A DNA stretch of 64,000 bases from Bythopirellula sp. (GTDB lineage Bacteria; Planctomycetota; Planctomycetia; Pirellulales; Lacipirellulaceae): NCBI GenBank assembly GCA_965216565.1, contig OZ244170.1:608001-672000 (forward strand), in the 5' to 3' direction. Of this stretch, positions 1 to 64,000 are shown in pieces; position 1 is the stretch's first letter, and every line of letters begins with the position of its first letter. The translations under genes and the position numbers were made by a program. The notes beneath the pieces are model-generated. The model had not been told where the DNA came from and made no database searches. It was given only the letters and a program-made list of their open reading frames with translations.

Positions 1-107
1 ATGACCCTGAGTCGGACATCGTCTGGATTCTAAAGAATAAACGCGTGTTCTTACTCAAAGAGGAATTGGGCACTCAACCGAGCTTCTTTTACTTTTTTGA
101 TAGCTAA
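1..107 (+). CDS. 3' end of a 4Fe-4S dicluster protein (NrfC/DsrO/PsrB-like), partial
   Basis: Frame from nt 3 reads DPESDIVWILKNKRVFLLKEELGTQPSFFYFFDS*, like the NrfC-family C-terminal DP.S.I...LK.E.GT.P..FY; directly upstream of an NrfD-like gene. Confidence 0.75.
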   Translation, partial: DPESDIVWILKNKRVFLLKEELGTQPSFFYFFDS

Positions 108-122
108 GTAACCCCCATCAAC

Positions 123-1412
123 ATGGCTTTGCCTCACATTACTCATGCCAGTTCGCCACAGTCTGCTCAGCAGCATGATCTGCAAATGCGCAACTATCCG
201 CGATTCTTGTTGCGGTTGCTGGGTGTGGCCACCGATGGGAGTATTTGGTTTTATGCTTGGATGTTCGCGCTCACAGCCATCTTCTTGGTTGGTGCCAACG
301 CCTGGGCCGTCCAAGTCGCGGATGGCATGATCGTCACTCACATGACGGATCACGTGAGCTGGGGGCTATACATTGCCAACTTTACATTCGCCGTAGGTGT
401 TGCTGCCGGGGGAGTGATGATGGTCATCCCTGCCTATCTCTATCACAACAAGAAAATGCACGATGTGGTTATCGTTGGCGAGTTGCTCGCGATTGCCGCG
501 ATTGTCATGTGCCTGATGTTCGTAACCGCGGACTTAGGACGTCCAGAGCGGTTCTGGCATATGATACCCGGCATAGGGCGATTCAATTTCCCCTTCTCCA
601 TGCTTACTTGGGATGTATTAGTTCTTAACGGTTATCTGCTGCTTAATCTACACATCTGCGGCTATCTGTTGTACATGCGGTATTTAGGGCGACGCCCAAA
701 TCCTCGTTGGTATGTGCCATTCGTAATGCTCTCGATCTTCTGGGCCATATCTATTCATACCGTGACTGCATTTCTCTATTGCGGATTGGGGGGCAGGCCA
801 TTTTGGAATAGCGCATTGCTCGCGCCAAGGTTCTTAGCGAGCGCCTTCGTTTCCGGACCAGCATTTATCATTGTTACGCTATTGATCCTCAGACGCATTT
901 TGGGGAAACGTATTTCTAACGAACCGATCCGAGTTCTCGTCAACATTGTCCGCGTGACGATAGTGGTCAACCTGATCATGGTTGTGTCAGAAGTCTTTAC
1001 GGAATTCTATTCTGGTGGGAGCCATACCGCTTCAGCCCGGTATTTGTTTTTAGGGCTTCATGGACATGACGCTTTAGTACCATGGATGTGGACTGCCATT
1101 GTTGGCAACATTCTTGCTGCCGGTTTGTTTCTCTCGCCGTTGGTTCTTCGTCGAGCCACCATCTTAGTTGTTGCCTGCGGCCTTGCTTTTGTCGCTGCTT
1201 GGATTGAAAAGGGCATGGGATTGATCGTGCCTGGGTTCGTCCCTAGCACCTTGCACGAAATTGTCGAGTATCAACCAAGCTTGATGGAATGGAAGGTTAC
1301 TGCAGGCGTTTGGGCGTTTGGGCTGATGATTTACACAATCGGGCTAAAGGCCGCGGTGAATGTGTTTGTGGTAAGCCCAGAACAGGCGCTGGAGAATTTT
1401 TCAAATGATTAG
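123..1412 (+). CDS. nrfD: NrfD/PsrC/DsrP-family integral membrane quinol-interacting subunit
   Basis: About 10 TM segments; WGLYIANFTF, DLGRPERFWH, SMLTWD, HTVTAFL, RPFWN motifs. Confidence 0.88.
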   Translation: MALPHITHASSPQSAQQHDLQMRNYPRFLLRLLGVATDGSIWFYAWMFALTAIFLVGANAWAVQVADGMIVTHMTDHVSWGLYIANFTFAVGVAAGGVMMVIPAYLYHNKKMHDVVIVGELLAIAAIVMCLMFVTADLGRPERFWHMIPGIGRFNFPFSMLTWDVLVLNGYLLLNLHICGYLLYMRYLGRRPNPRWYVPFVMLSIFWAISIHTVTAFLYCGLGGRPFWNSALLAPRFLASAFVSGPAFIIVTLLILRRILGKRISNEPIRVLVNIVRVTIVVNLIMVVSEVFTEFYSGGSHTASARYLFLGLHGHDALVPWMWTAIVGNILAAGLFLSPLVLRRATILVVACGLAFVAAWIEKGMGLIVPGFVPSTLHEIVEYQPSLMEWKVTAGVWAFGLMIYTIGLKAAVNVFVVSPEQALENFSND

Positions 1413-1689
1413 CGGACTAGTAGTGACCCTGAGTTCAGAAGCTGAACTATCAGAATCAGCAATACGCTCAATTCAGCAGCAGCCAGCTCTCGAAGTCGGT
1501 CCTCAAGATCAACGACGTCTACCTCTGGTGCTGGAAACGAACAGTCACACGGAGTCTCAGGAAATCACCGACTGGCTCACTAGTCTGCCGGGAATCGAGT
1601 TTGTCGACGTAGCATTTGTTCATTTGGATGATGTCCAGGATGACGTACTGATAGACGCACCGCCTCAAACAGTAATAAATCGCAGTTGA
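1405..1689 (+). CDS. napD: NapD chaperone for NapA
   Basis: MISGLVV start, VLET, LPGI..V...FVH; 94 aa directly before napA. Confidence 0.85.
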   Translation: MISGLVVTLSSEAELSESAIRSIQQQPALEVGPQDQRRLPLVLETNSHTESQEITDWLTSLPGIEFVDVAFVHLDDVQDDVLIDAPPQTVINRS

Positions 1690-1699
1690 GAATCTGATC

Positions 1700-4090
1700 A
1701 TGCAACAGAACCGCCGCAGTTTTATACGCTCTACGGCTATGAGTGCCGCCACAGCGATTGCCTCTGGCACGGGAACCTTTTCGTTACCCATCCTCAATGC
1801 TTCTGAGGCTTCTTCGATCGAGTGGAACAAAGCGCCCTGCCGATTCTGCGGCACAGGTTGCCACGTTCAGGTAGGAGTCCAGCAAGGGCGTGTTGTTGCA
1901 GTTGCGGGCGATCAAGATGCTGAGGTGAATCAAGGCCTGCTGTGCGTCAAAGGTTACCATGTTGGCTCGGCCCTCTATGGTGAAGATCGATTGACGCAGC
2001 CTCTACTCCGACGTGGAGACAAATACGAAGCTATCTCATGGGATCAAGCTCTAGAGGTGATAGCGGATAGAATCGAAGGAGCACCGGAGCGTTTTGCCTT
2101 TTATGGATCGGGGCAGTGGACCATTCCCGAAGGCTACATTGCGCAAAAGTTCATGAAGGGAGGATTGGCCAACAACCATATCGACCCCAATGCGCGACTC
2201 TGTATGGCGTCGGCAGTTACCGGATTCTTGGCTACATACGGCGTTGATGAACCAGCCGGGTGTTACGACGATCTCGATAAGTGCGACGTATTGATTATGT
2301 GGGGCAACAACCCGGCCGAAATGCACCCGGTGCTATTCTCTCGGGTAGTTGATCGTCGCTCACGTGGCGAACAGGTCGAGTTGATCGATATTGGTACTCG
2401 TCGAACACGCACCACAGAACAATGCCAGCACTATCTGGAAATGAAGGGTCACGGCGACGTTGCCATTGCCCTGGGGATTGCCCATCTACTGATCAAGGAG
2501 AACACCTACGACCATAGATTTGTCGAGTCTTTTTGCAACTTTAAGGCACCTGATCCTGATAACCCCAATTTGCATGGTAAGTCGATTACATTCGACGAGT
2601 ACAGACAAAGTTTGGAATCTTACACTCCGGAACATGTCGAAAAACTGTCCGGGGTGCCTGCCGACAAGATTCGCATGCTGGCCAAGTTATTTGGGAATCC
2701 TGACCTCAGAATTACTTCGCTGTGGTGCATGGGCATGAACCAACACACGATGGGCACTGCGGTCAACTCCTTGGTCCATGGTGTCCATTTACTTAGCGGG
2801 CACTTTGGAAGGGCGGGCGATGCACCAACTAGCTTGACAGGGCAGCCATCGGCCTGCGGTACGGTGCGAGAGGTCGGCACGCTAGCTCATGCGTTACCTG
2901 GTGGGCGATTGGTTGCCAAGCCAGAACATCGACAGCAGTGTGAAGCTTATTGGAATCTTCCCGCGGGTAAGATCAATCCTCGCCCAGGCTATCACACCGT
3001 GAAGATGTGGGAACAGTTCTGCACGTCAAGCTCCGAGGGTGGCGATATTGACACGATCTGGGTGCAAGTCACGAACCCCGGTCAGACTTTGCCGAATCTC
3101 CACAAACTATTTAACGCCAAAGAGGGGCTCGAAAATAAGTTCTTGATCGTCTCCGATGTCTATCCAACTGCCACGACAAGATTGGCTGATTTAATATTGC
3201 CTTCCGCTATGTGGGTAGAAAAAAACGGGATGGTAGGAAACTCAGAACGCCGTACACAGCAATGGTTCAAAATGGTGGAGCCACCCGGGGATGCACGCGA
3301 CGACGTATGGCAAACCTTGGCTGTGGCTCGCCGACTATTCGAGCGTGGTTTTGCTGGAATGCAAGACAAAGAGGGTAGTTTTCTCTTTGAAGTCTTTGAC
3401 GAATTCGGATCTGTGGTGCCCGCCTGGCGGTGGGAGAATTTCTATGATGTAAATGTCGACAAGCATCTGTTCGAAGAGTATCGGCAATTCACGCGTCTGA
3501 AACATAAAGACTTAGCTCCGTACGAAGAGTACGTCAAAGCGCGAGGGATGCGTTGGCCAGTCGTTGAACAACCCAACGGCACTTGGGAGGAGACCCGATT
3601 CCGATTTGTTGAAGGCGAAGATCCCTATGTCGAGACTGGGGCTGACATTCAATTCTACCATTCTTCGACCAACGACAATCGCGCACAGCTATGGTTTCAT
3701 CCTTACGAGCCTCCTGCTGAGTTGCCGGACGAGACTTATCCGTTGATGATGACCACCGGTAGGGTGTTGGAACATTGGCACTCAGGCTCAATGACTCGTA
3801 GGATACCAGAGTTAAGCGGGGCGATGCCTGCCGCTTATGTTGAAATGAATCCAGAAGATGCCAGGCAACGCAATGTCAACAACGGCGATCTCGTCACTAT
3901 TCGGTCTCGTCGTGGCGAAATGCAAATAACGGCTTGGATCAACGGACGTGGTCGTCCACCCCGTGGCACCGTCTTTGTGCCGTTCTTTGATGAGACGCTC
4001 CTGATTAACGAATTGACTCTGGATGCACTTGATCCATTTTCTAAACAGCCCGATTACAAGAAGACTGCCGTTGAGATTGTGAGGGTCTAG
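1700..4090 (+). CDS. napA: Periplasmic nitrate reductase catalytic subunit (Mo-bisPGD, 4Fe-4S)
   Basis: Tat signal NRRSFI; CRFCGTGC...LCVKG; GSGQW; DPNARLCMASA; SLTGQPSACGTVREVG; TGRVLEHWH; DPFSKQPDYKK. Confidence 0.96.
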   Translation: MQQNRRSFIRSTAMSAATAIASGTGTFSLPILNASEASSIEWNKAPCRFCGTGCHVQVGVQQGRVVAVAGDQDAEVNQGLLCVKGYHVGSALYGEDRLTQPLLRRGDKYEAISWDQALEVIADRIEGAPERFAFYGSGQWTIPEGYIAQKFMKGGLANNHIDPNARLCMASAVTGFLATYGVDEPAGCYDDLDKCDVLIMWGNNPAEMHPVLFSRVVDRRSRGEQVELIDIGTRRTRTTEQCQHYLEMKGHGDVAIALGIAHLLIKENTYDHRFVESFCNFKAPDPDNPNLHGKSITFDEYRQSLESYTPEHVEKLSGVPADKIRMLAKLFGNPDLRITSLWCMGMNQHTMGTAVNSLVHGVHLLSGHFGRAGDAPTSLTGQPSACGTVREVGTLAHALPGGRLVAKPEHRQQCEAYWNLPAGKINPRPGYHTVKMWEQFCTSSSEGGDIDTIWVQVTNPGQTLPNLHKLFNAKEGLENKFLIVSDVYPTATTRLADLILPSAMWVEKNGMVGNSERRTQQWFKMVEPPGDARDDVWQTLAVARRLFERGFAGMQDKEGSFLFEVFDEFGSVVPAWRWENFYDVNVDKHLFEEYRQFTRLKHKDLAPYEEYVKARGMRWPVVEQPNGTWEETRFRFVEGEDPYVETGADIQFYHSSTNDNRAQLWFHPYEPPAELPDETYPLMMTTGRVLEHWHSGSMTRRIPELSGAMPAAYVEMNPEDARQRNVNNGDLVTIRSRRGEMQITAWINGRGRPPRGTVFVPFFDETLLINELTLDALDPFSKQPDYKKTAVEIVRV

Positions 4091-4117
4091 TCCGCTGATT
4101 TTCTGTAGAAGTCCAAG

Positions 4118-4972
4118 ATGCCCGTAGATTTGAAAGAAGCTCCAGCCCAACATCACACCGCTCGGCAATCTCCCGAGTCGATGGGGTTTGTGCGGCGATA
4201 CACCGCCCTCATCGCGTCTGTGCTGTTTGGTGCTGCCACCACTGGTTATTTTTTAGGGCTGACGTCTCCTATGACTGCCAACAAGGAGCGTGTAGCTCCC
4301 GTGAGCTCTGCCACACGCACAGAGGTGGAAGTCTATGCTGATCGTAAAGTGATTCCGGCTACCGCGTATGCAGACATGGCGAAATATGTTCGAGGGTCAA
4401 CTCAGAGGGAATCAATGCAACTCGCCAACTTGCGTCAGGAGCCATACGACTTGTTTGCAAACAGGACCATTGATGAAGCAGAGAAGTCTAAATCATTGGC
4501 TCAACGCGAAACACGCCGCGCCTACGATGGAGCTCCTCCGACCGTTCCTCATCCTGCAGACCAGCTCAGCTCAGCTGCTTGCATGGCTTGCCACGGTGAG
4601 GGCCTGAAGAGTAAGAGTCTTCGAGCAGGAAAGATGCCACATCCCTATTATGCTAATTGTATGCAGTGTCACGTCGAGCAGGACGGAGACTTTACCATTG
4701 CGTCGGCAGACTTTGAAAACACTTTTGTTGGCGTCACAGCTCCGACTAGCGGCAGTCGTGCCTATCCGGGAGCTCCGCCAGTCATTCCACACAGCACTTG
4801 GATGCGAAGCGACTGCTTGAGCTGTCATGGTCGCACTTCAGCTCCTGGTATGGAGTCAACACATCCCTGGCGCACCAATTGTTTGCAATGTCATGTGGAG
4901 TCTTCCATGCTGAACCAAAATCCGCAGACAAATCCCCCTTTGTTTCTGCCTGCCCCGGAGATCGTGAGATAG
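4118..4972 (+). CDS. napB: NapB-like c-type cytochrome, tetraheme (tandem duplicated NapB core) with N-terminal hydrophobic segment
   Basis: Four CxxCH (CMACH, CMQCH, CLSCH, CLQCH) in two RAY.GAPP..PH units. Confidence 0.85.
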   Translation: MPVDLKEAPAQHHTARQSPESMGFVRRYTALIASVLFGAATTGYFLGLTSPMTANKERVAPVSSATRTEVEVYADRKVIPATAYADMAKYVRGSTQRESMQLANLRQEPYDLFANRTIDEAEKSKSLAQRETRRAYDGAPPTVPHPADQLSSAACMACHGEGLKSKSLRAGKMPHPYYANCMQCHVEQDGDFTIASADFENTFVGVTAPTSGSRAYPGAPPVIPHSTWMRSDCLSCHGRTSAPGMESTHPWRTNCLQCHVESSMLNQNPQTNPPLFLPAPEIVR

Positions 4973-4974
4973 CT

Positions 4975-5409
4975 ATGAGCAACGAGAAACCACAACTCTC
5001 ACGTCGTGATTGGTTCCGGCTGGGTAAGTCTGCCTCTCGACGACCCAACCAGAAGAGATTGGGTAGCAAGCAGCCTGCGGGAATGCATTCAGTCGCTGAA
5101 CCCGTGAATCATGGTGGAGTCGATCTCTCGACGTTACCTCCAATGCACGAAGCAATACTTGACTCGCAGGATGTTACATCATTATTTGCCGACATCGAGC
5201 AGCATGGCTCCGACATAACATTGATTTTCCGTCGGGCAGCCGGGAATGCACCCGATCAAACTGATAAGCTCAAGATAGCACTAAACCAAATTCTCAATGG
5301 AAACGTCCGTAAATTGCAAATTCGCTACCATTGGGAAAATGCAAATTGGATCGACACACTAGAAACCCAGTCTAACGGATTCCGTCTGGTTCGAATCCAG
5401 CATGGTTAG
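4975..5409 (+). CDS. Hypothetical nap-cluster protein (~144 aa)
   Basis: ATG 2 nt after napB stop, in frame with ORF 4798..5409; N-terminal SRRDWF; C-terminal LQIRY.W....W.DTL......RLVRI. Confidence 0.7.
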   Translation: MSNEKPQLSRRDWFRLGKSASRRPNQKRLGSKQPAGMHSVAEPVNHGGVDLSTLPPMHEAILDSQDVTSLFADIEQHGSDITLIFRRAAGNAPDQTDKLKIALNQILNGNVRKLQIRYHWENANWIDTLETQSNGFRLVRIQHG

Positions 5410-5591
5410 AAATAGAACACTCATCTATCTAGATTGCCGCAGTTTTTAGTCCCACATGCCCACCTCTCTCTGTTTGCTACAGAATTTGTACGACTAACTC
5501 GCCGCACTCAGGCTGAAGAGTGTTTGGCAGATAAATGACGGAAGCAAACCTTTTTTTACACTTGGAAGAATTCGAGCATTCAAACAGTACC

Positions 5592-5620
5592 TTGACATAC
5601 TGTTATATTACTCCTACAAA
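5592..5620 (+). promoter_or_regulatory. Candidate sigma-70 promoter for the globin unit
   Basis: TTGACA (5592) - 17 nt - TACAAA (5615) in an AT-rich intergenic region. Confidence 0.35.
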
Positions 5621-5693
5621 TAGAATAAGAATTAAGGCCGGTTGTTTTGCCCCCATCTCTCGCCTTTTAGAACTGTCAATAACACATAGGTAA

Positions 5694-6104
5694 TTGACTG
5701 TGTTGCCTCCAGACCTAGATTCAGTCACTCATAGCTATCATCGTTGCCTTAGTAGCGAAAGATTTCTCGATACCTTCTACGAGAAGTTTTTAGGCAAGTC
5801 AGATGAAATTGCTTCGAAGTTTCGCCTGACCGATTTTGATCGGCAGAAACGCATGTTGCGAGAATCGTTGCTAATGATGGTCATGTTCAATCGTGACCCC
5901 GAAATGCTCGAAGAGGATATGACTGCACTTGCTACGCGTCATGGTCGCCAAGGAGTTGATATTCCTGCCAGGCTCTACGCGCACTGGCTTGACGCATTGT
6001 GTGAGGCCGTAAAAGAGCACGATCCACAATATTCGGCCGATATCGGCATGAAGTGGCGGAAAGCCATGGAGCAGGGGATTAAGTTCATAATCTCGAGATA
6101 TTAA
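5694..6104 (+). CDS. Single-domain globin
   Basis: FY..F (B helix), KF..TDF.RQ (CD1 Phe/E7 Gln), LA.RH (proximal His), IP..LY..W, W...M..GI; TTG start. Confidence 0.85.
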   Translation: MTVLPPDLDSVTHSYHRCLSSERFLDTFYEKFLGKSDEIASKFRLTDFDRQKRMLRESLLMMVMFNRDPEMLEEDMTALATRHGRQGVDIPARLYAHWLDALCEAVKEHDPQYSADIGMKWRKAMEQGIKFIISRY

Positions 6105-6117
6105 TGTGGGGTGCACT

Positions 6118-6567
6118 ATGAAGAAAGATGCTCATTTCCATTCTGTTACTGCAACTCAAGTCGATCAGGAACACGAAGAACTCCGCGAACTACTCGGAGC
6201 AATCCACAAGAGCCTGACGACCGACAATCCCTCACCCGCTCAGGTTAGAGAACAGCTTGTAGTGTTGTGTAACAATTTGGAATCGCATTTTCAAACGGAA
6301 GAGAATGCCGGCTTTTTTACTGAGATTACCGAGAAGGCTCCTCGCCTCTGTAATCAAGCAGACAAGTTGACTCATGAGCATGAGTCAATGTTGGAAGAGG
6401 CCCGAGCACTCACAAACTTAGCGCTTCGATGTACTGAACCAGAAAGCCTCAGCAACGAAGTGCTGCCCATGTTTCATGAGTTTAGCAAGCACCTGATGCA
6501 CCATGAGAGTGAAGAAAATGAAATGATGCAGAAGGCGTACTGGGACGACATAGGATCTGGAGACTAA
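6118..6567 (+). CDS. Hemerythrin (HHE cation-binding) domain protein
   Basis: EH..L, HF..EE, EH..M, H...EE di-iron-type motifs. Confidence 0.85.
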   Translation: MKKDAHFHSVTATQVDQEHEELRELLGAIHKSLTTDNPSPAQVREQLVVLCNNLESHFQTEENAGFFTEITEKAPRLCNQADKLTHEHESMLEEARALTNLALRCTEPESLSNEVLPMFHEFSKHLMHHESEENEMMQKAYWDDIGSGD

Positions 6568-6577
6568 GGGGATAGTC

Positions 6578-6775
6578 ATGGCTTGTATCCATTTGCAGCA
6601 ACTCTATCAGCTATGCCAAAAGCACGACTTGCATTTCAGTAGTTCTGATCTCGTTCGTATCATTTGCAAGGAATGCGACTCTGAAGAAACGTGTCCTACA
6701 CTATTAACTGAAATTTCAATTTCCAGGAATGAAAGCGATCAATCGGAACCTCCCCACAAGGTTGAGTCACCCTAA
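6578..6775 (+). CDS. Small Cys/His-rich hypothetical protein
   Basis: 65 aa, CxH...C...CxxC...CP; purine-rich RBS-like sequence; 10 nt after the hemerythrin stop. Confidence 0.65.
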   Translation: MACIHLQQLYQLCQKHDLHFSSSDLVRIICKECDSEETCPTLLTEISISRNESDQSEPPHKVESP

Positions 6776-7042
6776 AACCGAACTTTCAAGGAGCGGAAGC
6801 GGAAGAGTTTTAGCGTCGCGGGAGAATGGAGGTAATCCGTCCTTAACGATGTCGGAAAAAGAATGTGCCGCCCTGAACTACCGCAACGAACTAATTCTTA
6901 ATGTGGGTGCGTCTAACCTCGACGTTCTTGCCAATGGCAAGATCGCCGCATTCGAATGTCCCAGTTGGTCGACCAGCAACATCGCTTTAATGTGGCCCAT
7001 TGTGGATCCCCTCTCGCCATGTTGCTGAGCTAGTAAGCTAGT

Positions 7043-8005
7043 TCATTCTTGCTCAGGATTAGAGCGGATGCTGGTGTGATAGGCGCTTGGAAAGTCATCA
7101 GGAATTGGTTGTGTGACTTTGCCTGTGGCTGCCCATTCTGTCCCGCGTTGAAGAGTGGCGATAAATCCCACGTTTTGAACTGCTGGAGCATTGGCGTCTT
7201 GTTCTGCACCGACATGCCCTAACGTTGTATGGAATACGCGGCCTTTACCATAAGAGACTGTAAAAAGCATCGGCTCATTGTGCGGTGATGCTCCTCGCAA
7301 TCTTTGATCTGCGAAGCCCGTCGCCAAAATGGTTACATTCCTCGCCGGCCCACGAAGATTCGAGTACACCTCATCTTTCCCATGCAACCACATCTCAGGC
7401 AATCCTTGAGTAATAGGATGATTAGGATCTCTAACAGTGATCAGGAAATCATGTCTCGGAGGATGTCCCGCTCCTCCCTTGGAATTGTCGCGAACGAGTT
7501 TTCCCTTCTGCCAATAGATGCGCGGTCCCCAAGTCTCATTGCGGCTTGAGGATTGGCTCGAAATACCTGGGTAAAGCGGAGGATCATAGAGTGACGGGCC
7601 TCCCCAGCCTCCGACGCCCGTCATCTCGAGAAATTCCGGCCAATAGGCGAAGGAATTGTTGGTCGCGTGAACGCAAACCAATCCTCCTCCGTCGCGCATA
7701 TAATCGACGAAAGTTGCTTTGGTTGCCTCAGCCCATTCCTCACCATCGTAGTCTAAGACGACGACATCATAGGCGCTCCAAGTAGGAGCAAAACCTCCGA
7801 GGTCTTCCCCAGGTGCGGGAGCAATCACTTTTTCGACCTTAAAGATACCAGCGTCTTGTAGATGCTGCTCAATTGCAGCACTCGTTCCCCTCCAATTATG
7901 GTACTTATTGGATCGACCAGTGAGCAGCAACACTTCGATGTCTTCGCTCGCCACACTCACCGACGCAAGTGTGGTGAGAAAGAAGACTAAGATAAAAATT
8001 CTCAT
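7043..8005 (-). CDS. Secreted ThuA-domain (class I GATase-like) protein
   Basis: Signal peptide; GGGLVCVHA, HPITQGLP, DEVY, YGKGRVFHTTLGH, RGTEWAATG. Confidence 0.88.
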   Translation of the reverse strand: MRIFILVFFLTTLASVSVASEDIEVLLLTGRSNKYHNWRGTSAAIEQHLQDAGIFKVEKVIAPAPGEDLGGFAPTWSAYDVVVLDYDGEEWAEATKATFVDYMRDGGGLVCVHATNNSFAYWPEFLEMTGVGGWGGPSLYDPPLYPGISSQSSSRNETWGPRIYWQKGKLVRDNSKGGAGHPPRHDFLITVRDPNHPITQGLPEMWLHGKDEVYSNLRGPARNVTILATGFADQRLRGASPHNEPMLFTVSYGKGRVFHTTLGHVGAEQDANAPAVQNVGFIATLQRGTEWAATGKVTQPIPDDFPSAYHTSIRSNPEQE

Positions 8006-8289
8006 TGTTGTGATGAATCAACTTTCTGTAGGCAGAATCAAATTGAGAACTGAATAGCACGGCCAGGACATTCCAGATATCGAATTGTAGAGAATCCAAT
8101 CGGTTAACAGCAACTAGTATTCTATATAGCTAGCCACAAGCTAAGGACGAATTGCACCAAAAATTTAGTGAGGGAACCTTAACGCGAATTCGAGACGCCG
8201 AGACCAGATTCCCTGCGATGGGTCTTAATGGACTTTTAGGTCTAACCCTAAATCACTAGGAAGAGGCACTGCCGAAAGCTAGTAGTATG

Positions 8290-8315
8290 TGACGCCATAG
8301 AATGACGCCATAGAA
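8290..8315. repeat. Perfect 13-bp tandem duplication TGACGCCATAGAA x2
   Basis: Read directly in the intergenic region. Confidence 0.8.
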
Positions 8316-8453
8316 ACTGATGGCAATAGTCAGCAATCGCAGAAACACCAAGCTGCCGAAGCATGTATCACTAAGGGTAGATCGGGGGGCAAAGCTCCTT
8401 GAAGCCCAATCTAAGTTCCTCGGGTTGTTGTTTTCGGAAGCGTAGTCGCTTAT

Positions 8454-11327
8454 TCAGATGCCTTGAGGCTTAACGTCTAGCACTGGGTCAACGACCAAAA
8501 TCTCGTTCACTTTGTCTGTGAAAAGACTCTCATAGGGGATCAAGGCAGAAGGTGTGCGGCTATTTTCGTCAAGTTCGCTCAACACGCAGGCTTCGCCGTT
8601 GAGTCGGATCTCTCGCTCCGCTACGTCTTCAAAAGACTGAGCAATACGAACCTGTTTGCCGTGAGCGATTCCCGAAAATTCGAGTGATTGGAAAGGATGC
8701 CACTGGGCAGGAGAGATGCATAAGGAATCTAGACCGGGCTGGAACCCAAAAACATATCGAACTAACAATTTGAGAAGCACATTAGAACAGCCCGTCTGCC
8801 AGTCATTCATGCTTTGACCTTTGAGGTCGAGTTGAGGGTTGTCCACGTAGGAGTTCGGCATCACGAACGTAGAATGGCTTGGCGACTTGTGGTGCGAAGA
8901 AAACGGGAGGATCTTTTCAATCTGTTTCCAAGCCTGATGTGCTTCACCAAGTTTGAATAGTGCAGCAATAGCAAATGTAGTTGCGTGCACATACACAGCC
9001 CCATTCTCGGCCGTACCGCGGGGAAGCTTGGATATGCGGCCAACACCTGGCGCGTCCGAGGCAAAGCCTGGGGCAAAAGTCCTTAGTCCAAACTTGGAAT
9101 CCAGTGATTCGAAAGCCCGTAGAATATCCGCCCTTAACGTGGGGTCTTGATCAAGCATTCCTGATAAAATCCAAAAAGCATTGGAGGTGAGTCCATCACG
9201 CGAAAGTCCATCACTGTCGCAGAAACTACCTACTAGATAGGAACGCTTGTCCCCCCAGCCATGCAAGACTTTTCTTTGCTTGTCCTTCTCGACAATCGCA
9301 TAGTCCAGCAATCCTTGGAGTAATTGTTTTTGGAGCTTTTTATACCGTAGTAAATCGTCGGCGTATGATTCGGAATATGTATGCTGAAGTATATCTATGA
9401 TCTCCGAGCAGCAGTTGTAAAGCTGCAAGCTAGTCATAACGCTGACGCCAGTACCAAATGCCTTGGCGGGATCGCTTGAGATCCCCAAGCCATCGAGTGC
9501 ATCGTTCCAATCGCCATACAAAGCAAATACCAGTCCGGTTTCAGGATCGCAGTTGGCAGCCAGATAGTCCATGATTCGAATCAGATGGTCCAGCACGGAA
9601 TCGATCTCCGCGGACTGAACGATCGTAGCCCCGTCCGTAGGGGATGGGTGGTGGTATCCAACGCGTTGTTTTAGTAATGCCAAGTCTCCAGTCACAGACA
9701 GGTAACTATGCACCGTCGAGATCGCCCAAACTCCTTGGTCAATAAATTCCCGTAAATCAGCCTGGCCGGGATTTCCATTGACCGGTAGTGAATATTGACG
9801 GGGACATCGGCCATCGACCAGAACATGAGCTAAGACTTCGAGTAGCTTCTCTCTGGACTCGTCTGGCTGATCAAGGAGATGTCCTTCGATGGCCTGTAGA
9901 ACATCTCGGAAGCCGATTAACGAATTGGCCGAGGGGTGCATGTAGCCCTTTAGCAGTGCGCACACGGCAACCTGCTTCTTGAGGAAGGGCAGGAATTTGT
10001 TGAAAGTCTTGGCATTTATGTCCAATTGGCTCTTACCTTGAACTTTGAGTTCAAGTTGCCCAGATTGGTGAGCAGTCGATTTGGCAGACGCAAACGCTAA
10101 ATCGACATCGCAGGAAGAGAGCGGTCGATCTAGTTCAATTTCCAACACTTCCAAGCTATCTGGAGTAGAGAAAATATGGTCTCCCCGGAAATAGCAGTTA
10201 GCTGGCAAAGTCATTCGAGCAATGTTTGCCACGACGGCGTTCTCTTTGAAGACCGTCATCGGAACTTCCTGAGCAACTCTACCTGTTTCTAGAAACTCCG
10301 CTGTATTAAGACTGCGTCTAGTCGATCCAATGAGTGCCAAGCGAGAAGTGCATACTTGCGAGTGAATTTCTGTGGCTGCATTTGAAGGGTTTTGTGGACT
10401 GCCATTCTGAGCCTTAATCGATAAAGGTAGGAAAGCTCCAGTAGTTGCATCCCGTATACTCACTGCGCGCCTCAGGAGTGCATAGTTGCTAATCGACTGG
10501 AAACGATCGACGTCTTCGGTAGTCGTAATGACAAATGGTGGCAACACAGCGCCGGCGTCAGGATCACTGACTGCTGTCGCACCGGTTCGGAGTGAAGAGG
10601 TGTCGACATGGATTTTCTTGAACCAGCAGTCTTCATTAGTTTCTACGAATCGATGACGACAGAATGGGTTCATGTATGCTGCTGCAAAGGTTTCTAGAGG
10701 CCCATTGGTCTTGTTTTCAATAAGAACGGAGAATTTGATATGGACATGGTTTGGACGGGATTGATCAACAAAGACACGCACCGCACTCAGTATCTCCGGA
10801 GTCTCAGAAATGAAATAAGTAGCGTCGTGACCGATCACCGTGTAGCGGTCGACTACCTTAGATTCACCACTTTCCACGAAGGGCGTCGGCAATAAAGCAT
10901 GGGATGTGAAGGATGCCTGCCCAACAGGACGTACTCCAGCAAAAAAAGAGATAGGGGGATCTTGACCTTCTTGGGTAGGAAGAAACAAGAAGTAGAGGCC
11001 CTGGTTGCCGTGCATGGCTCCTGAGGCATTTATCCAGAAATTGAAACCTTCCGATCCGTAGGGATAACGGCTATCACCTTGTGTTCGTTCCCTGCACAGA
11101 ACTCGACCGTCCTCTAGAAAGGCCACATTACCCGGCAAACGAGGCGATTGGCCTTCCCTAATGGCAGATTCGCACAAATCTACTTGTTCACGAAGTAGAC
11201 GTACTTGTCCCCGAAACTGCAGTTCTTCAGGAATTGACGTCGAATCGCCTGGCTGGTCGGGCGTGCTTGGTCGTCGGAGGGCATCGAGGTGAGGCATGCT
11301 GTCGATCTTGGTACCAGTTGGATTCAA
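8454..11327 (-). CDS. GH94-family glycoside phosphorylase (cellobiose/laminaribiose phosphorylase-like); alternative ATG 11297
   Basis: GFRDVLQ, GDWNDALD (catalytic Asp), G.SVMTS.Q, ENGAVYVHA, W.TG motifs; no signal peptide. Confidence 0.85.
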   Translation of the reverse strand: MNPTGTKIDSMPHLDALRRPSTPDQPGDSTSIPEELQFRGQVRLLREQVDLCESAIREGQSPRLPGNVAFLEDGRVLCRERTQGDSRYPYGSEGFNFWINASGAMHGNQGLYFLFLPTQEGQDPPISFFAGVRPVGQASFTSHALLPTPFVESGESKVVDRYTVIGHDATYFISETPEILSAVRVFVDQSRPNHVHIKFSVLIENKTNGPLETFAAAYMNPFCRHRFVETNEDCWFKKIHVDTSSLRTGATAVSDPDAGAVLPPFVITTTEDVDRFQSISNYALLRRAVSIRDATTGAFLPLSIKAQNGSPQNPSNAATEIHSQVCTSRLALIGSTRRSLNTAEFLETGRVAQEVPMTVFKENAVVANIARMTLPANCYFRGDHIFSTPDSLEVLEIELDRPLSSCDVDLAFASAKSTAHQSGQLELKVQGKSQLDINAKTFNKFLPFLKKQVAVCALLKGYMHPSANSLIGFRDVLQAIEGHLLDQPDESREKLLEVLAHVLVDGRCPRQYSLPVNGNPGQADLREFIDQGVWAISTVHSYLSVTGDLALLKQRVGYHHPSPTDGATIVQSAEIDSVLDHLIRIMDYLAANCDPETGLVFALYGDWNDALDGLGISSDPAKAFGTGVSVMTSLQLYNCCSEIIDILQHTYSESYADDLLRYKKLQKQLLQGLLDYAIVEKDKQRKVLHGWGDKRSYLVGSFCDSDGLSRDGLTSNAFWILSGMLDQDPTLRADILRAFESLDSKFGLRTFAPGFASDAPGVGRISKLPRGTAENGAVYVHATTFAIAALFKLGEAHQAWKQIEKILPFSSHHKSPSHSTFVMPNSYVDNPQLDLKGQSMNDWQTGCSNVLLKLLVRYVFGFQPGLDSLCISPAQWHPFQSLEFSGIAHGKQVRIAQSFEDVAEREIRLNGEACVLSELDENSRTPSALIPYESLFTDKVNEILVVDPVLDVKPQGI

Positions 11328-11421
11328 TGTATACTGCTATGCAGTTGGCCAGGATCGATGTAAATCCTTACTGCATAATGCATGAGGGCCACATCTGGCC
11401 TGGACTTGCAGTGTTGCAATC

Positions 11422-11450
11422 TTGCGTTACTTCGCATACTTAATTAAGAT
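11422..11450 (+). promoter_or_regulatory. Promoter TTGCGT-N17-TAAGAT overlapped by putative ROK operator (11425-11449)
   Basis: CGTTACTTCGC-ATA-CTTAATTAAGA matches the sites at 19883 and 23071. Confidence 0.7.
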
Positions 11451-11457
11451 ACATTCT

Positions 11458-12591
11458 ATGTCAAATTCCCTAACAGGCAAGCCGCAGCTTAGTCGTTTTG
11501 TCAATCGACGCCTGATTTTGGACAAAATTCGCCGTGATGGGCAAATATCGCGTGCCGAATTGGCAAAGCAAACCTCAATTCGCCCCCCCACGGTCTCCGC
11601 GATTGTTAAGCAGCTAATCGTCGAAGGGCTGGTCGAGGAAATTGGAGCAGGTGAAACTAGTGGCGGCCGTGCCCCGCGCATGATTGCTCTCTCGAGGAAT
11701 CAGCCGCAAGCGCTCGGTTTCGAGATGAGCGAAACTTCGATTCTGGCGGGACTCTACGACCTGGGAGGACGCCTCTGTGCGCACCATCAAGAGCCATTCT
11801 CTCCAGAACCTCCTGAGCAATCCGTAGACCGTCTTTACGAGATCGGAACTCGTTTGCTGAAGGATGTAGATCTCGAATGGCAGAACCTTCAGGGGGTAGG
11901 AGTTGCGATTCCCGGTCATCTAAATATTGCCGAGGGTATAGTTCGCTGGAGTAGTCCCTTTAACTGGCGGGACACACCGTTCAAAGAGCTTTGCGAGCAG
12001 CGGTGGAATGTAACAACCGATGTCGTGAATGATTCACTGGCTGGAGGCATGGCTGCGCATCTCTTTGATACGGCACAAACGGTTAACAACTTGGTGTTTT
12101 TGTATTTGCGATTCCAGGATGAATCACACGGAGTCATCGGACTAGGTACGGGCATTATCACCAACGGCGAGCCCTATCACGGAGAGTTTGGTGCTGCGGG
12201 AGAAATCACGACACCCGTAAAGCACCCACTTCTTCACGCGCGGATACAAGATTCCAGCAGATACGAAACGGTCGAATCTTTCACGCAAGCTGTACAGAGA
12301 GGCGATCAACCGGCGGTTCACGCGATGAAGTGTGTTGCAGATGAGCTTGCCCCGTTAGTCGTGCATATTGTCAATCTGCTTGAACCTGGCGTACTGATGA
12401 TAGGTTCTGATGCCCCTGTGTTACGAGACACGCTTCTCAATCATTGGCAAGATACGGTTGAAGAAAGAAGCCTGCCTTATGAAGCCGGGAAAACTCAACT
12501 GATTCCTTCAACCCTAGGGGAATTCGGAGTTGTCCAAGGAGCAATCGTGCCAACCCTGCAGCGAGTATTTCGTATTCCCCAATGGTCTTAG
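11458..12591 (+). CDS. ROK-family (NagC/XylR-like) transcriptional repressor
   Basis: N-terminal wHTH (NRRLIL..IR..G.ISRAELA..T.I..PTVS.IV..L), GGR.P, GVGVAIPG, G.AGEI; ATG 11458 preferred to TTG 11422. Confidence 0.93.
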   Translation: MSNSLTGKPQLSRFVNRRLILDKIRRDGQISRAELAKQTSIRPPTVSAIVKQLIVEGLVEEIGAGETSGGRAPRMIALSRNQPQALGFEMSETSILAGLYDLGGRLCAHHQEPFSPEPPEQSVDRLYEIGTRLLKDVDLEWQNLQGVGVAIPGHLNIAEGIVRWSSPFNWRDTPFKELCEQRWNVTTDVVNDSLAGGMAAHLFDTAQTVNNLVFLYLRFQDESHGVIGLGTGIITNGEPYHGEFGAAGEITTPVKHPLLHARIQDSSRYETVESFTQAVQRGDQPAVHAMKCVADELAPLVVHIVNLLEPGVLMIGSDAPVLRDTLLNHWQDTVEERSLPYEAGKTQLIPSTLGEFGVVQGAIVPTLQRVFRIPQWS

Positions 12592-12664
12592 AATTGTGGG
12601 GCCTTGAGGTTGTGGGTCCAGTGCCTCCAGCGAACCATCTTTGCTCTCGCGGAGATTCTACCAA

Positions 12665-14161
12665 ATGTCGTTTCATCCATTACCAGTCGCAGGAGTGCTT
12701 TGTTGCATTTTCAGCAGTGTGGCTGCTTCTTCAGACGGCAGATATGAAATGCCGATCGCAAACTTCGGCTTTGACCTAAGAACTAGCCAGGGAGGCTTCT
12801 ATCGAGCGATTGGGGGACGGCCCACAGAAGTTTCGGATAGATTTGTTGCAATAGGTAAGTCACAACGTCCAGCTTGGCGAGTTGATCTAGCCAACGAGGC
12901 CCCTAGGCAACAGGCTGGGGCGATCGTTCCTCTTTTTGACAATGCTTTGAAGAAGCCGTCTCTTGTCAATCTTCAAACAGGCGATCAACTGGTTGGCCAA
13001 TTTGCCGGGGATTTGGGCAAGCGAAAGCTTCAAGTCGAGTTCTTGTTTTCGACTGACCCCGAAACCCGGGGAATACCCATCGGCACGATTCCCGCTAGAC
13101 AGCTTCACGCTACCAAGTGGAAGACTATCAAGCTTCCCATCTCTGTTGAAGCAAGAAAGCAACGGGCAACGTTTCTGCGTTTCACAGCCGAAGGTCCAGG
13201 GGAGTGTTGGTTTGCGATCAACACGCTGAAACTAGTATCTCGCGGTTCAGCAACCGAGGGCCTCAAGGCAGCGAGGAGCAAGCCACAAGAAAAGACACTT
13301 CGTAAAGCACTGTGGCACTGGCATACTATGGAAACTCTACCAGATAAAGAGCAGTCAATTGCTTTGCTAGAACTGTGCCAGGCTCAGCGAATTACCGATC
13401 TCTACTGTCAGGTGCCATACTCTTACGAAGATGAAAAAGTTGAGCTTCATCTGGTCGAACAGCAGCGCGAGTTCAATTCGGCAGCGTTAGAGCGTGGCAT
13501 TGCGGTACACGTTCTTGATGGCGACCCCAGCTTCATCTTTCAACGCAATCATTCTCGAGTAATTCGATTGGTCGAAGCCATCGAGGATTTCAACAGACAC
13601 TCAGTGCCCCGTGAACGCTACCGAGGTATTCATTTAGACAACGAGCCCCATGTGCTGAAAGAATGGCAGGACGACCAACAGCGTAGTGATCTCATTTACC
13701 AGTATATTCAATTGAACCGACAGCTTAGCCATATGACTAAGAGTTTGGATATGGACTACGGGGTCGACATTCCGTTCTGGTGGGATGCCCATGATTCGGA
13801 AGGACGAGCTCGGTTTACTTATGATTCAGACTCCAGGAAGCAGCCTATTCTGGAAGTGCTGTTTCCTTTGTTAGATAACGTGGGTGTCATGTCTTATCGA
13901 GATCGAGTAACGGGCCCCAATGGTGTAGTCGCCCATTGTCTCGGAGAATTTGAATTAGGAGAGCGGCTTGGCACTGCGGTCTTTGCATCTGTCGAGTTGG
14001 GAGTGGGGCCTGATGTTGAGCCCGGCACGACGTTTGGCGTTCACCCTTGGCGGTACTTCCGAGGACAGCTGGATTCTCTAGAGCGGATATTGGCTCATTC
14101 ACCCGGCTGTGCCGGTTTGGCAATTCACCACGCCCAGCCATTCGCTGAGGCAATGAAGTAG
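12665..14161 (+). CDS. Secreted protein: beta-sandwich (CBM-like) domain plus putative TIM-barrel glycoside hydrolase-like domain
   Basis: Signal-like N-terminus; GIHLDNEPH, DIPFWW, VMSYRD, SVE strand-end acidic motifs. Confidence 0.55.
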   Translation: MSFHPLPVAGVLCCIFSSVAASSDGRYEMPIANFGFDLRTSQGGFYRAIGGRPTEVSDRFVAIGKSQRPAWRVDLANEAPRQQAGAIVPLFDNALKKPSLVNLQTGDQLVGQFAGDLGKRKLQVEFLFSTDPETRGIPIGTIPARQLHATKWKTIKLPISVEARKQRATFLRFTAEGPGECWFAINTLKLVSRGSATEGLKAARSKPQEKTLRKALWHWHTMETLPDKEQSIALLELCQAQRITDLYCQVPYSYEDEKVELHLVEQQREFNSAALERGIAVHVLDGDPSFIFQRNHSRVIRLVEAIEDFNRHSVPRERYRGIHLDNEPHVLKEWQDDQQRSDLIYQYIQLNRQLSHMTKSLDMDYGVDIPFWWDAHDSEGRARFTYDSDSRKQPILEVLFPLLDNVGVMSYRDRVTGPNGVVAHCLGEFELGERLGTAVFASVELGVGPDVEPGTTFGVHPWRYFRGQLDSLERILAHSPGCAGLAIHHAQPFAEAMK

Positions 14162-14169
14162 GGCGTCCT

Positions 14170-16653
14170 TCAGCTCTCGGCCTCGGTATCAATGCTTGTC
14201 CAGTCCATCGAGCCAATCAGGCGGAAGAGAATGGCGGTCGCTACGACACCGTATGCGGCAAAGCCTGCCGCCGGAATATATTGGCCAAAGCACAAGTGAC
14301 CAAGGGAAAAGATCATTGAAAATAGACCGGTGACGCCAAGGCACCACGCGCACCACTCTCTCCAGCCCACAACCAGACAATCTGGATGACCAGCCAACGC
14401 AGGGATAGGCCCCCAGGCACCTGCTGGTCGGACACGCTTGTAGAATTTTACCAGATGGTCCGTCTGCTCGGGGCCGGTAAGAAATGTAACGCATAGCCAC
14501 ACGACTGAGGTAACAACCAAGTTTACCGTAAAGCGAACCGCATACTCGTCTAACCAATACTCAGGCATTCCCAAATAGCCAAGCAGAGAATGAAAGATCG
14601 AAGTCGTACGCAGCAATGTGAATACCGTCAGAGACGACAGCATGGCAGAGATCTCTGTCCAGGCATTGATTCGCCACCAGTACCAACGCAGTGGGATGAC
14701 AATTCCCGCTCCAGACATCAATTCAAAATAGATGATCCACTGATCGCCAATCGAGCTGGCATAGAATGCCGAGATACCAGCAATCAGTGCTAAGCCACAC
14801 GAAGCCAGCTGAGAGACTCTCACTAAGGTCTTGTCGCTACTATTCGGATGGATGAATCGCTTGTAGAGATCGTTGACCACATACGAGGCACCGAAGTTTA
14901 CATGCGTGGAAATTGTCGACATGTAAGCCGCCATCAACGCTGCAACCATCAGCCCTTTGAGTCCCACCGGCAAGTACTTCATAAGCATGATCACGTAGGC
15001 ATGTTCTTGGTCAAAGTGAGGCGAGTATGCAGTTACATTGGGAACCAAAAAAAGTGACGCAATTCCTACCACGATCCAGGGCCAGGGCCGGAGAACGAAC
15101 ATGGCGAAGTTGTACCACAGCATGGCCAGCACTGAATGCCATTCGTTCTTGCATGAGAAAATGCGCTGAGCGAGAAACCCGTCGCCCGCACCACCTGCCC
15201 ACCACTGCAAACTGATAAAGACGATAAAGGCCCAGACGGCAAGGAAACCAGCTTCTAAATCGAACGGGGGCAGGAAGCTTGTGATCTTCTTGGCCGAAAG
15301 CACCTGATCGTTCCGCCAAACAGCCATAATCTCTCCAGCATCTTTCACGCCTGCGGTGCGTACACGCTCAAGCAGTTGGCTATCCGTCAATGCTAGTGTG
15401 GCAAAACGATAACGGCTGGTCGAAGTTTCTGCCTCTGATACCTGGTCCTCAAACAGAATTCTTGCCCGGAGTAATTCCTGGCGAATTTGCTCGTCTGTGA
15501 GTCGAGACTTGCTGAAAGTGTAAGCCTGCTTCCAGATTTCAAGAACTGCAGCGTGCTGCGAGGGAGAAAGAGCTAATTGATCAAGTCGGTCAGAAACTTC
15601 GTCACCCGTCAGCCCATCGACGTTCCAAATGAGCGAATTGTCCGTCGGGACAGAATTGGTGGGTATGAATAGGTCACTCGCGACCAATTGTTCCACAACC
15701 TCACTGGCAGAGTGCTCCTCCAAAGGCTGATCTTGCCCCTCATTTTGTCGCTGCCTTATCGCTAATGCTGCGACAAGTCCAGCTTGGGATACGACATCCC
15801 GTTTCACTGCTGTTCGATTCTTGACAACGCCACTTTCGACAGCTTCGGTAGCCTCCTGAACCATGTTGGCAGGTCCGCCAGCTACTCTTAAGACAACCCC
15901 CATGAGAATCACAGTAGCCGCCATGGCAAAAAAGAACTGAAAGAAATCAGTCGCCATAACCCCCCACAGACCAGCGATTGTGGTGTAGGCGGCGGCCACA
16001 CCGAAACAGATCAATATCCCAGTTGCCTTGGCTGAAATAATCGCAGTCCCGAGAACCGGCCAGACAGCAATGGAATCTATAGGGATCACTGAAGTAACGG
16101 TAACGCCTTTTGCAACAATTTCCGGAAGCCATTGGTTCTTTAGGAAAACAAGAGTGGGAATATCGAGTGTCACGTCAAGGATCTTCGTCATCGCTAGCGT
16201 GACCCAGCCCATTGTTAGCGTGTTGCGAATGAGCGAGATGAAGCTGGCTTGAAATATCCTCAGCCCTGCTGCCGGCTTACCAGCATAGCGCAGCTCGTTG
16301 AATTCCTGATCGGTGAGCACACGGGCACGACGCCACAGCCTGGCAAAAAAGAAGGTGCAGAGCATGAAGCCCATGATTCCTCCCCACCAAAACCAGTTTT
16401 GCTGCAGGCCGATAGTTCGGGACCAGCCTGAGATAACAAGCGGAGTATCCGCGGCAAAGCTAGTGGCTACCATCGAAGTGCCGGCGACCCACCAAGTCAT
16501 CTTTCTGCCGGCTACAAAGTAATCAGAGACGCTACTGACGGCACGTCGAGAAAAGAAGAAACCGATCATCAAGGTGATCAGAAAAAAGACGCCAATAACG
16601 ATCCAATCCCACGTAGCAAGAGGATCGAGTATGTGCATTGCCGAGCCATCCAA
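14170..16653 (-). CDS. Sodium:solute symporter (SSS) with a large soluble insertion
   Basis: DYFVAGR, SMVATSFAADTP, GLWGVMATD, AQRIFS, AAYMST, VNDLY motifs. Confidence 0.92.
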   Translation of the reverse strand: MDGSAMHILDPLATWDWIVIGVFFLITLMIGFFFSRRAVSSVSDYFVAGRKMTWWVAGTSMVATSFAADTPLVISGWSRTIGLQQNWFWWGGIMGFMLCTFFFARLWRRARVLTDQEFNELRYAGKPAAGLRIFQASFISLIRNTLTMGWVTLAMTKILDVTLDIPTLVFLKNQWLPEIVAKGVTVTSVIPIDSIAVWPVLGTAIISAKATGILICFGVAAAYTTIAGLWGVMATDFFQFFFAMAATVILMGVVLRVAGGPANMVQEATEAVESGVVKNRTAVKRDVVSQAGLVAALAIRQRQNEGQDQPLEEHSASEVVEQLVASDLFIPTNSVPTDNSLIWNVDGLTGDEVSDRLDQLALSPSQHAAVLEIWKQAYTFSKSRLTDEQIRQELLRARILFEDQVSEAETSTSRYRFATLALTDSQLLERVRTAGVKDAGEIMAVWRNDQVLSAKKITSFLPPFDLEAGFLAVWAFIVFISLQWWAGGAGDGFLAQRIFSCKNEWHSVLAMLWYNFAMFVLRPWPWIVVGIASLFLVPNVTAYSPHFDQEHAYVIMLMKYLPVGLKGLMVAALMAAYMSTISTHVNFGASYVVNDLYKRFIHPNSSDKTLVRVSQLASCGLALIAGISAFYASSIGDQWIIYFELMSGAGIVIPLRWYWWRINAWTEISAMLSSLTVFTLLRTTSIFHSLLGYLGMPEYWLDEYAVRFTVNLVVTSVVWLCVTFLTGPEQTDHLVKFYKRVRPAGAWGPIPALAGHPDCLVVGWREWCAWCLGVTGLFSMIFSLGHLCFGQYIPAAGFAAYGVVATAILFRLIGSMDWTSIDTEAES

Positions 16654-16808
16654 GAAAGGTAGTTCGCTAGAAGGCGTGAGTTAAATTGCTACCTAGACTA
16701 TAGACTTGCAACACAAGATTCGTAAGTGAGTGGTCCAGGGTGGAATTTATCCATTGCGTGATACTATTGTCTCGAACCGAGGGCGACGTGCCGTGCGGCC
16801 TAGTTTTA

Positions 16809-17291
16809 CTAGTTTTTCACAAAAAGCTCGGCTGCCTCTTCAGCGCTCATCTCGTGAATGCCGCCACGAACCCGCACTGCGTAGATTCTCCCATCGACTC
16901 CCTGTTGTTCGAACGCCGCGTACGGAGAGCCTGATGCGTCATCTGCAGAAACAACCTCTCCGCTCACAATGACGAGAGGACGGTTATCTCGATACGAATC
17001 GTAGAGTTGGTCGGGATTTTCCACATTGTACAGTCTTAGCTCATCGGCTCGTGATTCTAGAAAACGATAAAAGTCTTGATTGTCCTTGGGCGGCCTGCCT
17101 TTATGTGTATTTAAGTAAGCACCATAAAACTCGCCGACGATACCTAAGATAGCTCGCGTCATTCGGTCGTTATCATTGGGCTCTGGTTTGCTAGTGCCAC
17201 AGCCTACAGCGAACAAGACGAGTAGCGAGGTGAGCAATCTAGTAGAACGCCAAGTGCCGGTCTCAAGAATTGAGCTTTTGAAATCTGACAT
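16809..17291 (-). CDS. Lipoprotein, DUF1559-associated
   Basis: Lipobox LFAVGC after an h-region; ATG at 17291; directly downstream of the DUF1559 gene. Confidence 0.7.
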   Translation of the reverse strand: MSDFKSSILETGTWRSTRLLTSLLVLFAVGCGTSKPEPNDNDRMTRAILGIVGEFYGAYLNTHKGRPPKDNQDFYRFLESRADELRLYNVENPDQLYDSYRDNRPLVIVSGEVVSADDASGSPYAAFEQQGVDGRIYAVRVRGGIHEMSAEEAAELFVKN

Positions 17292-17331
17292 TATTAATAT
17301 GGTCACTAGTTTGTGGAGTGTTTTGGATAGA

Positions 17332-18486
17332 TCAATCGTTGGCAAGCAATTCCCCGCCGTTCCGAGTGCCCATGCCATTGAAGATAAGCACATCAACGTC
17401 GAAAGAAATCACTCTTACCGATCCGTCGGCGAACACGGCATTGATCCCACTAGGATGCGATGAGCCAAAGAAATACACATCCCCAGATGCACCAGTGCAG
17501 TACTTGTTATCTGGACCCGTCAGACTCTCGTCGAGGCAGATTCCGGTGTCGCCATCGCTGATTGGCTGATACCCGGTAAAGCGAACTGTGTCTGGGTCCC
17601 AGCCATCGGTCCAGCCACGATCATCTGAGTAGCTTGTTGTCCCGTCGGGAGCCACCGTATCGGTCATGTCGAAACGTACATATTTCTCGCTGATGAGCAG
17701 GGTATTACTCAGGCCATCGGTCACGTTGGCAGGTTTTGTGGGCGAGGGGCCTTCGAAATTAACTTGATCTAACTCGGCGGGACTAGTATTCGAAGCTGCA
17801 AACTTGACGCGGTAGGAAGTACGGACGATTACACCATCGTATACATAGACAAAAGTTTCGAAGGGCAACAAATCTGGTGTCGGCTTGGTACACCAGTACG
17901 CCTTTTCAGCTTCTGCATGAGAATTAGCGGTATAAGGGTGAGTTACGTTAAGATCGTACCGCGAGACACCATCGTAGTCTTGTCCACACTGCAAGCTGAG
18001 GGGATGCGCTGAAGCATAGTCGCAGAGCGCTGCAACTGGACCTCCAACGACAGGGGTGTCAGCCACAGTGGGTGCGCGACGCGATGGACAGAAATAGAGA
18101 GGGATTACAGTTCGCTGAATATCTGCTTGGGTGAGGATTCCTTTCACGGCTCCCTGCTCCAAGTACGGCAATATCTGGTAGGCCCATCCTAGTCCTTGTC
18201 TCTTCGGCCCGTTGGGCGTTCCTGGATTGTCTTTGCCGCCTGATACGTAGTTGCTCAGCAAAGGGTTGTAAGTGCTACCGCCAGTAGGAAATACGTCCAA
18301 GGCATCGACATGATTCTGAATCGCTAAGCCGATTTGCTTGACTTTGTTCATGCAACTCACACGCCGAGCCGCCTCACGCGCCGACTGCACAGCCGGAAGA
18401 AGTAAGGCAACCAAAACACCAATGATTGCGATCACAACTAGCAATTCGACAAGCGTGAACGCGTTAGTCTTTTTCCTATGATGCAT
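17332..18486 (-). CDS. DUF1559 prepilin-type N-terminal cleavage/methylation protein
   Basis: AFTLVELLVVIAIIGVLVALLLPAVQSAREAARR..C; FCPS; DGLSNT; H-x9-DG motif (HPSGINAVFADGSV); upstream ATGs at 18519/18609 possible. Confidence 0.93.
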   Translation of the reverse strand: MHHRKKTNAFTLVELLVVIAIIGVLVALLLPAVQSAREAARRVSCMNKVKQIGLAIQNHVDALDVFPTGGSTYNPLLSNYVSGGKDNPGTPNGPKRQGLGWAYQILPYLEQGAVKGILTQADIQRTVIPLYFCPSRRAPTVADTPVVGGPVAALCDYASAHPLSLQCGQDYDGVSRYDLNVTHPYTANSHAEAEKAYWCTKPTPDLLPFETFVYVYDGVIVRTSYRVKFAASNTSPAELDQVNFEGPSPTKPANVTDGLSNTLLISEKYVRFDMTDTVAPDGTTSYSDDRGWTDGWDPDTVRFTGYQPISDGDTGICLDESLTGPDNKYCTGASGDVYFFGSSHPSGINAVFADGSVRVISFDVDVLIFNGMGTRNGGELLAND

Positions 18487-18763
18487 AAGGGCAAGTCGAA
18501 TTCGCCGGGAGCTGCTCATGCTTCGTTCGTGCGCTGCGTTTTCAAAGGCGAGTATTCGGTGCCTGTTGAAGTGGCAGGAACAGAGAAGATTTGTCATAGC
18601 CGTATTCATGTGTCACTCGCGAATGAAGGCAGTCGTGTTTTCAATAAAACTCTGGCCGAGAAAGTGATTTGGCTTTGTCAATTGACTCAATGTCCCTACA
18701 GGTAGGATCGAGTTGCGACGGTGCCGGGCTGCCCCATACGGCACTGTTGTTTCCAAGAGTTTC

Positions 18764-19707
18764 TTAACAAACACGACGTAACGGACTGTTGACTATTACA
18801 AATAAGCAGATCCCCAACAAACATGTAGAAGGTTCAGGAACACTCGTAGAGCCAGCCACGCTTGCGGGTAGAATTCCGATAATGTTGTCGAATTCAAGAC
18901 GACCGAGGCCATTACTCCAGTCTGCGATGGGGGCGTCGGTGGCATACTGACTCTCCCAGACACTCAAATCACCAGAACCAACGATCCCATCCAGATTGGC
19001 GTTGCCGCTGGCAAAAGGAATTGCAAAGCCACCGTCAAATGTGCCGTGATTCTGCTGCCATGTCAGGAAATCCAATCCGTCGACACTGGAACTGGCATCG
19101 AAGTCACCGCTATGAAACTTAACCGGAGGTGCTGAGTCGGGATCGACGTCCCCCGTCAACATAAGCATCTTGATTTGGGCCGCGTTGCGCGGGTTGCCTT
19201 CTAAGAAGTCATCGAACATGACTGTGTAGGTTTGGAATTCCTCGGTTAGCATTACAGGCTCATCATAAAGATCACTGCAAGCGTTCATCGATGTCCCGCA
19301 GGCGTCATTAGTATCCCACTGCAACCCGAACTTAATTGGTGACAAACCCGTAAAGACCTCATTGTTAGGATCGTCCGGGTCGATGTCTCGGATAAACCTG
19401 GCATCAATCGAGTATCCGACGTAGGGCGTCAGATCGATGGTGGTGGGGAAGAAGAAGGACCAACTTCGCCAATACCAAAGTCGTTAGGGCTGGTCGAATT
19501 CTCGGTGAAGTTTCCCGTATGTGAAGCACAGACGTTTCCGAGTGTGTCGCAATCAGGGATCAGGCCGCTGTCTGTCGTGATGTTCCCAAAATGTAAGAAG
19601 TCGTCGATGGCAGACTGGAAATCGAACAGTACGGTTTGCCCCTGGACCAGCGATCCTGTAACAACGGTCAGTACAACTGCGCCAAACAGTCTTGAACATG
19701 AATGCAT
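18764..19707 (-). pseudogene. PEP-CTERM surface protein (CBM-like + dockerin/EF-hand-like repeat) split by a frameshift near 19432-19460
   Basis: ORF 19429..19707 has the signal peptide; the adjacent frame continues IDLTPYVGYSIDARF... into ORF 18764..19345 ending VPEP-TM-RR; both halves align with one domain of the 23287 protein. Confidence 0.8.
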
Positions 19708-19882
19708 TGAGCTGCTCCTGGTCAGGAAGAAATTATGAGGCAGAGACTAACGACAACTTCGGTGTCTTTCTCAATTAGCATTCAACGCTCGATCGCGAAG
19801 AAGGCGTCCTCAAAAAAAGTACACGTGGTGCAGTTACCTGGGGCCAATACGCTGCAAATGCAAGGAAAAAGGGCCTTCAGTA

Positions 19883-19923
19883 AGTTACTTAGGCATCTTA
19901 ATTAAGTAGGATGAGGAATGCAA
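19883..19923 (-). promoter_or_regulatory. Promoter TTGCAT-N17-TAAGAT overlapped by putative ROK operator (19883-19907)
   Basis: AGTTACTTAGG-CAT-CTTAATTAAGT; -35 at 19923-19918, -10 at 19900-19895. Confidence 0.72.
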
Positions 19924-20032
19924 TACTATTGCTCTCGCTTTTTGAGAATTCTCATTTCCACGCTGAAATACATGATCTTGTCTTCTCGAGTCTTGGTAGT
20001 TCGAGTACGAAGGGCTAGTCGCTGCGCCCGTT

Positions 20033-22009
20033 CTAAGCCCATGTAGCCCCAGCGAGTCTGGCGTGCTCATTGGCTCGGGCAGGGTCCGAGCATCGGTACA
20101 GAGAAGCCAGTTGCTCATGAGATGCGGCCGGCTCGTGCCCCATCGATAGGCTATTCTCAAAGGCAGCGATTGCCTCTTGCTCACGCTCTAGCCCACGGAG
20201 GGCGACCCCTAAGTGGAAGTGGGCGTCAGGAAAATAGTGCTGAAGTCCAACAGCCTCTAAGGCTAGTTCGGCGGCTTCCTGGAATTGGTATCGCTCGTTT
20301 AGAATTTGCGCTAGTCCAGCCATCGCCCATGGGTTTTCTTCGTAGAGTTCCATGGACCGCTGGAAAACGATCTCTGCCTGATCCCAGCATTCAAGCTCAG
20401 TCAGTAGTCGACCTAGCCGATTGATCATTCCTAAATCTGCTAATCCCGAACTAAGAATTGCTGATGCCGTTTGCAAGGCTGCCTCGCTATCTCCGCGAGC
20501 GTGGGCAATCCGAGCCAGTAAGTACTGGACATCGACCGTGCCGAGGAGTTCTTCTGGCAGCATCGCGATCGTCTGCTCACACTCGTCAAACTGACCCTTG
20601 CTGCAATAGAGAGAAGCCAAACGACATTTGTACGATTGCTCCTGCGGATTCTCCTCGATCAATGTTTGCAACAGCGGGATCGCTTTTTCTGCCCGGTGGC
20701 TCGTTGAGAGGGCTCTTACCAAGTTATGTCGTTGATCAAGTAGGCACTTTCGAACGGCTTCTTCGGCATCTTCCCCAGGTGCCTCGATATATCCTAAATC
20801 GACGAGATGTTTAATGGCTTCGGCAGACTCAGCTGGATCTTCACGTACCTCCACGGGGTGCATGCCAGAGTCTCCGTCCTGCTCATCCCATGACGGGATA
20901 ATTTCAACAGTCTGCGGCACATCAAAGATCTCGACCCAGGGTCGTCCATCCATGTCTTTTCCTACTGGAAGACCGAGGAGTGTCAGAATGGTCGGAGTTA
21001 CATCTAATACCGTTGCCCCGTACAGAGGCTCGCCACTCTTGATGCCAGGACCGGCCAGACAAGCGATTCCATGATGACGATGCCATCCTGTGGGGTTGTC
21101 CATACCGTCCGCACTTGGACGTAAGTCATCATTCTTGAATCCGTGGTCACTGATTAAGATCACGGTTGTGTCAGGGCCCGCCAGTTGAAGTTGGGTACCG
21201 AGCATCATGTCGTGAAATCGGTAGCAATTCTCCATGACCTCGCCGAAGATGGCTACGTCTTGCTTTGAAACGCCTTCCAACTGAGGAGGACGGTAAGGCA
21301 TGAAAGTATGCCCAAACTCGTCGATGCCAATGAAGTAAACGGCAGTCAAATCCCAATCGTCGTTTTTGTGAAGCAGATGAGTCGCTGCGGCCTGAACTGT
21401 TGCTGTGCGGGCTATCAGACCTGCAAGCTTTCTAAGTCGATCATCGTCTTGCTGTGGCACCTCACCAGCTTTAGGGACAAATGGTAGGATGGCATCGGCT
21501 TCAATTTGGCCAATGCCGACGATCAACCGAGACATCTCTTCTGCCAAAGACTCCGGGTGAAAAGTTCCGGTCGGACAATCGTAGATGTTCTCGCCAGCAA
21601 CGGTTTGGGCGACAAAGCGATCGGTGACGATCGATCCCTTGATTGGTTCGGCTGGATGGCTAGCAAACCAGGAAACCACTTGCGAAGTCAAATCAGACTG
21701 CGTCAATATGTTCCACAGTGCTTTACACTTCCTTGAGGTACTAGTCACGGGACGAACACCCGTTCGATCTGGTTTCGGTTCTATGAAACCGTAGATCCCA
21801 TGTTTGTCGGCACGTTTCCCAGTGGCAATCGAATTCCACAGCATGGGAGATAATATCGGTTGAATCGTCGCAAGATTCCCAGATACACCCCGATCCATCA
21901 GTCCCTGAAGATTCGGAAGCTTCCCCTGTGCCAGTAGTGGGCGAATCATCTGCCAGTCGGCCCCATCCCAGCCGATCAACAAGATCTTTTTTGCTAACCG
22001 ATGACCCAT
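20033..22009 (-). CDS. Alkaline phosphatase superfamily (NPP/type I phosphodiesterase-like) protein with C-terminal TPRs
   Basis: IGWDGADW, P.LSP..W.SIATG, D..GH, SDHGF, L..LGYI, followed by about 6 TPR-like repeats; no signal peptide. Confidence 0.88.
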   Translation of the reverse strand: MGHRLAKKILLIGWDGADWQMIRPLLAQGKLPNLQGLMDRGVSGNLATIQPILSPMLWNSIATGKRADKHGIYGFIEPKPDRTGVRPVTSTSRKCKALWNILTQSDLTSQVVSWFASHPAEPIKGSIVTDRFVAQTVAGENIYDCPTGTFHPESLAEEMSRLIVGIGQIEADAILPFVPKAGEVPQQDDDRLRKLAGLIARTATVQAAATHLLHKNDDWDLTAVYFIGIDEFGHTFMPYRPPQLEGVSKQDVAIFGEVMENCYRFHDMMLGTQLQLAGPDTTVILISDHGFKNDDLRPSADGMDNPTGWHRHHGIACLAGPGIKSGEPLYGATVLDVTPTILTLLGLPVGKDMDGRPWVEIFDVPQTVEIIPSWDEQDGDSGMHPVEVREDPAESAEAIKHLVDLGYIEAPGEDAEEAVRKCLLDQRHNLVRALSTSHRAEKAIPLLQTLIEENPQEQSYKCRLASLYCSKGQFDECEQTIAMLPEELLGTVDVQYLLARIAHARGDSEAALQTASAILSSGLADLGMINRLGRLLTELECWDQAEIVFQRSMELYEENPWAMAGLAQILNERYQFQEAAELALEAVGLQHYFPDAHFHLGVALRGLEREQEAIAAFENSLSMGHEPAASHEQLASLYRCSDPARANEHARLAGATWA

Positions 22010-22033
22010 AGCCTGTGTCTCGAAGTGAAGAAA

Positions 22034-22061
22034 GAGGAGCGTTCCCCTTGGAACGCTCCTC
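22034..22061 (-). terminator. Perfect 12-bp stem-loop between the PEP-CTERM gene and the AlkP-TPR gene
   Basis: GAGGAGCGTTCC-CCTT-GGAACGCTCCTC; followed by TTTCTT on the minus strand. Confidence 0.7.
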
Positions 22062-22099
22062 CCCGAATATCGTCTTAATAAAATCTAACCATTCTTGGC

Positions 22100-22915
22100 T
22101 TAAATCGACGTTCGCCGACGACGCGCGAGGCCCAGTCCTCCACATCCTGCAGCTAACAGAGCCAAACTACTTGGTTCCGGTACACCTGCTGGAATCGGCG
22201 TATTGGGTATCATCTCGAACGCGAATTCCGTTAGAGTTGCACTCCAGAATCCCGGTGGGTTCGGAGCAGTGCTGGGTGGGTTCACATCGATTTGCGCCCA
22301 GCCATACTTCACGTCGCCTGTGCCATCGAAATCCCATTGGAGTCCAACGAACATGCTCGTATTTATCTTGTTGTATGCGGTATAGGCACCACGGGCACCT
22401 ACATCTGCATAAAACGTGGGCGACATCGTCGCACGGCTAATCAAGAAGTTTGAAGGTACCGACTCGACGTAGTAGCCAGGATTAGGATCAGCAGGAGCAA
22501 CTGAACCTGGATTACCAAAGAGGGACAACACCTGATTGCCTTCACCTGCACCCGGGACAGAGGGAGCGGCAATGGGGGCGCCTACCAAACCAACGTGTGC
22601 TCCTCGTTCGTCGCCGACGATTCCCGCGAGCGGTCGAGGCGAAACGCGAATCTGGTTTTGTGCTCCGGGAGCAATGATCGTAAATTCCGGCGCGCCACCG
22701 TCTGGATTGATGTCGATGAACTGCGAAGTGCCGCTGAGATTGTTCGTGATGGTCACATCCGGTACGTCATAGACTCGAATGGCACCATGAGCTGCCGTCG
22801 TACACGCGAATGCACCCAGACCAGCAGCTGATGAGTAGTATTGAAGTTTTCGGAGAAACTTTTGTCTGCGTTCGTTGGCGCTCTCACTGCGCGTGTTGTT
22901 TCTGGCACGTTTCAT
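22100..22915 (-). CDS. PEP-CTERM sorting-domain protein with extended N-terminal leader
   Basis: VPEPSSLALLAAG...RRRR tail; FVGL...YGW....FAFE..P..PI.AG region; GGAG RBS upstream. Confidence 0.88.
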   Translation of the reverse strand: MKRARNNTRSESANERRQKFLRKLQYYSSAAGLGAFACTTAAHGAIRVYDVPDVTITNNLSGTSQFIDINPDGGAPEFTIIAPGAQNQIRVSPRPLAGIVGDERGAHVGLVGAPIAAPSVPGAGEGNQVLSLFGNPGSVAPADPNPGYYVESVPSNFLISRATMSPTFYADVGARGAYTAYNKINTSMFVGLQWDFDGTGDVKYGWAQIDVNPPSTAPNPPGFWSATLTEFAFEMIPNTPIPAGVPEPSSLALLAAGCGGLGLARRRRTSI

Positions 22916-23070
22916 TAGTCACTCGCTCCCATAGGTTGTTTGGCTTCGGAAAGATTCTGCAAAACCACAATAGGCATCAACTCTTGTCGATTAACCTTCG
23001 ATTGGCCTACTTCTGTCCGCGATTGGGCGAGAGAGCTCATCCATATTCACTATAAATAAAGCCCCTCTTG

Positions 23071-23111
23071 ACTTATGTAAGTATCTTAATAAAGTATCAT
23101 TATGTAAGCAA
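23071..23111 (-). promoter_or_regulatory. Promoter TTGCTT-N17-TAAGAT overlapped by putative ROK operator (23071-23095)
   Basis: ACTTATGTAAG-TAT-CTTAATAAAGT; -35 at 23111-23106, -10 at 23088-23083. Confidence 0.72.
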
Positions 23112-23286
23112 GCTATTTCTTTCTATTTTTTAAATGTCTTTTTGATGCGGCTTACGGGCTCGCGAATTTAGCCTGGAATAATCGTGGTATATCGATCCGA
23201 TCGGTATCAATTGGACGATTGTGTAGGGCCGCAATTCCACGACAGATGAGCAGGCTCGTGGCCGTCGACAAAGACTCGGGATGTAG

Positions 23287-24909
23287 ATGCCAGGTACTAA
23301 GAACACCATGAGATGCACCGTGGAGAATTATCGAAACGCTCCTCTTCCGATCTGTCTTTTCGTTCCCGCTACGGCTCTCCTGGTACTCTGCGCCTTTTTC
23401 GACGGGACTAATCTATCTGCCGCGAGCTTAGATTTCGCCGGCAGGACTTGGAACATCAAGCAATCGAATACGCCCGTAGGCCCGGGGCCGAACCATTTTT
23501 CCGATAGCCCTAACGATGTGTGGTCCGATCAGGAAGGCCTTCACCTAACGATTCAACAAACGGGTGGCATATGGAATAGTACTGAGGTGATACTCGATGA
23601 AAGTCTTGGTTATGGGACTTATATGTTCCAGACGAAAACCCGACAGGACATATTGGACGCCAATGCAGTATTTGGTGCGTTTACCTGGGATTCCTTCGGT
23701 GGCAGTCCAATACCAAATAGTCCTAACCGAGAAATTGATTTTGAAGACTCTCGATTCGGAAATCCCCTTGCGACGACGAACTCTCAATTCGTTGTGCAAC
23801 CCTTCGACGTTGCCGGAAATCTGCAAAAGGTGACACTGCCAGACCTGAGCCAAGACTCTAACTTAACGCGTTTCTTTACTTGGTCTCCTGGTGAGGTAGA
23901 GTTCACAGCATTGAAGGGCCATTACTTGCCAGGCAGCTATCCCCAGAGCGCCGTCATTCAGCAGTTTACTTATCTAGACGACGGCGGTAACCATCGCGTA
24001 CCGATCCCAGATCGAGAGAACTTCCGTTTCAACTTGTGGCTTTTCGAGAGTAGCTCCCCAGCTAGTGCTGCGCCTGTAGAAGTGATAGTAAATGATTTTC
24101 AGTTCTTTCCCTTACCACCATCGAATGACGAACTGCTATTTGATTTTGAAACTGGTAGCCAAGGTTGGGGGTCGTTTGGTGCCATAACGCTAGCCAGTGG
24201 TGAACTCCCCACAGGCGGATCGGAGGGGCAGGGCAGGTTTCATTCCGGCGACTTCAGCCAGCCCGACGCAGGCAATTTTGGCATCGTCGACGTTTCTCCT
24301 GCTGGTCTAGATCTATCTAGCTACGTTGGATTATCCGTAGATGCTCTATTCAGAGACGTTCCTGGACAACCACCTTTCGTGGGGATAAAGGAGCTAGACA
24401 TTATCATCGAAACCTCATCGGCAGAGGAATTCTTTGCCCCGAAAGTCACGATGACCGACGACTTCGGTACCTTTGCAGTGGCCTTCGAAGATTTTCAGAG
24501 TGGGGCAACTTCACTTCCTCCAACACCGACCGATTTGAGCGACGCGTCAATCAAGCTTGTCGTGTTGAATGAGAATGGCACGGGGACTGCTGAACTAATC
24601 TACGACGAAATCTATGGGTTGCACTCCATAAACAATGCTGACTTCGATGCCAATGCTATTGTAGACGGGCTTGATTTCCTTGCCTGGCAAACGGGATTTG
24701 GCAAAGGCAACACGCATAGCCAGGGCGATGCAAATAGCAGCAGGACCGTTGATAGCGCGGATCGATTGCTCTGGGAGAGTCAATACGGCACACCGGGCGG
24801 CAATTTGTTGAGCAGTGTAACAACAGTCCCTGAGCCATCCAGTCTGGTCATTGCCTGTACGGTGCTACTGAGTGTGATTGGTCCGGGCGCTTGCCGACAA
24901 ATCTTCTAG
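23287..24909 (+). CDS. GH16-like glycoside hydrolase + CBM-like domain + dockerin-like repeat + PEP-CTERM
   Basis: GPGPN, LHLTI, GYGTY.F, EIDFE (GH16 ExDxE); ADFDANAIVDGLDFLAWQ; VPEP. Confidence 0.8.
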   Translation: MPGTKNTMRCTVENYRNAPLPICLFVPATALLVLCAFFDGTNLSAASLDFAGRTWNIKQSNTPVGPGPNHFSDSPNDVWSDQEGLHLTIQQTGGIWNSTEVILDESLGYGTYMFQTKTRQDILDANAVFGAFTWDSFGGSPIPNSPNREIDFEDSRFGNPLATTNSQFVVQPFDVAGNLQKVTLPDLSQDSNLTRFFTWSPGEVEFTALKGHYLPGSYPQSAVIQQFTYLDDGGNHRVPIPDRENFRFNLWLFESSSPASAAPVEVIVNDFQFFPLPPSNDELLFDFETGSQGWGSFGAITLASGELPTGGSEGQGRFHSGDFSQPDAGNFGIVDVSPAGLDLSSYVGLSVDALFRDVPGQPPFVGIKELDIIIETSSAEEFFAPKVTMTDDFGTFAVAFEDFQSGATSLPPTPTDLSDASIKLVVLNENGTGTAELIYDEIYGLHSINNADFDANAIVDGLDFLAWQTGFGKGNTHSQGDANSSRTVDSADRLLWESQYGTPGGNLLSSVTTVPEPSSLVIACTVLLSVIGPGACRQIF

Positions 24910-25026
24910 TAGAACACAAAGTCAACTTGGAAGATCAGGTCGGACTGGGCCACTGCGGGAGTCAGCTCAAGTTATTGTCCGTGACTAAACTCAAAGGGTT
25001 CCGCTAGCGGCAGAATCTTGCCGGCT

Positions 25027-27237
25027 TCAAGCTCGCAACAATCTTCGAGAACTACTCGCAAGCCCTATTGCAATAGACAGAAGCAACAATGCGTTCGGTT
25101 CCGGTACCGAAGCGGCAGCGGCAGACTGCGAATTCGTACCGTAATTTGCTTCCCAGTCGCTTAGGGAGCCCACGCTTGGATCGGACTGCCAGAATAGAAA
25201 ATCCAGTCCGTCTACAAAACCATCATCATTGAAGTCACCGGCAAGGGGTAAGCCGGCCAAGATCGTGTCGAGTTGCTGCGCAGACAAGCCACCGTTCTGA
25301 TGGAAGATGATCGCATCGATTTCGCTATCCCCTTCCCGACGACCCAAACGAAACTCTAATGGCATTCCGACGTGAGACGCGCTGATACTGAATTCGTCAC
25401 CATTCTCCCAGCGGAAGATACCATTGCTGGAGATGTTTTCCGTACTATCTGGATCCACTCCAAAGTCGTCAGGTGTATAAAAGCTATCGGAGGAACCATC
25501 AAATCCACGGGCGAGGTAGTAGGCGGTGTAGTCGCCTTCTTCACTAAACGCAATGTCGTAAAGAGCCAAGGTTTCGTGGGGATCTCCTGGCAAGTCCGTC
25601 CGACTGCCTTCCGGCGCCTTGATGACTTCGCCACCAGATGCCTCGTTGACGCTGGCGACGGTCCAGATATCGCCGTCATTGTCGGGGTCCGTGATCGCGG
25701 TGAAGTCTTCAGCCTCGATAACAAGAAAATTTCCCGGCGGGAGCTGTACCGGCGGCGGCCATACATCAGGCTCTTCGTAGAGAAACCAGGACGCTCCCAC
25801 GTCGGAAGTGGTCAAAGGCTTGCGAACAATCTGGGCTGCGGAACTCTCGTCGGCTCCGATGTCGAACAAACCGATGCGTGGCTGCCCGTCGAAATCGTCG
25901 GTGACATAATTGGCTGTAACGGCATCGATCGCTGGGCTTCCAGCCGAAGGACGCCACAGGCCATCGGGGGCCAGGGCCAACTGGGGATCAACGACATCGA
26001 TCCCTGGACGAGGGGCAATGCCTAGCGAGGCTCCAAACGCGATGTTGTCTTCCCAAATGTATCCGGTGCCTTCCGACCCTTCAAAAAGTGGTGCAGCGGT
26101 ACTGGAGATTAGGTTGCGGGCGACGGTAACATTTTTCGGGAGCACCGAGCGACCGCTTGAACCATGCCCCCAGTCCATCGTGAGGCCTGCCCCACCGACG
26201 TTCACGACGGTGTTATGAGCAATCAGGACGCCGTCTACAGGTTGGTAACCGCTTGGATTTGAACCGGTCGTTCCAGAAGCAAGCGAGATTGCCCCGTCCG
26301 CCGCGTCGTCGACATCGGCGATATAGTTATTGACAATCACATGGTCTTCGCCGACCACTCGAATACCACCCGAGTCGGTAGTTCCCTCGCCCAGGAAGAA
26401 GTTTCCTTCTACAAGTGCGCGATGGCCATGGCGTAACGTCAGCGTTCCCTTGGATTCTCGAAACGTGTTGTAACGGAAGATATTGTCATTCGCCTTGCTG
26501 GAAATGATCTCAATTTCCCCATCGACTCTCTCGAAGAGATTGTTTTCAACCAGGATATGAGTATCGTAGTGGCTGAACTCACTTTCGCCCAAGCGGATCG
26601 CTTCGAATCCATTGGCCCAACCCTGGGGGCGATCGCCAAAATGGTTGGAGTCGATCTGGTGACGCGCCTCAGAATTCGGATCGGTCTCATCTAGCCAGGC
26701 GACTATTTGAGGTCCAATGTTTTGTTGGTCGAGAAACCGGTTATTATCAACCCGATTTTGTTCGCCATAAAGAGAGATATAGTGCCATTTGTCGTTGAGA
26801 TCGTTCGGATTGTAGTAGGATTCGATGACGGAATTCGTGAAACGTGAGTTTGTCGCCTCACCCAGAGATCCGCGAAACTGCACTACATGATCGGAGTTTT
26901 CGAGTATCCCACCTTTGAAGTGCAGACCATCAACGACCAAGTGCGAGCCGGATATCTTGAGTTGCGAAGAACCGTTGAGAATCACACTGCCGGGAGTTTC
27001 GGCTCGAAGTGTGATCGGCATCGCAGCCGTTCCAATGCCGGCAAAGTTGATATCCTCGTCCGTCCAGGTGCCGTTGGCCATGATCAACGTATCGCCCGGC
27101 CCTGCCGTATCTAATGCGGTTTCGATGTCGTCCGCATCGGAAACATTGAAGATCGTTGCCAAGGAGGGGTTAGTGGCCGCAAAGAGAAAACTCGTCGCGA
27201 TGAAAAGAGTACGTAGATTCGGGATACTATTCTTCAA
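25027..27237 (-). CDS. PL6 polysaccharide lyase (chondroitinase B/alginate lyase-like) with PEP-CTERM
   Basis: PGDTL.M.NG.W, PITLRAETPG.V, NG.E.IRLG.S, DGEIEIISSK, TLRHG; GDFNDDGFVDGLDFL; VPEP. Confidence 0.9.
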   Translation of the reverse strand: MKNSIPNLRTLFIATSFLFAATNPSLATIFNVSDADDIETALDTAGPGDTLIMANGTWTDEDINFAGIGTAAMPITLRAETPGSVILNGSSQLKISGSHLVVDGLHFKGGILENSDHVVQFRGSLGEATNSRFTNSVIESYYNPNDLNDKWHYISLYGEQNRVDNNRFLDQQNIGPQIVAWLDETDPNSEARHQIDSNHFGDRPQGWANGFEAIRLGESEFSHYDTHILVENNLFERVDGEIEIISSKANDNIFRYNTFRESKGTLTLRHGHRALVEGNFFLGEGTTDSGGIRVVGEDHVIVNNYIADVDDAADGAISLASGTTGSNPSGYQPVDGVLIAHNTVVNVGGAGLTMDWGHGSSGRSVLPKNVTVARNLISSTAAPLFEGSEGTGYIWEDNIAFGASLGIAPRPGIDVVDPQLALAPDGLWRPSAGSPAIDAVTANYVTDDFDGQPRIGLFDIGADESSAAQIVRKPLTTSDVGASWFLYEEPDVWPPPVQLPPGNFLVIEAEDFTAITDPDNDGDIWTVASVNEASGGEVIKAPEGSRTDLPGDPHETLALYDIAFSEEGDYTAYYLARGFDGSSDSFYTPDDFGVDPDSTENISSNGIFRWENGDEFSISASHVGMPLEFRLGRREGDSEIDAIIFHQNGGLSAQQLDTILAGLPLAGDFNDDGFVDGLDFLFWQSDPSVGSLSDWEANYGTNSQSAAAASVPEPNALLLLSIAIGLASSSRRLLRA

Positions 27238-27589
27238 CAGTGCTCTCCCTTCGATGAGTCTTGATCAGGGATTCAGAGTTTTCCCTCTACCCTCTATTGA
27301 GCCAGAGAATCGCGAATCGCTCAATCCGATTAGTAAGAGCAAGATTCCTGTTTTGGTACAACTATGAGAAGGTGAATTCCAGTCACCTATCGGCGGAGTG
27401 ATAAATGTCATTATTGCCGCTTGGATATCAGCTACGCACAGACGGCGGGAGTACCACATGGACTGCCCGTATATATTAAGGCAGTCAATGACGTGAGAAT
27501 TATTTCCATTGCCTGAATTTCTCTCGATATCTGCTATACTGCTTCTGCAAGTTATCAACAATGAGTTGATCTAGATTGGGGAGTCGCTC

Positions 27590-29977
27590 ATGAAATACCA
27601 AAGCGTTTGGTCGTTCCACCTTAGGGAGCGGCATTCTATTGTTCTCATCGCTTTGCTGAGCCTTATTTCTTGTTCTGTTCTGAGCGAAAGTGCGCTTGCC
27701 CGGTTCCTAGAGAATATCGAAAACGATATTCGCCCTGTGGTCTTCGTCACATTTCCTGAAAAGACAGATTCCCCGGTCGCCCTTGGTGTGTTTGACACAG
27801 GAAACAACAATATCACGATCGCCCCTTCGGCGAACGACTTGATTGGAATTGCGGTCGACAGAGCGGGCGACGAGTGGGTCAATGATAGTGTGGTTGGTGT
27901 GGCCACCGATATTCGAGCTGGGGGTTTTCTCGGAGCAGCACTGGACGGGCCGGAGAAAAAGAACGCTGCAGGCGAGAAAGCACATATTCTTACTTCTGCA
28001 TCTCGGTTGCCCAATGCAGCTCCTGTTACTAGAAACGATTTGAAGCCCTCATTAACTTATTTTGAAGCGGTCAGGTCTAGGTTCTCGATCGTCAACTTGG
28101 GTACTGCTTATGTTAGTGGAGGTGGGGGCGACACAAGTCCACTGGTGGCCATGGTCGATCCGATCAACGCACAGGTAATGCCTTTCCCGTTTACGAGTGC
28201 TGATCCAGCCACGGCGAACCCTGCAGACCCTAATCAGCATTTGATAGCTCCGCGATTACCGCTGGATCATTACGCCTCCAGTGTTTCATTCTTCGATCCC
28301 GATGACGCCCAGGTGCCTACCATCAAGCACAATTTTAACCCCAAGTACATGACTTGGGTGCAAATGGTAAATCCAGCCACGGGTGGTGCCGCTGATTTTA
28401 CTCGGGCGGAACCGGACGTCACTTTGGGTCCCGGGCCGCGCGCACCGACTGAGTTCCGGGTTGTGTTGCCAGAAGATAACGTTTTCAGGCTCGATGCGGG
28501 TACGTACTTGCCCGATACGGCAGCCGTGAACAATGCAGGCATCCTGATTGGTACCGATGCTCTCAATGAGTTTACTCAGTATTGGGACTTCAGTTCGAAT
28601 CCCAACAACGATCCGGACGGCGCCGGCGATGCGACGACTGCTCCAACTATCCTGCTATTTGGGCCAAGGAAGAGAGAAGAACTTATCCTAGCTGGGCCGG
28701 GCGTACTGATCGGTGTCGATCGGCACGCGAAAGGACTGGCACGCACAGGAGTGAATCAGCTAGCGGTACACGGACTGCCGCCTGAAATGCGAGAGAACGA
28801 AGCTGCACTCGTAGAAGTCTCAGAATCGCCCGAGCAGGCGGCGGCATTTTTTCGGACGCATCTTTCACACAGCAACGCCGCTTACATCAGTGGTGTAGAC
28901 GCTCTAGGCCTCAGTGGTTTGGGGCTGGATCATATCAATGGATCGTCCATGGGAGGTGATTTTATTCGGTTTCGTGAACGTGCAGATATCTATTTCTCTG
29001 TCGATCATGCTAGTGTTGGCATCACCGGTGCTGGTTTCGGGTTTGGCGGCGGTGTCGATGGACAAGCAGCACTAGGCCAGCACGCCGGCGACGTATTTCG
29101 CAGCGCTGCAGGAGCCCCCCTCTTCTTTCCCGGCAGAAACATCTTGATGATCAATCAGGATGTTATGGGTCTAGGTTCAAACGTGGGGCCCTTACACGAC
29201 GCCGAGGGACGAGGCCATGCCGACAATCTAAGCCTACTCGATCTCAAGACACGTGATTCTTACAAAGTAGATTTTACTTTCACCTCAGTAGGAATCATGA
29301 GCAACTTAGACCCAGTCATCAAATCGCCGGGCGACGAGCGCGACCCAGCCTCAGATGTAGCACGCGCCACCAAGAGTCCCCGCCGCGACATCTATGGTTC
29401 AACGTTCGATACCTACTTCACCCTCGATGCCGCGAGTATTAGCCTGGCACCAAACTCGGCAGCCGATGTCCTTGTCAATAACGCACCTGGCGACGGTCCC
29501 GGGTTTCATCTGTTTGCCCTCGCCGAGCAATCAGGGCTACTAGTAGCGGACGACATCGATGCCATTTCAATAGAGCGTTTTGTGCTCGCTCCACAAGTCG
29601 ATGTTTTGGCTGGTACGGAGCTTGTCTCTGACCCTAACGATATTATTGACGACCGCTATATTCCCGGCGGAGGGTTATTTACGATTGATTCTTTTGCCGG
29701 GCTACCTTCCGATACCATGATGTTTTCGCTATCGCGTGGCTCGCCGACTCTCGATATTTTTGATCCTTTCCTAGGTCGAAAGTTGTCGGCAGCCGATGTG
29801 TTTGTCACAGACTTTGATGGCACGTTTGCTATGTTCTCTTCAGCAGAAAGTCTCGGCCTCAATCCATTGATGGACAACATCGATGCCCTGGATGGCGCGA
29901 AGCACATTCCCGAACCGAATTCTGTGGCACTACTCGCATTGGCCGGGTTTCTGTGTGGACGATGGAGACGAACCTAG
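27590..29977 (+). CDS. PEP-CTERM protein with possible aspartic-protease-like N-terminal region
   Basis: Signal peptide; GVFDTG, later PDTA...ILIG; IPEPNSVALL...RWRR. Confidence 0.7.
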   Translation: MKYQSVWSFHLRERHSIVLIALLSLISCSVLSESALARFLENIENDIRPVVFVTFPEKTDSPVALGVFDTGNNNITIAPSANDLIGIAVDRAGDEWVNDSVVGVATDIRAGGFLGAALDGPEKKNAAGEKAHILTSASRLPNAAPVTRNDLKPSLTYFEAVRSRFSIVNLGTAYVSGGGGDTSPLVAMVDPINAQVMPFPFTSADPATANPADPNQHLIAPRLPLDHYASSVSFFDPDDAQVPTIKHNFNPKYMTWVQMVNPATGGAADFTRAEPDVTLGPGPRAPTEFRVVLPEDNVFRLDAGTYLPDTAAVNNAGILIGTDALNEFTQYWDFSSNPNNDPDGAGDATTAPTILLFGPRKREELILAGPGVLIGVDRHAKGLARTGVNQLAVHGLPPEMRENEAALVEVSESPEQAAAFFRTHLSHSNAAYISGVDALGLSGLGLDHINGSSMGGDFIRFRERADIYFSVDHASVGITGAGFGFGGGVDGQAALGQHAGDVFRSAAGAPLFFPGRNILMINQDVMGLGSNVGPLHDAEGRGHADNLSLLDLKTRDSYKVDFTFTSVGIMSNLDPVIKSPGDERDPASDVARATKSPRRDIYGSTFDTYFTLDAASISLAPNSAADVLVNNAPGDGPGFHLFALAEQSGLLVADDIDAISIERFVLAPQVDVLAGTELVSDPNDIIDDRYIPGGGLFTIDSFAGLPSDTMMFSLSRGSPTLDIFDPFLGRKLSAADVFVTDFDGTFAMFSSAESLGLNPLMDNIDALDGAKHIPEPNSVALLALAGFLCGRWRRT

Positions 29978-29980
29978 GCA

Positions 29981-30973
29981 ATGACTAGCCATAGTTGTGT
30001 GGTGCGGCGTTCTCGCAAATGGCCGCTGCTGACTGCGACCGCACGTTTCAAGGCGCTTACTGCGAGTATTCTGTTAGCGTCTCTGTGCTGCGTTGCAAGT
30101 GAAGCGGAGGAGATCGAGTGGCAGGAGATGATTGACGTGCGACTTGCGCGCGGCGTGCGGTTATACCAGGGCTCGCGGAGTTTTCCAAAGCTGAACGCTT
30201 ATTACATAGATGTTGATCTCAACCACAAAGTTCTCTCTCTAAAACCGCTTCTTTTTGACGATAAAAGAACGGTGGCAGAGCATTTGGCAGGTACCGACAT
30301 AGTGGCTGCGATTAACGGCGGCTACTTCGGCGGCAATGCCAGTTATTCCACGGTTATTTCCAGTGGCAAGGTACGCGCTATCAATGTTAAATCCGTTACA
30401 CGCAATGGAGCGGCTCTTCCCGTCCTGCGTAGTGCGCTTTGTCTCTATAGAGATCGAAAACCTAGAATTCAGTGGGTGTACCACTTTAACCAAGGTTCCA
30501 ATGGCTTGTTCACGTTCGATAGTCCACTCACCTACCGAAGGAACAGCAAGTCGCCACAGCCGACGCCTTTAATGGAGAAGGGCGAGCGTACCACCAAGCT
30601 TTGGGGAGCGATTGGTGGGGGGCCGAGATTGGTGCGGAGTGATAAAATCGAAATCTCCTACGACGAAGAAGTGTTTTGGGATTCTGGTGTGACTTTCGAT
30701 AAGCCTGATCCCCGTACCGCGGTAGGTATCACAGCAGACAACCACGCCATTCTGTTAGTCGTAGATGGTCGGCAGCCACACTTAAGCAGCGGACTTTCTC
30801 TGCCCGAATTAGCTTCCACGATGCGAATTCTAGGCTGTCGAGATGCCATGAACCTGGACGGTGGCGGCTCTTCACAATTGGCAACGCCGGATGGGTTCGT
30901 CAATTCCCCCAGCGAGCTTCGAGCGGTCCCAGCAATTCTCGCGGTAACCAGCCAAGAATCTCACAATCACTGA
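29981..30973 (+). CDS. Phosphodiester glycosidase (NAGPA family)
   Basis: INGGYF, GGGPRLV, PRTAVG, VVDGRQ, AMNLDGGGSS; signal peptide. Confidence 0.92.
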   Translation: MTSHSCVVRRSRKWPLLTATARFKALTASILLASLCCVASEAEEIEWQEMIDVRLARGVRLYQGSRSFPKLNAYYIDVDLNHKVLSLKPLLFDDKRTVAEHLAGTDIVAAINGGYFGGNASYSTVISSGKVRAINVKSVTRNGAALPVLRSALCLYRDRKPRIQWVYHFNQGSNGLFTFDSPLTYRRNSKSPQPTPLMEKGERTTKLWGAIGGGPRLVRSDKIEISYDEEVFWDSGVTFDKPDPRTAVGITADNHAILLVVDGRQPHLSSGLSLPELASTMRILGCRDAMNLDGGGSSQLATPDGFVNSPSELRAVPAILAVTSQESHNH

Positions 30974-31021
30974 TAGAGTGGCTGCAACAAGGATAGTGCA
31001 CGCAAGTTGCCAATGGCTATA

Positions 31022-32209
31022 TCAATGGTATTCTGCGTGCCGTCTTCTGGTACTGCCGATCATACCCCATGCGAGAAGATTCGTTGCTATCAGAATAGAT
31101 CCAGGTTCAGGGATGACGGCCGCGATTGGACCACTTGGCAAAGTCCCTAGTCCAAACTGCAACTGCCACTGCAGGAAATCGAGCCCATCACTGACTCCAT
31201 CATCGTTGGCGTCAGCCAATGGATCGAGGTTGTAAGACGATTCCCACTCTGCCAAATCCGACCCGTCGACTTTGCCATCAAAATCGAAGTCGGCCGAAAA
31301 AGTAACCACATCGAATGCGTGCTCAGCCAGGAACGAATGAGCCGCTGTCGTTGGATGGATTTCGTCCCAGAATAGGTACTTATCTGGCTCGTCAACAATC
31401 AGATTGGAATCGTAATCGTTGGTGTCAAATTCTAGCCCTGGTGCAGCAGAGTCTGTCGCATTAATCAGGCCAAAAGCTGCCGGGTTGTTCACTGCATTGT
31501 TTATCAGACCGGCTACGTCGAGTCGAAATAGATCAACGTGTGGGGAATTCGTTTCTATCGTGTCGAGAGCTAACGAAAGTGCACCGTTGAAACTTGACGT
31601 GACGGCGTTAATCGCGGCCGACTGATTTGGATCGCTATTAAACCTTGGCGTGAGGCCCAGCAGGGGGAGGTTGGCTACTAAGACGTTCTCAGCGCCGGCA
31701 TTGATTAAGCGGTTAATGTCGTTGACCAGACTCCCAACGGGAGCGTTAACGTTTGTTTCTCCATCCAGCAGGTCGTTGTTACCTGCAAAAATCAGGAAGA
31801 GAGAATCAGAGGCAATGGTGGGACTGGAATCCAAATAGTCGTCGACTTGATCGTCGACATCATCAATGACAATCGATTGAAGAATCCCGGTTCCTGTGGT
31901 CTTCGCATTTGCATAGGCATAGTTGGTCCCGCCAGAGAGACTGTGAGTCAGCGGATCCAAACCCAACAGGCTTGCGAACTGCTCGGAATAAACGGGGCCA
32001 TTTGAAAAACGCCCTTGAAAATAGGCGTCCGTTTGATCAGCAGGGAGTTGTGGAGTAAAGAGAAAGTCGTCAGTGGCTTGGCTTAAATTGCCTACGTCCG
32101 ACAAGCTGTCGCCGAAGACAATCAACTCGCTATATGGCAAGCCGAGAGCGTCGACACACAACAGAATCGTGGCAGTTAGAGCGACCAAAGAGATGCGAAG
32201 TATATACAC
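31022..32209 (-). CDS. SGNH/GDSL esterase with dockerin-like repeat and PEP-CTERM
   Basis: FGDSLSD, GRFSNG, NYA, GNND, FWDEIHPT; IPEP. Confidence 0.92.
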   Translation of the reverse strand: MYILRISLVALTATILLCVDALGLPYSELIVFGDSLSDVGNLSQATDDFLFTPQLPADQTDAYFQGRFSNGPVYSEQFASLLGLDPLTHSLSGGTNYAYANAKTTGTGILQSIVIDDVDDQVDDYLDSSPTIASDSLFLIFAGNNDLLDGETNVNAPVGSLVNDINRLINAGAENVLVANLPLLGLTPRFNSDPNQSAAINAVTSSFNGALSLALDTIETNSPHVDLFRLDVAGLINNAVNNPAAFGLINATDSAAPGLEFDTNDYDSNLIVDEPDKYLFWDEIHPTTAAHSFLAEHAFDVVTFSADFDFDGKVDGSDLAEWESSYNLDPLADANDDGVSDGLDFLQWQLQFGLGTLPSGPIAAVIPEPGSILIATNLLAWGMIGSTRRRHAEYH

Positions 32210-32220
32210 GTTGCCTCACG

Positions 32221-32259
32221 AAAAAAGCTGGGAGAGCGGAATGCTGACTCTCCCAGCTT
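32221..32259 (-). terminator. Rho-independent terminator downstream of the sigma-70 gene
   Basis: AAGCTGGGAGAG/CTCTCCCAGCTT stem with a T-run on the minus strand. Confidence 0.75.
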
Positions 32260-32306
32260 AAAGCATCGTTTCGCAAATCGGAAGCGAAATTGGGTGGGGC
32301 ACTCCG

Positions 32307-33920
32307 CTATCCGCGGTTTCCACTCGGTGCTTCGCAGTTTTGATCGGTAAAAGTTGGCTCGCAGCCGTCTAAGAACCCTGTCAAGTTCCTGGCTCGATAG
32401 GGTGATTGCAGTTTGCGGACTGCCTTCGATTCTATCTGCCGAACTCGTTCGCGAGTTACAGAGAATATCTTACCGACTTCTTCGAGTGTGTAGGTATAGC
32501 CATCGGCCAAGCCGTAACGGAGTCGAAGGATTTCCCGCTCGCGATGAGAAAGCTCTGTCATCACATCTTCGAGACGCTTCTTAAGTGCCTCAAGGTTGGT
32601 ATCATACAGCGGGTCTTCTTCACAATTCTCCTCGAGGAACTCGCCGAAGTAGTTATCTTCGTGGTCACCCACTGGTTGGTCTAACGACAAGGGTTGGCGG
32701 GTCATCTTATGCACGCAACGTGCATCTTCCACAGACATGCCAGCGATTTCTGCGATTTCTTCCGGGTTTGGCTCACGACCAAATTCTTGGATGAAGTCAG
32801 CAGTAACGCTCCGAATCTTGCTCATCGTATCGATCATGTGCACGGGCAGACGAATTGTTCGGCTCTGGTCCGCAATGGCACGTGTGATGGCTTGACGGAT
32901 CCACCAGGTCGCATAGGTTGAGAACTTATAGCCTCTCTCGTGTTCGAACTTATCCACGGCCCGCATCAAGCCGGTATTGCCTTCTTGGATAAGATCCAAG
33001 AAGCTCATGCCACGATTGCGGTAGCGTTTGGCAATGGATACAACCAGTCGAAGGTTGGCAGCCGATAGGTTCCGCTTCGCTGCATCGTATGCGGCTTTGC
33101 GATCGTTAGTGTTTTTAACTAGTCGCGAGATTGTATGGGGAGTCTCGAGCGTGATACGCATCAAGTATCGCAGCTCTTCGGTTAGCTCGATTTGTTGAGC
33201 TGCGTGTAACAACTGTTCCGGATGGTTGAGTTGCTGCTTGACGGCTTTCATCCGCGCGGCGATCTCTTGCATTTCGTCCATCAGCGGTAGAAGCCGTTGC
33301 AAACGAAGATTCAGCTCCTCGACCAAACGGACCACCTTGTTCCTACGAACTACAAGTCGTCGCCAAGCCGCTTTCTTTTCGGCTTCGGTTGCTTTTCGAT
33401 CGACAGCATTGCGGAAATCGTTTTGATTCTGGGATAGCAATTCCCGAATGGTGATGAGATTAGGCTGGATCTTCTTGAGAATTCGTTTCTTTTCAGCCGT
33501 GTTGGTGACTGAAATTTCTATAGTACGGTCCAACCGCAGATTGCCGTCAGCAACTTTTTGCAGTAATTCAGCAGCTCCATGAAGGATAAAGTCGTTTGCC
33601 AACATCGTCCGACGGAATCGAGTGCGTGTGAATTCGATACGCTTGGCGGAGGAGACTTCCATCTCGCGGCTCAGCATGGGAATTTCACCCATTTGCATTA
33701 GGTACATGCGAACGGGGTCGTCGATTGCAGCTGTGCCTTTGTCTTCTTTCTCTTCAGCTTCCTCTTCAGAGTTCGAATTGGAAACACGAGGATCGTTTTT
33801 CTGCTTCCCGTTTTTCTTGCCGTTAGGGGCTGGAGCATTGCCGTTTCGCTTGATTTGGCTAGCCTTTCCGTTGCTGAGCTTGCCATTGGCTGTAGAAGTC
33901 TTGGAATGTTTTCTTGGCAC
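32307..33920 (-). CDS. RNA polymerase sigma-70 factor, RpoD/SigA family
   Basis: [63 protein letters not shown]. Confidence 0.95.
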
Positions 33921-34224
33921 GGCTTGGTCCTCATGATCCCAGTTAGAATGTCCGATTCGTAATGGGGTCTATTGCAGGGCTTATGCCGAGAGCCTTGCAA
34001 AGTGGGGTTTTTAAGCGGTAAGTTGATTGTTCGCATGGAGTTACACTCTCTTGGTCTTCCAGTTCTAAGAGTAGCAAGACGAGACGATGATGAGCTATCG
34101 CCACATTGGTGGTGTTCGCGCGTCGTTTTCCTGCAACCAGAAATTCGAAGAATAGAGCCCTCAATCCTCAGCATCTGCAACCCATGAACGAAGCCACAAC
34201 CCCTACAATCGGTAGAAAGATTCC

Positions 34225-35157
34225 ATGAAGCTGTTCCGCATCAATCGCGAATCGATGTGTTCAACAGACTTGGCTGTAGAGCAACTGGCGACTGGCGCTT
34301 GTGAGATCTTGCAGCTGGATTGGTGCCAGGATTCGAATTGTAAAGATGTATCTGGATTTCTCTCTCAATGGCAGAGGATCCATAAGTTCTTCTATCTGGA
34401 TCAGCGGCTGAAACTTATCACGAACGCCGGTGCTGGTGGTGTGGTGCGCTGTGCTGAAGCCATGGGAGAGTATCTTCGTGAGCATGGCGATTCTCAGGTT
34501 CCATTAACGGCTATCCGTGGAGACAACCTTCTGCCCCGCCTTCCAGAACTGTTTGAAAATGATGCTGAGTTCATTGATGAGCTATCCGGTGAGCAGATAC
34601 CAATCACTTCTGCTGCTCTCGTATCTGCTCATGTTGAACTTGGAGCAGGTCCAATTGCCACAGCTTTCGCTGAAGAAAGTCGAATAGTAATACTAGGCTC
34701 ATACGATCCCGCGGCACCGTTCGTGGCGGCAGGTGTTTCTGCTTTCAAATTCAATTGGGACGACTATGAGTCTCTGGGTACTCTGGCCATCGCATCTGTC
34801 CTTTCGGAGCGGTTTGCGGTGACCGCAGAACTATCTGACACTGGGCGAGTGCATCTGAAGTCTAGCGACTCCAGTAAGCATATCGAGCAGTTCATCGAAG
34901 AATGGCTCCACGAAAATCTACAGAATGAAATGCGGTGGGCTGATGTGAGTTGTAGTATCGATCAGCTAAGAATTGAACAACCCAGACAAGAGGGTTTCCT
35001 CCTACAAGGCCTCACTGCTTCGCCCCCAAACAATTCTTGGCTAGTGAAGTTAGTTTTTCGCGATTCAGATGAGAAACAGCGGGTAGGTTGGTCTCGAGTG
35101 CCCCGCGATATGATTAATGTTTCGGTAGATACCCGCCCTGCATCGGAGTGGCTCTAG
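34225..35157 (+). CDS. AtuA-like (acyclic terpene utilisation, DUF1446) protein, short and divergent
   Basis: KLITNAG, I.GDNL..L, SAHVELGA.PIA.A, IV..G...D, F.WDDY..L. Confidence 0.6.
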   Translation: MKLFRINRESMCSTDLAVEQLATGACEILQLDWCQDSNCKDVSGFLSQWQRIHKFFYLDQRLKLITNAGAGGVVRCAEAMGEYLREHGDSQVPLTAIRGDNLLPRLPELFENDAEFIDELSGEQIPITSAALVSAHVELGAGPIATAFAEESRIVILGSYDPAAPFVAAGVSAFKFNWDDYESLGTLAIASVLSERFAVTAELSDTGRVHLKSSDSSKHIEQFIEEWLHENLQNEMRWADVSCSIDQLRIEQPRQEGFLLQGLTASPPNNSWLVKLVFRDSDEKQRVGWSRVPRDMINVSVDTRPASEWL

Positions 35158-35197
35158 AATTCCCTTTCCTGCTTAACAGGACGTGACTGGTTAACCC

Positions 35198-35998
35198 ATG
35201 TATCGAGAAAACGAACAAATAGAAGTCCACTTAACCGGCTGTGTTGGGACGATTAAGCTCAACCGTCCCGATCGAGAAAACGCAATCACGCAATTCATGA
35301 TCGGCCAACTAATTGAAGCATTGGACGATCTCTATCGAGAGCGGAAGGTCCGAGCAATCGTGTTAACTGGAGCGGGAGAAGTGTTTTCTGCAGGTATGGA
35401 AGTCGAAGAGATGGTTGGTGAAGCTCCTGTCGTTGATTCGCCACCGATGCCCACCGAGTGGGGAGATGAAGCAGCAAATTACCGCGATCTCGTACTACGT
35501 ATGTTAGAAATCACAAAGCCGATTATCGCGGCAATTAATGGGCCGGCCCTTGCGGGAGGGGCAGGTTTGGTGGTGGCTAGCGACATTGTTGTCGCGTCAT
35601 CCGAAGCCACTTTTGGACTTACAGATCCACGACGAGGTTTAGTTGCAGGTGTCGTGGCTCCACTTTTATGTTTCCGGATCGGGGCTTCTCAAGCGACAAA
35701 ACTATTGCTGACGTCAGAGACCATCGATGCAACCCAAGCCAGGCAATGCGGCATCTTTCATGAACTCGTGTCCCCCGATCTTGTCTGGGCTCGTGCAGCG
35801 GAAATCGCCAACGAGTGTGCCATGGGTTCGCCGGAAGCAATTCAACTCACAAAACGAGTGATTTTAGAGACTGCCGGAGAGCACTTAGCAACACAACTCT
35901 CAGCCGGCGCCGCGATGAGTGCCACGATTCGCACAACTGAGAACGCTCGCGAAGGCATGGCTGCCTACCTCGCCGGCAGGCCGCCCAAGTGGAAATAG
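35198..35998 (+). CDS. Enoyl-CoA hydratase/isomerase family protein
   Basis: LNRPD..NA, FSAG, KPIIAAING.A..GG, EGM.A.L..R.P.W. Confidence 0.92.
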   Translation: MYRENEQIEVHLTGCVGTIKLNRPDRENAITQFMIGQLIEALDDLYRERKVRAIVLTGAGEVFSAGMEVEEMVGEAPVVDSPPMPTEWGDEAANYRDLVLRMLEITKPIIAAINGPALAGGAGLVVASDIVVASSEATFGLTDPRRGLVAGVVAPLLCFRIGASQATKLLLTSETIDATQARQCGIFHELVSPDLVWARAAEIANECAMGSPEAIQLTKRVILETAGEHLATQLSAGAAMSATIRTTENAREGMAAYLAGRPPKWK

Positions 35999-36039
35999 GT
36001 CGTCCGTACGCTTATATCTCAGCGAACACATCGATCTAA

Positions 36040-36441
36040 CTAGTTTATACCTTCGCTTAAATCGGGAGTGGTCGACGATCCACCAAACGCAAGTCGGAAT
36101 ATAGTCTGGTTTCGTAGACCGAGGGATACCCAGACGACGATACCTATGACGACTGGTACCAGAAACGAATCGCCCAGCCGAACGTGGGTCGCCACCGCCC
36201 CACCAAGATAGCCGGTTAGCAAGATAGCGCCCAGAAAAGCAGTGCGAGGAATCAGGAAAAGTATCGCGCAAACTACTTCGACCACTCCAATGCGAAATAG
36301 CACATCGTTTGACATGCCGAGATGTTCAAGCATCTCGGCTTTGCCTTCCCAGTCTGTAAACTTTCCCGAGGCGCTGCCGAAGATAAAAAACGCAGCCAAT
36401 ATCGCGCTCAGTACCCAGCCAGCAATCTTAGATTTTGACAT
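36040..36441 (-). CDS. DoxX-family membrane protein
   Basis: IG..E....L...PRT..LGA.LL..YLGGAVATH. Confidence 0.88.
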   Translation of the reverse strand: MSKSKIAGWVLSAILAAFFIFGSASGKFTDWEGKAEMLEHLGMSNDVLFRIGVVEVVCAILFLIPRTAFLGAILLTGYLGGAVATHVRLGDSFLVPVVIGIVVWVSLGLRNQTIFRLAFGGSSTTPDLSEGIN

Positions 36442-36497
36442 GCTGTTGTTCCGTGAAGAAAAAATGTGGCGAGTAAAAAACTGTGGCCAGTTAGCGA

Positions 36498-36701
36498 CTA
36501 ATCCTTGAGCACAAACGTCACTTTCATCATGACTCGATAGGCCACGATTTTTTCGTCTTCAACGTCCACTTTCATGTCTTGGACCCAGGCTCCACTGACA
36601 TTGTCGAGAGTCTTGGAGGCACGCTTGATGCCTTTTTCGATGGCGTCTTCAAAGCTCTTTTTGGACGAAGAAGAAATCTCGGTAATTTTGGCAACGGACA
36701 T
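36498..36701 (-). CDS. Dodecin-family protein
   Basis: SVAKITEI...S.KSFEDAI..GI.RA.KTL..V..AWV...YRV..KVTF. Confidence 0.92.
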   Translation of the reverse strand: MSVAKITEISSSSKKSFEDAIEKGIKRASKTLDNVSGAWVQDMKVDVEDEKIVAYRVMMKVTFVLKD

Positions 36702-37189
36702 GTTGTTCCTTTCCAGCTTTTTTGAAATGTTCTTGAAGCAATGTTGTCGACCTCTCCGTTAAGAGTTGGTCTCCCCATAACCTAGCGGTTTTTTAGCAAG
36801 CCGCTCAAGCCCCGGAATCTGCACATTCTATGCACAGAGCAGGCGAGTGGGACTCAAAAGGGGAGTGAGGGTTGCAGTCCAACTGTCAGCGGGCACTCAT
36901 CAGTCCAGAATATGCAGTGATTATCAAGCTGTAATTGCAACTGGTACCTTTTGCTTCCAGACGTCTAATTGTTTAGGCAGTCTATTAAACGGGTAGGAAT
37001 CGGCGAGAAGCAATATCCTACACGCAACAAAATCGGCATATTGTCATTTTCCCCTAGAATTGAATCAGCCTTACTCATTTGCCTCCACAGTTGCTGCATT
37101 TAGCTCAGGTTAGAGTGTCATTCGGGCCATATAGTTTAGGGGCATAATTGGAGTCTATTAGTCTAGGAAAACATATCTTCAGCTGCGTC

Positions 37190-38332
37190 ATGGATATTAC
37201 GACCAAACACAGTGTGCCATTGTTTATCAGCTTGGTCCTGCTAGCCACGTTGGTATTCGCTTTCGACTCGTGGGTAGAACTTGGAGTTGCCGGCGGAGTG
37301 CCTTACGTGGTCGTTGTCTGTTTGTCATACCTAGCAGCACGGCGGAGTTGGATATTTGTCACCGCTGTCTGTTGCTGTCTTCTGACACTCTTGGGATATA
37401 TGCTTTCTCCCCCTGGGGGCGAAGAATGGAAGGTGCTGTACAACCGCGGATTAGCACTACTGGCGATCACCGTGACTGCTGTGTTTGCTGACATGGCCAA
37501 GAGAGCGGCACAACGGCTAACTGATAATGAGAGAAACCTGGAGCGGCTTGTCGACCAACGCACCCGAGAGTTGAAGCTGACCAATGCCGAGCTCGAGGCT
37601 AGCAATGAGGAACTGAAGAACTTTGCGTACATAGCATCGCATGATTTGCAAACACCACTTAGGTCGATCCACGGATTCGCCGAAATTCTACGTGAAGACG
37701 CTGCGGAGCAACTAGATAACAGTGCATCCGAGAATATTGATCGCATCATTGCAGCAAGCGAACGCATGAAGACTCTCATCAGCGACTTGCTCTCTTACTC
37801 TCACCTAGAGGGTGATTCTTCTCGATATTCGACTGTGAGCCTTAATGAGGTGTTCGACGAAGTCTTAGCACTGCTTTCCGCCGAAATTATAGACTCAGGA
37901 GCCGAAATAACTCGAGACAACCTTCCGGAACTGTTTTGCGATCGCGGACAGATGATACAGCTTCTTCAAAATCTCATCGGAAACGGAATAAAGTACTGCG
38001 ATCGACCTATTCCCCAAGTACACGTTTCGGCACACTGTGAAAACAACGATTGGGTCGTATCAGTCCAAGACAATGGAATAGGAATTGAGCCTGAATATCA
38101 TGGACGCGTATTCGACATTTTTCGCCGACTCCACGACTCAAAGAGTTACCCCGGCACGGGGATCGGACTGGCTGTGTGTCGCCGCGTCGTTGAGCATCAC
38201 CAAGGCCGTATCTGGATCGATTCGGAAGCTAAGTGTGGAACAAGAGTGTTGTTTTCGCTCCCCCAACCCGTTGCGAAAACTCAGGAAGATTCCAGGTGTT
38301 TGGTTGCTGATAACCTGAAGGTAGAAGTATGA
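37190..38332 (+). CDS. Membrane sensor histidine kinase (Cph1-type transmitter)
   Basis: 3-4 TM; FAYIASHDLQTPL H-box; QNLIGNGIK; DNGIGI; GTGIGLA. Confidence 0.93.
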   Translation: MDITTKHSVPLFISLVLLATLVFAFDSWVELGVAGGVPYVVVVCLSYLAARRSWIFVTAVCCCLLTLLGYMLSPPGGEEWKVLYNRGLALLAITVTAVFADMAKRAAQRLTDNERNLERLVDQRTRELKLTNAELEASNEELKNFAYIASHDLQTPLRSIHGFAEILREDAAEQLDNSASENIDRIIAASERMKTLISDLLSYSHLEGDSSRYSTVSLNEVFDEVLALLSAEIIDSGAEITRDNLPELFCDRGQMIQLLQNLIGNGIKYCDRPIPQVHVSAHCENNDWVVSVQDNGIGIEPEYHGRVFDIFRRLHDSKSYPGTGIGLAVCRRVVEHHQGRIWIDSEAKCGTRVLFSLPQPVAKTQEDSRCLVADNLKVEV

Positions 38333-38781
38333 CACAATTAATGCGTGGTGGACGGCCAGCAGAAATACTTCTCGTCGAAGATAACGAGGATGACGTTCTC
38401 ATTACTCAAAGGGGATTTAAGAAGAGCCGTTTTGCTGTGAATCTCCATCATGTAGCCAACGGCAAAGAATGCATGGCTTTCTTACTGAAGGAAGGAAAGT
38501 ACGCCGATGCCGTCAAGCCAGACTTGATTCTTCTCGATCTCAACATGCCTTTGATGGATGGAAGAGAAGTACTCAGCGAGATGGTTAAGCATGATGAGCT
38601 AAGAAAGCTGCCTGTGGTTGTGCTTACAACCTCTGATGATGCACGAGACATCCTGAGTATGTACGATTTGCGCTGCAGCTCCTATATCGTGAAACCTATC
38701 TCGTTTGAGCAATTTCAAAGAGTCATCGACGATCTGGGCCAGTACTGGTTTTCGCTGGTCGTGCTTCCAGCAGATATCTGA
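38329..38781 (+). CDS. Single-domain response regulator (Rcp1-like)
   Basis: ILLVEDN, LILLDLNMP, VVLTTS, YIVKP; overlaps the kinase stop. Confidence 0.94.
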   Translation: MTQLMRGGRPAEILLVEDNEDDVLITQRGFKKSRFAVNLHHVANGKECMAFLLKEGKYADAVKPDLILLDLNMPLMDGREVLSEMVKHDELRKLPVVVLTTSDDARDILSMYDLRCSSYIVKPISFEQFQRVIDDLGQYWFSLVVLPADI

Positions 38782-38838
38782 CAGAGCGGTGAGCAGGAAA
38801 CCCTGGTTTGAGTATTGCCATCCAGCCGCGCACTCGCC

Positions 38839-40566
38839 TTACGGTGCAAGCTCGACGATCTCGTCGCCATAAATCGGCAGATATCTGTAGTAGACCTCGA
38901 GCGTTAGGATCGACAGCGCCGTGGTATAGAGCCGCCCTCCTCGATCGCTCCAGGCTTCCTTAAAAAACCAACTGCCCCGTTCGTGGCCTTCCTTGGATTG
39001 CGTATCGATCAAGTGATCCCGCATACGTCGGTTCCATCGCTTCCAGCTACTGCCACCAATGTGATGCAGAACCTGGGTAGCGTAATAATTGGTGTACATG
39101 TTGTGGTTGAGAGGGTTCTCTTCGCCGAGCCGAGCCGTGCCGCGAAGTAGGGGGGGGTGGTCCTTGGGCCAACCCAACATCATGCGGCAGAGGAGTCCCA
39201 CGGCTGATGTCGACGTGCGGTTCTTGCGGGGCTCTTCGGAGCCTTTGTAGTTGTAGGTCGCCCCCCGGTCGTCCTGAACGCTGTCGTAAAAATCAGATGC
39301 GCGGTACCAGACCTCGCGTGGTATGTGCAATTTGCCTAGGAGCCCGCTTTTGAGGGCCGTAACTTGCCAGCCAGAAACCGTTGAATCGCCGGGATCCTTG
39401 GGTTCATAACGCCAGCCGCCAGCTTCGTGCTGGGCGAAGACGATAAAATCGATTGCCTTTTGGGCATGTAGTTGTAGATTCTGATCGCGCGTCAGCGCGT
39501 ACGCTTCGCACAACGCAAGCGTTGCAATACCGTGGGAATACATGTCTCCGCTCTTGCGGATGATCGGACTTCCTTCACCGAGCTGATCTAGTAAGGTCAT
39601 GCCCCGTAGATCGCCACCAGCAGAATTTACAACCATGGCCTCAATGAGATAGTACAGCCCCCGGTCGACAACGTCCTGATACGGGCCTTCGTCTTGTGTA
39701 TAGCCAGCACCGAGAAAGCAGAGCAGGGCGAGGCCCGTGGAGCCTGTGCTTGACTGCACAAAGCCGGAGTTGCGACAGGCGCCTTCGCACCCAGGGAGCT
39801 TATTCAGATCGAACTGCCAGGACCCATCGGGAGCTTGATGTGCCGCCAACCACTCGAGCCCCAACTCAACAGCCGCTTCGCTGTGGGCATTGCCGCCGCC
39901 GCCAAGAGCGAGCTGACGTCGATTTGCCGCATTGCGTCCACTTAGACCACCTCCACGCGAGGCAAGCAAGTTTCTGGCTGAATCAAAAGCAAGTGGCGAG
40001 GGGATCGTACTATCAGTGGCTGTGGTCTCGGGGTCGATTGTGGGCATCGGTAAATCGATCGAAACGTCTACGCCAGGGTTGGTCAGTACAGGATTGCTAT
40101 CCCGCGGCAAGGAAAAGTCGCCGCCTACCGCGCCCAATGCCGAATCGTCGAGATCAATCACATCGGCAACTTCAGTTTCGAACGCCGCCTCCAACCACCG
40201 ATCGGGTCCGCTACCCGCATCGGCAAAGATCAGAAGCGAGAGAAAAACAATAATCGCCGCATGGACCAACGCGCTGGTAAGCCAGGAAAGCGAATACATT
40301 TCTTCGATCAGAAGGACAACCCACCCTGCGGGGCCATTCTTCTCGTCATGTGGTGGATCTTTTACCGCTGAAGAATTTTGAGCCTTGGCAGAGTCGGTTG
40401 GCGGCAGAGAATTTGCCGCGCCTACCGACGTCGGAACTACGACGGGAGGGTCGACACTAAGCGACGCATTTTCCGAGTGCGATGATTTCAACGCCGGGCC
40501 TGCCAGTGGGGTGGGCGGTGCGAACCGACCCAAATTGCTCTGTTCCTGGGAATATTCGACCCGCAT
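38839..40566 (-). CDS. Membrane-anchored prenyltransferase/squalene-oxidase-repeat protein
   Basis: WL.S..VH TM; GL.WLA.HQ..DGSW, MYSHGIATLALCE, Q...GGWRY, GSW. Confidence 0.85.
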   Translation of the reverse strand: MRVEYSQEQSNLGRFAPPTPLAGPALKSSHSENASLSVDPPVVVPTSVGAANSLPPTDSAKAQNSSAVKDPPHDEKNGPAGWVVLLIEEMYSLSWLTSALVHAAIIVFLSLLIFADAGSGPDRWLEAAFETEVADVIDLDDSALGAVGGDFSLPRDSNPVLTNPGVDVSIDLPMPTIDPETTATDSTIPSPLAFDSARNLLASRGGGLSGRNAANRRQLALGGGGNAHSEAAVELGLEWLAAHQAPDGSWQFDLNKLPGCEGACRNSGFVQSSTGSTGLALLCFLGAGYTQDEGPYQDVVDRGLYYLIEAMVVNSAGGDLRGMTLLDQLGEGSPIIRKSGDMYSHGIATLALCEAYALTRDQNLQLHAQKAIDFIVFAQHEAGGWRYEPKDPGDSTVSGWQVTALKSGLLGKLHIPREVWYRASDFYDSVQDDRGATYNYKGSEEPRKNRTSTSAVGLLCRMMLGWPKDHPPLLRGTARLGEENPLNHNMYTNYYATQVLHHIGGSSWKRWNRRMRDHLIDTQSKEGHERGSWFFKEAWSDRGGRLYTTALSILTLEVYYRYLPIYGDEIVELAP

Positions 40567-40772
40567 GGGGTCACTTCCAAGTATAACGCCTCCTGGAGAA
40601 ACGGCAGATTTTTCATCGCCCGAATGCCCAGTACCACTAGAAATTTGGCCGAAAAGACCGTAAGATTCGGGACTTCGTACCTCTTTGGCGGTTAGCCCTC
40701 ACTGAGACAGATCGCCGAACATCGAGTTTCCAGATTATAGAGTCCAGTTAGTAGAGTTAAGGCAGGTAATCC

Positions 40773-40952
40773 ATGGCCAAGAAAAGTGGCGGTAAAAGGA
40801 AGAAAAAGGTAGAAGTTGTGTTTCTCGTCTGCGAGGAAACCGGCGATTACAATTACACCCTACGCCGTAAGGTTGGTGGCGAAAAGCTGAAGCTGAAGAA
40901 GTATTGCCCGAGACTTCGCAAACATACTTCGCATGTTGAGAAGAAAAAGTAA
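40773..40952 (+). CDS. rpmG: 50S ribosomal protein L33 (not in ORF track)
   Basis: [59 protein letters not shown]. Confidence 0.95.
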
Positions 40953-41045
40953 AGCGTACGAACCCCAGATCTAGCCGCGCACCTATAGCTCGTCGAAGTC
41001 TCGGCTGGCTGAGCCGATTATAGTTCTCTTTCTAACACGGATGAC

Positions 41046-42794
41046 ATGCCCAAGCGCTGGCGCTTAGCTTCCTGCGATCCTGCCAGTGTTGCCGCCCTGG
41101 AGCGAGCAGCCGGCATCCCTGCAGTGGTGGCCCAACTCCTATGGTCTCGTGGCATCCGCGAGCCCCACCTTGCCCAGCAGTTTCTCCAGCCCAAACTCAA
41201 TGGGCTTCGCGAGCCATCCGAATTGCCGGGGGCTGCGAGTGCAGCGGAATTGATCTTCCAAGCGGTTCAAGCCAAGCGGCGGATCACCATCTACGGCGAC
41301 TACGATGCTGATGGCATGACGGCCACCGCGGTATTGCTGAGGTGCCTGAGAATTCTTCATGCCGAAGTTGACTACTATATTCCCCATCGCATCGACGAAG
41401 GTTATGGACTGAACGAAGAAGCTCTACGCAAGCTTGCAGAAGACGGTGCCGATGTAGTGGTAACGGTCGATTGCGGCATCGCTAGCGTCGATGAAGCAGA
41501 CCTCGCCGCCGAGTTGGGGCTGACTCTGGTGATTACCGACCACCATCAAATGGCCGACACGCTTCCCCAGGCAGCAGTGCTCGTCCATCCTGGACTGCCA
41601 GAGGAGGATTATCCGTTCGCAGGGCTGTGCGGATCGGCGGTAGCATTCAAGCTGGCTTGGGCCCTTTGCCAATTGGCGAGCGAGGGCGATAAAGTTAGCC
41701 CGCGGATGCGTAAGTTTCTGCTTCAAGCGGTCGGCCTTGCTGCGATTGGCACTGTTTGCGACGTCGTCCCTTTAGTGGACGAGAACCGAATCCTAACGCG
41801 AATCGGACTCAACACCCTGAAGGCCGATCCTGTTGTTGGATTGGCGGCCTTGATGCGTCGCACCAAGCTCGACGAAAAACCTTCCCTCGAAGGCGAGGAT
41901 ATTGGTTTCGTCATCGGACCGCGTCTCAATGCAGCGGGGCGACTTGGCCAAACGGAAATAGCGATCGAGTTGCTCACAACCAACGATGAGGAACGTGCCG
42001 AGAAGATTGCACTCTATCTGGACGAGTTGAATACGCAACGTCAATCGCTCGAGCGGAGCATGTCGCGCGCTGCGACCAAGCAATTAAAAGAAAACTTCGA
42101 TCTAGATGCGTGTGCCGCATTGGTTCTGTGCGATCACGAGTGGCATCCAGGAGTGATTGGCATCGTCGCGGGCCGTTTAGCGGAGAAGTACAACCGTCCC
42201 GTGATCATGATTGCTGCTGATTCGTTAGGTGTGAAACCAGGGGTCGGTTCGGCACGGAGCGTTCCCGGCTTCGATTTGCACTCAGCTTTAGCCGAGTGCA
42301 CAGAGTACCTAGTCGCCCATGGTGGACACGCAGCGGCGGCGGGTTTGAAGATCATGCCCGAACAACTCGGGGCGTTTCGCGAAGCTTTCAACCAAATAGC
42401 CAAGGAGCGAATCGGGAGCAAACCGCAGATGCCGGAATTGCAGGTTGATGCCGAGGCCACCCTCCAAATGCTCACTCACCAGACAGTCTCCCAGATTGAG
42501 AGCCTCGCACCGTTTGGACACGGTAATTCGCGACCGGTTCTCTGCGCCTCAGACGTGCGGCTAGCAGGCCCTCCCAAGCGGATGGGGGCCACTGGGCGGC
42601 ATCTATCGATGATGATCGACCAACACGGCGTGAAAATTCGGGCGGTGGCCTTCGGCGGGGGAGATTGGGAAGACGAACTCAATCGCATCGACGGGCCCCT
42701 CTCGATTGCCTTTCGACCGGTGATCAATAGCTTCCGCGGGCGGGTCTCAGTGGAGATTCACCTCGACGATTGGCAAGTCGAAGGCGATTGCTAG
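41046..42794 (+). CDS. recJ: ssDNA-specific exonuclease RecJ
   Basis: YGDYDADG, TVDCGI, TDHH, PRLNAAGRL, GGHAAAAG, PFG.GN. Confidence 0.96.
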   Translation: MPKRWRLASCDPASVAALERAAGIPAVVAQLLWSRGIREPHLAQQFLQPKLNGLREPSELPGAASAAELIFQAVQAKRRITIYGDYDADGMTATAVLLRCLRILHAEVDYYIPHRIDEGYGLNEEALRKLAEDGADVVVTVDCGIASVDEADLAAELGLTLVITDHHQMADTLPQAAVLVHPGLPEEDYPFAGLCGSAVAFKLAWALCQLASEGDKVSPRMRKFLLQAVGLAAIGTVCDVVPLVDENRILTRIGLNTLKADPVVGLAALMRRTKLDEKPSLEGEDIGFVIGPRLNAAGRLGQTEIAIELLTTNDEERAEKIALYLDELNTQRQSLERSMSRAATKQLKENFDLDACAALVLCDHEWHPGVIGIVAGRLAEKYNRPVIMIAADSLGVKPGVGSARSVPGFDLHSALAECTEYLVAHGGHAAAAGLKIMPEQLGAFREAFNQIAKERIGSKPQMPELQVDAEATLQMLTHQTVSQIESLAPFGHGNSRPVLCASDVRLAGPPKRMGATGRHLSMMIDQHGVKIRAVAFGGGDWEDELNRIDGPLSIAFRPVINSFRGRVSVEIHLDDWQVEGDC

Positions 42795-42916
42795 CACTCT
42801 GCTAGCATCGCAACCGCCGTTTACATGCCTGCCCCGGGTCCGTATCTTTCGCACCTGCAAATTTGCCTCTGTCGCAAATTTGAGTTCCTAAGCGAAAGAT
42901 AAAGGAATCCCAAGCC

Positions 42917-43711
42917 ATGCCCCGCTCTCTAATCTCGGTTGCTTTCTACGCCAGTTCGCTGGCAATCATGCTCCTCATGGCGACGTCTGCCGTGGCACAG
43001 GAACTGCGAATTGAGACAAGCGTGTATGTCGAGGACGATTCGGAACCAGTTAGCGATGCGCAAACCCTGTTCGACGGGGAGATGGTCTACCATTTCGTGG
43101 AGCAGCCCGCGCAGGTGACGGTTTATCGAGCGCCAGGGCCGAATCGGGATGGACAGTTCATTATCCTCGATCTCGATCGCGAGCAACGGACCGATATTTC
43201 CACAAAGCGGATTGGCAGCTTGATGAAAAAGTTAACCAAATGGGCCGGCGAGCAGGAAGATCCCTTGCTGAAGTTCTCCGCTCAGCCAGTTTTTGAGAAG
43301 ACATTTGACGAGGATTCGGGCGTACTCACGCTGGAAAATCCAGCCTGGACCTACACGGTAGCAACGGTTCCCGCCGAGGATACCAATTCAATGGCCCGCT
43401 ATCGGGAATTTACCGATTGGTACAGTCGACTAAACACAATGCTGCACAGCTCTCCGCCGCCAGGAGCTCGGTTGGAGCTGAACAAGGTGATGTCTAGCCA
43501 CAAGGTGGTTCCAGTTGAAATTCGCCGCACCGTCGAATCGCAGGACGACAGCCTGCGGGCAACACATCTGTTCACCTGGCGATTGTCTCGCGAAGACCGC
43601 CAGCGGATCGACGCCACGCGGGGCCAATTAGCTAGCTTTCAAAAGGTAGAGAACGCCGAGTTCATCGCCCGCGGCAAAGAGGAAGCCGTGGTGCGTGGGC
43701 AGTCGAAGTAA
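42917..43711 (+). CDS. Secreted hypothetical protein
   Basis: Signal peptide (AVA-Q), AAGGA RBS, 264 aa. Confidence 0.7.
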   Translation: MPRSLISVAFYASSLAIMLLMATSAVAQELRIETSVYVEDDSEPVSDAQTLFDGEMVYHFVEQPAQVTVYRAPGPNRDGQFIILDLDREQRTDISTKRIGSLMKKLTKWAGEQEDPLLKFSAQPVFEKTFDEDSGVLTLENPAWTYTVATVPAEDTNSMARYREFTDWYSRLNTMLHSSPPPGARLELNKVMSSHKVVPVEIRRTVESQDDSLRATHLFTWRLSREDRQRIDATRGQLASFQKVENAEFIARGKEEAVVRGQSK

Positions 43712-43744
43712 GCGGCCAGAATGAACGATTTCTTCACCGAGATA

Positions 43745-43758
43745 CCCGACTAGTCGGG
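43745..43758. terminator. 14-bp palindrome between convergent genes
   Basis: CCCGACTAGTCGGG. Confidence 0.35.
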
Positions 43759-43762
43759 ATTC

Positions 43763-44620
43763 TTAGCTACGCGTCAACTCGTGAAAGCGCTTTGTCAGAT
43801 CTTGCGTGATTGGCCCCGGCTTTCCAGTGCCGATGGGGCGGCTATCGACCTTCACTACAGGGATCACCTCAGCGGCTGTGCCGGTGAGGAACACTTCGTC
43901 GGCGATGTAGACATCATGCTTCGTGAGAGTCACCCGCTGCACATTGATGTTGGCCTCAACTGCGAGCTCGATCACAGCCTGGCGTGTCACGCCTCCTAGT
44001 ATGCCGGCATCCATGGGCGGTGTGAGCAGCACGCCATCGCGAACAAGAAAGATGTTGTCGCCAGTACACTCTGCCACCTCTCCGTTGTGGTTCAGCATGA
44101 GTGCTTCGATACAGCCCGCCTGCAGGCCTTCGATTTTCGCGAGGATGTTGTTTAAATAGTTCAGGGATTTGATGCGAGGGCTCAACGCCGCGGGATGGTT
44201 GCGGATGACGCTGGTGGTTATGATCTCTAGACCCTGCTCGTAGAGTTCTTGGGGATAGAGCGCGATCGCATCGGCAATGATGATAATCTGCGGGTTGGAA
44301 CACTTGTTGGGGTCCAATCCCAGTGTTCCTTCACCGCGGGTGACGATCGCGCGAATATAGCCATCTTCGAGTTTGTTAGCAGTAAACGTGTCGTTGACCG
44401 CTTTGCAGAAATCTTCTTGGGTGAGCGGAATATTCAGGCAAATTGCACGGGCCGATTCGTAGAGCCGTCGCACGTGTTCTTCCAGGCGAAAGACCTTACC
44501 ACTGTAGATTCGCAGACCTTCAAACACTCCGTCGCCATAGAGTAAGCCATGATCGAACACGCTTACCTTGGCTTCAGCCTGAGGGACCAATTCGCCGTTG
44601 ATATAGACTTGTCGAGACAT
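43763..44620 (-). CDS. ilvE: Branched-chain amino acid aminotransferase
   Basis: YGDGVFEG, KSLNY, E.TG.N.F, L.G.TR, ADEVFLTGTAAE. Confidence 0.96.
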   Translation of the reverse strand: MSRQVYINGELVPQAEAKVSVFDHGLLYGDGVFEGLRIYSGKVFRLEEHVRRLYESARAICLNIPLTQEDFCKAVNDTFTANKLEDGYIRAIVTRGEGTLGLDPNKCSNPQIIIIADAIALYPQELYEQGLEIITTSVIRNHPAALSPRIKSLNYLNNILAKIEGLQAGCIEALMLNHNGEVAECTGDNIFLVRDGVLLTPPMDAGILGGVTRQAVIELAVEANINVQRVTLTKHDVYIADEVFLTGTAAEVIPVVKVDSRPIGTGKPGPITQDLTKRFHELTRS

Positions 44621-44696
44621 TGCGCTCTAGGGGTGCAGAATAGACGTGTAATTTGTCAGTAAGACGTCGCAACCCAGGGAAAGGTTCGGCGCGACA

Positions 44697-45494
44697 TCAC
44701 GCCTTCTTAGCGTTCTGCGCCGGTGGTGTCTTCTGGATTCGGCCTTCGACTAGGCGTACGACTCGGTCGGCTTGTTCGGCAATCCAGGGGTCGTGCGTCA
44801 CCATGACTATAGTGAGCTTTTGCTCCTGATTCAACTGCCGCAGAATTGTCATGATTTGCTCGCCTGTAGCACGATCAAGGTTTCCCGTGGGTTCGTCGGC
44901 CAATAGCACACGTGGTTCGGTGAGCAGTGCCCGCGCGATGGCGGCACGCTGCATTTCGCCGCCAGACATTTCGCGAGGCTTGTGCTTGGCTCGATCCGCA
45001 ATGCCCACCATTTCCAAAAGATCCATGGCACGACGACGATAATGTCCCCGACGGGTCCAATAGCTGAATATCCCTTCAGCAATCAGGGCAGGGGCGAGGA
45101 CATTTTCTAGTGCCGTGAGTTCGGGCAAAAGATGATAGAATTGAAAGATCATACCGAAATGCCGATTGCGGAGCAGGTCCCGCCCGGCGCTGGCCAGATT
45201 ATCGATGCGGTGTCCATCGAAATGGATTTCGCCGGCGTCAGGTCGATCGAGTGTTCCCAAAAGATGCAGCAGCGTGCTCTTGCCGCAACCGCTTTGACCG
45301 ACGATGGCCAGGAACTCGCCTTCACGCACCTGCATGTCGATGCCTTGAAGCACGGGCAGTCCTAGTTCACCCTTGCGGTAACTCTTGAATAAGTCGCGCG
45401 TAGAGAGCACTACATTAGCGCTGAGCGTCTCTGGCTGCTGGGACTTTGAATTCCAGGAGCCACTGTGTAGCACTTCAATTGGTACATCATTCAT
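44697..45494 (-). CDS. lolD: Lipoprotein-release-type ABC ATPase (LolD-like)
   Basis: [37 protein letters not shown]. Confidence 0.85.
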
Positions 45495-47022
45495 AACGCA
45501 GGGCCCTAACCGGGTGGAGGCTTGCCGCTCGACAGGCGGGAACGATACTCGAGAGGACAGCGATCGTCGCGGCTCCCAAGCAAATCAAAGTAACCGTTAG
45601 CGGATTGATGACAGTTGGGATCTTGTAGAAGTAGTAGACAGATGGATCGAAAACCGGCTGCCCAGTGATTTTTCCCAAGAGATCAGCAATCTCATTGATG
45701 TTGATCACAAACGTTATGCCCAGGATGGCACCCACTCCTGAGCCAACAATTCCCAGAGCCAGTCCATAAACTAAAAAGATGCCCATCACACCTAGACTGG
45801 AGGCACCGAGCGACTTCAAGATGCCAATGTCGCGAGTTTTCTCTACGACGATCATCATAAAGATGGCCAGGATACCGAATCCGGCAACAGCGATAATCAT
45901 GAACAATAGCACGTTGAGCACGGCCGTCTCCATCTGCACGGCAGCCAATAACGGGCCCTGTTTGTCTCGCCAGGTGTTCACCAGATAGAGTTGAGCCGGA
46001 AAGTCGCCACTATTTCGCAAACGATCGCGGATTGCCTCGGCGTCGGCGCCCTCGCGGAGTTTGATTTGAATCGAAGTGAATTTGCCGATGCCTGTCTCAG
46101 GGTCGATCATCCCGCGGCTTTGCTGCAATTGTCGCAAAGGGACGAACATGAAGCTTGAGTCGTATTCGCTCATCTTGCTCTCATAGAAATCAACGATCGT
46201 GTAAAACTCACTGATCGCTTCAGGGGGCAGCGAGGCTTTAGGGAAGCTCACCCGTACGTCGTCGCCAGGTAAAGCCACGAAGCGGTCGGTGCCATCGGCA
46301 GCTCGATAACTGCACGTGCCAATGCCAAGAACAATTCCGGAGTGGGTTTCGATGGCGGGATCGAAATCGCGTCCCTGCTCCTCATCATTCTCCTTGGCTT
46401 GCTTTGCAAAGGGATCTTGGACTCCAGTGGCCGCTTGATGTTGTTGGATTTGTTTCTCTATCGCTTGTTGCTGCTTTTTTAGGCTGGCTTTGTGCCGTCG
46501 ATAGGCCCAACCGGCACTCTTCATCTGTTCGCGGGGCTTCACCAAATCGGAGTCCGGGGCCTGATGGTCGATCGTGTCGTAGCCGCTATTGCGAAGGGCG
46601 AATGAGAGTTGCTCCCGATTATCGGGATGCTGTAGATAGCTACCGAACGCGCTGACTGTGGAATAGGTGAGCTCATCGATTCCCACCATTGTTGCCTGAT
46701 GGGTAATCAGCTGACCATTGAGCTCAATATACATTAAGGCAGGCACGTGAACGGTGGGCGACATGCCTAAGATGTCGTCACCAGCTTGAGCACGAATCTT
46801 GGCCATGTGGGCATCGGCATCAAGCACACCATCCATCGAACGGCTTTCGACAATGATGTCGCCCAGCATGCCATTCATGCGGGCTTGCATCTCGTCCGTG
46901 AAGCCTGCCATCACGCTGTTGACGACAATCATAGTCGCTACGCCAAGCATGACGCTAACGATACAAACTAGGGCGATATATCGCGTACGCAGGTAACGCC
47001 AGCAGAGAAGAAGCTTGTACAT
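45487..47022 (-). CDS. LolC/E-family ABC permease
   Basis: RYLR, V.SVM.GF, EKTRDIGILKSLGAS, PA.RAA...P..ALRYE. Confidence 0.9.
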   Translation of the reverse strand: MYKLLLCWRYLRTRYIALVCIVSVMLGVATMIVVNSVMAGFTDEMQARMNGMLGDIIVESRSMDGVLDADAHMAKIRAQAGDDILGMSPTVHVPALMYIELNGQLITHQATMVGIDELTYSTVSAFGSYLQHPDNREQLSFALRNSGYDTIDHQAPDSDLVKPREQMKSAGWAYRRHKASLKKQQQAIEKQIQQHQAATGVQDPFAKQAKENDEEQGRDFDPAIETHSGIVLGIGTCSYRAADGTDRFVALPGDDVRVSFPKASLPPEAISEFYTIVDFYESKMSEYDSSFMFVPLRQLQQSRGMIDPETGIGKFTSIQIKLREGADAEAIRDRLRNSGDFPAQLYLVNTWRDKQGPLLAAVQMETAVLNVLLFMIIAVAGFGILAIFMMIVVEKTRDIGILKSLGASSLGVMGIFLVYGLALGIVGSGVGAILGITFVININEIADLLGKITGQPVFDPSVYYFYKIPTVINPLTVTLICLGAATIAVLSSIVPACRAASLHPVRALRYE

Positions 47023-47078
47023 GGGTCACCATCCGTGGTGAGTGAAGTTTGAATTAGTAAGTTTGAATGCTGAAATAG

Positions 47079-47097
47079 CCCCCGGCTCCGCCGGGGG
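47079..47097. repeat. GC-rich hairpin, REP-like or terminator
   Basis: CCCCCGGC-TCC-GCCGGGGG preceded by ATAG, between lysS and the lolC/E-like gene. Confidence 0.5.
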
Positions 47098-47107
47098 ATC
47101 GTGTGCG

Positions 47108-48694
47108 TCACTGTGGCTTGAGTAAGGGGAATAGGATGACGTCGCGGATAGACTGGGCGTTGGTTAGCAGCATCACCAGGCGGTCGATGCCGATGCCGAG
47201 TCCGCCAGCAGGCGGCATGCCGTGGCGGAGGGCACGGACAAAGTCGTGGTCCATCTTGGCCATCGAGTCTTCTTCGTCGAGTCCATCGAGTTGAGTGCGG
47301 AAAAGTTCTTCCTGCAGATCGGGGTCGTTTAGTTCGGTGTAGGCATTGGCTACTTCCATGCCTTGGATGAAGAGCTCAAAACGCTCGGCAATAGCGGGGT
47401 TGTCGGCCTTGCGTTTCGTGAGCGGGCAGATGCTGGCCGGGTAGTCCATCACAAAGATGGGGCCAACCAGTGCGCCTTCGACTTTCTCCTCGAACACGTC
47501 ATTCTTGATCACATCAGGATGCCGGCCTTCGGTTTCGATATGCAATGACTTAGCTAGATCGGCAACCGCAGACTCATCCGCCGGATCGACGCCTGCGTGC
47601 CGCTCGAACAACTCCGCGTAGGTTTTGCGGTCGAACGGTGGTGTGAAATCGATTTCCGCCTCTCCCCAACTCAGCTTGTTTTCCTGCCCTGTGGCTTGGA
47701 TGGCGTCGCATATGCACTGCTCCGTAAGGTCCATCATCGAACGATAATCGCCGAAGGCTTGGTAGACCTCGAGCATGGTGAATTCAGGATTGTGCTTCTG
47801 ACTGATGCCTTCGTTGCGGTAAACACGACCGAGTTCGTACACGCGTTCAATGCCGCCAACCATTAATCGCTTGAGGTGCAGCTCTAAAGCGATGCGTAAT
47901 GTTAGTGGGATGTCGAGGGCATTGTGGTGCGTTTCGAATGGGCGAGCCGCGGCTCCACCGGCGATAGTGTGCAGTGTGGGCCCCTCGACTTCCACAAAGC
48001 CTTGCTTTCCGAGCGTTTCGCGAATCGAGCGGACAATCTGCGTTCGCTGCAAGAAGCGTTCCAGTACGCCCTCGGTATGGATCAGGTCGAGATAGCGCTG
48101 TCGTTGGCGAAGTTCGACGTCCTGTAGTCCGCCGTGCTTGTCGGGAGGTGTCTCAATACTTTTGGTGAGGAAGTGGACGCGTTTCGCGAAGATAGAAAGT
48201 TCGCCCGTATTGCTCCATCCAAGCATCCCATCCACACCGATGATATCACCCAGGTCGACGCACTCGAGCACTTGCCAATCGTCGCCGACTTGCTTTTGAC
48301 CGATCATCAATTGAATTTTGCCGGTCCAGTCGCGGATGTCGACGAAATGAAGCTTGCCCTTATCGCGGTGCAGGACGATCCGTCCGGCAGCTCGAACCTC
48401 GGGCCCCACCAACTCCCCTTTCCCCTGGTCGGCTTTCCATTGGCGAAGGTTAAAGTCCTCACCCTGGACACTGGGATCAGGTACAGGGATCTCCTGGCCA
48501 TCCTCGGTGCGATAGACAATCTGGTCGGCCAGGCTGCGGACGTCGCGAACCAGCGTGCGATCGTCGAACCGCTGGCCCCAAGGGTCGACGCCCAAGTCTT
48601 CGAGCTTGGCCATTTTCTCCCGACGGGCTGCTTCTAAGGCGGAGTACTCGGGCGGATCGGAGCTGTCGGGGTTGTCGGTCATCACGGTCGCCAT
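47108..48694 (-). CDS. lysS: Lysine--tRNA ligase (class II)
   Basis: RQRYLDL, GGAAARPF.THHN, YRNEG...HNPEFTMLE, ERFELF, G.GIGIDRL. Confidence 0.97.
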   Translation of the reverse strand: MATVMTDNPDSSDPPEYSALEAARREKMAKLEDLGVDPWGQRFDDRTLVRDVRSLADQIVYRTEDGQEIPVPDPSVQGEDFNLRQWKADQGKGELVGPEVRAAGRIVLHRDKGKLHFVDIRDWTGKIQLMIGQKQVGDDWQVLECVDLGDIIGVDGMLGWSNTGELSIFAKRVHFLTKSIETPPDKHGGLQDVELRQRQRYLDLIHTEGVLERFLQRTQIVRSIRETLGKQGFVEVEGPTLHTIAGGAAARPFETHHNALDIPLTLRIALELHLKRLMVGGIERVYELGRVYRNEGISQKHNPEFTMLEVYQAFGDYRSMMDLTEQCICDAIQATGQENKLSWGEAEIDFTPPFDRKTYAELFERHAGVDPADESAVADLAKSLHIETEGRHPDVIKNDVFEEKVEGALVGPIFVMDYPASICPLTKRKADNPAIAERFELFIQGMEVANAYTELNDPDLQEELFRTQLDGLDEEDSMAKMDHDFVRALRHGMPPAGGLGIGIDRLVMLLTNAQSIRDVILFPLLKPQ

Positions 48695-48816
48695 CGGAGG
48701 CTCTGCGCGCAGGAGGGGCGGGTAGTAAGGTTAAGAGAGGTAAGATTTTAGTGGATCGGGGGACGTGGTCAACGGCAGGTTCCGCTGCCCTGCAGATTCG
48801 GGCTCTGCTAGCACTA

Positions 48817-49221
48817 CTATCGTGGTACCTCAAGTCGCCAAGAATTCGACTCACGCTTGAGAATTGCCTGTCCGCAGAGCTTTCCCGCTTTTAGATCAAC
48901 AGCATATTGAGAGGCAGTGCAATCCATCCAATTCAGATCCCCTCGATCGATTCTTTGTACGGTGCCCCGGTTGTCGGAGATTTCCCCTTCGTAGTTTAGG
49001 TACTCAAGCCGATGATCTGCCAAGCGAATGGCTGGAACGCCCACGACAGATCCCAACCGATTGCCATTGGGTTCGAGGTCGAGAGCCCGCAACCAGGAGT
49101 CCGGCAGTTGTCGTAGCTCCCAGGTAAGCAGGGCACCGTCGGATTCCAGCATGAGATCCCAGTGATTGGGCTTACCGCCGTCGGGGCATTCGTGGCGGAG
49201 GAGAACATAGCGATCGGTCAT
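48817..49221 (-). CDS. Stand-alone LigD phosphoesterase-like (DNA polymerase/ligase N-terminal) domain
   Basis: V...H, HWDL.LE, L.TW, DH...YL.YEG.I, G.V...D.G. Confidence 0.75.
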   Translation of the reverse strand: MTDRYVLLRHECPDGGKPNHWDLMLESDGALLTWELRQLPDSWLRALDLEPNGNRLGSVVGVPAIRLADHRLEYLNYEGEISDNRGTVQRIDRGDLNWMDCTASQYAVDLKAGKLCGQAILKRESNSWRLEVPR

Positions 49222-49278
49222 AACCCCATTGTGGCAGGCAATGCTGAGAATCGCGAGGCCTGCAATCGCCAACAGCGA

Positions 49279-51582
49279 TTAGCGATTGAGGATTTCCAAT
49301 CGTTTGACCTTCACTACCGGCTGAGCGACCGCTCGGCTGGTGAGTTGGGCCCCCACGTTGACCACCCCTGACTGGTTGACGTTCGCAGGGACTAGGAATT
49401 CGAGACGTTCGGTGGGGCGTAGTTGTGCGATGGGATTGAACCGTAGTTCGTTGCCTACCATGGCACCGCGCACATTTGCGGTGTTGGTCATCGTGTTGAT
49501 ATCGGGCGTCAGTTCGGGAGGGAACACAATGCTCAGCACCACTTGCTCTTCAGGAGTATTTGCCTGGTTTTCGATCAGGAATCGGAGCGTTGTCCGCTGA
49601 CCGGCACGAAGCGTATCTGAAAACGGTTCGATGGCTAGTCGCAGAGTACCGCCTGCGGGAGCAGGCCCACCGGGGGTTACGCCCCCCGTATCGCGTCCTG
49701 GCAGGATCTCTACATAATGGTCATCCACACGCATCAATCCACTATCGTCAGTGACCTTCACCAACCCGCCAGCACGATTCGCTGGCCTAAGGCTTGAGCA
49801 TTGCACTTCGAATTTCTTGCTCTGTCCCACATCGAGTCGATCAATGCGCCATTGGATATTTCCGTTTACCACTTCATAGCCTTGCTGGCGAGGTTGCGGG
49901 CTGAAAGCTCGATCGTACTCGTCGACAACGACCAAATTTGTAAGCGGTACATCGCCCGTGTTGCGAATCACAATCGAAAACAGCGCGATGTCGCCCACGC
50001 TTACCTGCCGTGGTCCGTCTTTGTCCAGTTTCAGGTCGGGCTGCCCCTGCGGTTCGGCTTGCACGGCGTTGACGCACCCTCGCGTGGAGGCTTCGGCCCC
50101 TTCGTTGGATCGGACTGTCACATTGTGACAAAGTCGCCCGCTACTAACGACTTCAAATTCAAGGGATAGCGAACGAGATTCGCCGGGGCGAAGGTTGCCC
50201 ACGCGATCATTTTTTAGTTGCATCGACTGCGTGACATCCGAGCTATGCCGCAGACCTTGCTCGTAGCGATCCGTGAGTACGATGCCAGTTGCATCAGCAT
50301 CCCCTTGATTGCGGATAACAACCTCGAACCGAGTACGGGCACCAACTTGAGTTTGATCTTCGCCGTAGACTTGCACGTCGAGCGCAGGTCGCCCCGACGA
50401 TTGTGGCAAGGGAGGCTGCGACTGGATGGGCTGTGAGGCAGGCGGAGTATTCTGTAAAGGAGGCTGAAACGAGGGTTGGCCACCGACCGGTTCGTCGAGA
50501 TCGGGCAGATAGGGTGTCGATTGCCCGGTCCAATTGATAGTGGTTGCTCCATTGGCAATGACCAAGCGAGGATACTCGGCATTGCCATAGCCGGCTGGTC
50601 GCACTAGCTGAGTATTGATCTGAGTTGCTGAGCCTTCACTGGCGGTGGGAGTGACGTCGATGCTTGCCTTGCCGTCGGCGCCGGTTACAACCTCAACGAC
50701 TTGTCCAGACTGATTGCCAGAAAGATTGCCGCCTCCGCCCGCGACTTCGTACCGTACGGTCCAGCCTTCTAGGGGCGTGCCGTCACTTTGTCTAAGGACG
50801 GTAGTCGTAAGTACCTGGCTACCACCAGCAGAAATCGTAGGTGCGGGGAAGGTCCATTGCGCGTCGATCCAGTAGATGGTCGCTGTGGCTCGGCGAGCGG
50901 ACCAATTCACCACCGTGGGTGTCACTGCGGTAACAGTGCTGATGCCTTCCACTGGAGAAGTGATGCTTGCCCAGGCGTGGCCAGGTTCGATCTGTACGTC
51001 GTCTGCTGGATTCGCGGTGCCGCGAGTTATTAGTAGTGGCCATCTGGCCGTATAGCCAATGCCATATTGATTGTCGATCTTCTTCGGTTTGTTCCAAGGC
51101 AAGAGAGCATTTTGCAAACAGCCCTTGCCCCCAAGGTCCACGAGTTCTCCAGCGCCTTCTCGCGCTAGGAGCCACTCGACTTTCTGATCGGTTAATAGGA
51201 AACCCTCTTTCGCACAGATTCCAGCTCGCAGGATGACTTCCGTTCCGACCGGCGCAAGGATTCGATCGGGAGTGATCGAGAGCCGATCTTCAGCCACCGC
51301 GATGCCGGGACCAACAACTGGCGGTCCACCGGCAACCGGAACAGAGGCTGGAACCCCCGGCGGCAAGGCTGGTGCGGGAAACACTGGATCGGTCAGTACG
51401 GGTGGTGCCTGGACGGACCCGACACCGGGGACAATGGCCGTGGGCTGGTTTTGTGGCCAGATGAAGACTCGTTCGCCTGTGGGGTCGATCCTGGGAAGTC
51501 CTGCACAGCCCACAATTAGCACAGCGCACAGCGGTAGCGTCAACTGAAGCCAATGGCAGGAGTACTTCTGCAGGAGGGACAT
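49279..51582 (-). CDS. DUF11-repeat lipoprotein (OmcB-like Ig-fold repeats)
   Basis: Lipobox LIVGC; repeated F.I.I.N.GD...T...V.D; start at 51582 preferred. Confidence 0.8.
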   Translation of the reverse strand: MSLLQKYSCHWLQLTLPLCAVLIVGCAGLPRIDPTGERVFIWPQNQPTAIVPGVGSVQAPPVLTDPVFPAPALPPGVPASVPVAGGPPVVGPGIAVAEDRLSITPDRILAPVGTEVILRAGICAKEGFLLTDQKVEWLLAREGAGELVDLGGKGCLQNALLPWNKPKKIDNQYGIGYTARWPLLITRGTANPADDVQIEPGHAWASITSPVEGISTVTAVTPTVVNWSARRATATIYWIDAQWTFPAPTISAGGSQVLTTTVLRQSDGTPLEGWTVRYEVAGGGGNLSGNQSGQVVEVVTGADGKASIDVTPTASEGSATQINTQLVRPAGYGNAEYPRLVIANGATTINWTGQSTPYLPDLDEPVGGQPSFQPPLQNTPPASQPIQSQPPLPQSSGRPALDVQVYGEDQTQVGARTRFEVVIRNQGDADATGIVLTDRYEQGLRHSSDVTQSMQLKNDRVGNLRPGESRSLSLEFEVVSSGRLCHNVTVRSNEGAEASTRGCVNAVQAEPQGQPDLKLDKDGPRQVSVGDIALFSIVIRNTGDVPLTNLVVVDEYDRAFSPQPRQQGYEVVNGNIQWRIDRLDVGQSKKFEVQCSSLRPANRAGGLVKVTDDSGLMRVDDHYVEILPGRDTGGVTPGGPAPAGGTLRLAIEPFSDTLRAGQRTTLRFLIENQANTPEEQVVLSIVFPPELTPDINTMTNTANVRGAMVGNELRFNPIAQLRPTERLEFLVPANVNQSGVVNVGAQLTSRAVAQPVVKVKRLEILNR

Positions 51583-52006
51583 TTTCGCCGCTGATTTGAG
51601 GTTGGAAATTCCAATAATTATGGCGCGCAACATCCTTGCTGTGAAAATGTAACGCCTAGGAAGGCTGATGGTGCTTTTTTTCAACCTTCCTGGTGTGATT
51701 AGGCAACGGTGGCAGTCGGGTGGTGCTCCTGGCAACGATCGTTGGGATTGTAGGGCCGCGAATGGCCGTCGGAAGGAGGCGATCAATGGCCCAGGAAGGG
51801 CGGGCCTTGGAATACAGCCTGAGAGGCGAGCTGCGCGAGGTTCTGATTATCAGCCCGAAACCACTAGCTTTCCCTTGGAAAAGTGCTGTTTTTCTTGCTT
51901 CACCAGCGGAGGGGAATTAAGATCAAAGATAGCCGGGCTCACCGTCTTTAGGTGATTTTAGCACCACGGCATCTCAGAGCAGAGCATCACCGATTTAGAG
52001 GTTACT

Positions 52007-53443
52007 ATGTTTAAGAGTTTCGTCGCAACTCGGCTTCGTTCGATATGTGTGGCATGCCTTCCGCTATTCTTGGTAGCGTTGTTTCACGCCGCACACATTG
52101 ATTCTGCTCAGGGCCAAGATCCGAATGATCCTCTCAACCAGGCTGGCGCTGGTCTGACTTCTGGAGTGGCCGTTGATGCCAGTGGAGTGTTGCGGAGATT
52201 GTCGAGCACAGAATTCCGTGGCGATCTGATGCGCCAACGCATAGAACAGGCGCGGGCAAACCTGCAGGGCGATGTGGCCCAGCGCAGCAAGCTTCGCAAA
52301 GTTTCGCTCACCCGACTAGCCAGGCTCATTAAGAAAGCCATCGATGAAGGCCACGGCCCCGACGAAGCGATGAAACACTTGGCCGGGCTCACTCGCATTC
52401 AGTATGTATTCTATTACCCCGAGACTCAGGACATTGTAATTGCCGGTCCTGCCGAGGCGTGGATCGAAGACAACGCCGGCCGCGTGATCGGTATCGAGAC
52501 CGGTCAACCCGTGCTGGAATTGCAAGACCTGGTGGTTGCACTGCGTACATTCCCACCCGCGAAGAAGAGCAACCCGATGGTGTATTGCTCGATCGATGCC
52601 ACGGAAGAAGGTCTGTCGCGGATGCAGCAGTTCCTCGATCGCATTGGCCGCACGTTCTCTGCAGGTAACATCAACGAACAGTTTATTGTCGAAGGCTTGA
52701 GGGAAAGTCTTGGCATGCAGGTCATCACCCTTGGCGGGATTCCTGCCAACACGCATTTTGCCCAGGTGATGGTTGAAGCAGACTATCGTATGAAGCTTAT
52801 TGGTATTGGTTTAGAAGAGCCGCCGGCACGATTTAAGAGTTACGTTGAGCTGGCCAATTTTGCTTCGATCGCCTCCAATGCGATGTGCCGCTGGTGGTTT
52901 GTGCCAGATTATCAGCGAGTGAAGATCTCTGAAGATGGATACGCCGCCGAGCTAGTCGGTAATGGCGTGAAACTCGTGGGTGAGGACGAAGTGGTATCCG
53001 GCGATGGCAGCCGCCAGCAAACAGGCGGGCAAAATCGTGCTAGCCGCAAGTTCACCCAAGGTTTTACCAAGAAGTACGCAGAGATCGCTCGCAACGCCCC
53101 TGTTTATGGTCAATTGCGAAACTGTGTCGACCTTCTTGTCGCGGCCGCATTCATCCAAGACAACGACCTGTACGGCAAAGCGAACTGGAAGTTGGACGTG
53201 TTGGGTGACGAAGGCGTCTATCCCGTTGAGAGCTTCAATGCTCCACAGCACGTGGCAACAGCTGTGAACAGCGTGTGGAAGGGCCGCCACCTGGCTACTC
53301 CCGTCGGCGGCGGCGTGCAAATTCATGCCAAGCAAGCGCTCACATCGGAAAATCTATTGGCCGATAAAGACGGTGCCGTCAGCAAGGCCCGCGACTCGAT
53401 CGAGCTTGGCGATCTGCCCACCGACCAGTGGTGGTGGGACTGA
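52007..53443 (+). CDS. DUF1598-domain protein
   Basis: GV.VDA.GVL, LRKVSL.RL, LAGL.RI.YVF.YPE, EADYRMKLIG, WWWD C-terminus. Confidence 0.85.
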   Translation: MFKSFVATRLRSICVACLPLFLVALFHAAHIDSAQGQDPNDPLNQAGAGLTSGVAVDASGVLRRLSSTEFRGDLMRQRIEQARANLQGDVAQRSKLRKVSLTRLARLIKKAIDEGHGPDEAMKHLAGLTRIQYVFYYPETQDIVIAGPAEAWIEDNAGRVIGIETGQPVLELQDLVVALRTFPPAKKSNPMVYCSIDATEEGLSRMQQFLDRIGRTFSAGNINEQFIVEGLRESLGMQVITLGGIPANTHFAQVMVEADYRMKLIGIGLEEPPARFKSYVELANFASIASNAMCRWWFVPDYQRVKISEDGYAAELVGNGVKLVGEDEVVSGDGSRQQTGGQNRASRKFTQGFTKKYAEIARNAPVYGQLRNCVDLLVAAAFIQDNDLYGKANWKLDVLGDEGVYPVESFNAPQHVATAVNSVWKGRHLATPVGGGVQIHAKQALTSENLLADKDGAVSKARDSIELGDLPTDQWWWD

Positions 53444-53655
53444 TTCCATATCGCTCAAGGCAGCTGGATGTAAATCTGTGATCCGCGTCTTGGGATGATT
53501 GCTAAATTCTCTGGTGGTATCGTACTCTCCATCTTTCGCGCTATTGCCCTGCAGCTAGTTTCGCTAACTGGCAGAATTTCTTGCGGCTTGTGGGCCATGA
53601 TCTTAGAATCAATGCCTGATTCGCCCAACACTCTGTTTGCCAGGGGAGAGAGCCA

Positions 53656-54906
53656 ATGGAATCGTTGCAGATCAAGATCACCACTGTTTCAGTTCTATTG
53701 GTGGGTGGCTTAGCTCTTGGAGCGAACGTGGCCAACGGACAAGCAATTTTCGTTTCGAGCCGAATCGACCTGACGTATGAAATTCAGGCCGGTGGCTTAT
53801 CCCCATTAACGGATGATTTCGTTCCGGTTGTCGATGAACTGAATTTCAGCGATAGCATTTTCAATTCTCAGACAGCATCATCAGGTGATGCTGCGGCACA
53901 TGCCGAGGGAAATTTCAGTTTTGCAAGCAATTTAATCGAAGCCAATGGCACTACCACCGCAGAAGCCTCGAACATGGCACAGGCCGGTGCTTCTTTGGAT
54001 TGGGAACTCACCTTCGAAATAAGTTCAGGGATTGTCTTCTATTCAGCAGACACGCTTCTCTTTGGAACGACCACTTCCCTCGGGGCTGGGATACCACGAA
54101 CCTCGCTGCGTCTGTTAGATTCGAGTGGAACTGAGTTATTTGCCATCGACGAGAACACATTCTTGCCCGGAAGCGAATTTAGCGCACACGGCGTGCTTGG
54201 CCCCGATACCTATATGCTTGAGGGAAAATTACAAACCTCCGTGGCGACAGGCGACGAAGGGTCTTCCGAGGCCCTCTCCTCAGATTTCGATCTTTCGCTG
54301 GCCTTGCAACGACCAGAACTGCCGCTTGTTTTCTCCTGTCCGGCCACTGATATTTCTCCGATTGGAATCTGTGTCGAGGCAATTCAGCCAAAGGGGCCGA
54401 TTTACGTGTTATCGGGCTTCGCGCTGACGCATGGCTCTGCCGAGCCGATTCCGTATTCGCTGGAAGAAGTAGAAATAGACATCCAAATCGATCAGCAACT
54501 AGAATTGGGGAACGGTCCCATAAATGCTGATCTTGCGGTCGTAAATTCGGTGTTCGATGAGGAGGGTGATCACTTTCCCGAAGAACTCTTCGAACTCGGT
54601 TCGCGAATTCGTACAACGCTTGCTTTTGAGCTAGGCAGCCTCAATGGCGACGAACAGCCTGAAGACTTGCCGGTCGAGTTACTGCTGGGTGGATTCGTCG
54701 AGCTTCTCGACCCCGAAGGCAGCGTGGTGGCCACCAATCAACTTCAGCTTGTGCCCGAGCCGAGTGGGATGGCTATTTTAGCAGGTGTGTTTGCTGTCTT
54801 CTCCTGTGGGCTTTCGCGCTCGAGATGGTTGGATAGAGTAACGCAGTGTTCCCCGATGCGACCCTCTGATTGTAAATCAGCGGCAATCCGTTGTCAGAAT
54901 TGGTAA
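53656..54906 (+). CDS. PEP-CTERM surface protein
   Basis: Signal peptide; acidic Ser/Thr-rich body; VPEPSGMAILAG. Confidence 0.8.
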   Translation: MESLQIKITTVSVLLVGGLALGANVANGQAIFVSSRIDLTYEIQAGGLSPLTDDFVPVVDELNFSDSIFNSQTASSGDAAAHAEGNFSFASNLIEANGTTTAEASNMAQAGASLDWELTFEISSGIVFYSADTLLFGTTTSLGAGIPRTSLRLLDSSGTELFAIDENTFLPGSEFSAHGVLGPDTYMLEGKLQTSVATGDEGSSEALSSDFDLSLALQRPELPLVFSCPATDISPIGICVEAIQPKGPIYVLSGFALTHGSAEPIPYSLEEVEIDIQIDQQLELGNGPINADLAVVNSVFDEEGDHFPEELFELGSRIRTTLAFELGSLNGDEQPEDLPVELLLGGFVELLDPEGSVVATNQLQLVPEPSGMAILAGVFAVFSCGLSRSRWLDRVTQCSPMRPSDCKSAAIRCQNW

Positions 54907-54952
54907 CTTGCAGGAATCCTTGGCATCGATAAGTAAAGTTTCCAGCGATACA

Positions 54953-56299
54953 TCACTTACCAACGCAAACTACGCGCAGGTCACAAACATTAGTGCCGGT
55001 AGGGCCTGTCTTGAAGAGCCCGCCACACTGCTGGAAGAGTTGATAGGCATCGTTGCGCTTGAGAAAGTCTGCGATATTTAGTCCTGTACAGTGCGCCGTC
55101 TTAGCGATCTCCTCATCAATGACAGCCCCTGCTGCGTCGGTGGGACCGTCTTCGCCGTCGGTACCTGCCGAGACAAGTGCCAGGCTCCTCCAATCGTCCA
55201 ACTCATGCAGCGCTGCCAGGGCGACTTGCTGGTTGCGGCCTCCTTTGCCGCGATTAGACTCTGGCGCGAGCTCCACGGTCGATTCGCCGCCGGAGATTAA
55301 GCAGTCAGGCCCCTCATTTTCACGCATCGACTTTGCCGTTTCTGCTAAATGCCGCCCAGTAGCGTCGGCAGAGTTTTCCTCTGGGTTGCCGCTGATCATG
55401 GCGTGGCTGTAACCGAGCCGTTCGGCCAAGATACCGGCGCTGTCTACGGCGGTGGAGTTGTTGCCGATAACTACATTGAGCAACGATCGCACCGGGTGGG
55501 AATTCTGAATGGCATGGCGGGGATTGCGAAGAACCTCTTCGATCGTGCGACCGACATCGCTCTTTAGCAATCCCCATTCACTTAGCACATCTAGAGCCAG
55601 CTCGGGCGTTGGTTCCCGCGGCACAGTCGGCCCGGAGGCAATCACCTCCAAATCGTCGCCCATGACATCGGATAAAGTGAGCGTGACAATTTGCCCCGCG
55701 TGACATCGCTGGGCCAGGCCGCCACCTTTGACGACGCTGATTTCCCGTCGCACCGCGTTAAGTTCAGTGATGTCTGCACCGCGCTCGGCTAATTGCCTAG
55801 TGACGGCAATCTTGTCTGCTAGAGTGACTCCTTCGATCGGCATGGGCAAAAGTGCGGAACCTCCCCCAGAGATCAAGAAGAGGCAGAGATCACGCGGGCC
55901 AAGTCTCTCGACCAGCCTAAGTATTTGGCGGGTCCCCTCAACTCCCTCCGCTGTCGGTTCGTTGACGCCAGCGGGGCGGGCCGCATGAAGATGGATTGTC
56001 TGAGTCGGCTCTATGCAATCCGCCGGGACGTTGACCCAGCCTTGTACTTGCTTTTCAGTGAGAAGTTTTGTGCCAAGCACCCTTTCAACTGCAACTGCCA
56101 TGGCACCACTTGCTTTGCCGGCACCTACGATTGTGAGAGAATCGAATTGTTCTAGAGCAATTACATGATCTGCGATCCACAGTGCACCGTCATCCACCGT
56201 CATGGAGTCGGGAATGAGTCGCTCAGGCTGAACGGCTTGGACTCCAGCCCACCAAATTTTCTTGGCGTCATCTCGCAATTGGTCGGCAGAACGTCTCAT
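54953..56299 (-). CDS. Glycerate 2-kinase (DUF4147/MOFRL family)
   Basis: GAGKA, LISGGGSAL, KGGGL, SDV.GD, IASGPT, GGE.TV, GGRNQ, GTDGEDG, TGPTGTNV.D. Confidence 0.93.
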   Translation of the reverse strand: MRRSADQLRDDAKKIWWAGVQAVQPERLIPDSMTVDDGALWIADHVIALEQFDSLTIVGAGKASGAMAVAVERVLGTKLLTEKQVQGWVNVPADCIEPTQTIHLHAARPAGVNEPTAEGVEGTRQILRLVERLGPRDLCLFLISGGGSALLPMPIEGVTLADKIAVTRQLAERGADITELNAVRREISVVKGGGLAQRCHAGQIVTLTLSDVMGDDLEVIASGPTVPREPTPELALDVLSEWGLLKSDVGRTIEEVLRNPRHAIQNSHPVRSLLNVVIGNNSTAVDSAGILAERLGYSHAMISGNPEENSADATGRHLAETAKSMRENEGPDCLISGGESTVELAPESNRGKGGRNQQVALAALHELDDWRSLALVSAGTDGEDGPTDAAGAVIDEEIAKTAHCTGLNIADFLKRNDAYQLFQQCGGLFKTGPTGTNVCDLRVVCVGK

Positions 56300-56368
56300 G
56301 AGAAGAGTAGTTTTACATATTTCCCATTCGCCTGTCACTGAATTCCTATGAATCCGATTGCGACTGGT

Positions 56369-59182
56369 CTAACGAGGCGTCGTGGGTGGATTGGAGGGAG
56401 CGCTCGTCAGTCGATTTGCCGAAGTAGAAGAGATCACCCGCATCTGTAGATCGTCGACTTGGGCGACGCCCAGACCGGAGAGTGCGATCGTAACCTGAAC
56501 ATCGGCATTCGCAGCAGAGGCCCTTCTCATCAAGAATGGTTGCCAGGAGGGGGATATTTTGATTCTGGTTGCAAGATCCGCTCCGCCGAGTGTATCGAAT
56601 ATTTGCAATCCGTCTACGGTTCCCAGGAGTTCCTCGGGCACGCGTGCCACGCCGCTAATTTCGAGAACCTGCCCAGCCGCAATACGTACGGGTTTGGAGC
56701 GAACCCATACCGGCGACGTGGGGATTACCGGCACGGGCCCCAACTTGTCGTCGGGCGAGGCTTCTAACTCCAGGCAGTATTGTCCACTTCTTGGTGCTAA
56801 AGTAGAAAGACGCACTGCCGTGATCACCCCATTAATTTCCAGGGTCTTATGTTTCCAGCCGGCATTGAGAAGGTTCTCAAGGCTCTCGAATCCACCTTCT
56901 GGGAGAAGATTCTGCCCAGCCTGATTGGAGCTGATCGCGGCGCTCCATTGCAGAAGCCTTGGTAGCGTCTCCAGGCTGAGTATCAGCGGATGCTGGGCCG
57001 CAACTCCAGAGCCGATAGCCTTGCTCCAAAGCAGAGACTCGGTTGCGTCGAGAACATGTTCTGCTTTAGCGGCAAGTTTGTAGGCTTGATCGAAGTTTCG
57101 CCCTTGGGCAGCCTCTTCACTTCCGCGAATTGCATTTTGCGCTGCTCCGAGTGATGCTTGTAATTCCTCTTGGGTAACGCTTCCACCAGCTAGGCTAGGA
57201 TAAGCGCGCTCTGCTACTCTTAAACGCGAATTGATCAGGTTTTGCCGAAGTTTTGTGGAACGCTGAGCGTTCGTTCGGAGATGACGGGCAACCTGCGAGA
57301 ATGCACCGGGATCGTCGGTGAGAAGTATCAGCCCATCGGCAGGCAGCTGATCTAAGGCTATCCGAACTCCACCCGTCACGCGCTGATGACGAAGTCGCTG
57401 CGGGCCGCCTAGTGTTATGAGCCAGGCTTCTGAAGATTCTGCTACGCCCGGGACGATGAACCACGTTGGTTTATCGAGCGAAGCCGAGTTTTGTGCATCC
57501 AATGAATGCGACCACCAAATCGGAACCAAGAGGTGCGAACGCTCTGCCCGCAGGACCAGTGCTGTAAGGAGCGGATCGTTGGAACGCGCGCTAGCCAGCA
57601 TTTTGCCTGCTGCCAGCCAAGGTTCCATCAACCCCAAGCGTATATTCGTGAGTTCCAAAGCCTGGGCTCGATACGTACTTGCAGCGTCCTTAGCTTCTAG
57701 CGAAGATCTCGAATCGAAGTAGAAGCCGTCCGTCTGTACTCCGATAGCCGCAGATAGAATTGAGTTCAATTGCGAATACGAAGTGACGGAGCCTAGTCCG
57801 CTCTCGACGCCGAATGCCTGCGCTTGGGTTTCGTGCTCGGGGCTGATTTGCGTTGATATTCGCGTCCAGGTAGGGGTACCCGGCCGTGCTAGCCGTGTTC
57901 GATGCGACAGCCAAGTTGCATAATCGCGAAGCGTGAGTCCGGTCCCCATTATTGCCCGATCTAGGACTACCACATCGGCAATCCGGCTAGCTTCGCGGGT
58001 TAGTAGCTGGGGCGTCAGTAGCGTTTCGCGCCGAGTATTCTTATCGTATCGCTTGATGAGTTCCTGCCAACGAATCGTTTGCCCCAAGTCGTTTTGCGAA
58101 AGCTGCTCGCCCAGGTCCCAACTAAGTACCTGACGATATTCTTCCGAGATCCCCCCCTTTGTTATTATCTGTGGTTCGGGGGGCGGACAGATAATCCACA
58201 GACCCAATCGATCGGCCTCACCAAGCTCTTGGTCAGTAGGCAAACGTTGCATGCCAATCGCTTGGAAACCGAGCTTAGCAAGATACTCGAAGGATTCTCC
58301 CTGCCAGCGGATGATTCGAGGTACTCTTGGCCTGGGTAGCGGTGGTCCGGGTTTGGTTTGCTTCTTCGAATTTCCAACAGGGCCTGAAAGCGCGGGGCCT
58401 TCTTGCTGAGGGACACTTTGATCGACCACGCCAAAAAGTTTGAGCTGATCGACTAAAAGATCTGTATTGCCAGGACCGCCAGGGACGAGCAATACCAACT
58501 CTGATACGTAGGCTTCGCGTGAGTCAATGGCCGATTCCAATTGCATGCGTGCGACGCGTGCGGTGTTTTCCAATGCCGCGGGAAGATTGCCGAGGGTAAG
58601 TTTCTCCCACTGGTTACCCACTCCAATATTCGATCCACGAAGGATCAATTCAGTCGGTCGACCAGTCGAGGGGTTGATGCTTCTCGGCAACACAACCTTG
58701 GCAGCTACTTGGACTCCCGGTCTGTTGCACTTGACCCAAAACTCGGCACGGAACTCCTGAATGACTGGTGCTCGCGGTATCGGCAGTGCCAGTGGTGCCG
58801 AATGTCCGGCCGCGCAGCGCAACACTATCCTTTCGGCCGCAGTACCATGCTGTGAATCACGTTTTTGAAGTTGGTGGAGCAGCACTTGTGTTGGGGCGGT
58901 TCCTTGGCGTAGCTGAAGGCGGAGCTCAGCGCCGTCGAGATTATCGTGCCAACTAGCCTGGCCATAGGCTGGGACCGCTACTAAGGCATTCGGATAGAAG
59001 TAGCAGAGCATCACTACCGTAAGGGCAGCCCGCCACCTACCGCTCGCAGGGCGACGTGATTTCGAGATTTGACGCGTGAAAGGCAAAGTCGACACGTTTT
59101 CTGGACCTATTTGGCCGTTTTCCACAACTTCGTGGGCCCTGTCCACTAGATTGCTGCGAGGATTTCTTCGCGGTGGGCGCAA
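56369..59182 (-). CDS. Large exported hypothetical protein with C-terminal CBM-like domain; start uncertain
   Basis: 937-aa ORF, hydrophobic segment near aa 50-75, NLLPEGGFE...DDL beta-sandwich signature. Confidence 0.65.
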   Translation of the reverse strand: MRPPRRNPRSNLVDRAHEVVENGQIGPENVSTLPFTRQISKSRRPASGRWRAALTVVMLCYFYPNALVAVPAYGQASWHDNLDGAELRLQLRQGTAPTQVLLHQLQKRDSQHGTAAERIVLRCAAGHSAPLALPIPRAPVIQEFRAEFWVKCNRPGVQVAAKVVLPRSINPSTGRPTELILRGSNIGVGNQWEKLTLGNLPAALENTARVARMQLESAIDSREAYVSELVLLVPGGPGNTDLLVDQLKLFGVVDQSVPQQEGPALSGPVGNSKKQTKPGPPLPRPRVPRIIRWQGESFEYLAKLGFQAIGMQRLPTDQELGEADRLGLWIICPPPEPQIITKGGISEEYRQVLSWDLGEQLSQNDLGQTIRWQELIKRYDKNTRRETLLTPQLLTREASRIADVVVLDRAIMGTGLTLRDYATWLSHRTRLARPGTPTWTRISTQISPEHETQAQAFGVESGLGSVTSYSQLNSILSAAIGVQTDGFYFDSRSSLEAKDAASTYRAQALELTNIRLGLMEPWLAAGKMLASARSNDPLLTALVLRAERSHLLVPIWWSHSLDAQNSASLDKPTWFIVPGVAESSEAWLITLGGPQRLRHQRVTGGVRIALDQLPADGLILLTDDPGAFSQVARHLRTNAQRSTKLRQNLINSRLRVAERAYPSLAGGSVTQEELQASLGAAQNAIRGSEEAAQGRNFDQAYKLAAKAEHVLDATESLLWSKAIGSGVAAQHPLILSLETLPRLLQWSAAISSNQAGQNLLPEGGFESLENLLNAGWKHKTLEINGVITAVRLSTLAPRSGQYCLELEASPDDKLGPVPVIPTSPVWVRSKPVRIAAGQVLEISGVARVPEELLGTVDGLQIFDTLGGADLATRIKISPSWQPFLMRRASAANADVQVTIALSGLGVAQVDDLQMRVISSTSANRLTSAPSNPPTTPR

Positions 59183-59475
59183 AACGATTGTAAGGGCAGT
59201 ACCTATGAAATATGTTGAATGTGGGCAACCTAGCCCAAGACTGTTGGGGGCGATGTAAGTGGTGCTTATATCAGCATTTCCGTTGAGTACCTACCTCAAT
59301 GGGTGTGAATACGCATCATGGCGGGCTAGGGCTCTAAACTGAGATTCAGGGCGTTGATTCGCCGGAAGTTGTTAATTTACAATCAGTTGTGTTCGATAGC
59401 TTGGTCCGAAGCACGGTTTGGCACGGCCTCTGCTGTAGGCTAGTCAGACCCTTTTCGATCCAAGGAGATGCACCG

Positions 59476-59763
59476 ATGCCGAACATCCCGGAACAGACCA
59501 AAACGCAAGCAGAACAGATCCCAGCGGACCTCCAGAAGTTGACGGTGGCCCTCAATGCTCTACCAGAGAAGTATGCAGTCGAAATCGCACCGCTCGTCGA
59601 TGCGGTGGTCGAAAGCACGAAACGCCGCCGCCGAATCCTGTCGCTAGTACAAGATGCTTTGAGCCAGTTGCGACTGGACATGAAGTACTTGATGTTCGAT
59701 CTAGAAGCCACTAGACGCGAAAGAGACGAGTATCGTTGCAAACTCGACGAGCAAGAAAGCTAA
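59476..59763 (+). CDS. Small coiled-coil hypothetical protein
   Basis: AAGGAG RBS; RRRRILSLVQDALSQLRLDMKYLMFDLEATRRERD. Confidence 0.75.
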   Translation: MPNIPEQTKTQAEQIPADLQKLTVALNALPEKYAVEIAPLVDAVVESTKRRRRILSLVQDALSQLRLDMKYLMFDLEATRRERDEYRCKLDEQES

Positions 59764-60040
59764 TTCGCACGTGACATTCAGTGGTATTTCTGCGATGATA
59801 ATAGCTTGCGGGCTACGCGTGAGAAAATAAGTAACTAAGATTCCAATTCCGGAAAATCGAAATGAGAATCCGGAAATCTAGCTTATTAACGTCGAGATCG
59901 GTAGACGCCGCGGGAGACTGATGGCTGCGTGAAGATAGAATCTTCCGAGCTTGTGTTTTCAGCAAGGCGTGAGAGATCTCGAAGCGTTTGCTCAATGAAC
60001 CTCAGGGGCTAATACTGGTAGGACGTGGACACTGTGCGTT

Positions 60041-61516
60041 ATGGCCACCGAATTAACCGCAGAAAAGTTGGCTCAAAGCGCATTAGACGTCAACATCGTT
60101 TCCGAAGCCGACTTACGTTCGGTTTGGAGTGAGTTGGGTACGCGCACAGTTGAAGGTAGCCAACTTGCCCAGATTCTTCTTCGCCGCGGTCTCATAACCA
60201 ACTACCAACTCGACCGCGTCAACCAAGGCTTCCGCCATGGTTTTTTCTACGGGGAATACAAGGTGCTCTACCTTGTAGGTGCAGGTACTTTTGCCAGGGT
60301 CTATCGAGCCACGCACAAAGATACAAAAGAACTGTTTGCGATAAAGGTGCTTCGCAAACGGATGAGCGAAAAACCTAAAGAAGCGGAGTTGTTTCGTCGT
60401 GAGGGCGAGCTAGGCATGAAGCTCGTCCATCCCAATATCGTGGCGATTCATGATGTAGTCAGCAAAGGTCTCCTGAATTACATCGTTATGGACTTTGTAG
60501 AAGGGCACAACTTGCGCGACTTTTACAAGGTGCGTGGTAAGTTTGAGCCAATTCCTGCGGCAAAAATTGTGGCTGGAATGCTGGCTGGGCTCAACTACGC
60601 GTTCCAGGAAGGAGTTTCGCACCGAGATCTCAAGATGTCCAACGTCATGGTCTCGAGTGAAGGTCAAGCCAAGCTGGTGGACTTTGGACTAGCAGGGTTG
60701 GGGGTATCTGAATCCGATGCCGGCGATGGTGCAAACCAGCGAACCATCGATTACGCAGGCCTAGAGCGGGCCACGAATGTCCGCAAAGACGATACCAGGA
60801 GCGATATCTTCTTTGTCGGCTCGATATTTTACCAAATGCTCTGTGGAAGCCCGGCGTTGGCCGAAACCCGTGACCGCGTGCAGAGGCTGAGCAAAGGACG
60901 GTATCAAGACATCAAGTCAATCGCCGAAATCGCTCCCGAGATCCCCATGGCAATGGTTCGCGTGGTGAATAAGGCGCTTGAATTCGATCCAGACAAGCGA
61001 TTTCAAACCCCGGGCGAAATGCTGTCCGACTTGCAATTAGCCATCAAGCGTGTTAGCGACCAGGCAAAAGGTATCCAACAAACGCCAACCGACGAGAAGC
61101 CACTGGAGGGCCACGACGAACAAGGCGAACCACGGAGACTAATGGTTGTCGAGTCCGACACGAAGATGCAAGATCTGTTCCGCGAGATGTTCAAGAAGCG
61201 TGGCTACCGAGTTCTCGTCACCAGTGATCCAGAGCGGTTGTTTCAGCGTTTCTATGAGAATGCCAACACGGCTGATGTTGTGTTGATCAGTTCCGGGCAC
61301 TTGGGTGGAGAAGCGGTTGACGCATTTAATCGGATGGGGCAAGAGGGTGCAACCAAGAATGTTCCCTCAGTACTGCTCTTGGGAGATCAGCAAGGAGCAT
61401 GGGCAAAAGACATTGAGGCGAACGATCACCGGAACTTGCTGCAGATGCCTGTGAAATCACGGGAGCTCAGGACTGCAATTCTCAAATCGCTAAAAGCTTC
61501 GGAATCAACTGCCTAA
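60041..61516 (+). CDS. Hanks-type Ser/Thr kinase with C-terminal receiver-like domain
   Basis: GAGTFARV, AIKVL, HPNIV, HRDLK.SN, DFG, SDIF; RLMVVESD...GYRV. Confidence 0.9.
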   Translation: MATELTAEKLAQSALDVNIVSEADLRSVWSELGTRTVEGSQLAQILLRRGLITNYQLDRVNQGFRHGFFYGEYKVLYLVGAGTFARVYRATHKDTKELFAIKVLRKRMSEKPKEAELFRREGELGMKLVHPNIVAIHDVVSKGLLNYIVMDFVEGHNLRDFYKVRGKFEPIPAAKIVAGMLAGLNYAFQEGVSHRDLKMSNVMVSSEGQAKLVDFGLAGLGVSESDAGDGANQRTIDYAGLERATNVRKDDTRSDIFFVGSIFYQMLCGSPALAETRDRVQRLSKGRYQDIKSIAEIAPEIPMAMVRVVNKALEFDPDKRFQTPGEMLSDLQLAIKRVSDQAKGIQQTPTDEKPLEGHDEQGEPRRLMVVESDTKMQDLFREMFKKRGYRVLVTSDPERLFQRFYENANTADVVLISSGHLGGEAVDAFNRMGQEGATKNVPSVLLLGDQQGAWAKDIEANDHRNLLQMPVKSRELRTAILKSLKASESTA

Positions 61517-61543
61517 CTACCAGCGATTCTGCTTTGAGCCAAG

Positions 61544-61999
61544 TTACTTCTGCTCGCACTTGGCTTTTTCTATCTCTGCGATTTTTTCTACACGACGCAT
61601 GTGCCGCCCGCCCTCGAACTCGGTATCGATCCAGAGTTGTACCATCCGCTCGATGGTGCGTGGACTGATCATGTCCGCCGGCAGGCAGAGAATGTTCAGG
61701 TCATTGTGCCGACGACTAATCTCAACAGTCACTTCATCTGTACAAGGAGCGGCTCGCACTCCAGGAAACTTGTTCGCCGTGATGGCCATGCCAATTCCGG
61801 TGCCACAGATGAGAATCCCGCGATCGACTTCGCCTTCGCTGACTCTCTCAGCGACCAGGGCAGCAAAGTCGGGGTAATCGACCGACTCAGAGACGTCAGT
61901 ACCCCGGTCATCAACTTCATGCCCTTTTGTACGCAGCATGCCAGCTATCTTTTCTTTGAGATGATAACCCCGGTGATCACTGCCAATCGCAATCTTCAT
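61544..61999 (-). CDS. rpiB: Ribose-5-phosphate isomerase B
   Basis: IAIGSDH.G, DYPD, CGTGIG, ANK..GVRAA, HND.N.L, FEGGRH. Confidence 0.95.
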   Translation of the reverse strand: MKIAIGSDHRGYHLKEKIAGMLRTKGHEVDDRGTDVSESVDYPDFAALVAERVSEGEVDRGILICGTGIGMAITANKFPGVRAAPCTDEVTVEISRRHNDLNILCLPADMISPRTIERMVQLWIDTEFEGGRHMRRVEKIAEIEKAKCEQK

Positions 62000-62094
62000 A
62001 GCGCCCAATTTCTCCTGAGTTGCCCGGCCTAGACCGACTTTGTGAAGCCCCCCTCTATCTTGCAAAAACCAACCTCATTTGGCAAGCGCCGCGA

Positions 62095-63222
62095 CTATTG
62101 TCCGAAGTCGATTTCATCGATTCGCTGTTTCAAAGCTGTTTCGACTTGTTCAGCACATTGGCGATAGATGCCCACTGAGCCACCGATGGGATCGTCGATG
62201 TCGCCGCCGTCAGCCCGCAGAGGCATAGTTCGCGAAGCCGTTTCTGGCCATCGGCCAATAACGGCACGCCGATGGTTTTCAGTCATCGTCAGGATGACGT
62301 CGGCATGGCGAGCTAGCTTGTCAGTGAGTGGCTGCGACTCGTGCCTGGAAATATCGAGGCCATGCTGTTTCATCACCTCAACGGCCTCACTCGAAGGTGC
62401 GCAACCGGGAACTGCTGCAATCCCGGCGGAAGCAACAATGATATTTCGCTCTGCGAGTTCTGCCTCGCTGCAACCAAGTTTCTCGGCCACAAGTTTCCGC
62501 GCAATCGCTTCGCCCATTGGGCTACGGCAAGTATTCCCAGTACATACCAGTAGTACAATCATGCTAGCTAGACGCGCAAGCGCGCTCTCGTTCAATACAC
62601 CTTCTCGTAAACATTCGTAGCTATTGCTATTCGCTTTGACAACGGTGGAGGATTGGCCGAATCGGCTCGGTCCATCGTCGAGCACCAAGCCAACATGATC
62701 TCCCAAACTCGCTATGGCTTGCTCGGCATTCACCGCGTCAGGTTCGCCTGATAGGTTTGCACTTGTTAGAGCCACTGGGCCAGCCAGCATCCTCAGTACG
62801 TCGAGGACAGTCTGATGCGCAGGAACTCGTAAGCCAAGCGTTTCTTTGGGTGCCACCGCGTCGAGGACTTTGGATGGTAATCGAGACAACAAGCCTTCGC
62901 GATTTTGGTGCTCGACAACTAAGGTCACCGGCCCTGGCCAGCAGCGACGGGCTAGCCTTTGAGCCATTACGCTCATGTTGGGCACATAATCTAGGGCCTC
63001 TTCGATACTCTTAATGGCTAAGGCAAACGGTACATTCGACGCGCGTCCCTTCGCTTCGAATAATTTATCTACGCCTTCTTCATTGCGGGCGCTAGCTCCC
63101 ACTCCATAGACCGTCTCGGTGGGAAAAACTACTAGCTTTCCCTCGGCCAACGTTTGTACAGCGCGATGCACTACATCCCTAGTGTCGTCCGCTTTCCGGA
63201 GATCGATAACAATAGGTGGCAT
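62095..63222 (-). CDS. TsaC/Sua5 threonylcarbamoyl-AMP synthase fused to a low-molecular-weight (YwlE-like) phosphatase
   Basis: FPTETVYG, KGR, WPGPVT, TSANLSG, STVV; then VCTGNTCRSPM, SAG, DIDDPIG. Confidence 0.92.
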   Translation of the reverse strand: MPPIVIDLRKADDTRDVVHRAVQTLAEGKLVVFPTETVYGVGASARNEEGVDKLFEAKGRASNVPFALAIKSIEEALDYVPNMSVMAQRLARRCWPGPVTLVVEHQNREGLLSRLPSKVLDAVAPKETLGLRVPAHQTVLDVLRMLAGPVALTSANLSGEPDAVNAEQAIASLGDHVGLVLDDGPSRFGQSSTVVKANSNSYECLREGVLNESALARLASMIVLLVCTGNTCRSPMGEAIARKLVAEKLGCSEAELAERNIIVASAGIAAVPGCAPSSEAVEVMKQHGLDISRHESQPLTDKLARHADVILTMTENHRRAVIGRWPETASRTMPLRADGGDIDDPIGGSVGIYRQCAEQVETALKQRIDEIDFGQ

Positions 63223-63522
63223 AAGCTGGCCAACGGATACCTGCGCACATGTCCAGTTAGGACGGAACCAGTAGGAAGGAAAATTGCCTGGCACCGTCTA
63301 CAGAAAACTACCAACGGCGCCTTCCGAAGAGATGCACGAGAAGAACCACGAGCGATATGATAGTTTGTTAGGGAAATTGCGGTGCGACATCACATAAGTG
63401 CAACACGAGTCTTCAAAACAAATATACTTATATCGTTCCCTGATGGTCAACCGCAGGCACCTTTCAGCACAAGCTGTGAGCGGTACGGCAAAGCATACGC
63501 ATCTCTAGGAAATTGGAATCCC

Positions 63523-64000
63523 GTGGAATCGCGTCAATCAACACAATTGTTCGTTCGATGCGATGCGCCGAGACGCTGGTCACGATTTTGGACCCTAGGA
63601 GGGCTGGTGGTGGCTCAACTGCTGCTTGGCTGCGTGCCGTCTAAGACCCCGGAGGGTAGCGCCGATTTGCTGTGGGGGCAGCTAGGAATTACGGAAGGGC
63701 GATTTCAGAAGCCGCGTGCCATTGCCATTGACGAAAAAGATCGGCTCTACATCATCGACATGACCGCCCGAGTTCAGGCGTTTGACGCGGACGGGAACTA
63801 TCTCACCAGTTGGCGTACACCGAAAAGCAAAAACGGCAGACCGTCGGGGCTGACCATTGCCAATGACGGAAAGGTCTTAGTGGCCGACACGCACTACTAC
63901 CGCATGTTGGTTTACGATACCGAGGGCAAGCCAATTGAAAATCGGACTATCGGTGGTGTGCAAGGCAACAAACCGGGCGAGTTCGGCTTTGTGACAGACG
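63523..64000 (+). CDS. NHL-repeat beta-propeller lipoprotein, partial (runs off the window; start uncertain)
   Basis: LLLGC lipobox; WG..G...G.F.KPRAIAID...LYIID; RP.GL......VLVADTHYYR. Confidence 0.82.
   Translation, partial: MESRQSTQLFVRCDAPRRWSRFWTLGGLVVAQLLLGCVPSKTPEGSADLLWGQLGITEGRFQKPRAIAIDEKDRLYIIDMTARVQAFDADGNYLTSWRTPKSKNGRPSGLTIANDGKVLVADTHYYRMLVYDTEGKPIENRTIGGVQGNKPGEFGFVTD

Follow-up and report, generated by a model that had tools for sequence, protein, structure and literature searches.

Genes and predicted promoters of the locus

The window, a stretch of 64,000 nt of a Bythopirellula genome, carries a gene for a ROK-family repressor of 377 amino acids (11458–12591, + strand), with a winged HTH, a TSGGRAP linker and a ROK domain without zinc motif. 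Divergent from it lies the gene of a GH94-like phosphorylase of an uncharacterised clade (8454–11327, − strand; Pfam PF17167; ATG 11298 is a possible start). This clade comprises 70 clusters at 33% or above, followed by a gap to 23–26%. The catalytic motifs GDWND, which is invariant, and ENG-x-x-Y-x-H are both present. The best profile match is cellobionic acid phosphorylase, and chitobiose phosphorylase ranks eighth. The GH94-like gene adjoins the ROK gene in 19 of 22 loci, and all nine genomes (of 120 in the family) with this clade also carry the ROK.

A secreted-looking protein with a β-sandwich and a (β/α)8 barrel, an unclassified putative glycoside hydrolase, is encoded 50 nt after the ROK gene (12641–14161, + strand) and recurs in 13 of 22 loci. 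It has no Pfam match; its model (pLDDT 93.8) superposes on Cwp19 (Z 20.9, rmsd 3.8, 257 aligned) and on a GH18 chitinase (Z 18.5, rmsd 3.6, 239 aligned), with which GH5 mannanases tie in the fold search. It also matches PDB 10YV (E 1e-10), whose label 'putative GH97' is that of the depositors. GH18 enzymes carry the catalytic motif DxDxE on strand 4 of their (β/α)8 barrel. In the barrel protein, D-x-E and M-x-Y are invariant, the first Asp of the GH18 motif is His in 32 of 32 sequences, and no Pfam GH18 match was obtained.

The − strand then encodes a sodium:solute symporter (SSS) with a long internal insertion (14170–16653; 15/22 loci), a small lipoprotein-like protein placed after the DUF1559 gene (16809–17396; lipobox-like Cys predicted from sequence; 4/22 loci), a DUF1559 prepilin-type protein (17332–18609) and a PEP-CTERM protein of about 314 residues (18764–19707). 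The last gene is split by a one-base assembly error near 19456. The extra base occurs in all four public runs, which come from one sample, possibly the assembly's own, and the orthologues are intact; its reading as a pseudogene or a 'short' PEP-CTERM gene was rejected in favour of an assembly frameshift. There follow, on the same strand, genes for an AlkP-superfamily phosphodiesterase-like domain with TPR (20033–22009) and a 271-residue PEP-CTERM protein (22100–22915).

The tenth gene (23287–24909, + strand) encodes a GH16-fold glycanase-like domain (EIDFE) with a PEP-CTERM-like tail. It is below Pfam detection, and a single-sequence PDB search gave nothing real. Profile comparison matched it to lichenases (E 1e-6), and its model (pLDDT 94.5) has GH16 β-glucanases as best Foldseek matches (TM 0.65, identities 10–22%). 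The β-jelly-roll and the ExDxE residues of GH16 were both found, E105, D107 and E109 being invariant in 39 sequences.

Three predicted promoters share a TTGCnT-N17-TAAGAT layout: that of the ROK gene (11422–11450, + strand; TTGCGT), whose −10 ends 7 nt before ATG 11458; that of the PEP-CTERM/DUF1559/lipoprotein/SSS operon (19895–19923, − strand; TTGCAT); and that toward the PEP-CTERM and AlkP-TPR genes (23083–23111, − strand; TTGCTT). The pattern has four copies in the 5.2-Mb genome, at 11422(+), 19923(−), 23111(−) and 51895(+). The fourth was rejected as a regulon member, as it is without an operator (−7.5 bits). A generic sigma-70 scan of 7000–26900 gave 11 sites against 17.1 expected and missed the three TAAGAT promoters, so their support comes from conservation in orthologues and not from consensus score.

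The divergent promoters of the earlier note fared less uniformly. The TTGACT hexamer at 23068 is present, and its pairing was corrected to TAAAGT with a 16-nt spacer, giving a predicted promoter toward the GH16-like gene (23068–23095, + strand). TTGACA at 11464–11459, claimed for GH94, exists as a hexamer, but has no proper −10 at 16–18 nt and is doubtful. A candidate GH94 promoter lies instead at 11453–11480 (− strand; TTGCCT-N16-TAGAAT), with a predicted start near 11446, within O1; its TAnnnT is kept in seven of ten orthologues inspected, but its −35 is forced by Gly-Lys codons, and it is put forward tentatively.

In 21 of 24 loci a TAnnnT box precedes the ATG of the ROK gene by 7 nt, G011 and G129 being without the standard layout, and in none of the 24 is there a Shine-Dalgarno-like word before the ATG. 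The ROK transcript thus looks leaderless, with its predicted start at ATG 11458, a point absent from the earlier note.

Putative operators, their rarity and their conservation

The three 25-bp imperfect palindromes described earlier were all recovered at the coordinates given, as was the overlap of each with a TTGCnT-N17-TAAGAT promoter-like sequence. The putative operator O1 (11425–11449; 23.1 bits) lies between the −35 and −10 of the ROK promoter and overlaps the −10. O2 (19883–19907; 29.9 bits), the top-scoring site of the whole genome with the refined matrix, extends over the −10 of the PEP-CTERM/DUF1559/lipoprotein/SSS operon and over its predicted start. O3 (23071–23095; 21.9 bits) is common to the divergent PEP-CTERM/AlkP-TPR and GH16-like promoters. 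No strand is assigned to these sites, whose consensus is ACTTAATTAAG-N3-CTTAATTAAGT. Self-complementary positions number 16 of 25 in O2 and in O3 and 10 of 25 in O1, which is therefore in essence one perfect half-site with a weak one. The 10-mer CTTAATTAAG has two copies in the genome, at O1 and O2. An alternative register of O1 at 11438 was discarded (9.9 against 23.1 bits), as was a near-consensus at 27470 (seven mismatches, below 8 bits).

A matrix from 16 orthologous ROK-gene upstream regions, with the own genome excluded (the seed set omitted G000, G011, G129 and L060), recovered O2, O1 and O3 as the top three positions in 5.2 Mb, in that order; the motif is not frequent. Leave-one-out ranks among 5.2 million positions were 6, 2 and 3 for O1, O2 and O3. 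None of 30 column-permuted matrices reached three sites of at least 21.9 bits, while four reached one. Apart from 13-bp-shifted frames of O1–O3, a matrix scan of the window gave no other position of at least 11 bits. The next matches in the genome (17.9, 17.6 and 16.0 bits) lie near unrelated genes or in ORFs, within the permuted-matrix range, and were rejected as distal members.

The refined matrix, built from 31 non-window sites, gave 34 sites of at least 16 bits, spread over 19 of 20 loci and never within a supported gene; L060 does not reach 16 bits (12.7 with the orthologue-only matrix). Duplicate loci (L049, L050, L124, L125), L128 (too short) and the nagB fragments L112 and L113 had been dropped before these counts, in which kin are not independent, L051–L054 being close to each other. 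The operators adjoin the same ROK gene in two planctomycete classes, Planctomycetia and Phycisphaerae, and the position of O1, ending 8 nt 5' of the ATG, is the same in most ROK orthologues. The O2 footprint is kept in four of four orthologous intergenic regions; for O3 the −10 half is kept in two of two, the other half being weaker in G020. In G067, G069 and G114 a site precedes the PEP-CTERM/AlkP pair, and in G001 sites lie on three other contigs before PEP-CTERM, DUF1559 and GH16-like genes (20.4, 24.2 and 17.4 bits, respectively). Sites thus move together with target genes that are rearranged or scattered.

Control genomes pointed in the same direction. In G071, G119 and G126, where the ROK was not found (91–96% complete), the PEP-CTERM/AlkP/GH16 module reached at best 2.6–3.8 bits over 12–14 kb; G129 has the ROK, yet its module is siteless (2.0 bits). 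An IUPAC pattern with up to two mismatches gave seven matches, all in four of the ten ROK-carrying genomes and none in 110 others, a contrast that is partly circular because the pattern was built from ROK-locus sites; at three mismatches it matched in 17 of the 110. Single matches of 17–22 bits in six ROK-less genomes make lone sites in that range unsafe, including the short-nagB site described below.

The ROK protein and the regulatory reading

The protein scores above cut-off for Pfam HTH_24/MarR and ROK and matches solved ROK repressors over its full length. The best solved relative, Listeria Lmo0178 (PDB 5F7P/5F7Q/5F7R; E 1e-20), aligns in the HTH and ROK domain, but is distant, the middle of the effector domain being unaligned. 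ROK repressors are described with a Gly/Arg-rich linker containing GR after the HTH (PMC4288165); GGRxPR is found in 18 of 20 orthologues, and RGR and TGR in the other two. The kinase ATP motif DxGxT (residues 81–100), the zinc motif CxCGxxGCxE/D and the sugar-binding His of GExGH are absent from all 20. The zinc motif is described as largely conserved and not universal in ROK repressors (PMC3553997). Its absence marks a variant clade, which the HTH, fold and linker still place among them. With 98.2 bits against a cut-off of 650 for NagC orthologues (NCBIfam NF047937), the protein is not one of these.

Comparison with E. coli NagC and Mlc and Bacillus XylR revealed a common quasi-palindrome with TT/AA at ±5,6 and a G-G-R linker after the HTH (PMC4288165). 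TT at −6,−5 and AA at +5,+6 are both present in O1 and O2, O3 having GT/AA, and occur in 24 and 31 of the 34 sites, respectively. C/G at ±11, a feature of the NagC and XylR operators that goes with a Gly-type linker (PMC4288165), is found at both ends of all three window sites, and at −11 in 27 and +11 in 25 of the 34. The window ROK differs from these regulators in its linker (TSGGRAP against STGGRR), in being zinc-free, and in half-sites that are themselves near-palindromic, one serving as −10 (PMC4288165). The operator reported for the Clostridium acetobutylicum group XylR, the 25-bp inverted repeat ACTTattAAAnnnnnTTTaaAAAgt, has equal length and the same outer ACTT...AAGT-like ends, but differs in its inner bases (PMC2873477). 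Xylose pathway genes were absent among the conserved neighbours, and xylA/xylB among these and the site-bearing genes examined, the whole-genome matrix scan covering the own genome.

Thermotoga ChiR and other local ROK regulators likewise form autoregulated sugar regulons of hydrolases, transporter and intracellular enzymes; their motifs are described as 23 bp long, their transporters as of the ABC type and their zinc motif as largely conserved, whereas the window locus has 25-bp sites, PEP-CTERM and DUF1559 genes and an SSS transporter, and its ROK lacks the zinc motif (PMC3553997). Bifidobacterium NagR, likewise of the ROK family, represses the use of GlcNAc glycans through operators placed on promoter elements, and one of its effectors is GlcNAc-1P, a possible GH94 product (PMC9599254). 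The core of its regulon is nagA/nagB/nagK, while nagB joins the window regulon in one genome by site and in one by gene order (PMC9599254).

The three near-palindromes on promoter-like sequences, recurring beside the same repressor gene and at its own promoter, are likely to be the binding sites of that repressor. We put at roughly 0.9 the probability, judged from sequence comparison, that an autoregulated ROK repressor silences the ten-gene glycan locus 8454–24909 and not the whole island. The earlier note's proposal of one ROK repressor acting on these sites is thus supported by footprinting, co-movement, control genomes and operator grammar, and its extension to most of the island fails if 25–38 kb is included. 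The predicted regulon is confined to ten genes because the window holds no further site at the 11-bit threshold, and the gene at 25027 occurs in none of 22 orthologous loci.

A ROK dimer would bind the two halves of the consensus, shutting off the predicted leaderless promoter of its own gene and as many as four other promoters predicted in the locus, until a sugar released from the glycan frees them. One half-site is at the same time the −10 box (TAAGAT), so that a bound ROK would keep RNA polymerase out. The presumed site of the ROK gene is weaker and lies between −35 and −10; at two target promoters it would span −10 to about +12. PEP-CTERM surface proteins, the GH16-like and barrel enzymes and DUF1559 may capture and cut the glycan, the SSS transporter import oligomers and the GH94-like enzyme phosphorolyse them, an oligomer or product being the probable inducer. 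The switch itself is ordinary and its mechanism textbook. No planctomycete ROK regulon was found among the openly available papers listed by the literature searches.

It is improbable that an unlinked transcription factor binds the sites and the neighbouring ROK gene is only a target. The genome does carry one other HTH-ROK (C1:1265036-1266200), and ROK operators are reported to resemble each other (PMC4288165). That paralogue, however, differs in its helix and carries an RGRP linker, which goes with A/T at ±11 in Mlc, the sites here having mostly C/G; moreover, strong sites are confined to genomes with an orthologue of the window ROK, and the loci share no further conserved regulator.

That the motif is merely a conserved AT-rich strong promoter, with an extended −10 or a special sigma site and no repressor, is very improbable, even though the −10 falls within the best-conserved half, promoters supplied the training sites and the second half of O1 is weak. 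The conserved second half lies to one side of the −10 at some promoters and to the other side at others; in six Phycisphaerae loci another complete site stands some 30 bp further upstream, away from the −10; 13 of 16 TTG-N3-N17-TAAGAT promoters of the genome are siteless, as are all but three of 1139 generic TTG-N3-N17-TAnnnT sequences; and the site is missing from orthologous modules where the ROK is absent. Activation by the ROK is scarcely credible: ROK factors may activate or repress (PMC9599254), but each of the three sites overlaps the −10 or sits between the hexamers, a position in which a bound protein would shut out polymerase.

Candidate substrates and significance

If the ROK regulon holds, an N-acetylhexosamine-containing glycan is the likelier substrate, with about an even chance. 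This reading stems from links to nagB, from the loss of the GExGH His and from the barrel being closest to Cwp19 and GH18. In G020, a 26.5-bit site lies 14 nt before a long nagB and an 18.6-bit site before a short nagB; in L055 a long nagB abuts the 3' end of the GH94 gene. The GExGH His is replaced in chitobiose-sensing ChiR and mannose-sensing ManR (His280), as in the window ROK (PMC3553997). Only two of 21 nagB-like matches have a site, both in G020, one of ten ROK genomes; nagB was rejected as a target in the own genome (−0.8 and 12.2 bits).

Given the regulon, there is a real minority chance that it serves a β-glucan (laminarin, mixed-linkage glucan or cellodextrin), induced by a gluco-oligosaccharide. 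The GH16-like domain is nearest to lichenases and laminarinases, the top GH94 profile matches are glucoside phosphorylases, glucose-1-phosphate is given as the product of most characterised GH94 enzymes (PMC8950772), and nagB is without a site in nine of ten ROK genomes. Against it stand the low GH16 identities, the nagB links, the recurrent GH18/Cwp19-like barrel and the His lost in the window clade, which glucose-sensing Thermotoga ROKs retain (PMC3553997). As for the amino sugar, the β-glucanase-like GH16 fold, the GH5 tie and the cellobionic acid phosphorylase match all speak the other way.

We tentatively propose, with somewhat less than an even chance, that this ROK clade, zinc-free, leaderless and autoregulated, governs a regulon for N-acetylhexosamine-glycan use that is conserved in both Planctomycetia and Phycisphaerae, and that through the operator a single sugar signal controls a DUF1559 pilin-like protein, PEP-CTERM surface proteins, a GH94 enzyme of new specificity and a new family of barrel glycosidases. 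Such a switch would be of value as an entry point into a phylum in which few regulons are known. Surface proteins and enzymes about which little is understood would be linked by it to a single sugar. The repressor's ligand would point to the substrate of the GH94 clade, the barrel glycosidase and the GH16-like family, which has thousands of members, and the repressor–operator pair could furnish a native inducible promoter for planctomycetes. If the proposal is true, it would give the first regulatory evidence found for a DUF1559 protein acting in the uptake of one defined glycan. DUF1559 is described as the largest paralogue group in Planctopirus limnophila, with no known function (PMC10632474). 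Here the operator singles out one of 22 paralogues, that of the locus, as the only one that has a site no more than 1.5 kb away; in G001, G011, G020 and G041, too, DUF1559 genes lie near a site.

Putative operator sites and their rarity

The three 25-mers O1, O2 and O3 (11425, 19883 and 23071), described in the earlier note as operators that each overlap a TTGCnT-N17-TAAGAT promoter, were recovered exactly as claimed, with promoter matches at 11422 (+), 19923 (−) and 23111 (−). The window corresponds to C1:608001-672000 in a genome of 5.21 Mb on a single contig. Self-complementary positions number 10/25 in O1 and 16/25 in both O2 and O3. On the word counts of the genome, the 25-bp site is not merely a promoter word: it is carried by 3/16 TTG-N3-N17-TAAGAT and 3/1139 TTG-N3-N17-TAnnnT words. 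TTGCnT-N17-TAAGAT itself has one further genome match (51895-51923, upstream of a DUF1598 gene at 52007), and no operator occurs at that fourth word. A leave-one-out scan of 5.2 million positions ranked O1, O2 and O3 at 6, 2 and 3, respectively. Since the motif is not a common one across the genome, the first objection foreseen in the earlier note falls away.

Close orthologues of the ROK gene (11458..12591, +) occur in 9/119 family genomes, in 10 other genome records and at 7 metagenome loci, of which 4 are new and sufficiently long. One orthologue, on a Lacipirellulaceae record, has 74% identity, and more distant ones lie on Phycisphaerae and Planctomycetota records; TTG-N-CTTAATTAAGAT-N7-ATG is found upstream in most of the ROK orthologues as a whole. 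A symmetric matrix was built from 16 orthologous ROK upstream 25-mers, this genome excluded, and the genome-wide scan proposed earlier returned as its top three matches 19883, 11425 and 23071 (28.2, 24.5 and 22.3 bits), the next unrelated match scoring 16.4 bits. The test is independent for O2 and O3, because the training took ROK promoters only. Iteration over 19 other loci gave 31 sites with the consensus ACTTAATTAAG-N3-CTTAATTAAGT, and scores of 29.9, 23.1 and 21.9 bits for the window sites against 17.9 for the next in the genome. Among column-permuted matrices, 0/30 had three sites at 21.9 bits and 4/30 had one (maximum 24.3).

The half-sites are themselves near-palindromic, with a 13-bp recurrence (window 23071-23108 and 19883-19920; loci L123 and L237; genome G069), and some of these promoters have the appearance of three half-sites in tandem. 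A second frame of O2 and O3, shifted by 13 bp, scores 15-16 bits.

Sites, targets and extent of the proposed regulon

The sites were also found with their targets elsewhere: ahead of the PEP-CTERM/AlkP pair (window 22100..22915 and 20033..22009, both −) in G067, G069 and G114, around SSS (14170..16653, −) and DUF1559 (17332..18609, −) in G041, and at every one of the targets that genome G001 has on three other contigs. Comparison of orthologous upstream regions, as suggested earlier, showed the O2 footprint kept in 4/4 and the −10 half of O3 in 2/2. The PEP-CTERM/AlkP/GH16 module of three genomes in which ROK was not found (G071, G119 and G126) lacks a site, the best score being 3.8 bits, and in genomes lacking ROK none of nine GH16-like homologues exceeds 3.3 bits. 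Two cases count against the regulon: the same module has no site in the ROK-carrying G129 either, and locus L060 has a weak site only.

Pattern matches with at most two mismatches (n=7) all fell within 4/10 ROK genomes and in 0/110 others, and three mismatches were matched in 8/10 versus 17/110, a contrast that is partly circular as the pattern was built from the ROK loci themselves. Scores of 17-22 bits are reached by 6/17 non-ROK pattern matches, and this is the background against which an isolated site has to be judged. Of 120 family genomes, 9 have a member of the GH94 clade, with ROK present in 9/9. Within 22 loci of limited length, GH94 adjoins ROK in 19; SSS is present in 15, the barrel protein in 13, the GH16-like protein in 13 and DUF1559, by a strict cut-off, in 6.

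Distal sites were seen at L240:3984 (G020:C19; 25.9 bits) before another lipoprotein/DUF1559 pair, and in G041 at L165:1499 (24.5 bits) before a secreted protein and L099:7365 (19.3 bits) before a GH141/SSS/GH57 cluster. An AlkP-like domain occurs in 50/120 family genomes; PEP-CTERM plus AlkP-TPR (window 20033-22915) is a recurrent module, to which a small gene that reads as a sulfotransferase is added in two loci (G020 and G067).

Matrix ranking, ROK grammar and the co-movement of sites and targets support the reading that a single ROK repressor probably acts on these operators. The earlier claim of control over most of the island is supported for a stretch of ten genes (8454-24909), the predicted regulon; a wider extent was not borne out, as nothing else in the window reaches 11 bits, the 13-bp-shifted frames of O1-O3 excepted. 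The chondroitinase-B-like gene at 25027 is present in 0/22 orthologous loci. We propose that the ROK repressor would bind O1-O3 and keep the ten-gene locus repressed until an inducing sugar is present.

The 193-aa ORF at 18764 is the 3' portion of a gene whose start is 19707 (−). Near 19456, where the 314-aa PEP-CTERM gene is split in the assembly, an extra base is carried by four public runs of a single sample; the break is therefore an error of the assembly, and the gene, once intact, starts 176 nt downstream of O2. Elsewhere in the window (123-6567), NrfD, molybdopterin oxidoreductase and NapB-like cytochrome genes are followed by a globin-looking ORF and hemerythrin.

ROK protein and promoter anatomy

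According to PMC4288165, TT/AA at ±5,6 is common to NagC, Mlc and XylR operators, and most NagC and XylR sites have C/G at ±11, recognised by a linker of the glycine type. The present sites have AA at +5,+6 in 31/34, TT at −6,−5 in 24/34 and C/G at −11 in 27/34 and at +11 in 25/34, and the linker GGRxPR is found in 18/20 ROK orthologues. A clostridial XylR motif, as given in PMC2873477, equals the 25-bp site in length and has similar ends. The ROK protein comprises a winged HTH and a ROK domain; its nearest solved structure is Lmo0178, and its scores fall well short of the thresholds for NagC and Mlc. None of 20 orthologues has the zinc motif or the sugar-binding His, the latter residue being replaced likewise in Thermotoga ChiR and ManR (PMC3553997). 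The genome encodes one other HTH-ROK (C1:1265036-1266200), in which the helix differs, the linker is RGRP, as in Mlc, and the zinc motif is preserved, and three additional ROK proteins without HTH. By the sequence features tested, the system would function like ROK repressor-operator systems and belongs among them, as a zinc-free clade. No planctomycete ROK regulon was found in the literature searched, where supplementary site tables could still contain related motifs.

The second half-site is found on the upstream side of the −10 in the ROK promoter (11422..11450) and on its downstream side in target promoters; six Phycisphaerae loci have an additional full site ∼30 bp upstream. The ROK −10 ends 7 nt before the ATG in 21/24 loci (17-nt spacer in 17, 18-nt spacer in 4) and 8 nt before it in one, the layout being different in G011 and G129, and a Shine-Dalgarno-like word precedes ROK in 0/24. 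This spacing, together with the lack of a Shine-Dalgarno-like word, predicts a leaderless ROK transcript. Promoter-like words of the genome show a modest peak at 6-7 nt from the ATG (12 and 8, versus 0-7 at other offsets), suggesting that leaderless genes are a small class in this planctomycete. Long ORFs with a TTG/TAnnnT promoter ending 6-7 nt ahead of the ATG number ∼20 genome-wide, versus ∼3 per other offset.

As regards the divergent promoters proposed earlier, the GH16-side TTGACT has TAAAGT as its partner across a 16-nt spacer, and the TTGACA toward GH94 has no good −10. A better GH94 candidate is TTGCCT-N16-TAGAAT (11480-11453), whose TAnnnT is kept in 7/10 orthologues inspected and whose −35 is dictated by coding sequence.

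Target proteins and substrate

The GH94-like protein (8454..11327, −) belongs to a separate clade, with identities of at least 33% inside and 23-26% to the next matches, and its catalytic motifs are intact; one clade member carries the name of Adhaeretor mobilis, a cultured relative. In the 506-aa protein (12641..14161, +), H-x-D-x-E-P and M-x-Y are invariant in 32/32 sequences and resemble GH18 motifs; its structure model suggests a beta-sandwich and a barrel, closest to the fold of Cwp19 (Z 20.9), then to GH18 and GH5 (both 18.5). The barrel domain is related in sequence to PDB 10YV (Cellulomonas fimi), with which it shares LDxEP; the label of that entry, putative GH97, may be wrong. The 540-aa GH16-like protein (23287..24909, +) has a predicted GH16 fold with ExDxE. 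SSS is ∼820 aa long in the window, G020, G114, L122 and L123 versus ∼600 aa in Phycisphaerae loci, owing to a long internal insertion.

GH94 products are glucose-1-P or GlcNAc-1-P (PMC8950772). We give roughly even odds, about 0.5, to a glycan of amino-sugar type. In genome G020 a long nagB is preceded, at 14 nt, by a site of 26.5 bits and a short nagB by one of 18.6 bits, and in locus L055 a long nagB abuts GH94. Against an amino sugar, a site accompanies only 2/21 nagB-like matches across 10 genomes, and the GH16 and GH94 neighbours of known activity act on glucosides. Both of these observations favour a beta-glucan, a tentative alternative that has to contend with the nagB links in G020 and L055. 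A substrate other than these two is improbable. The short nagB run of G020 (L166:3695-8666, on G020:C24) also includes, after its site, an HMGL-like enzyme and DUF4954/DUF6819 genes.
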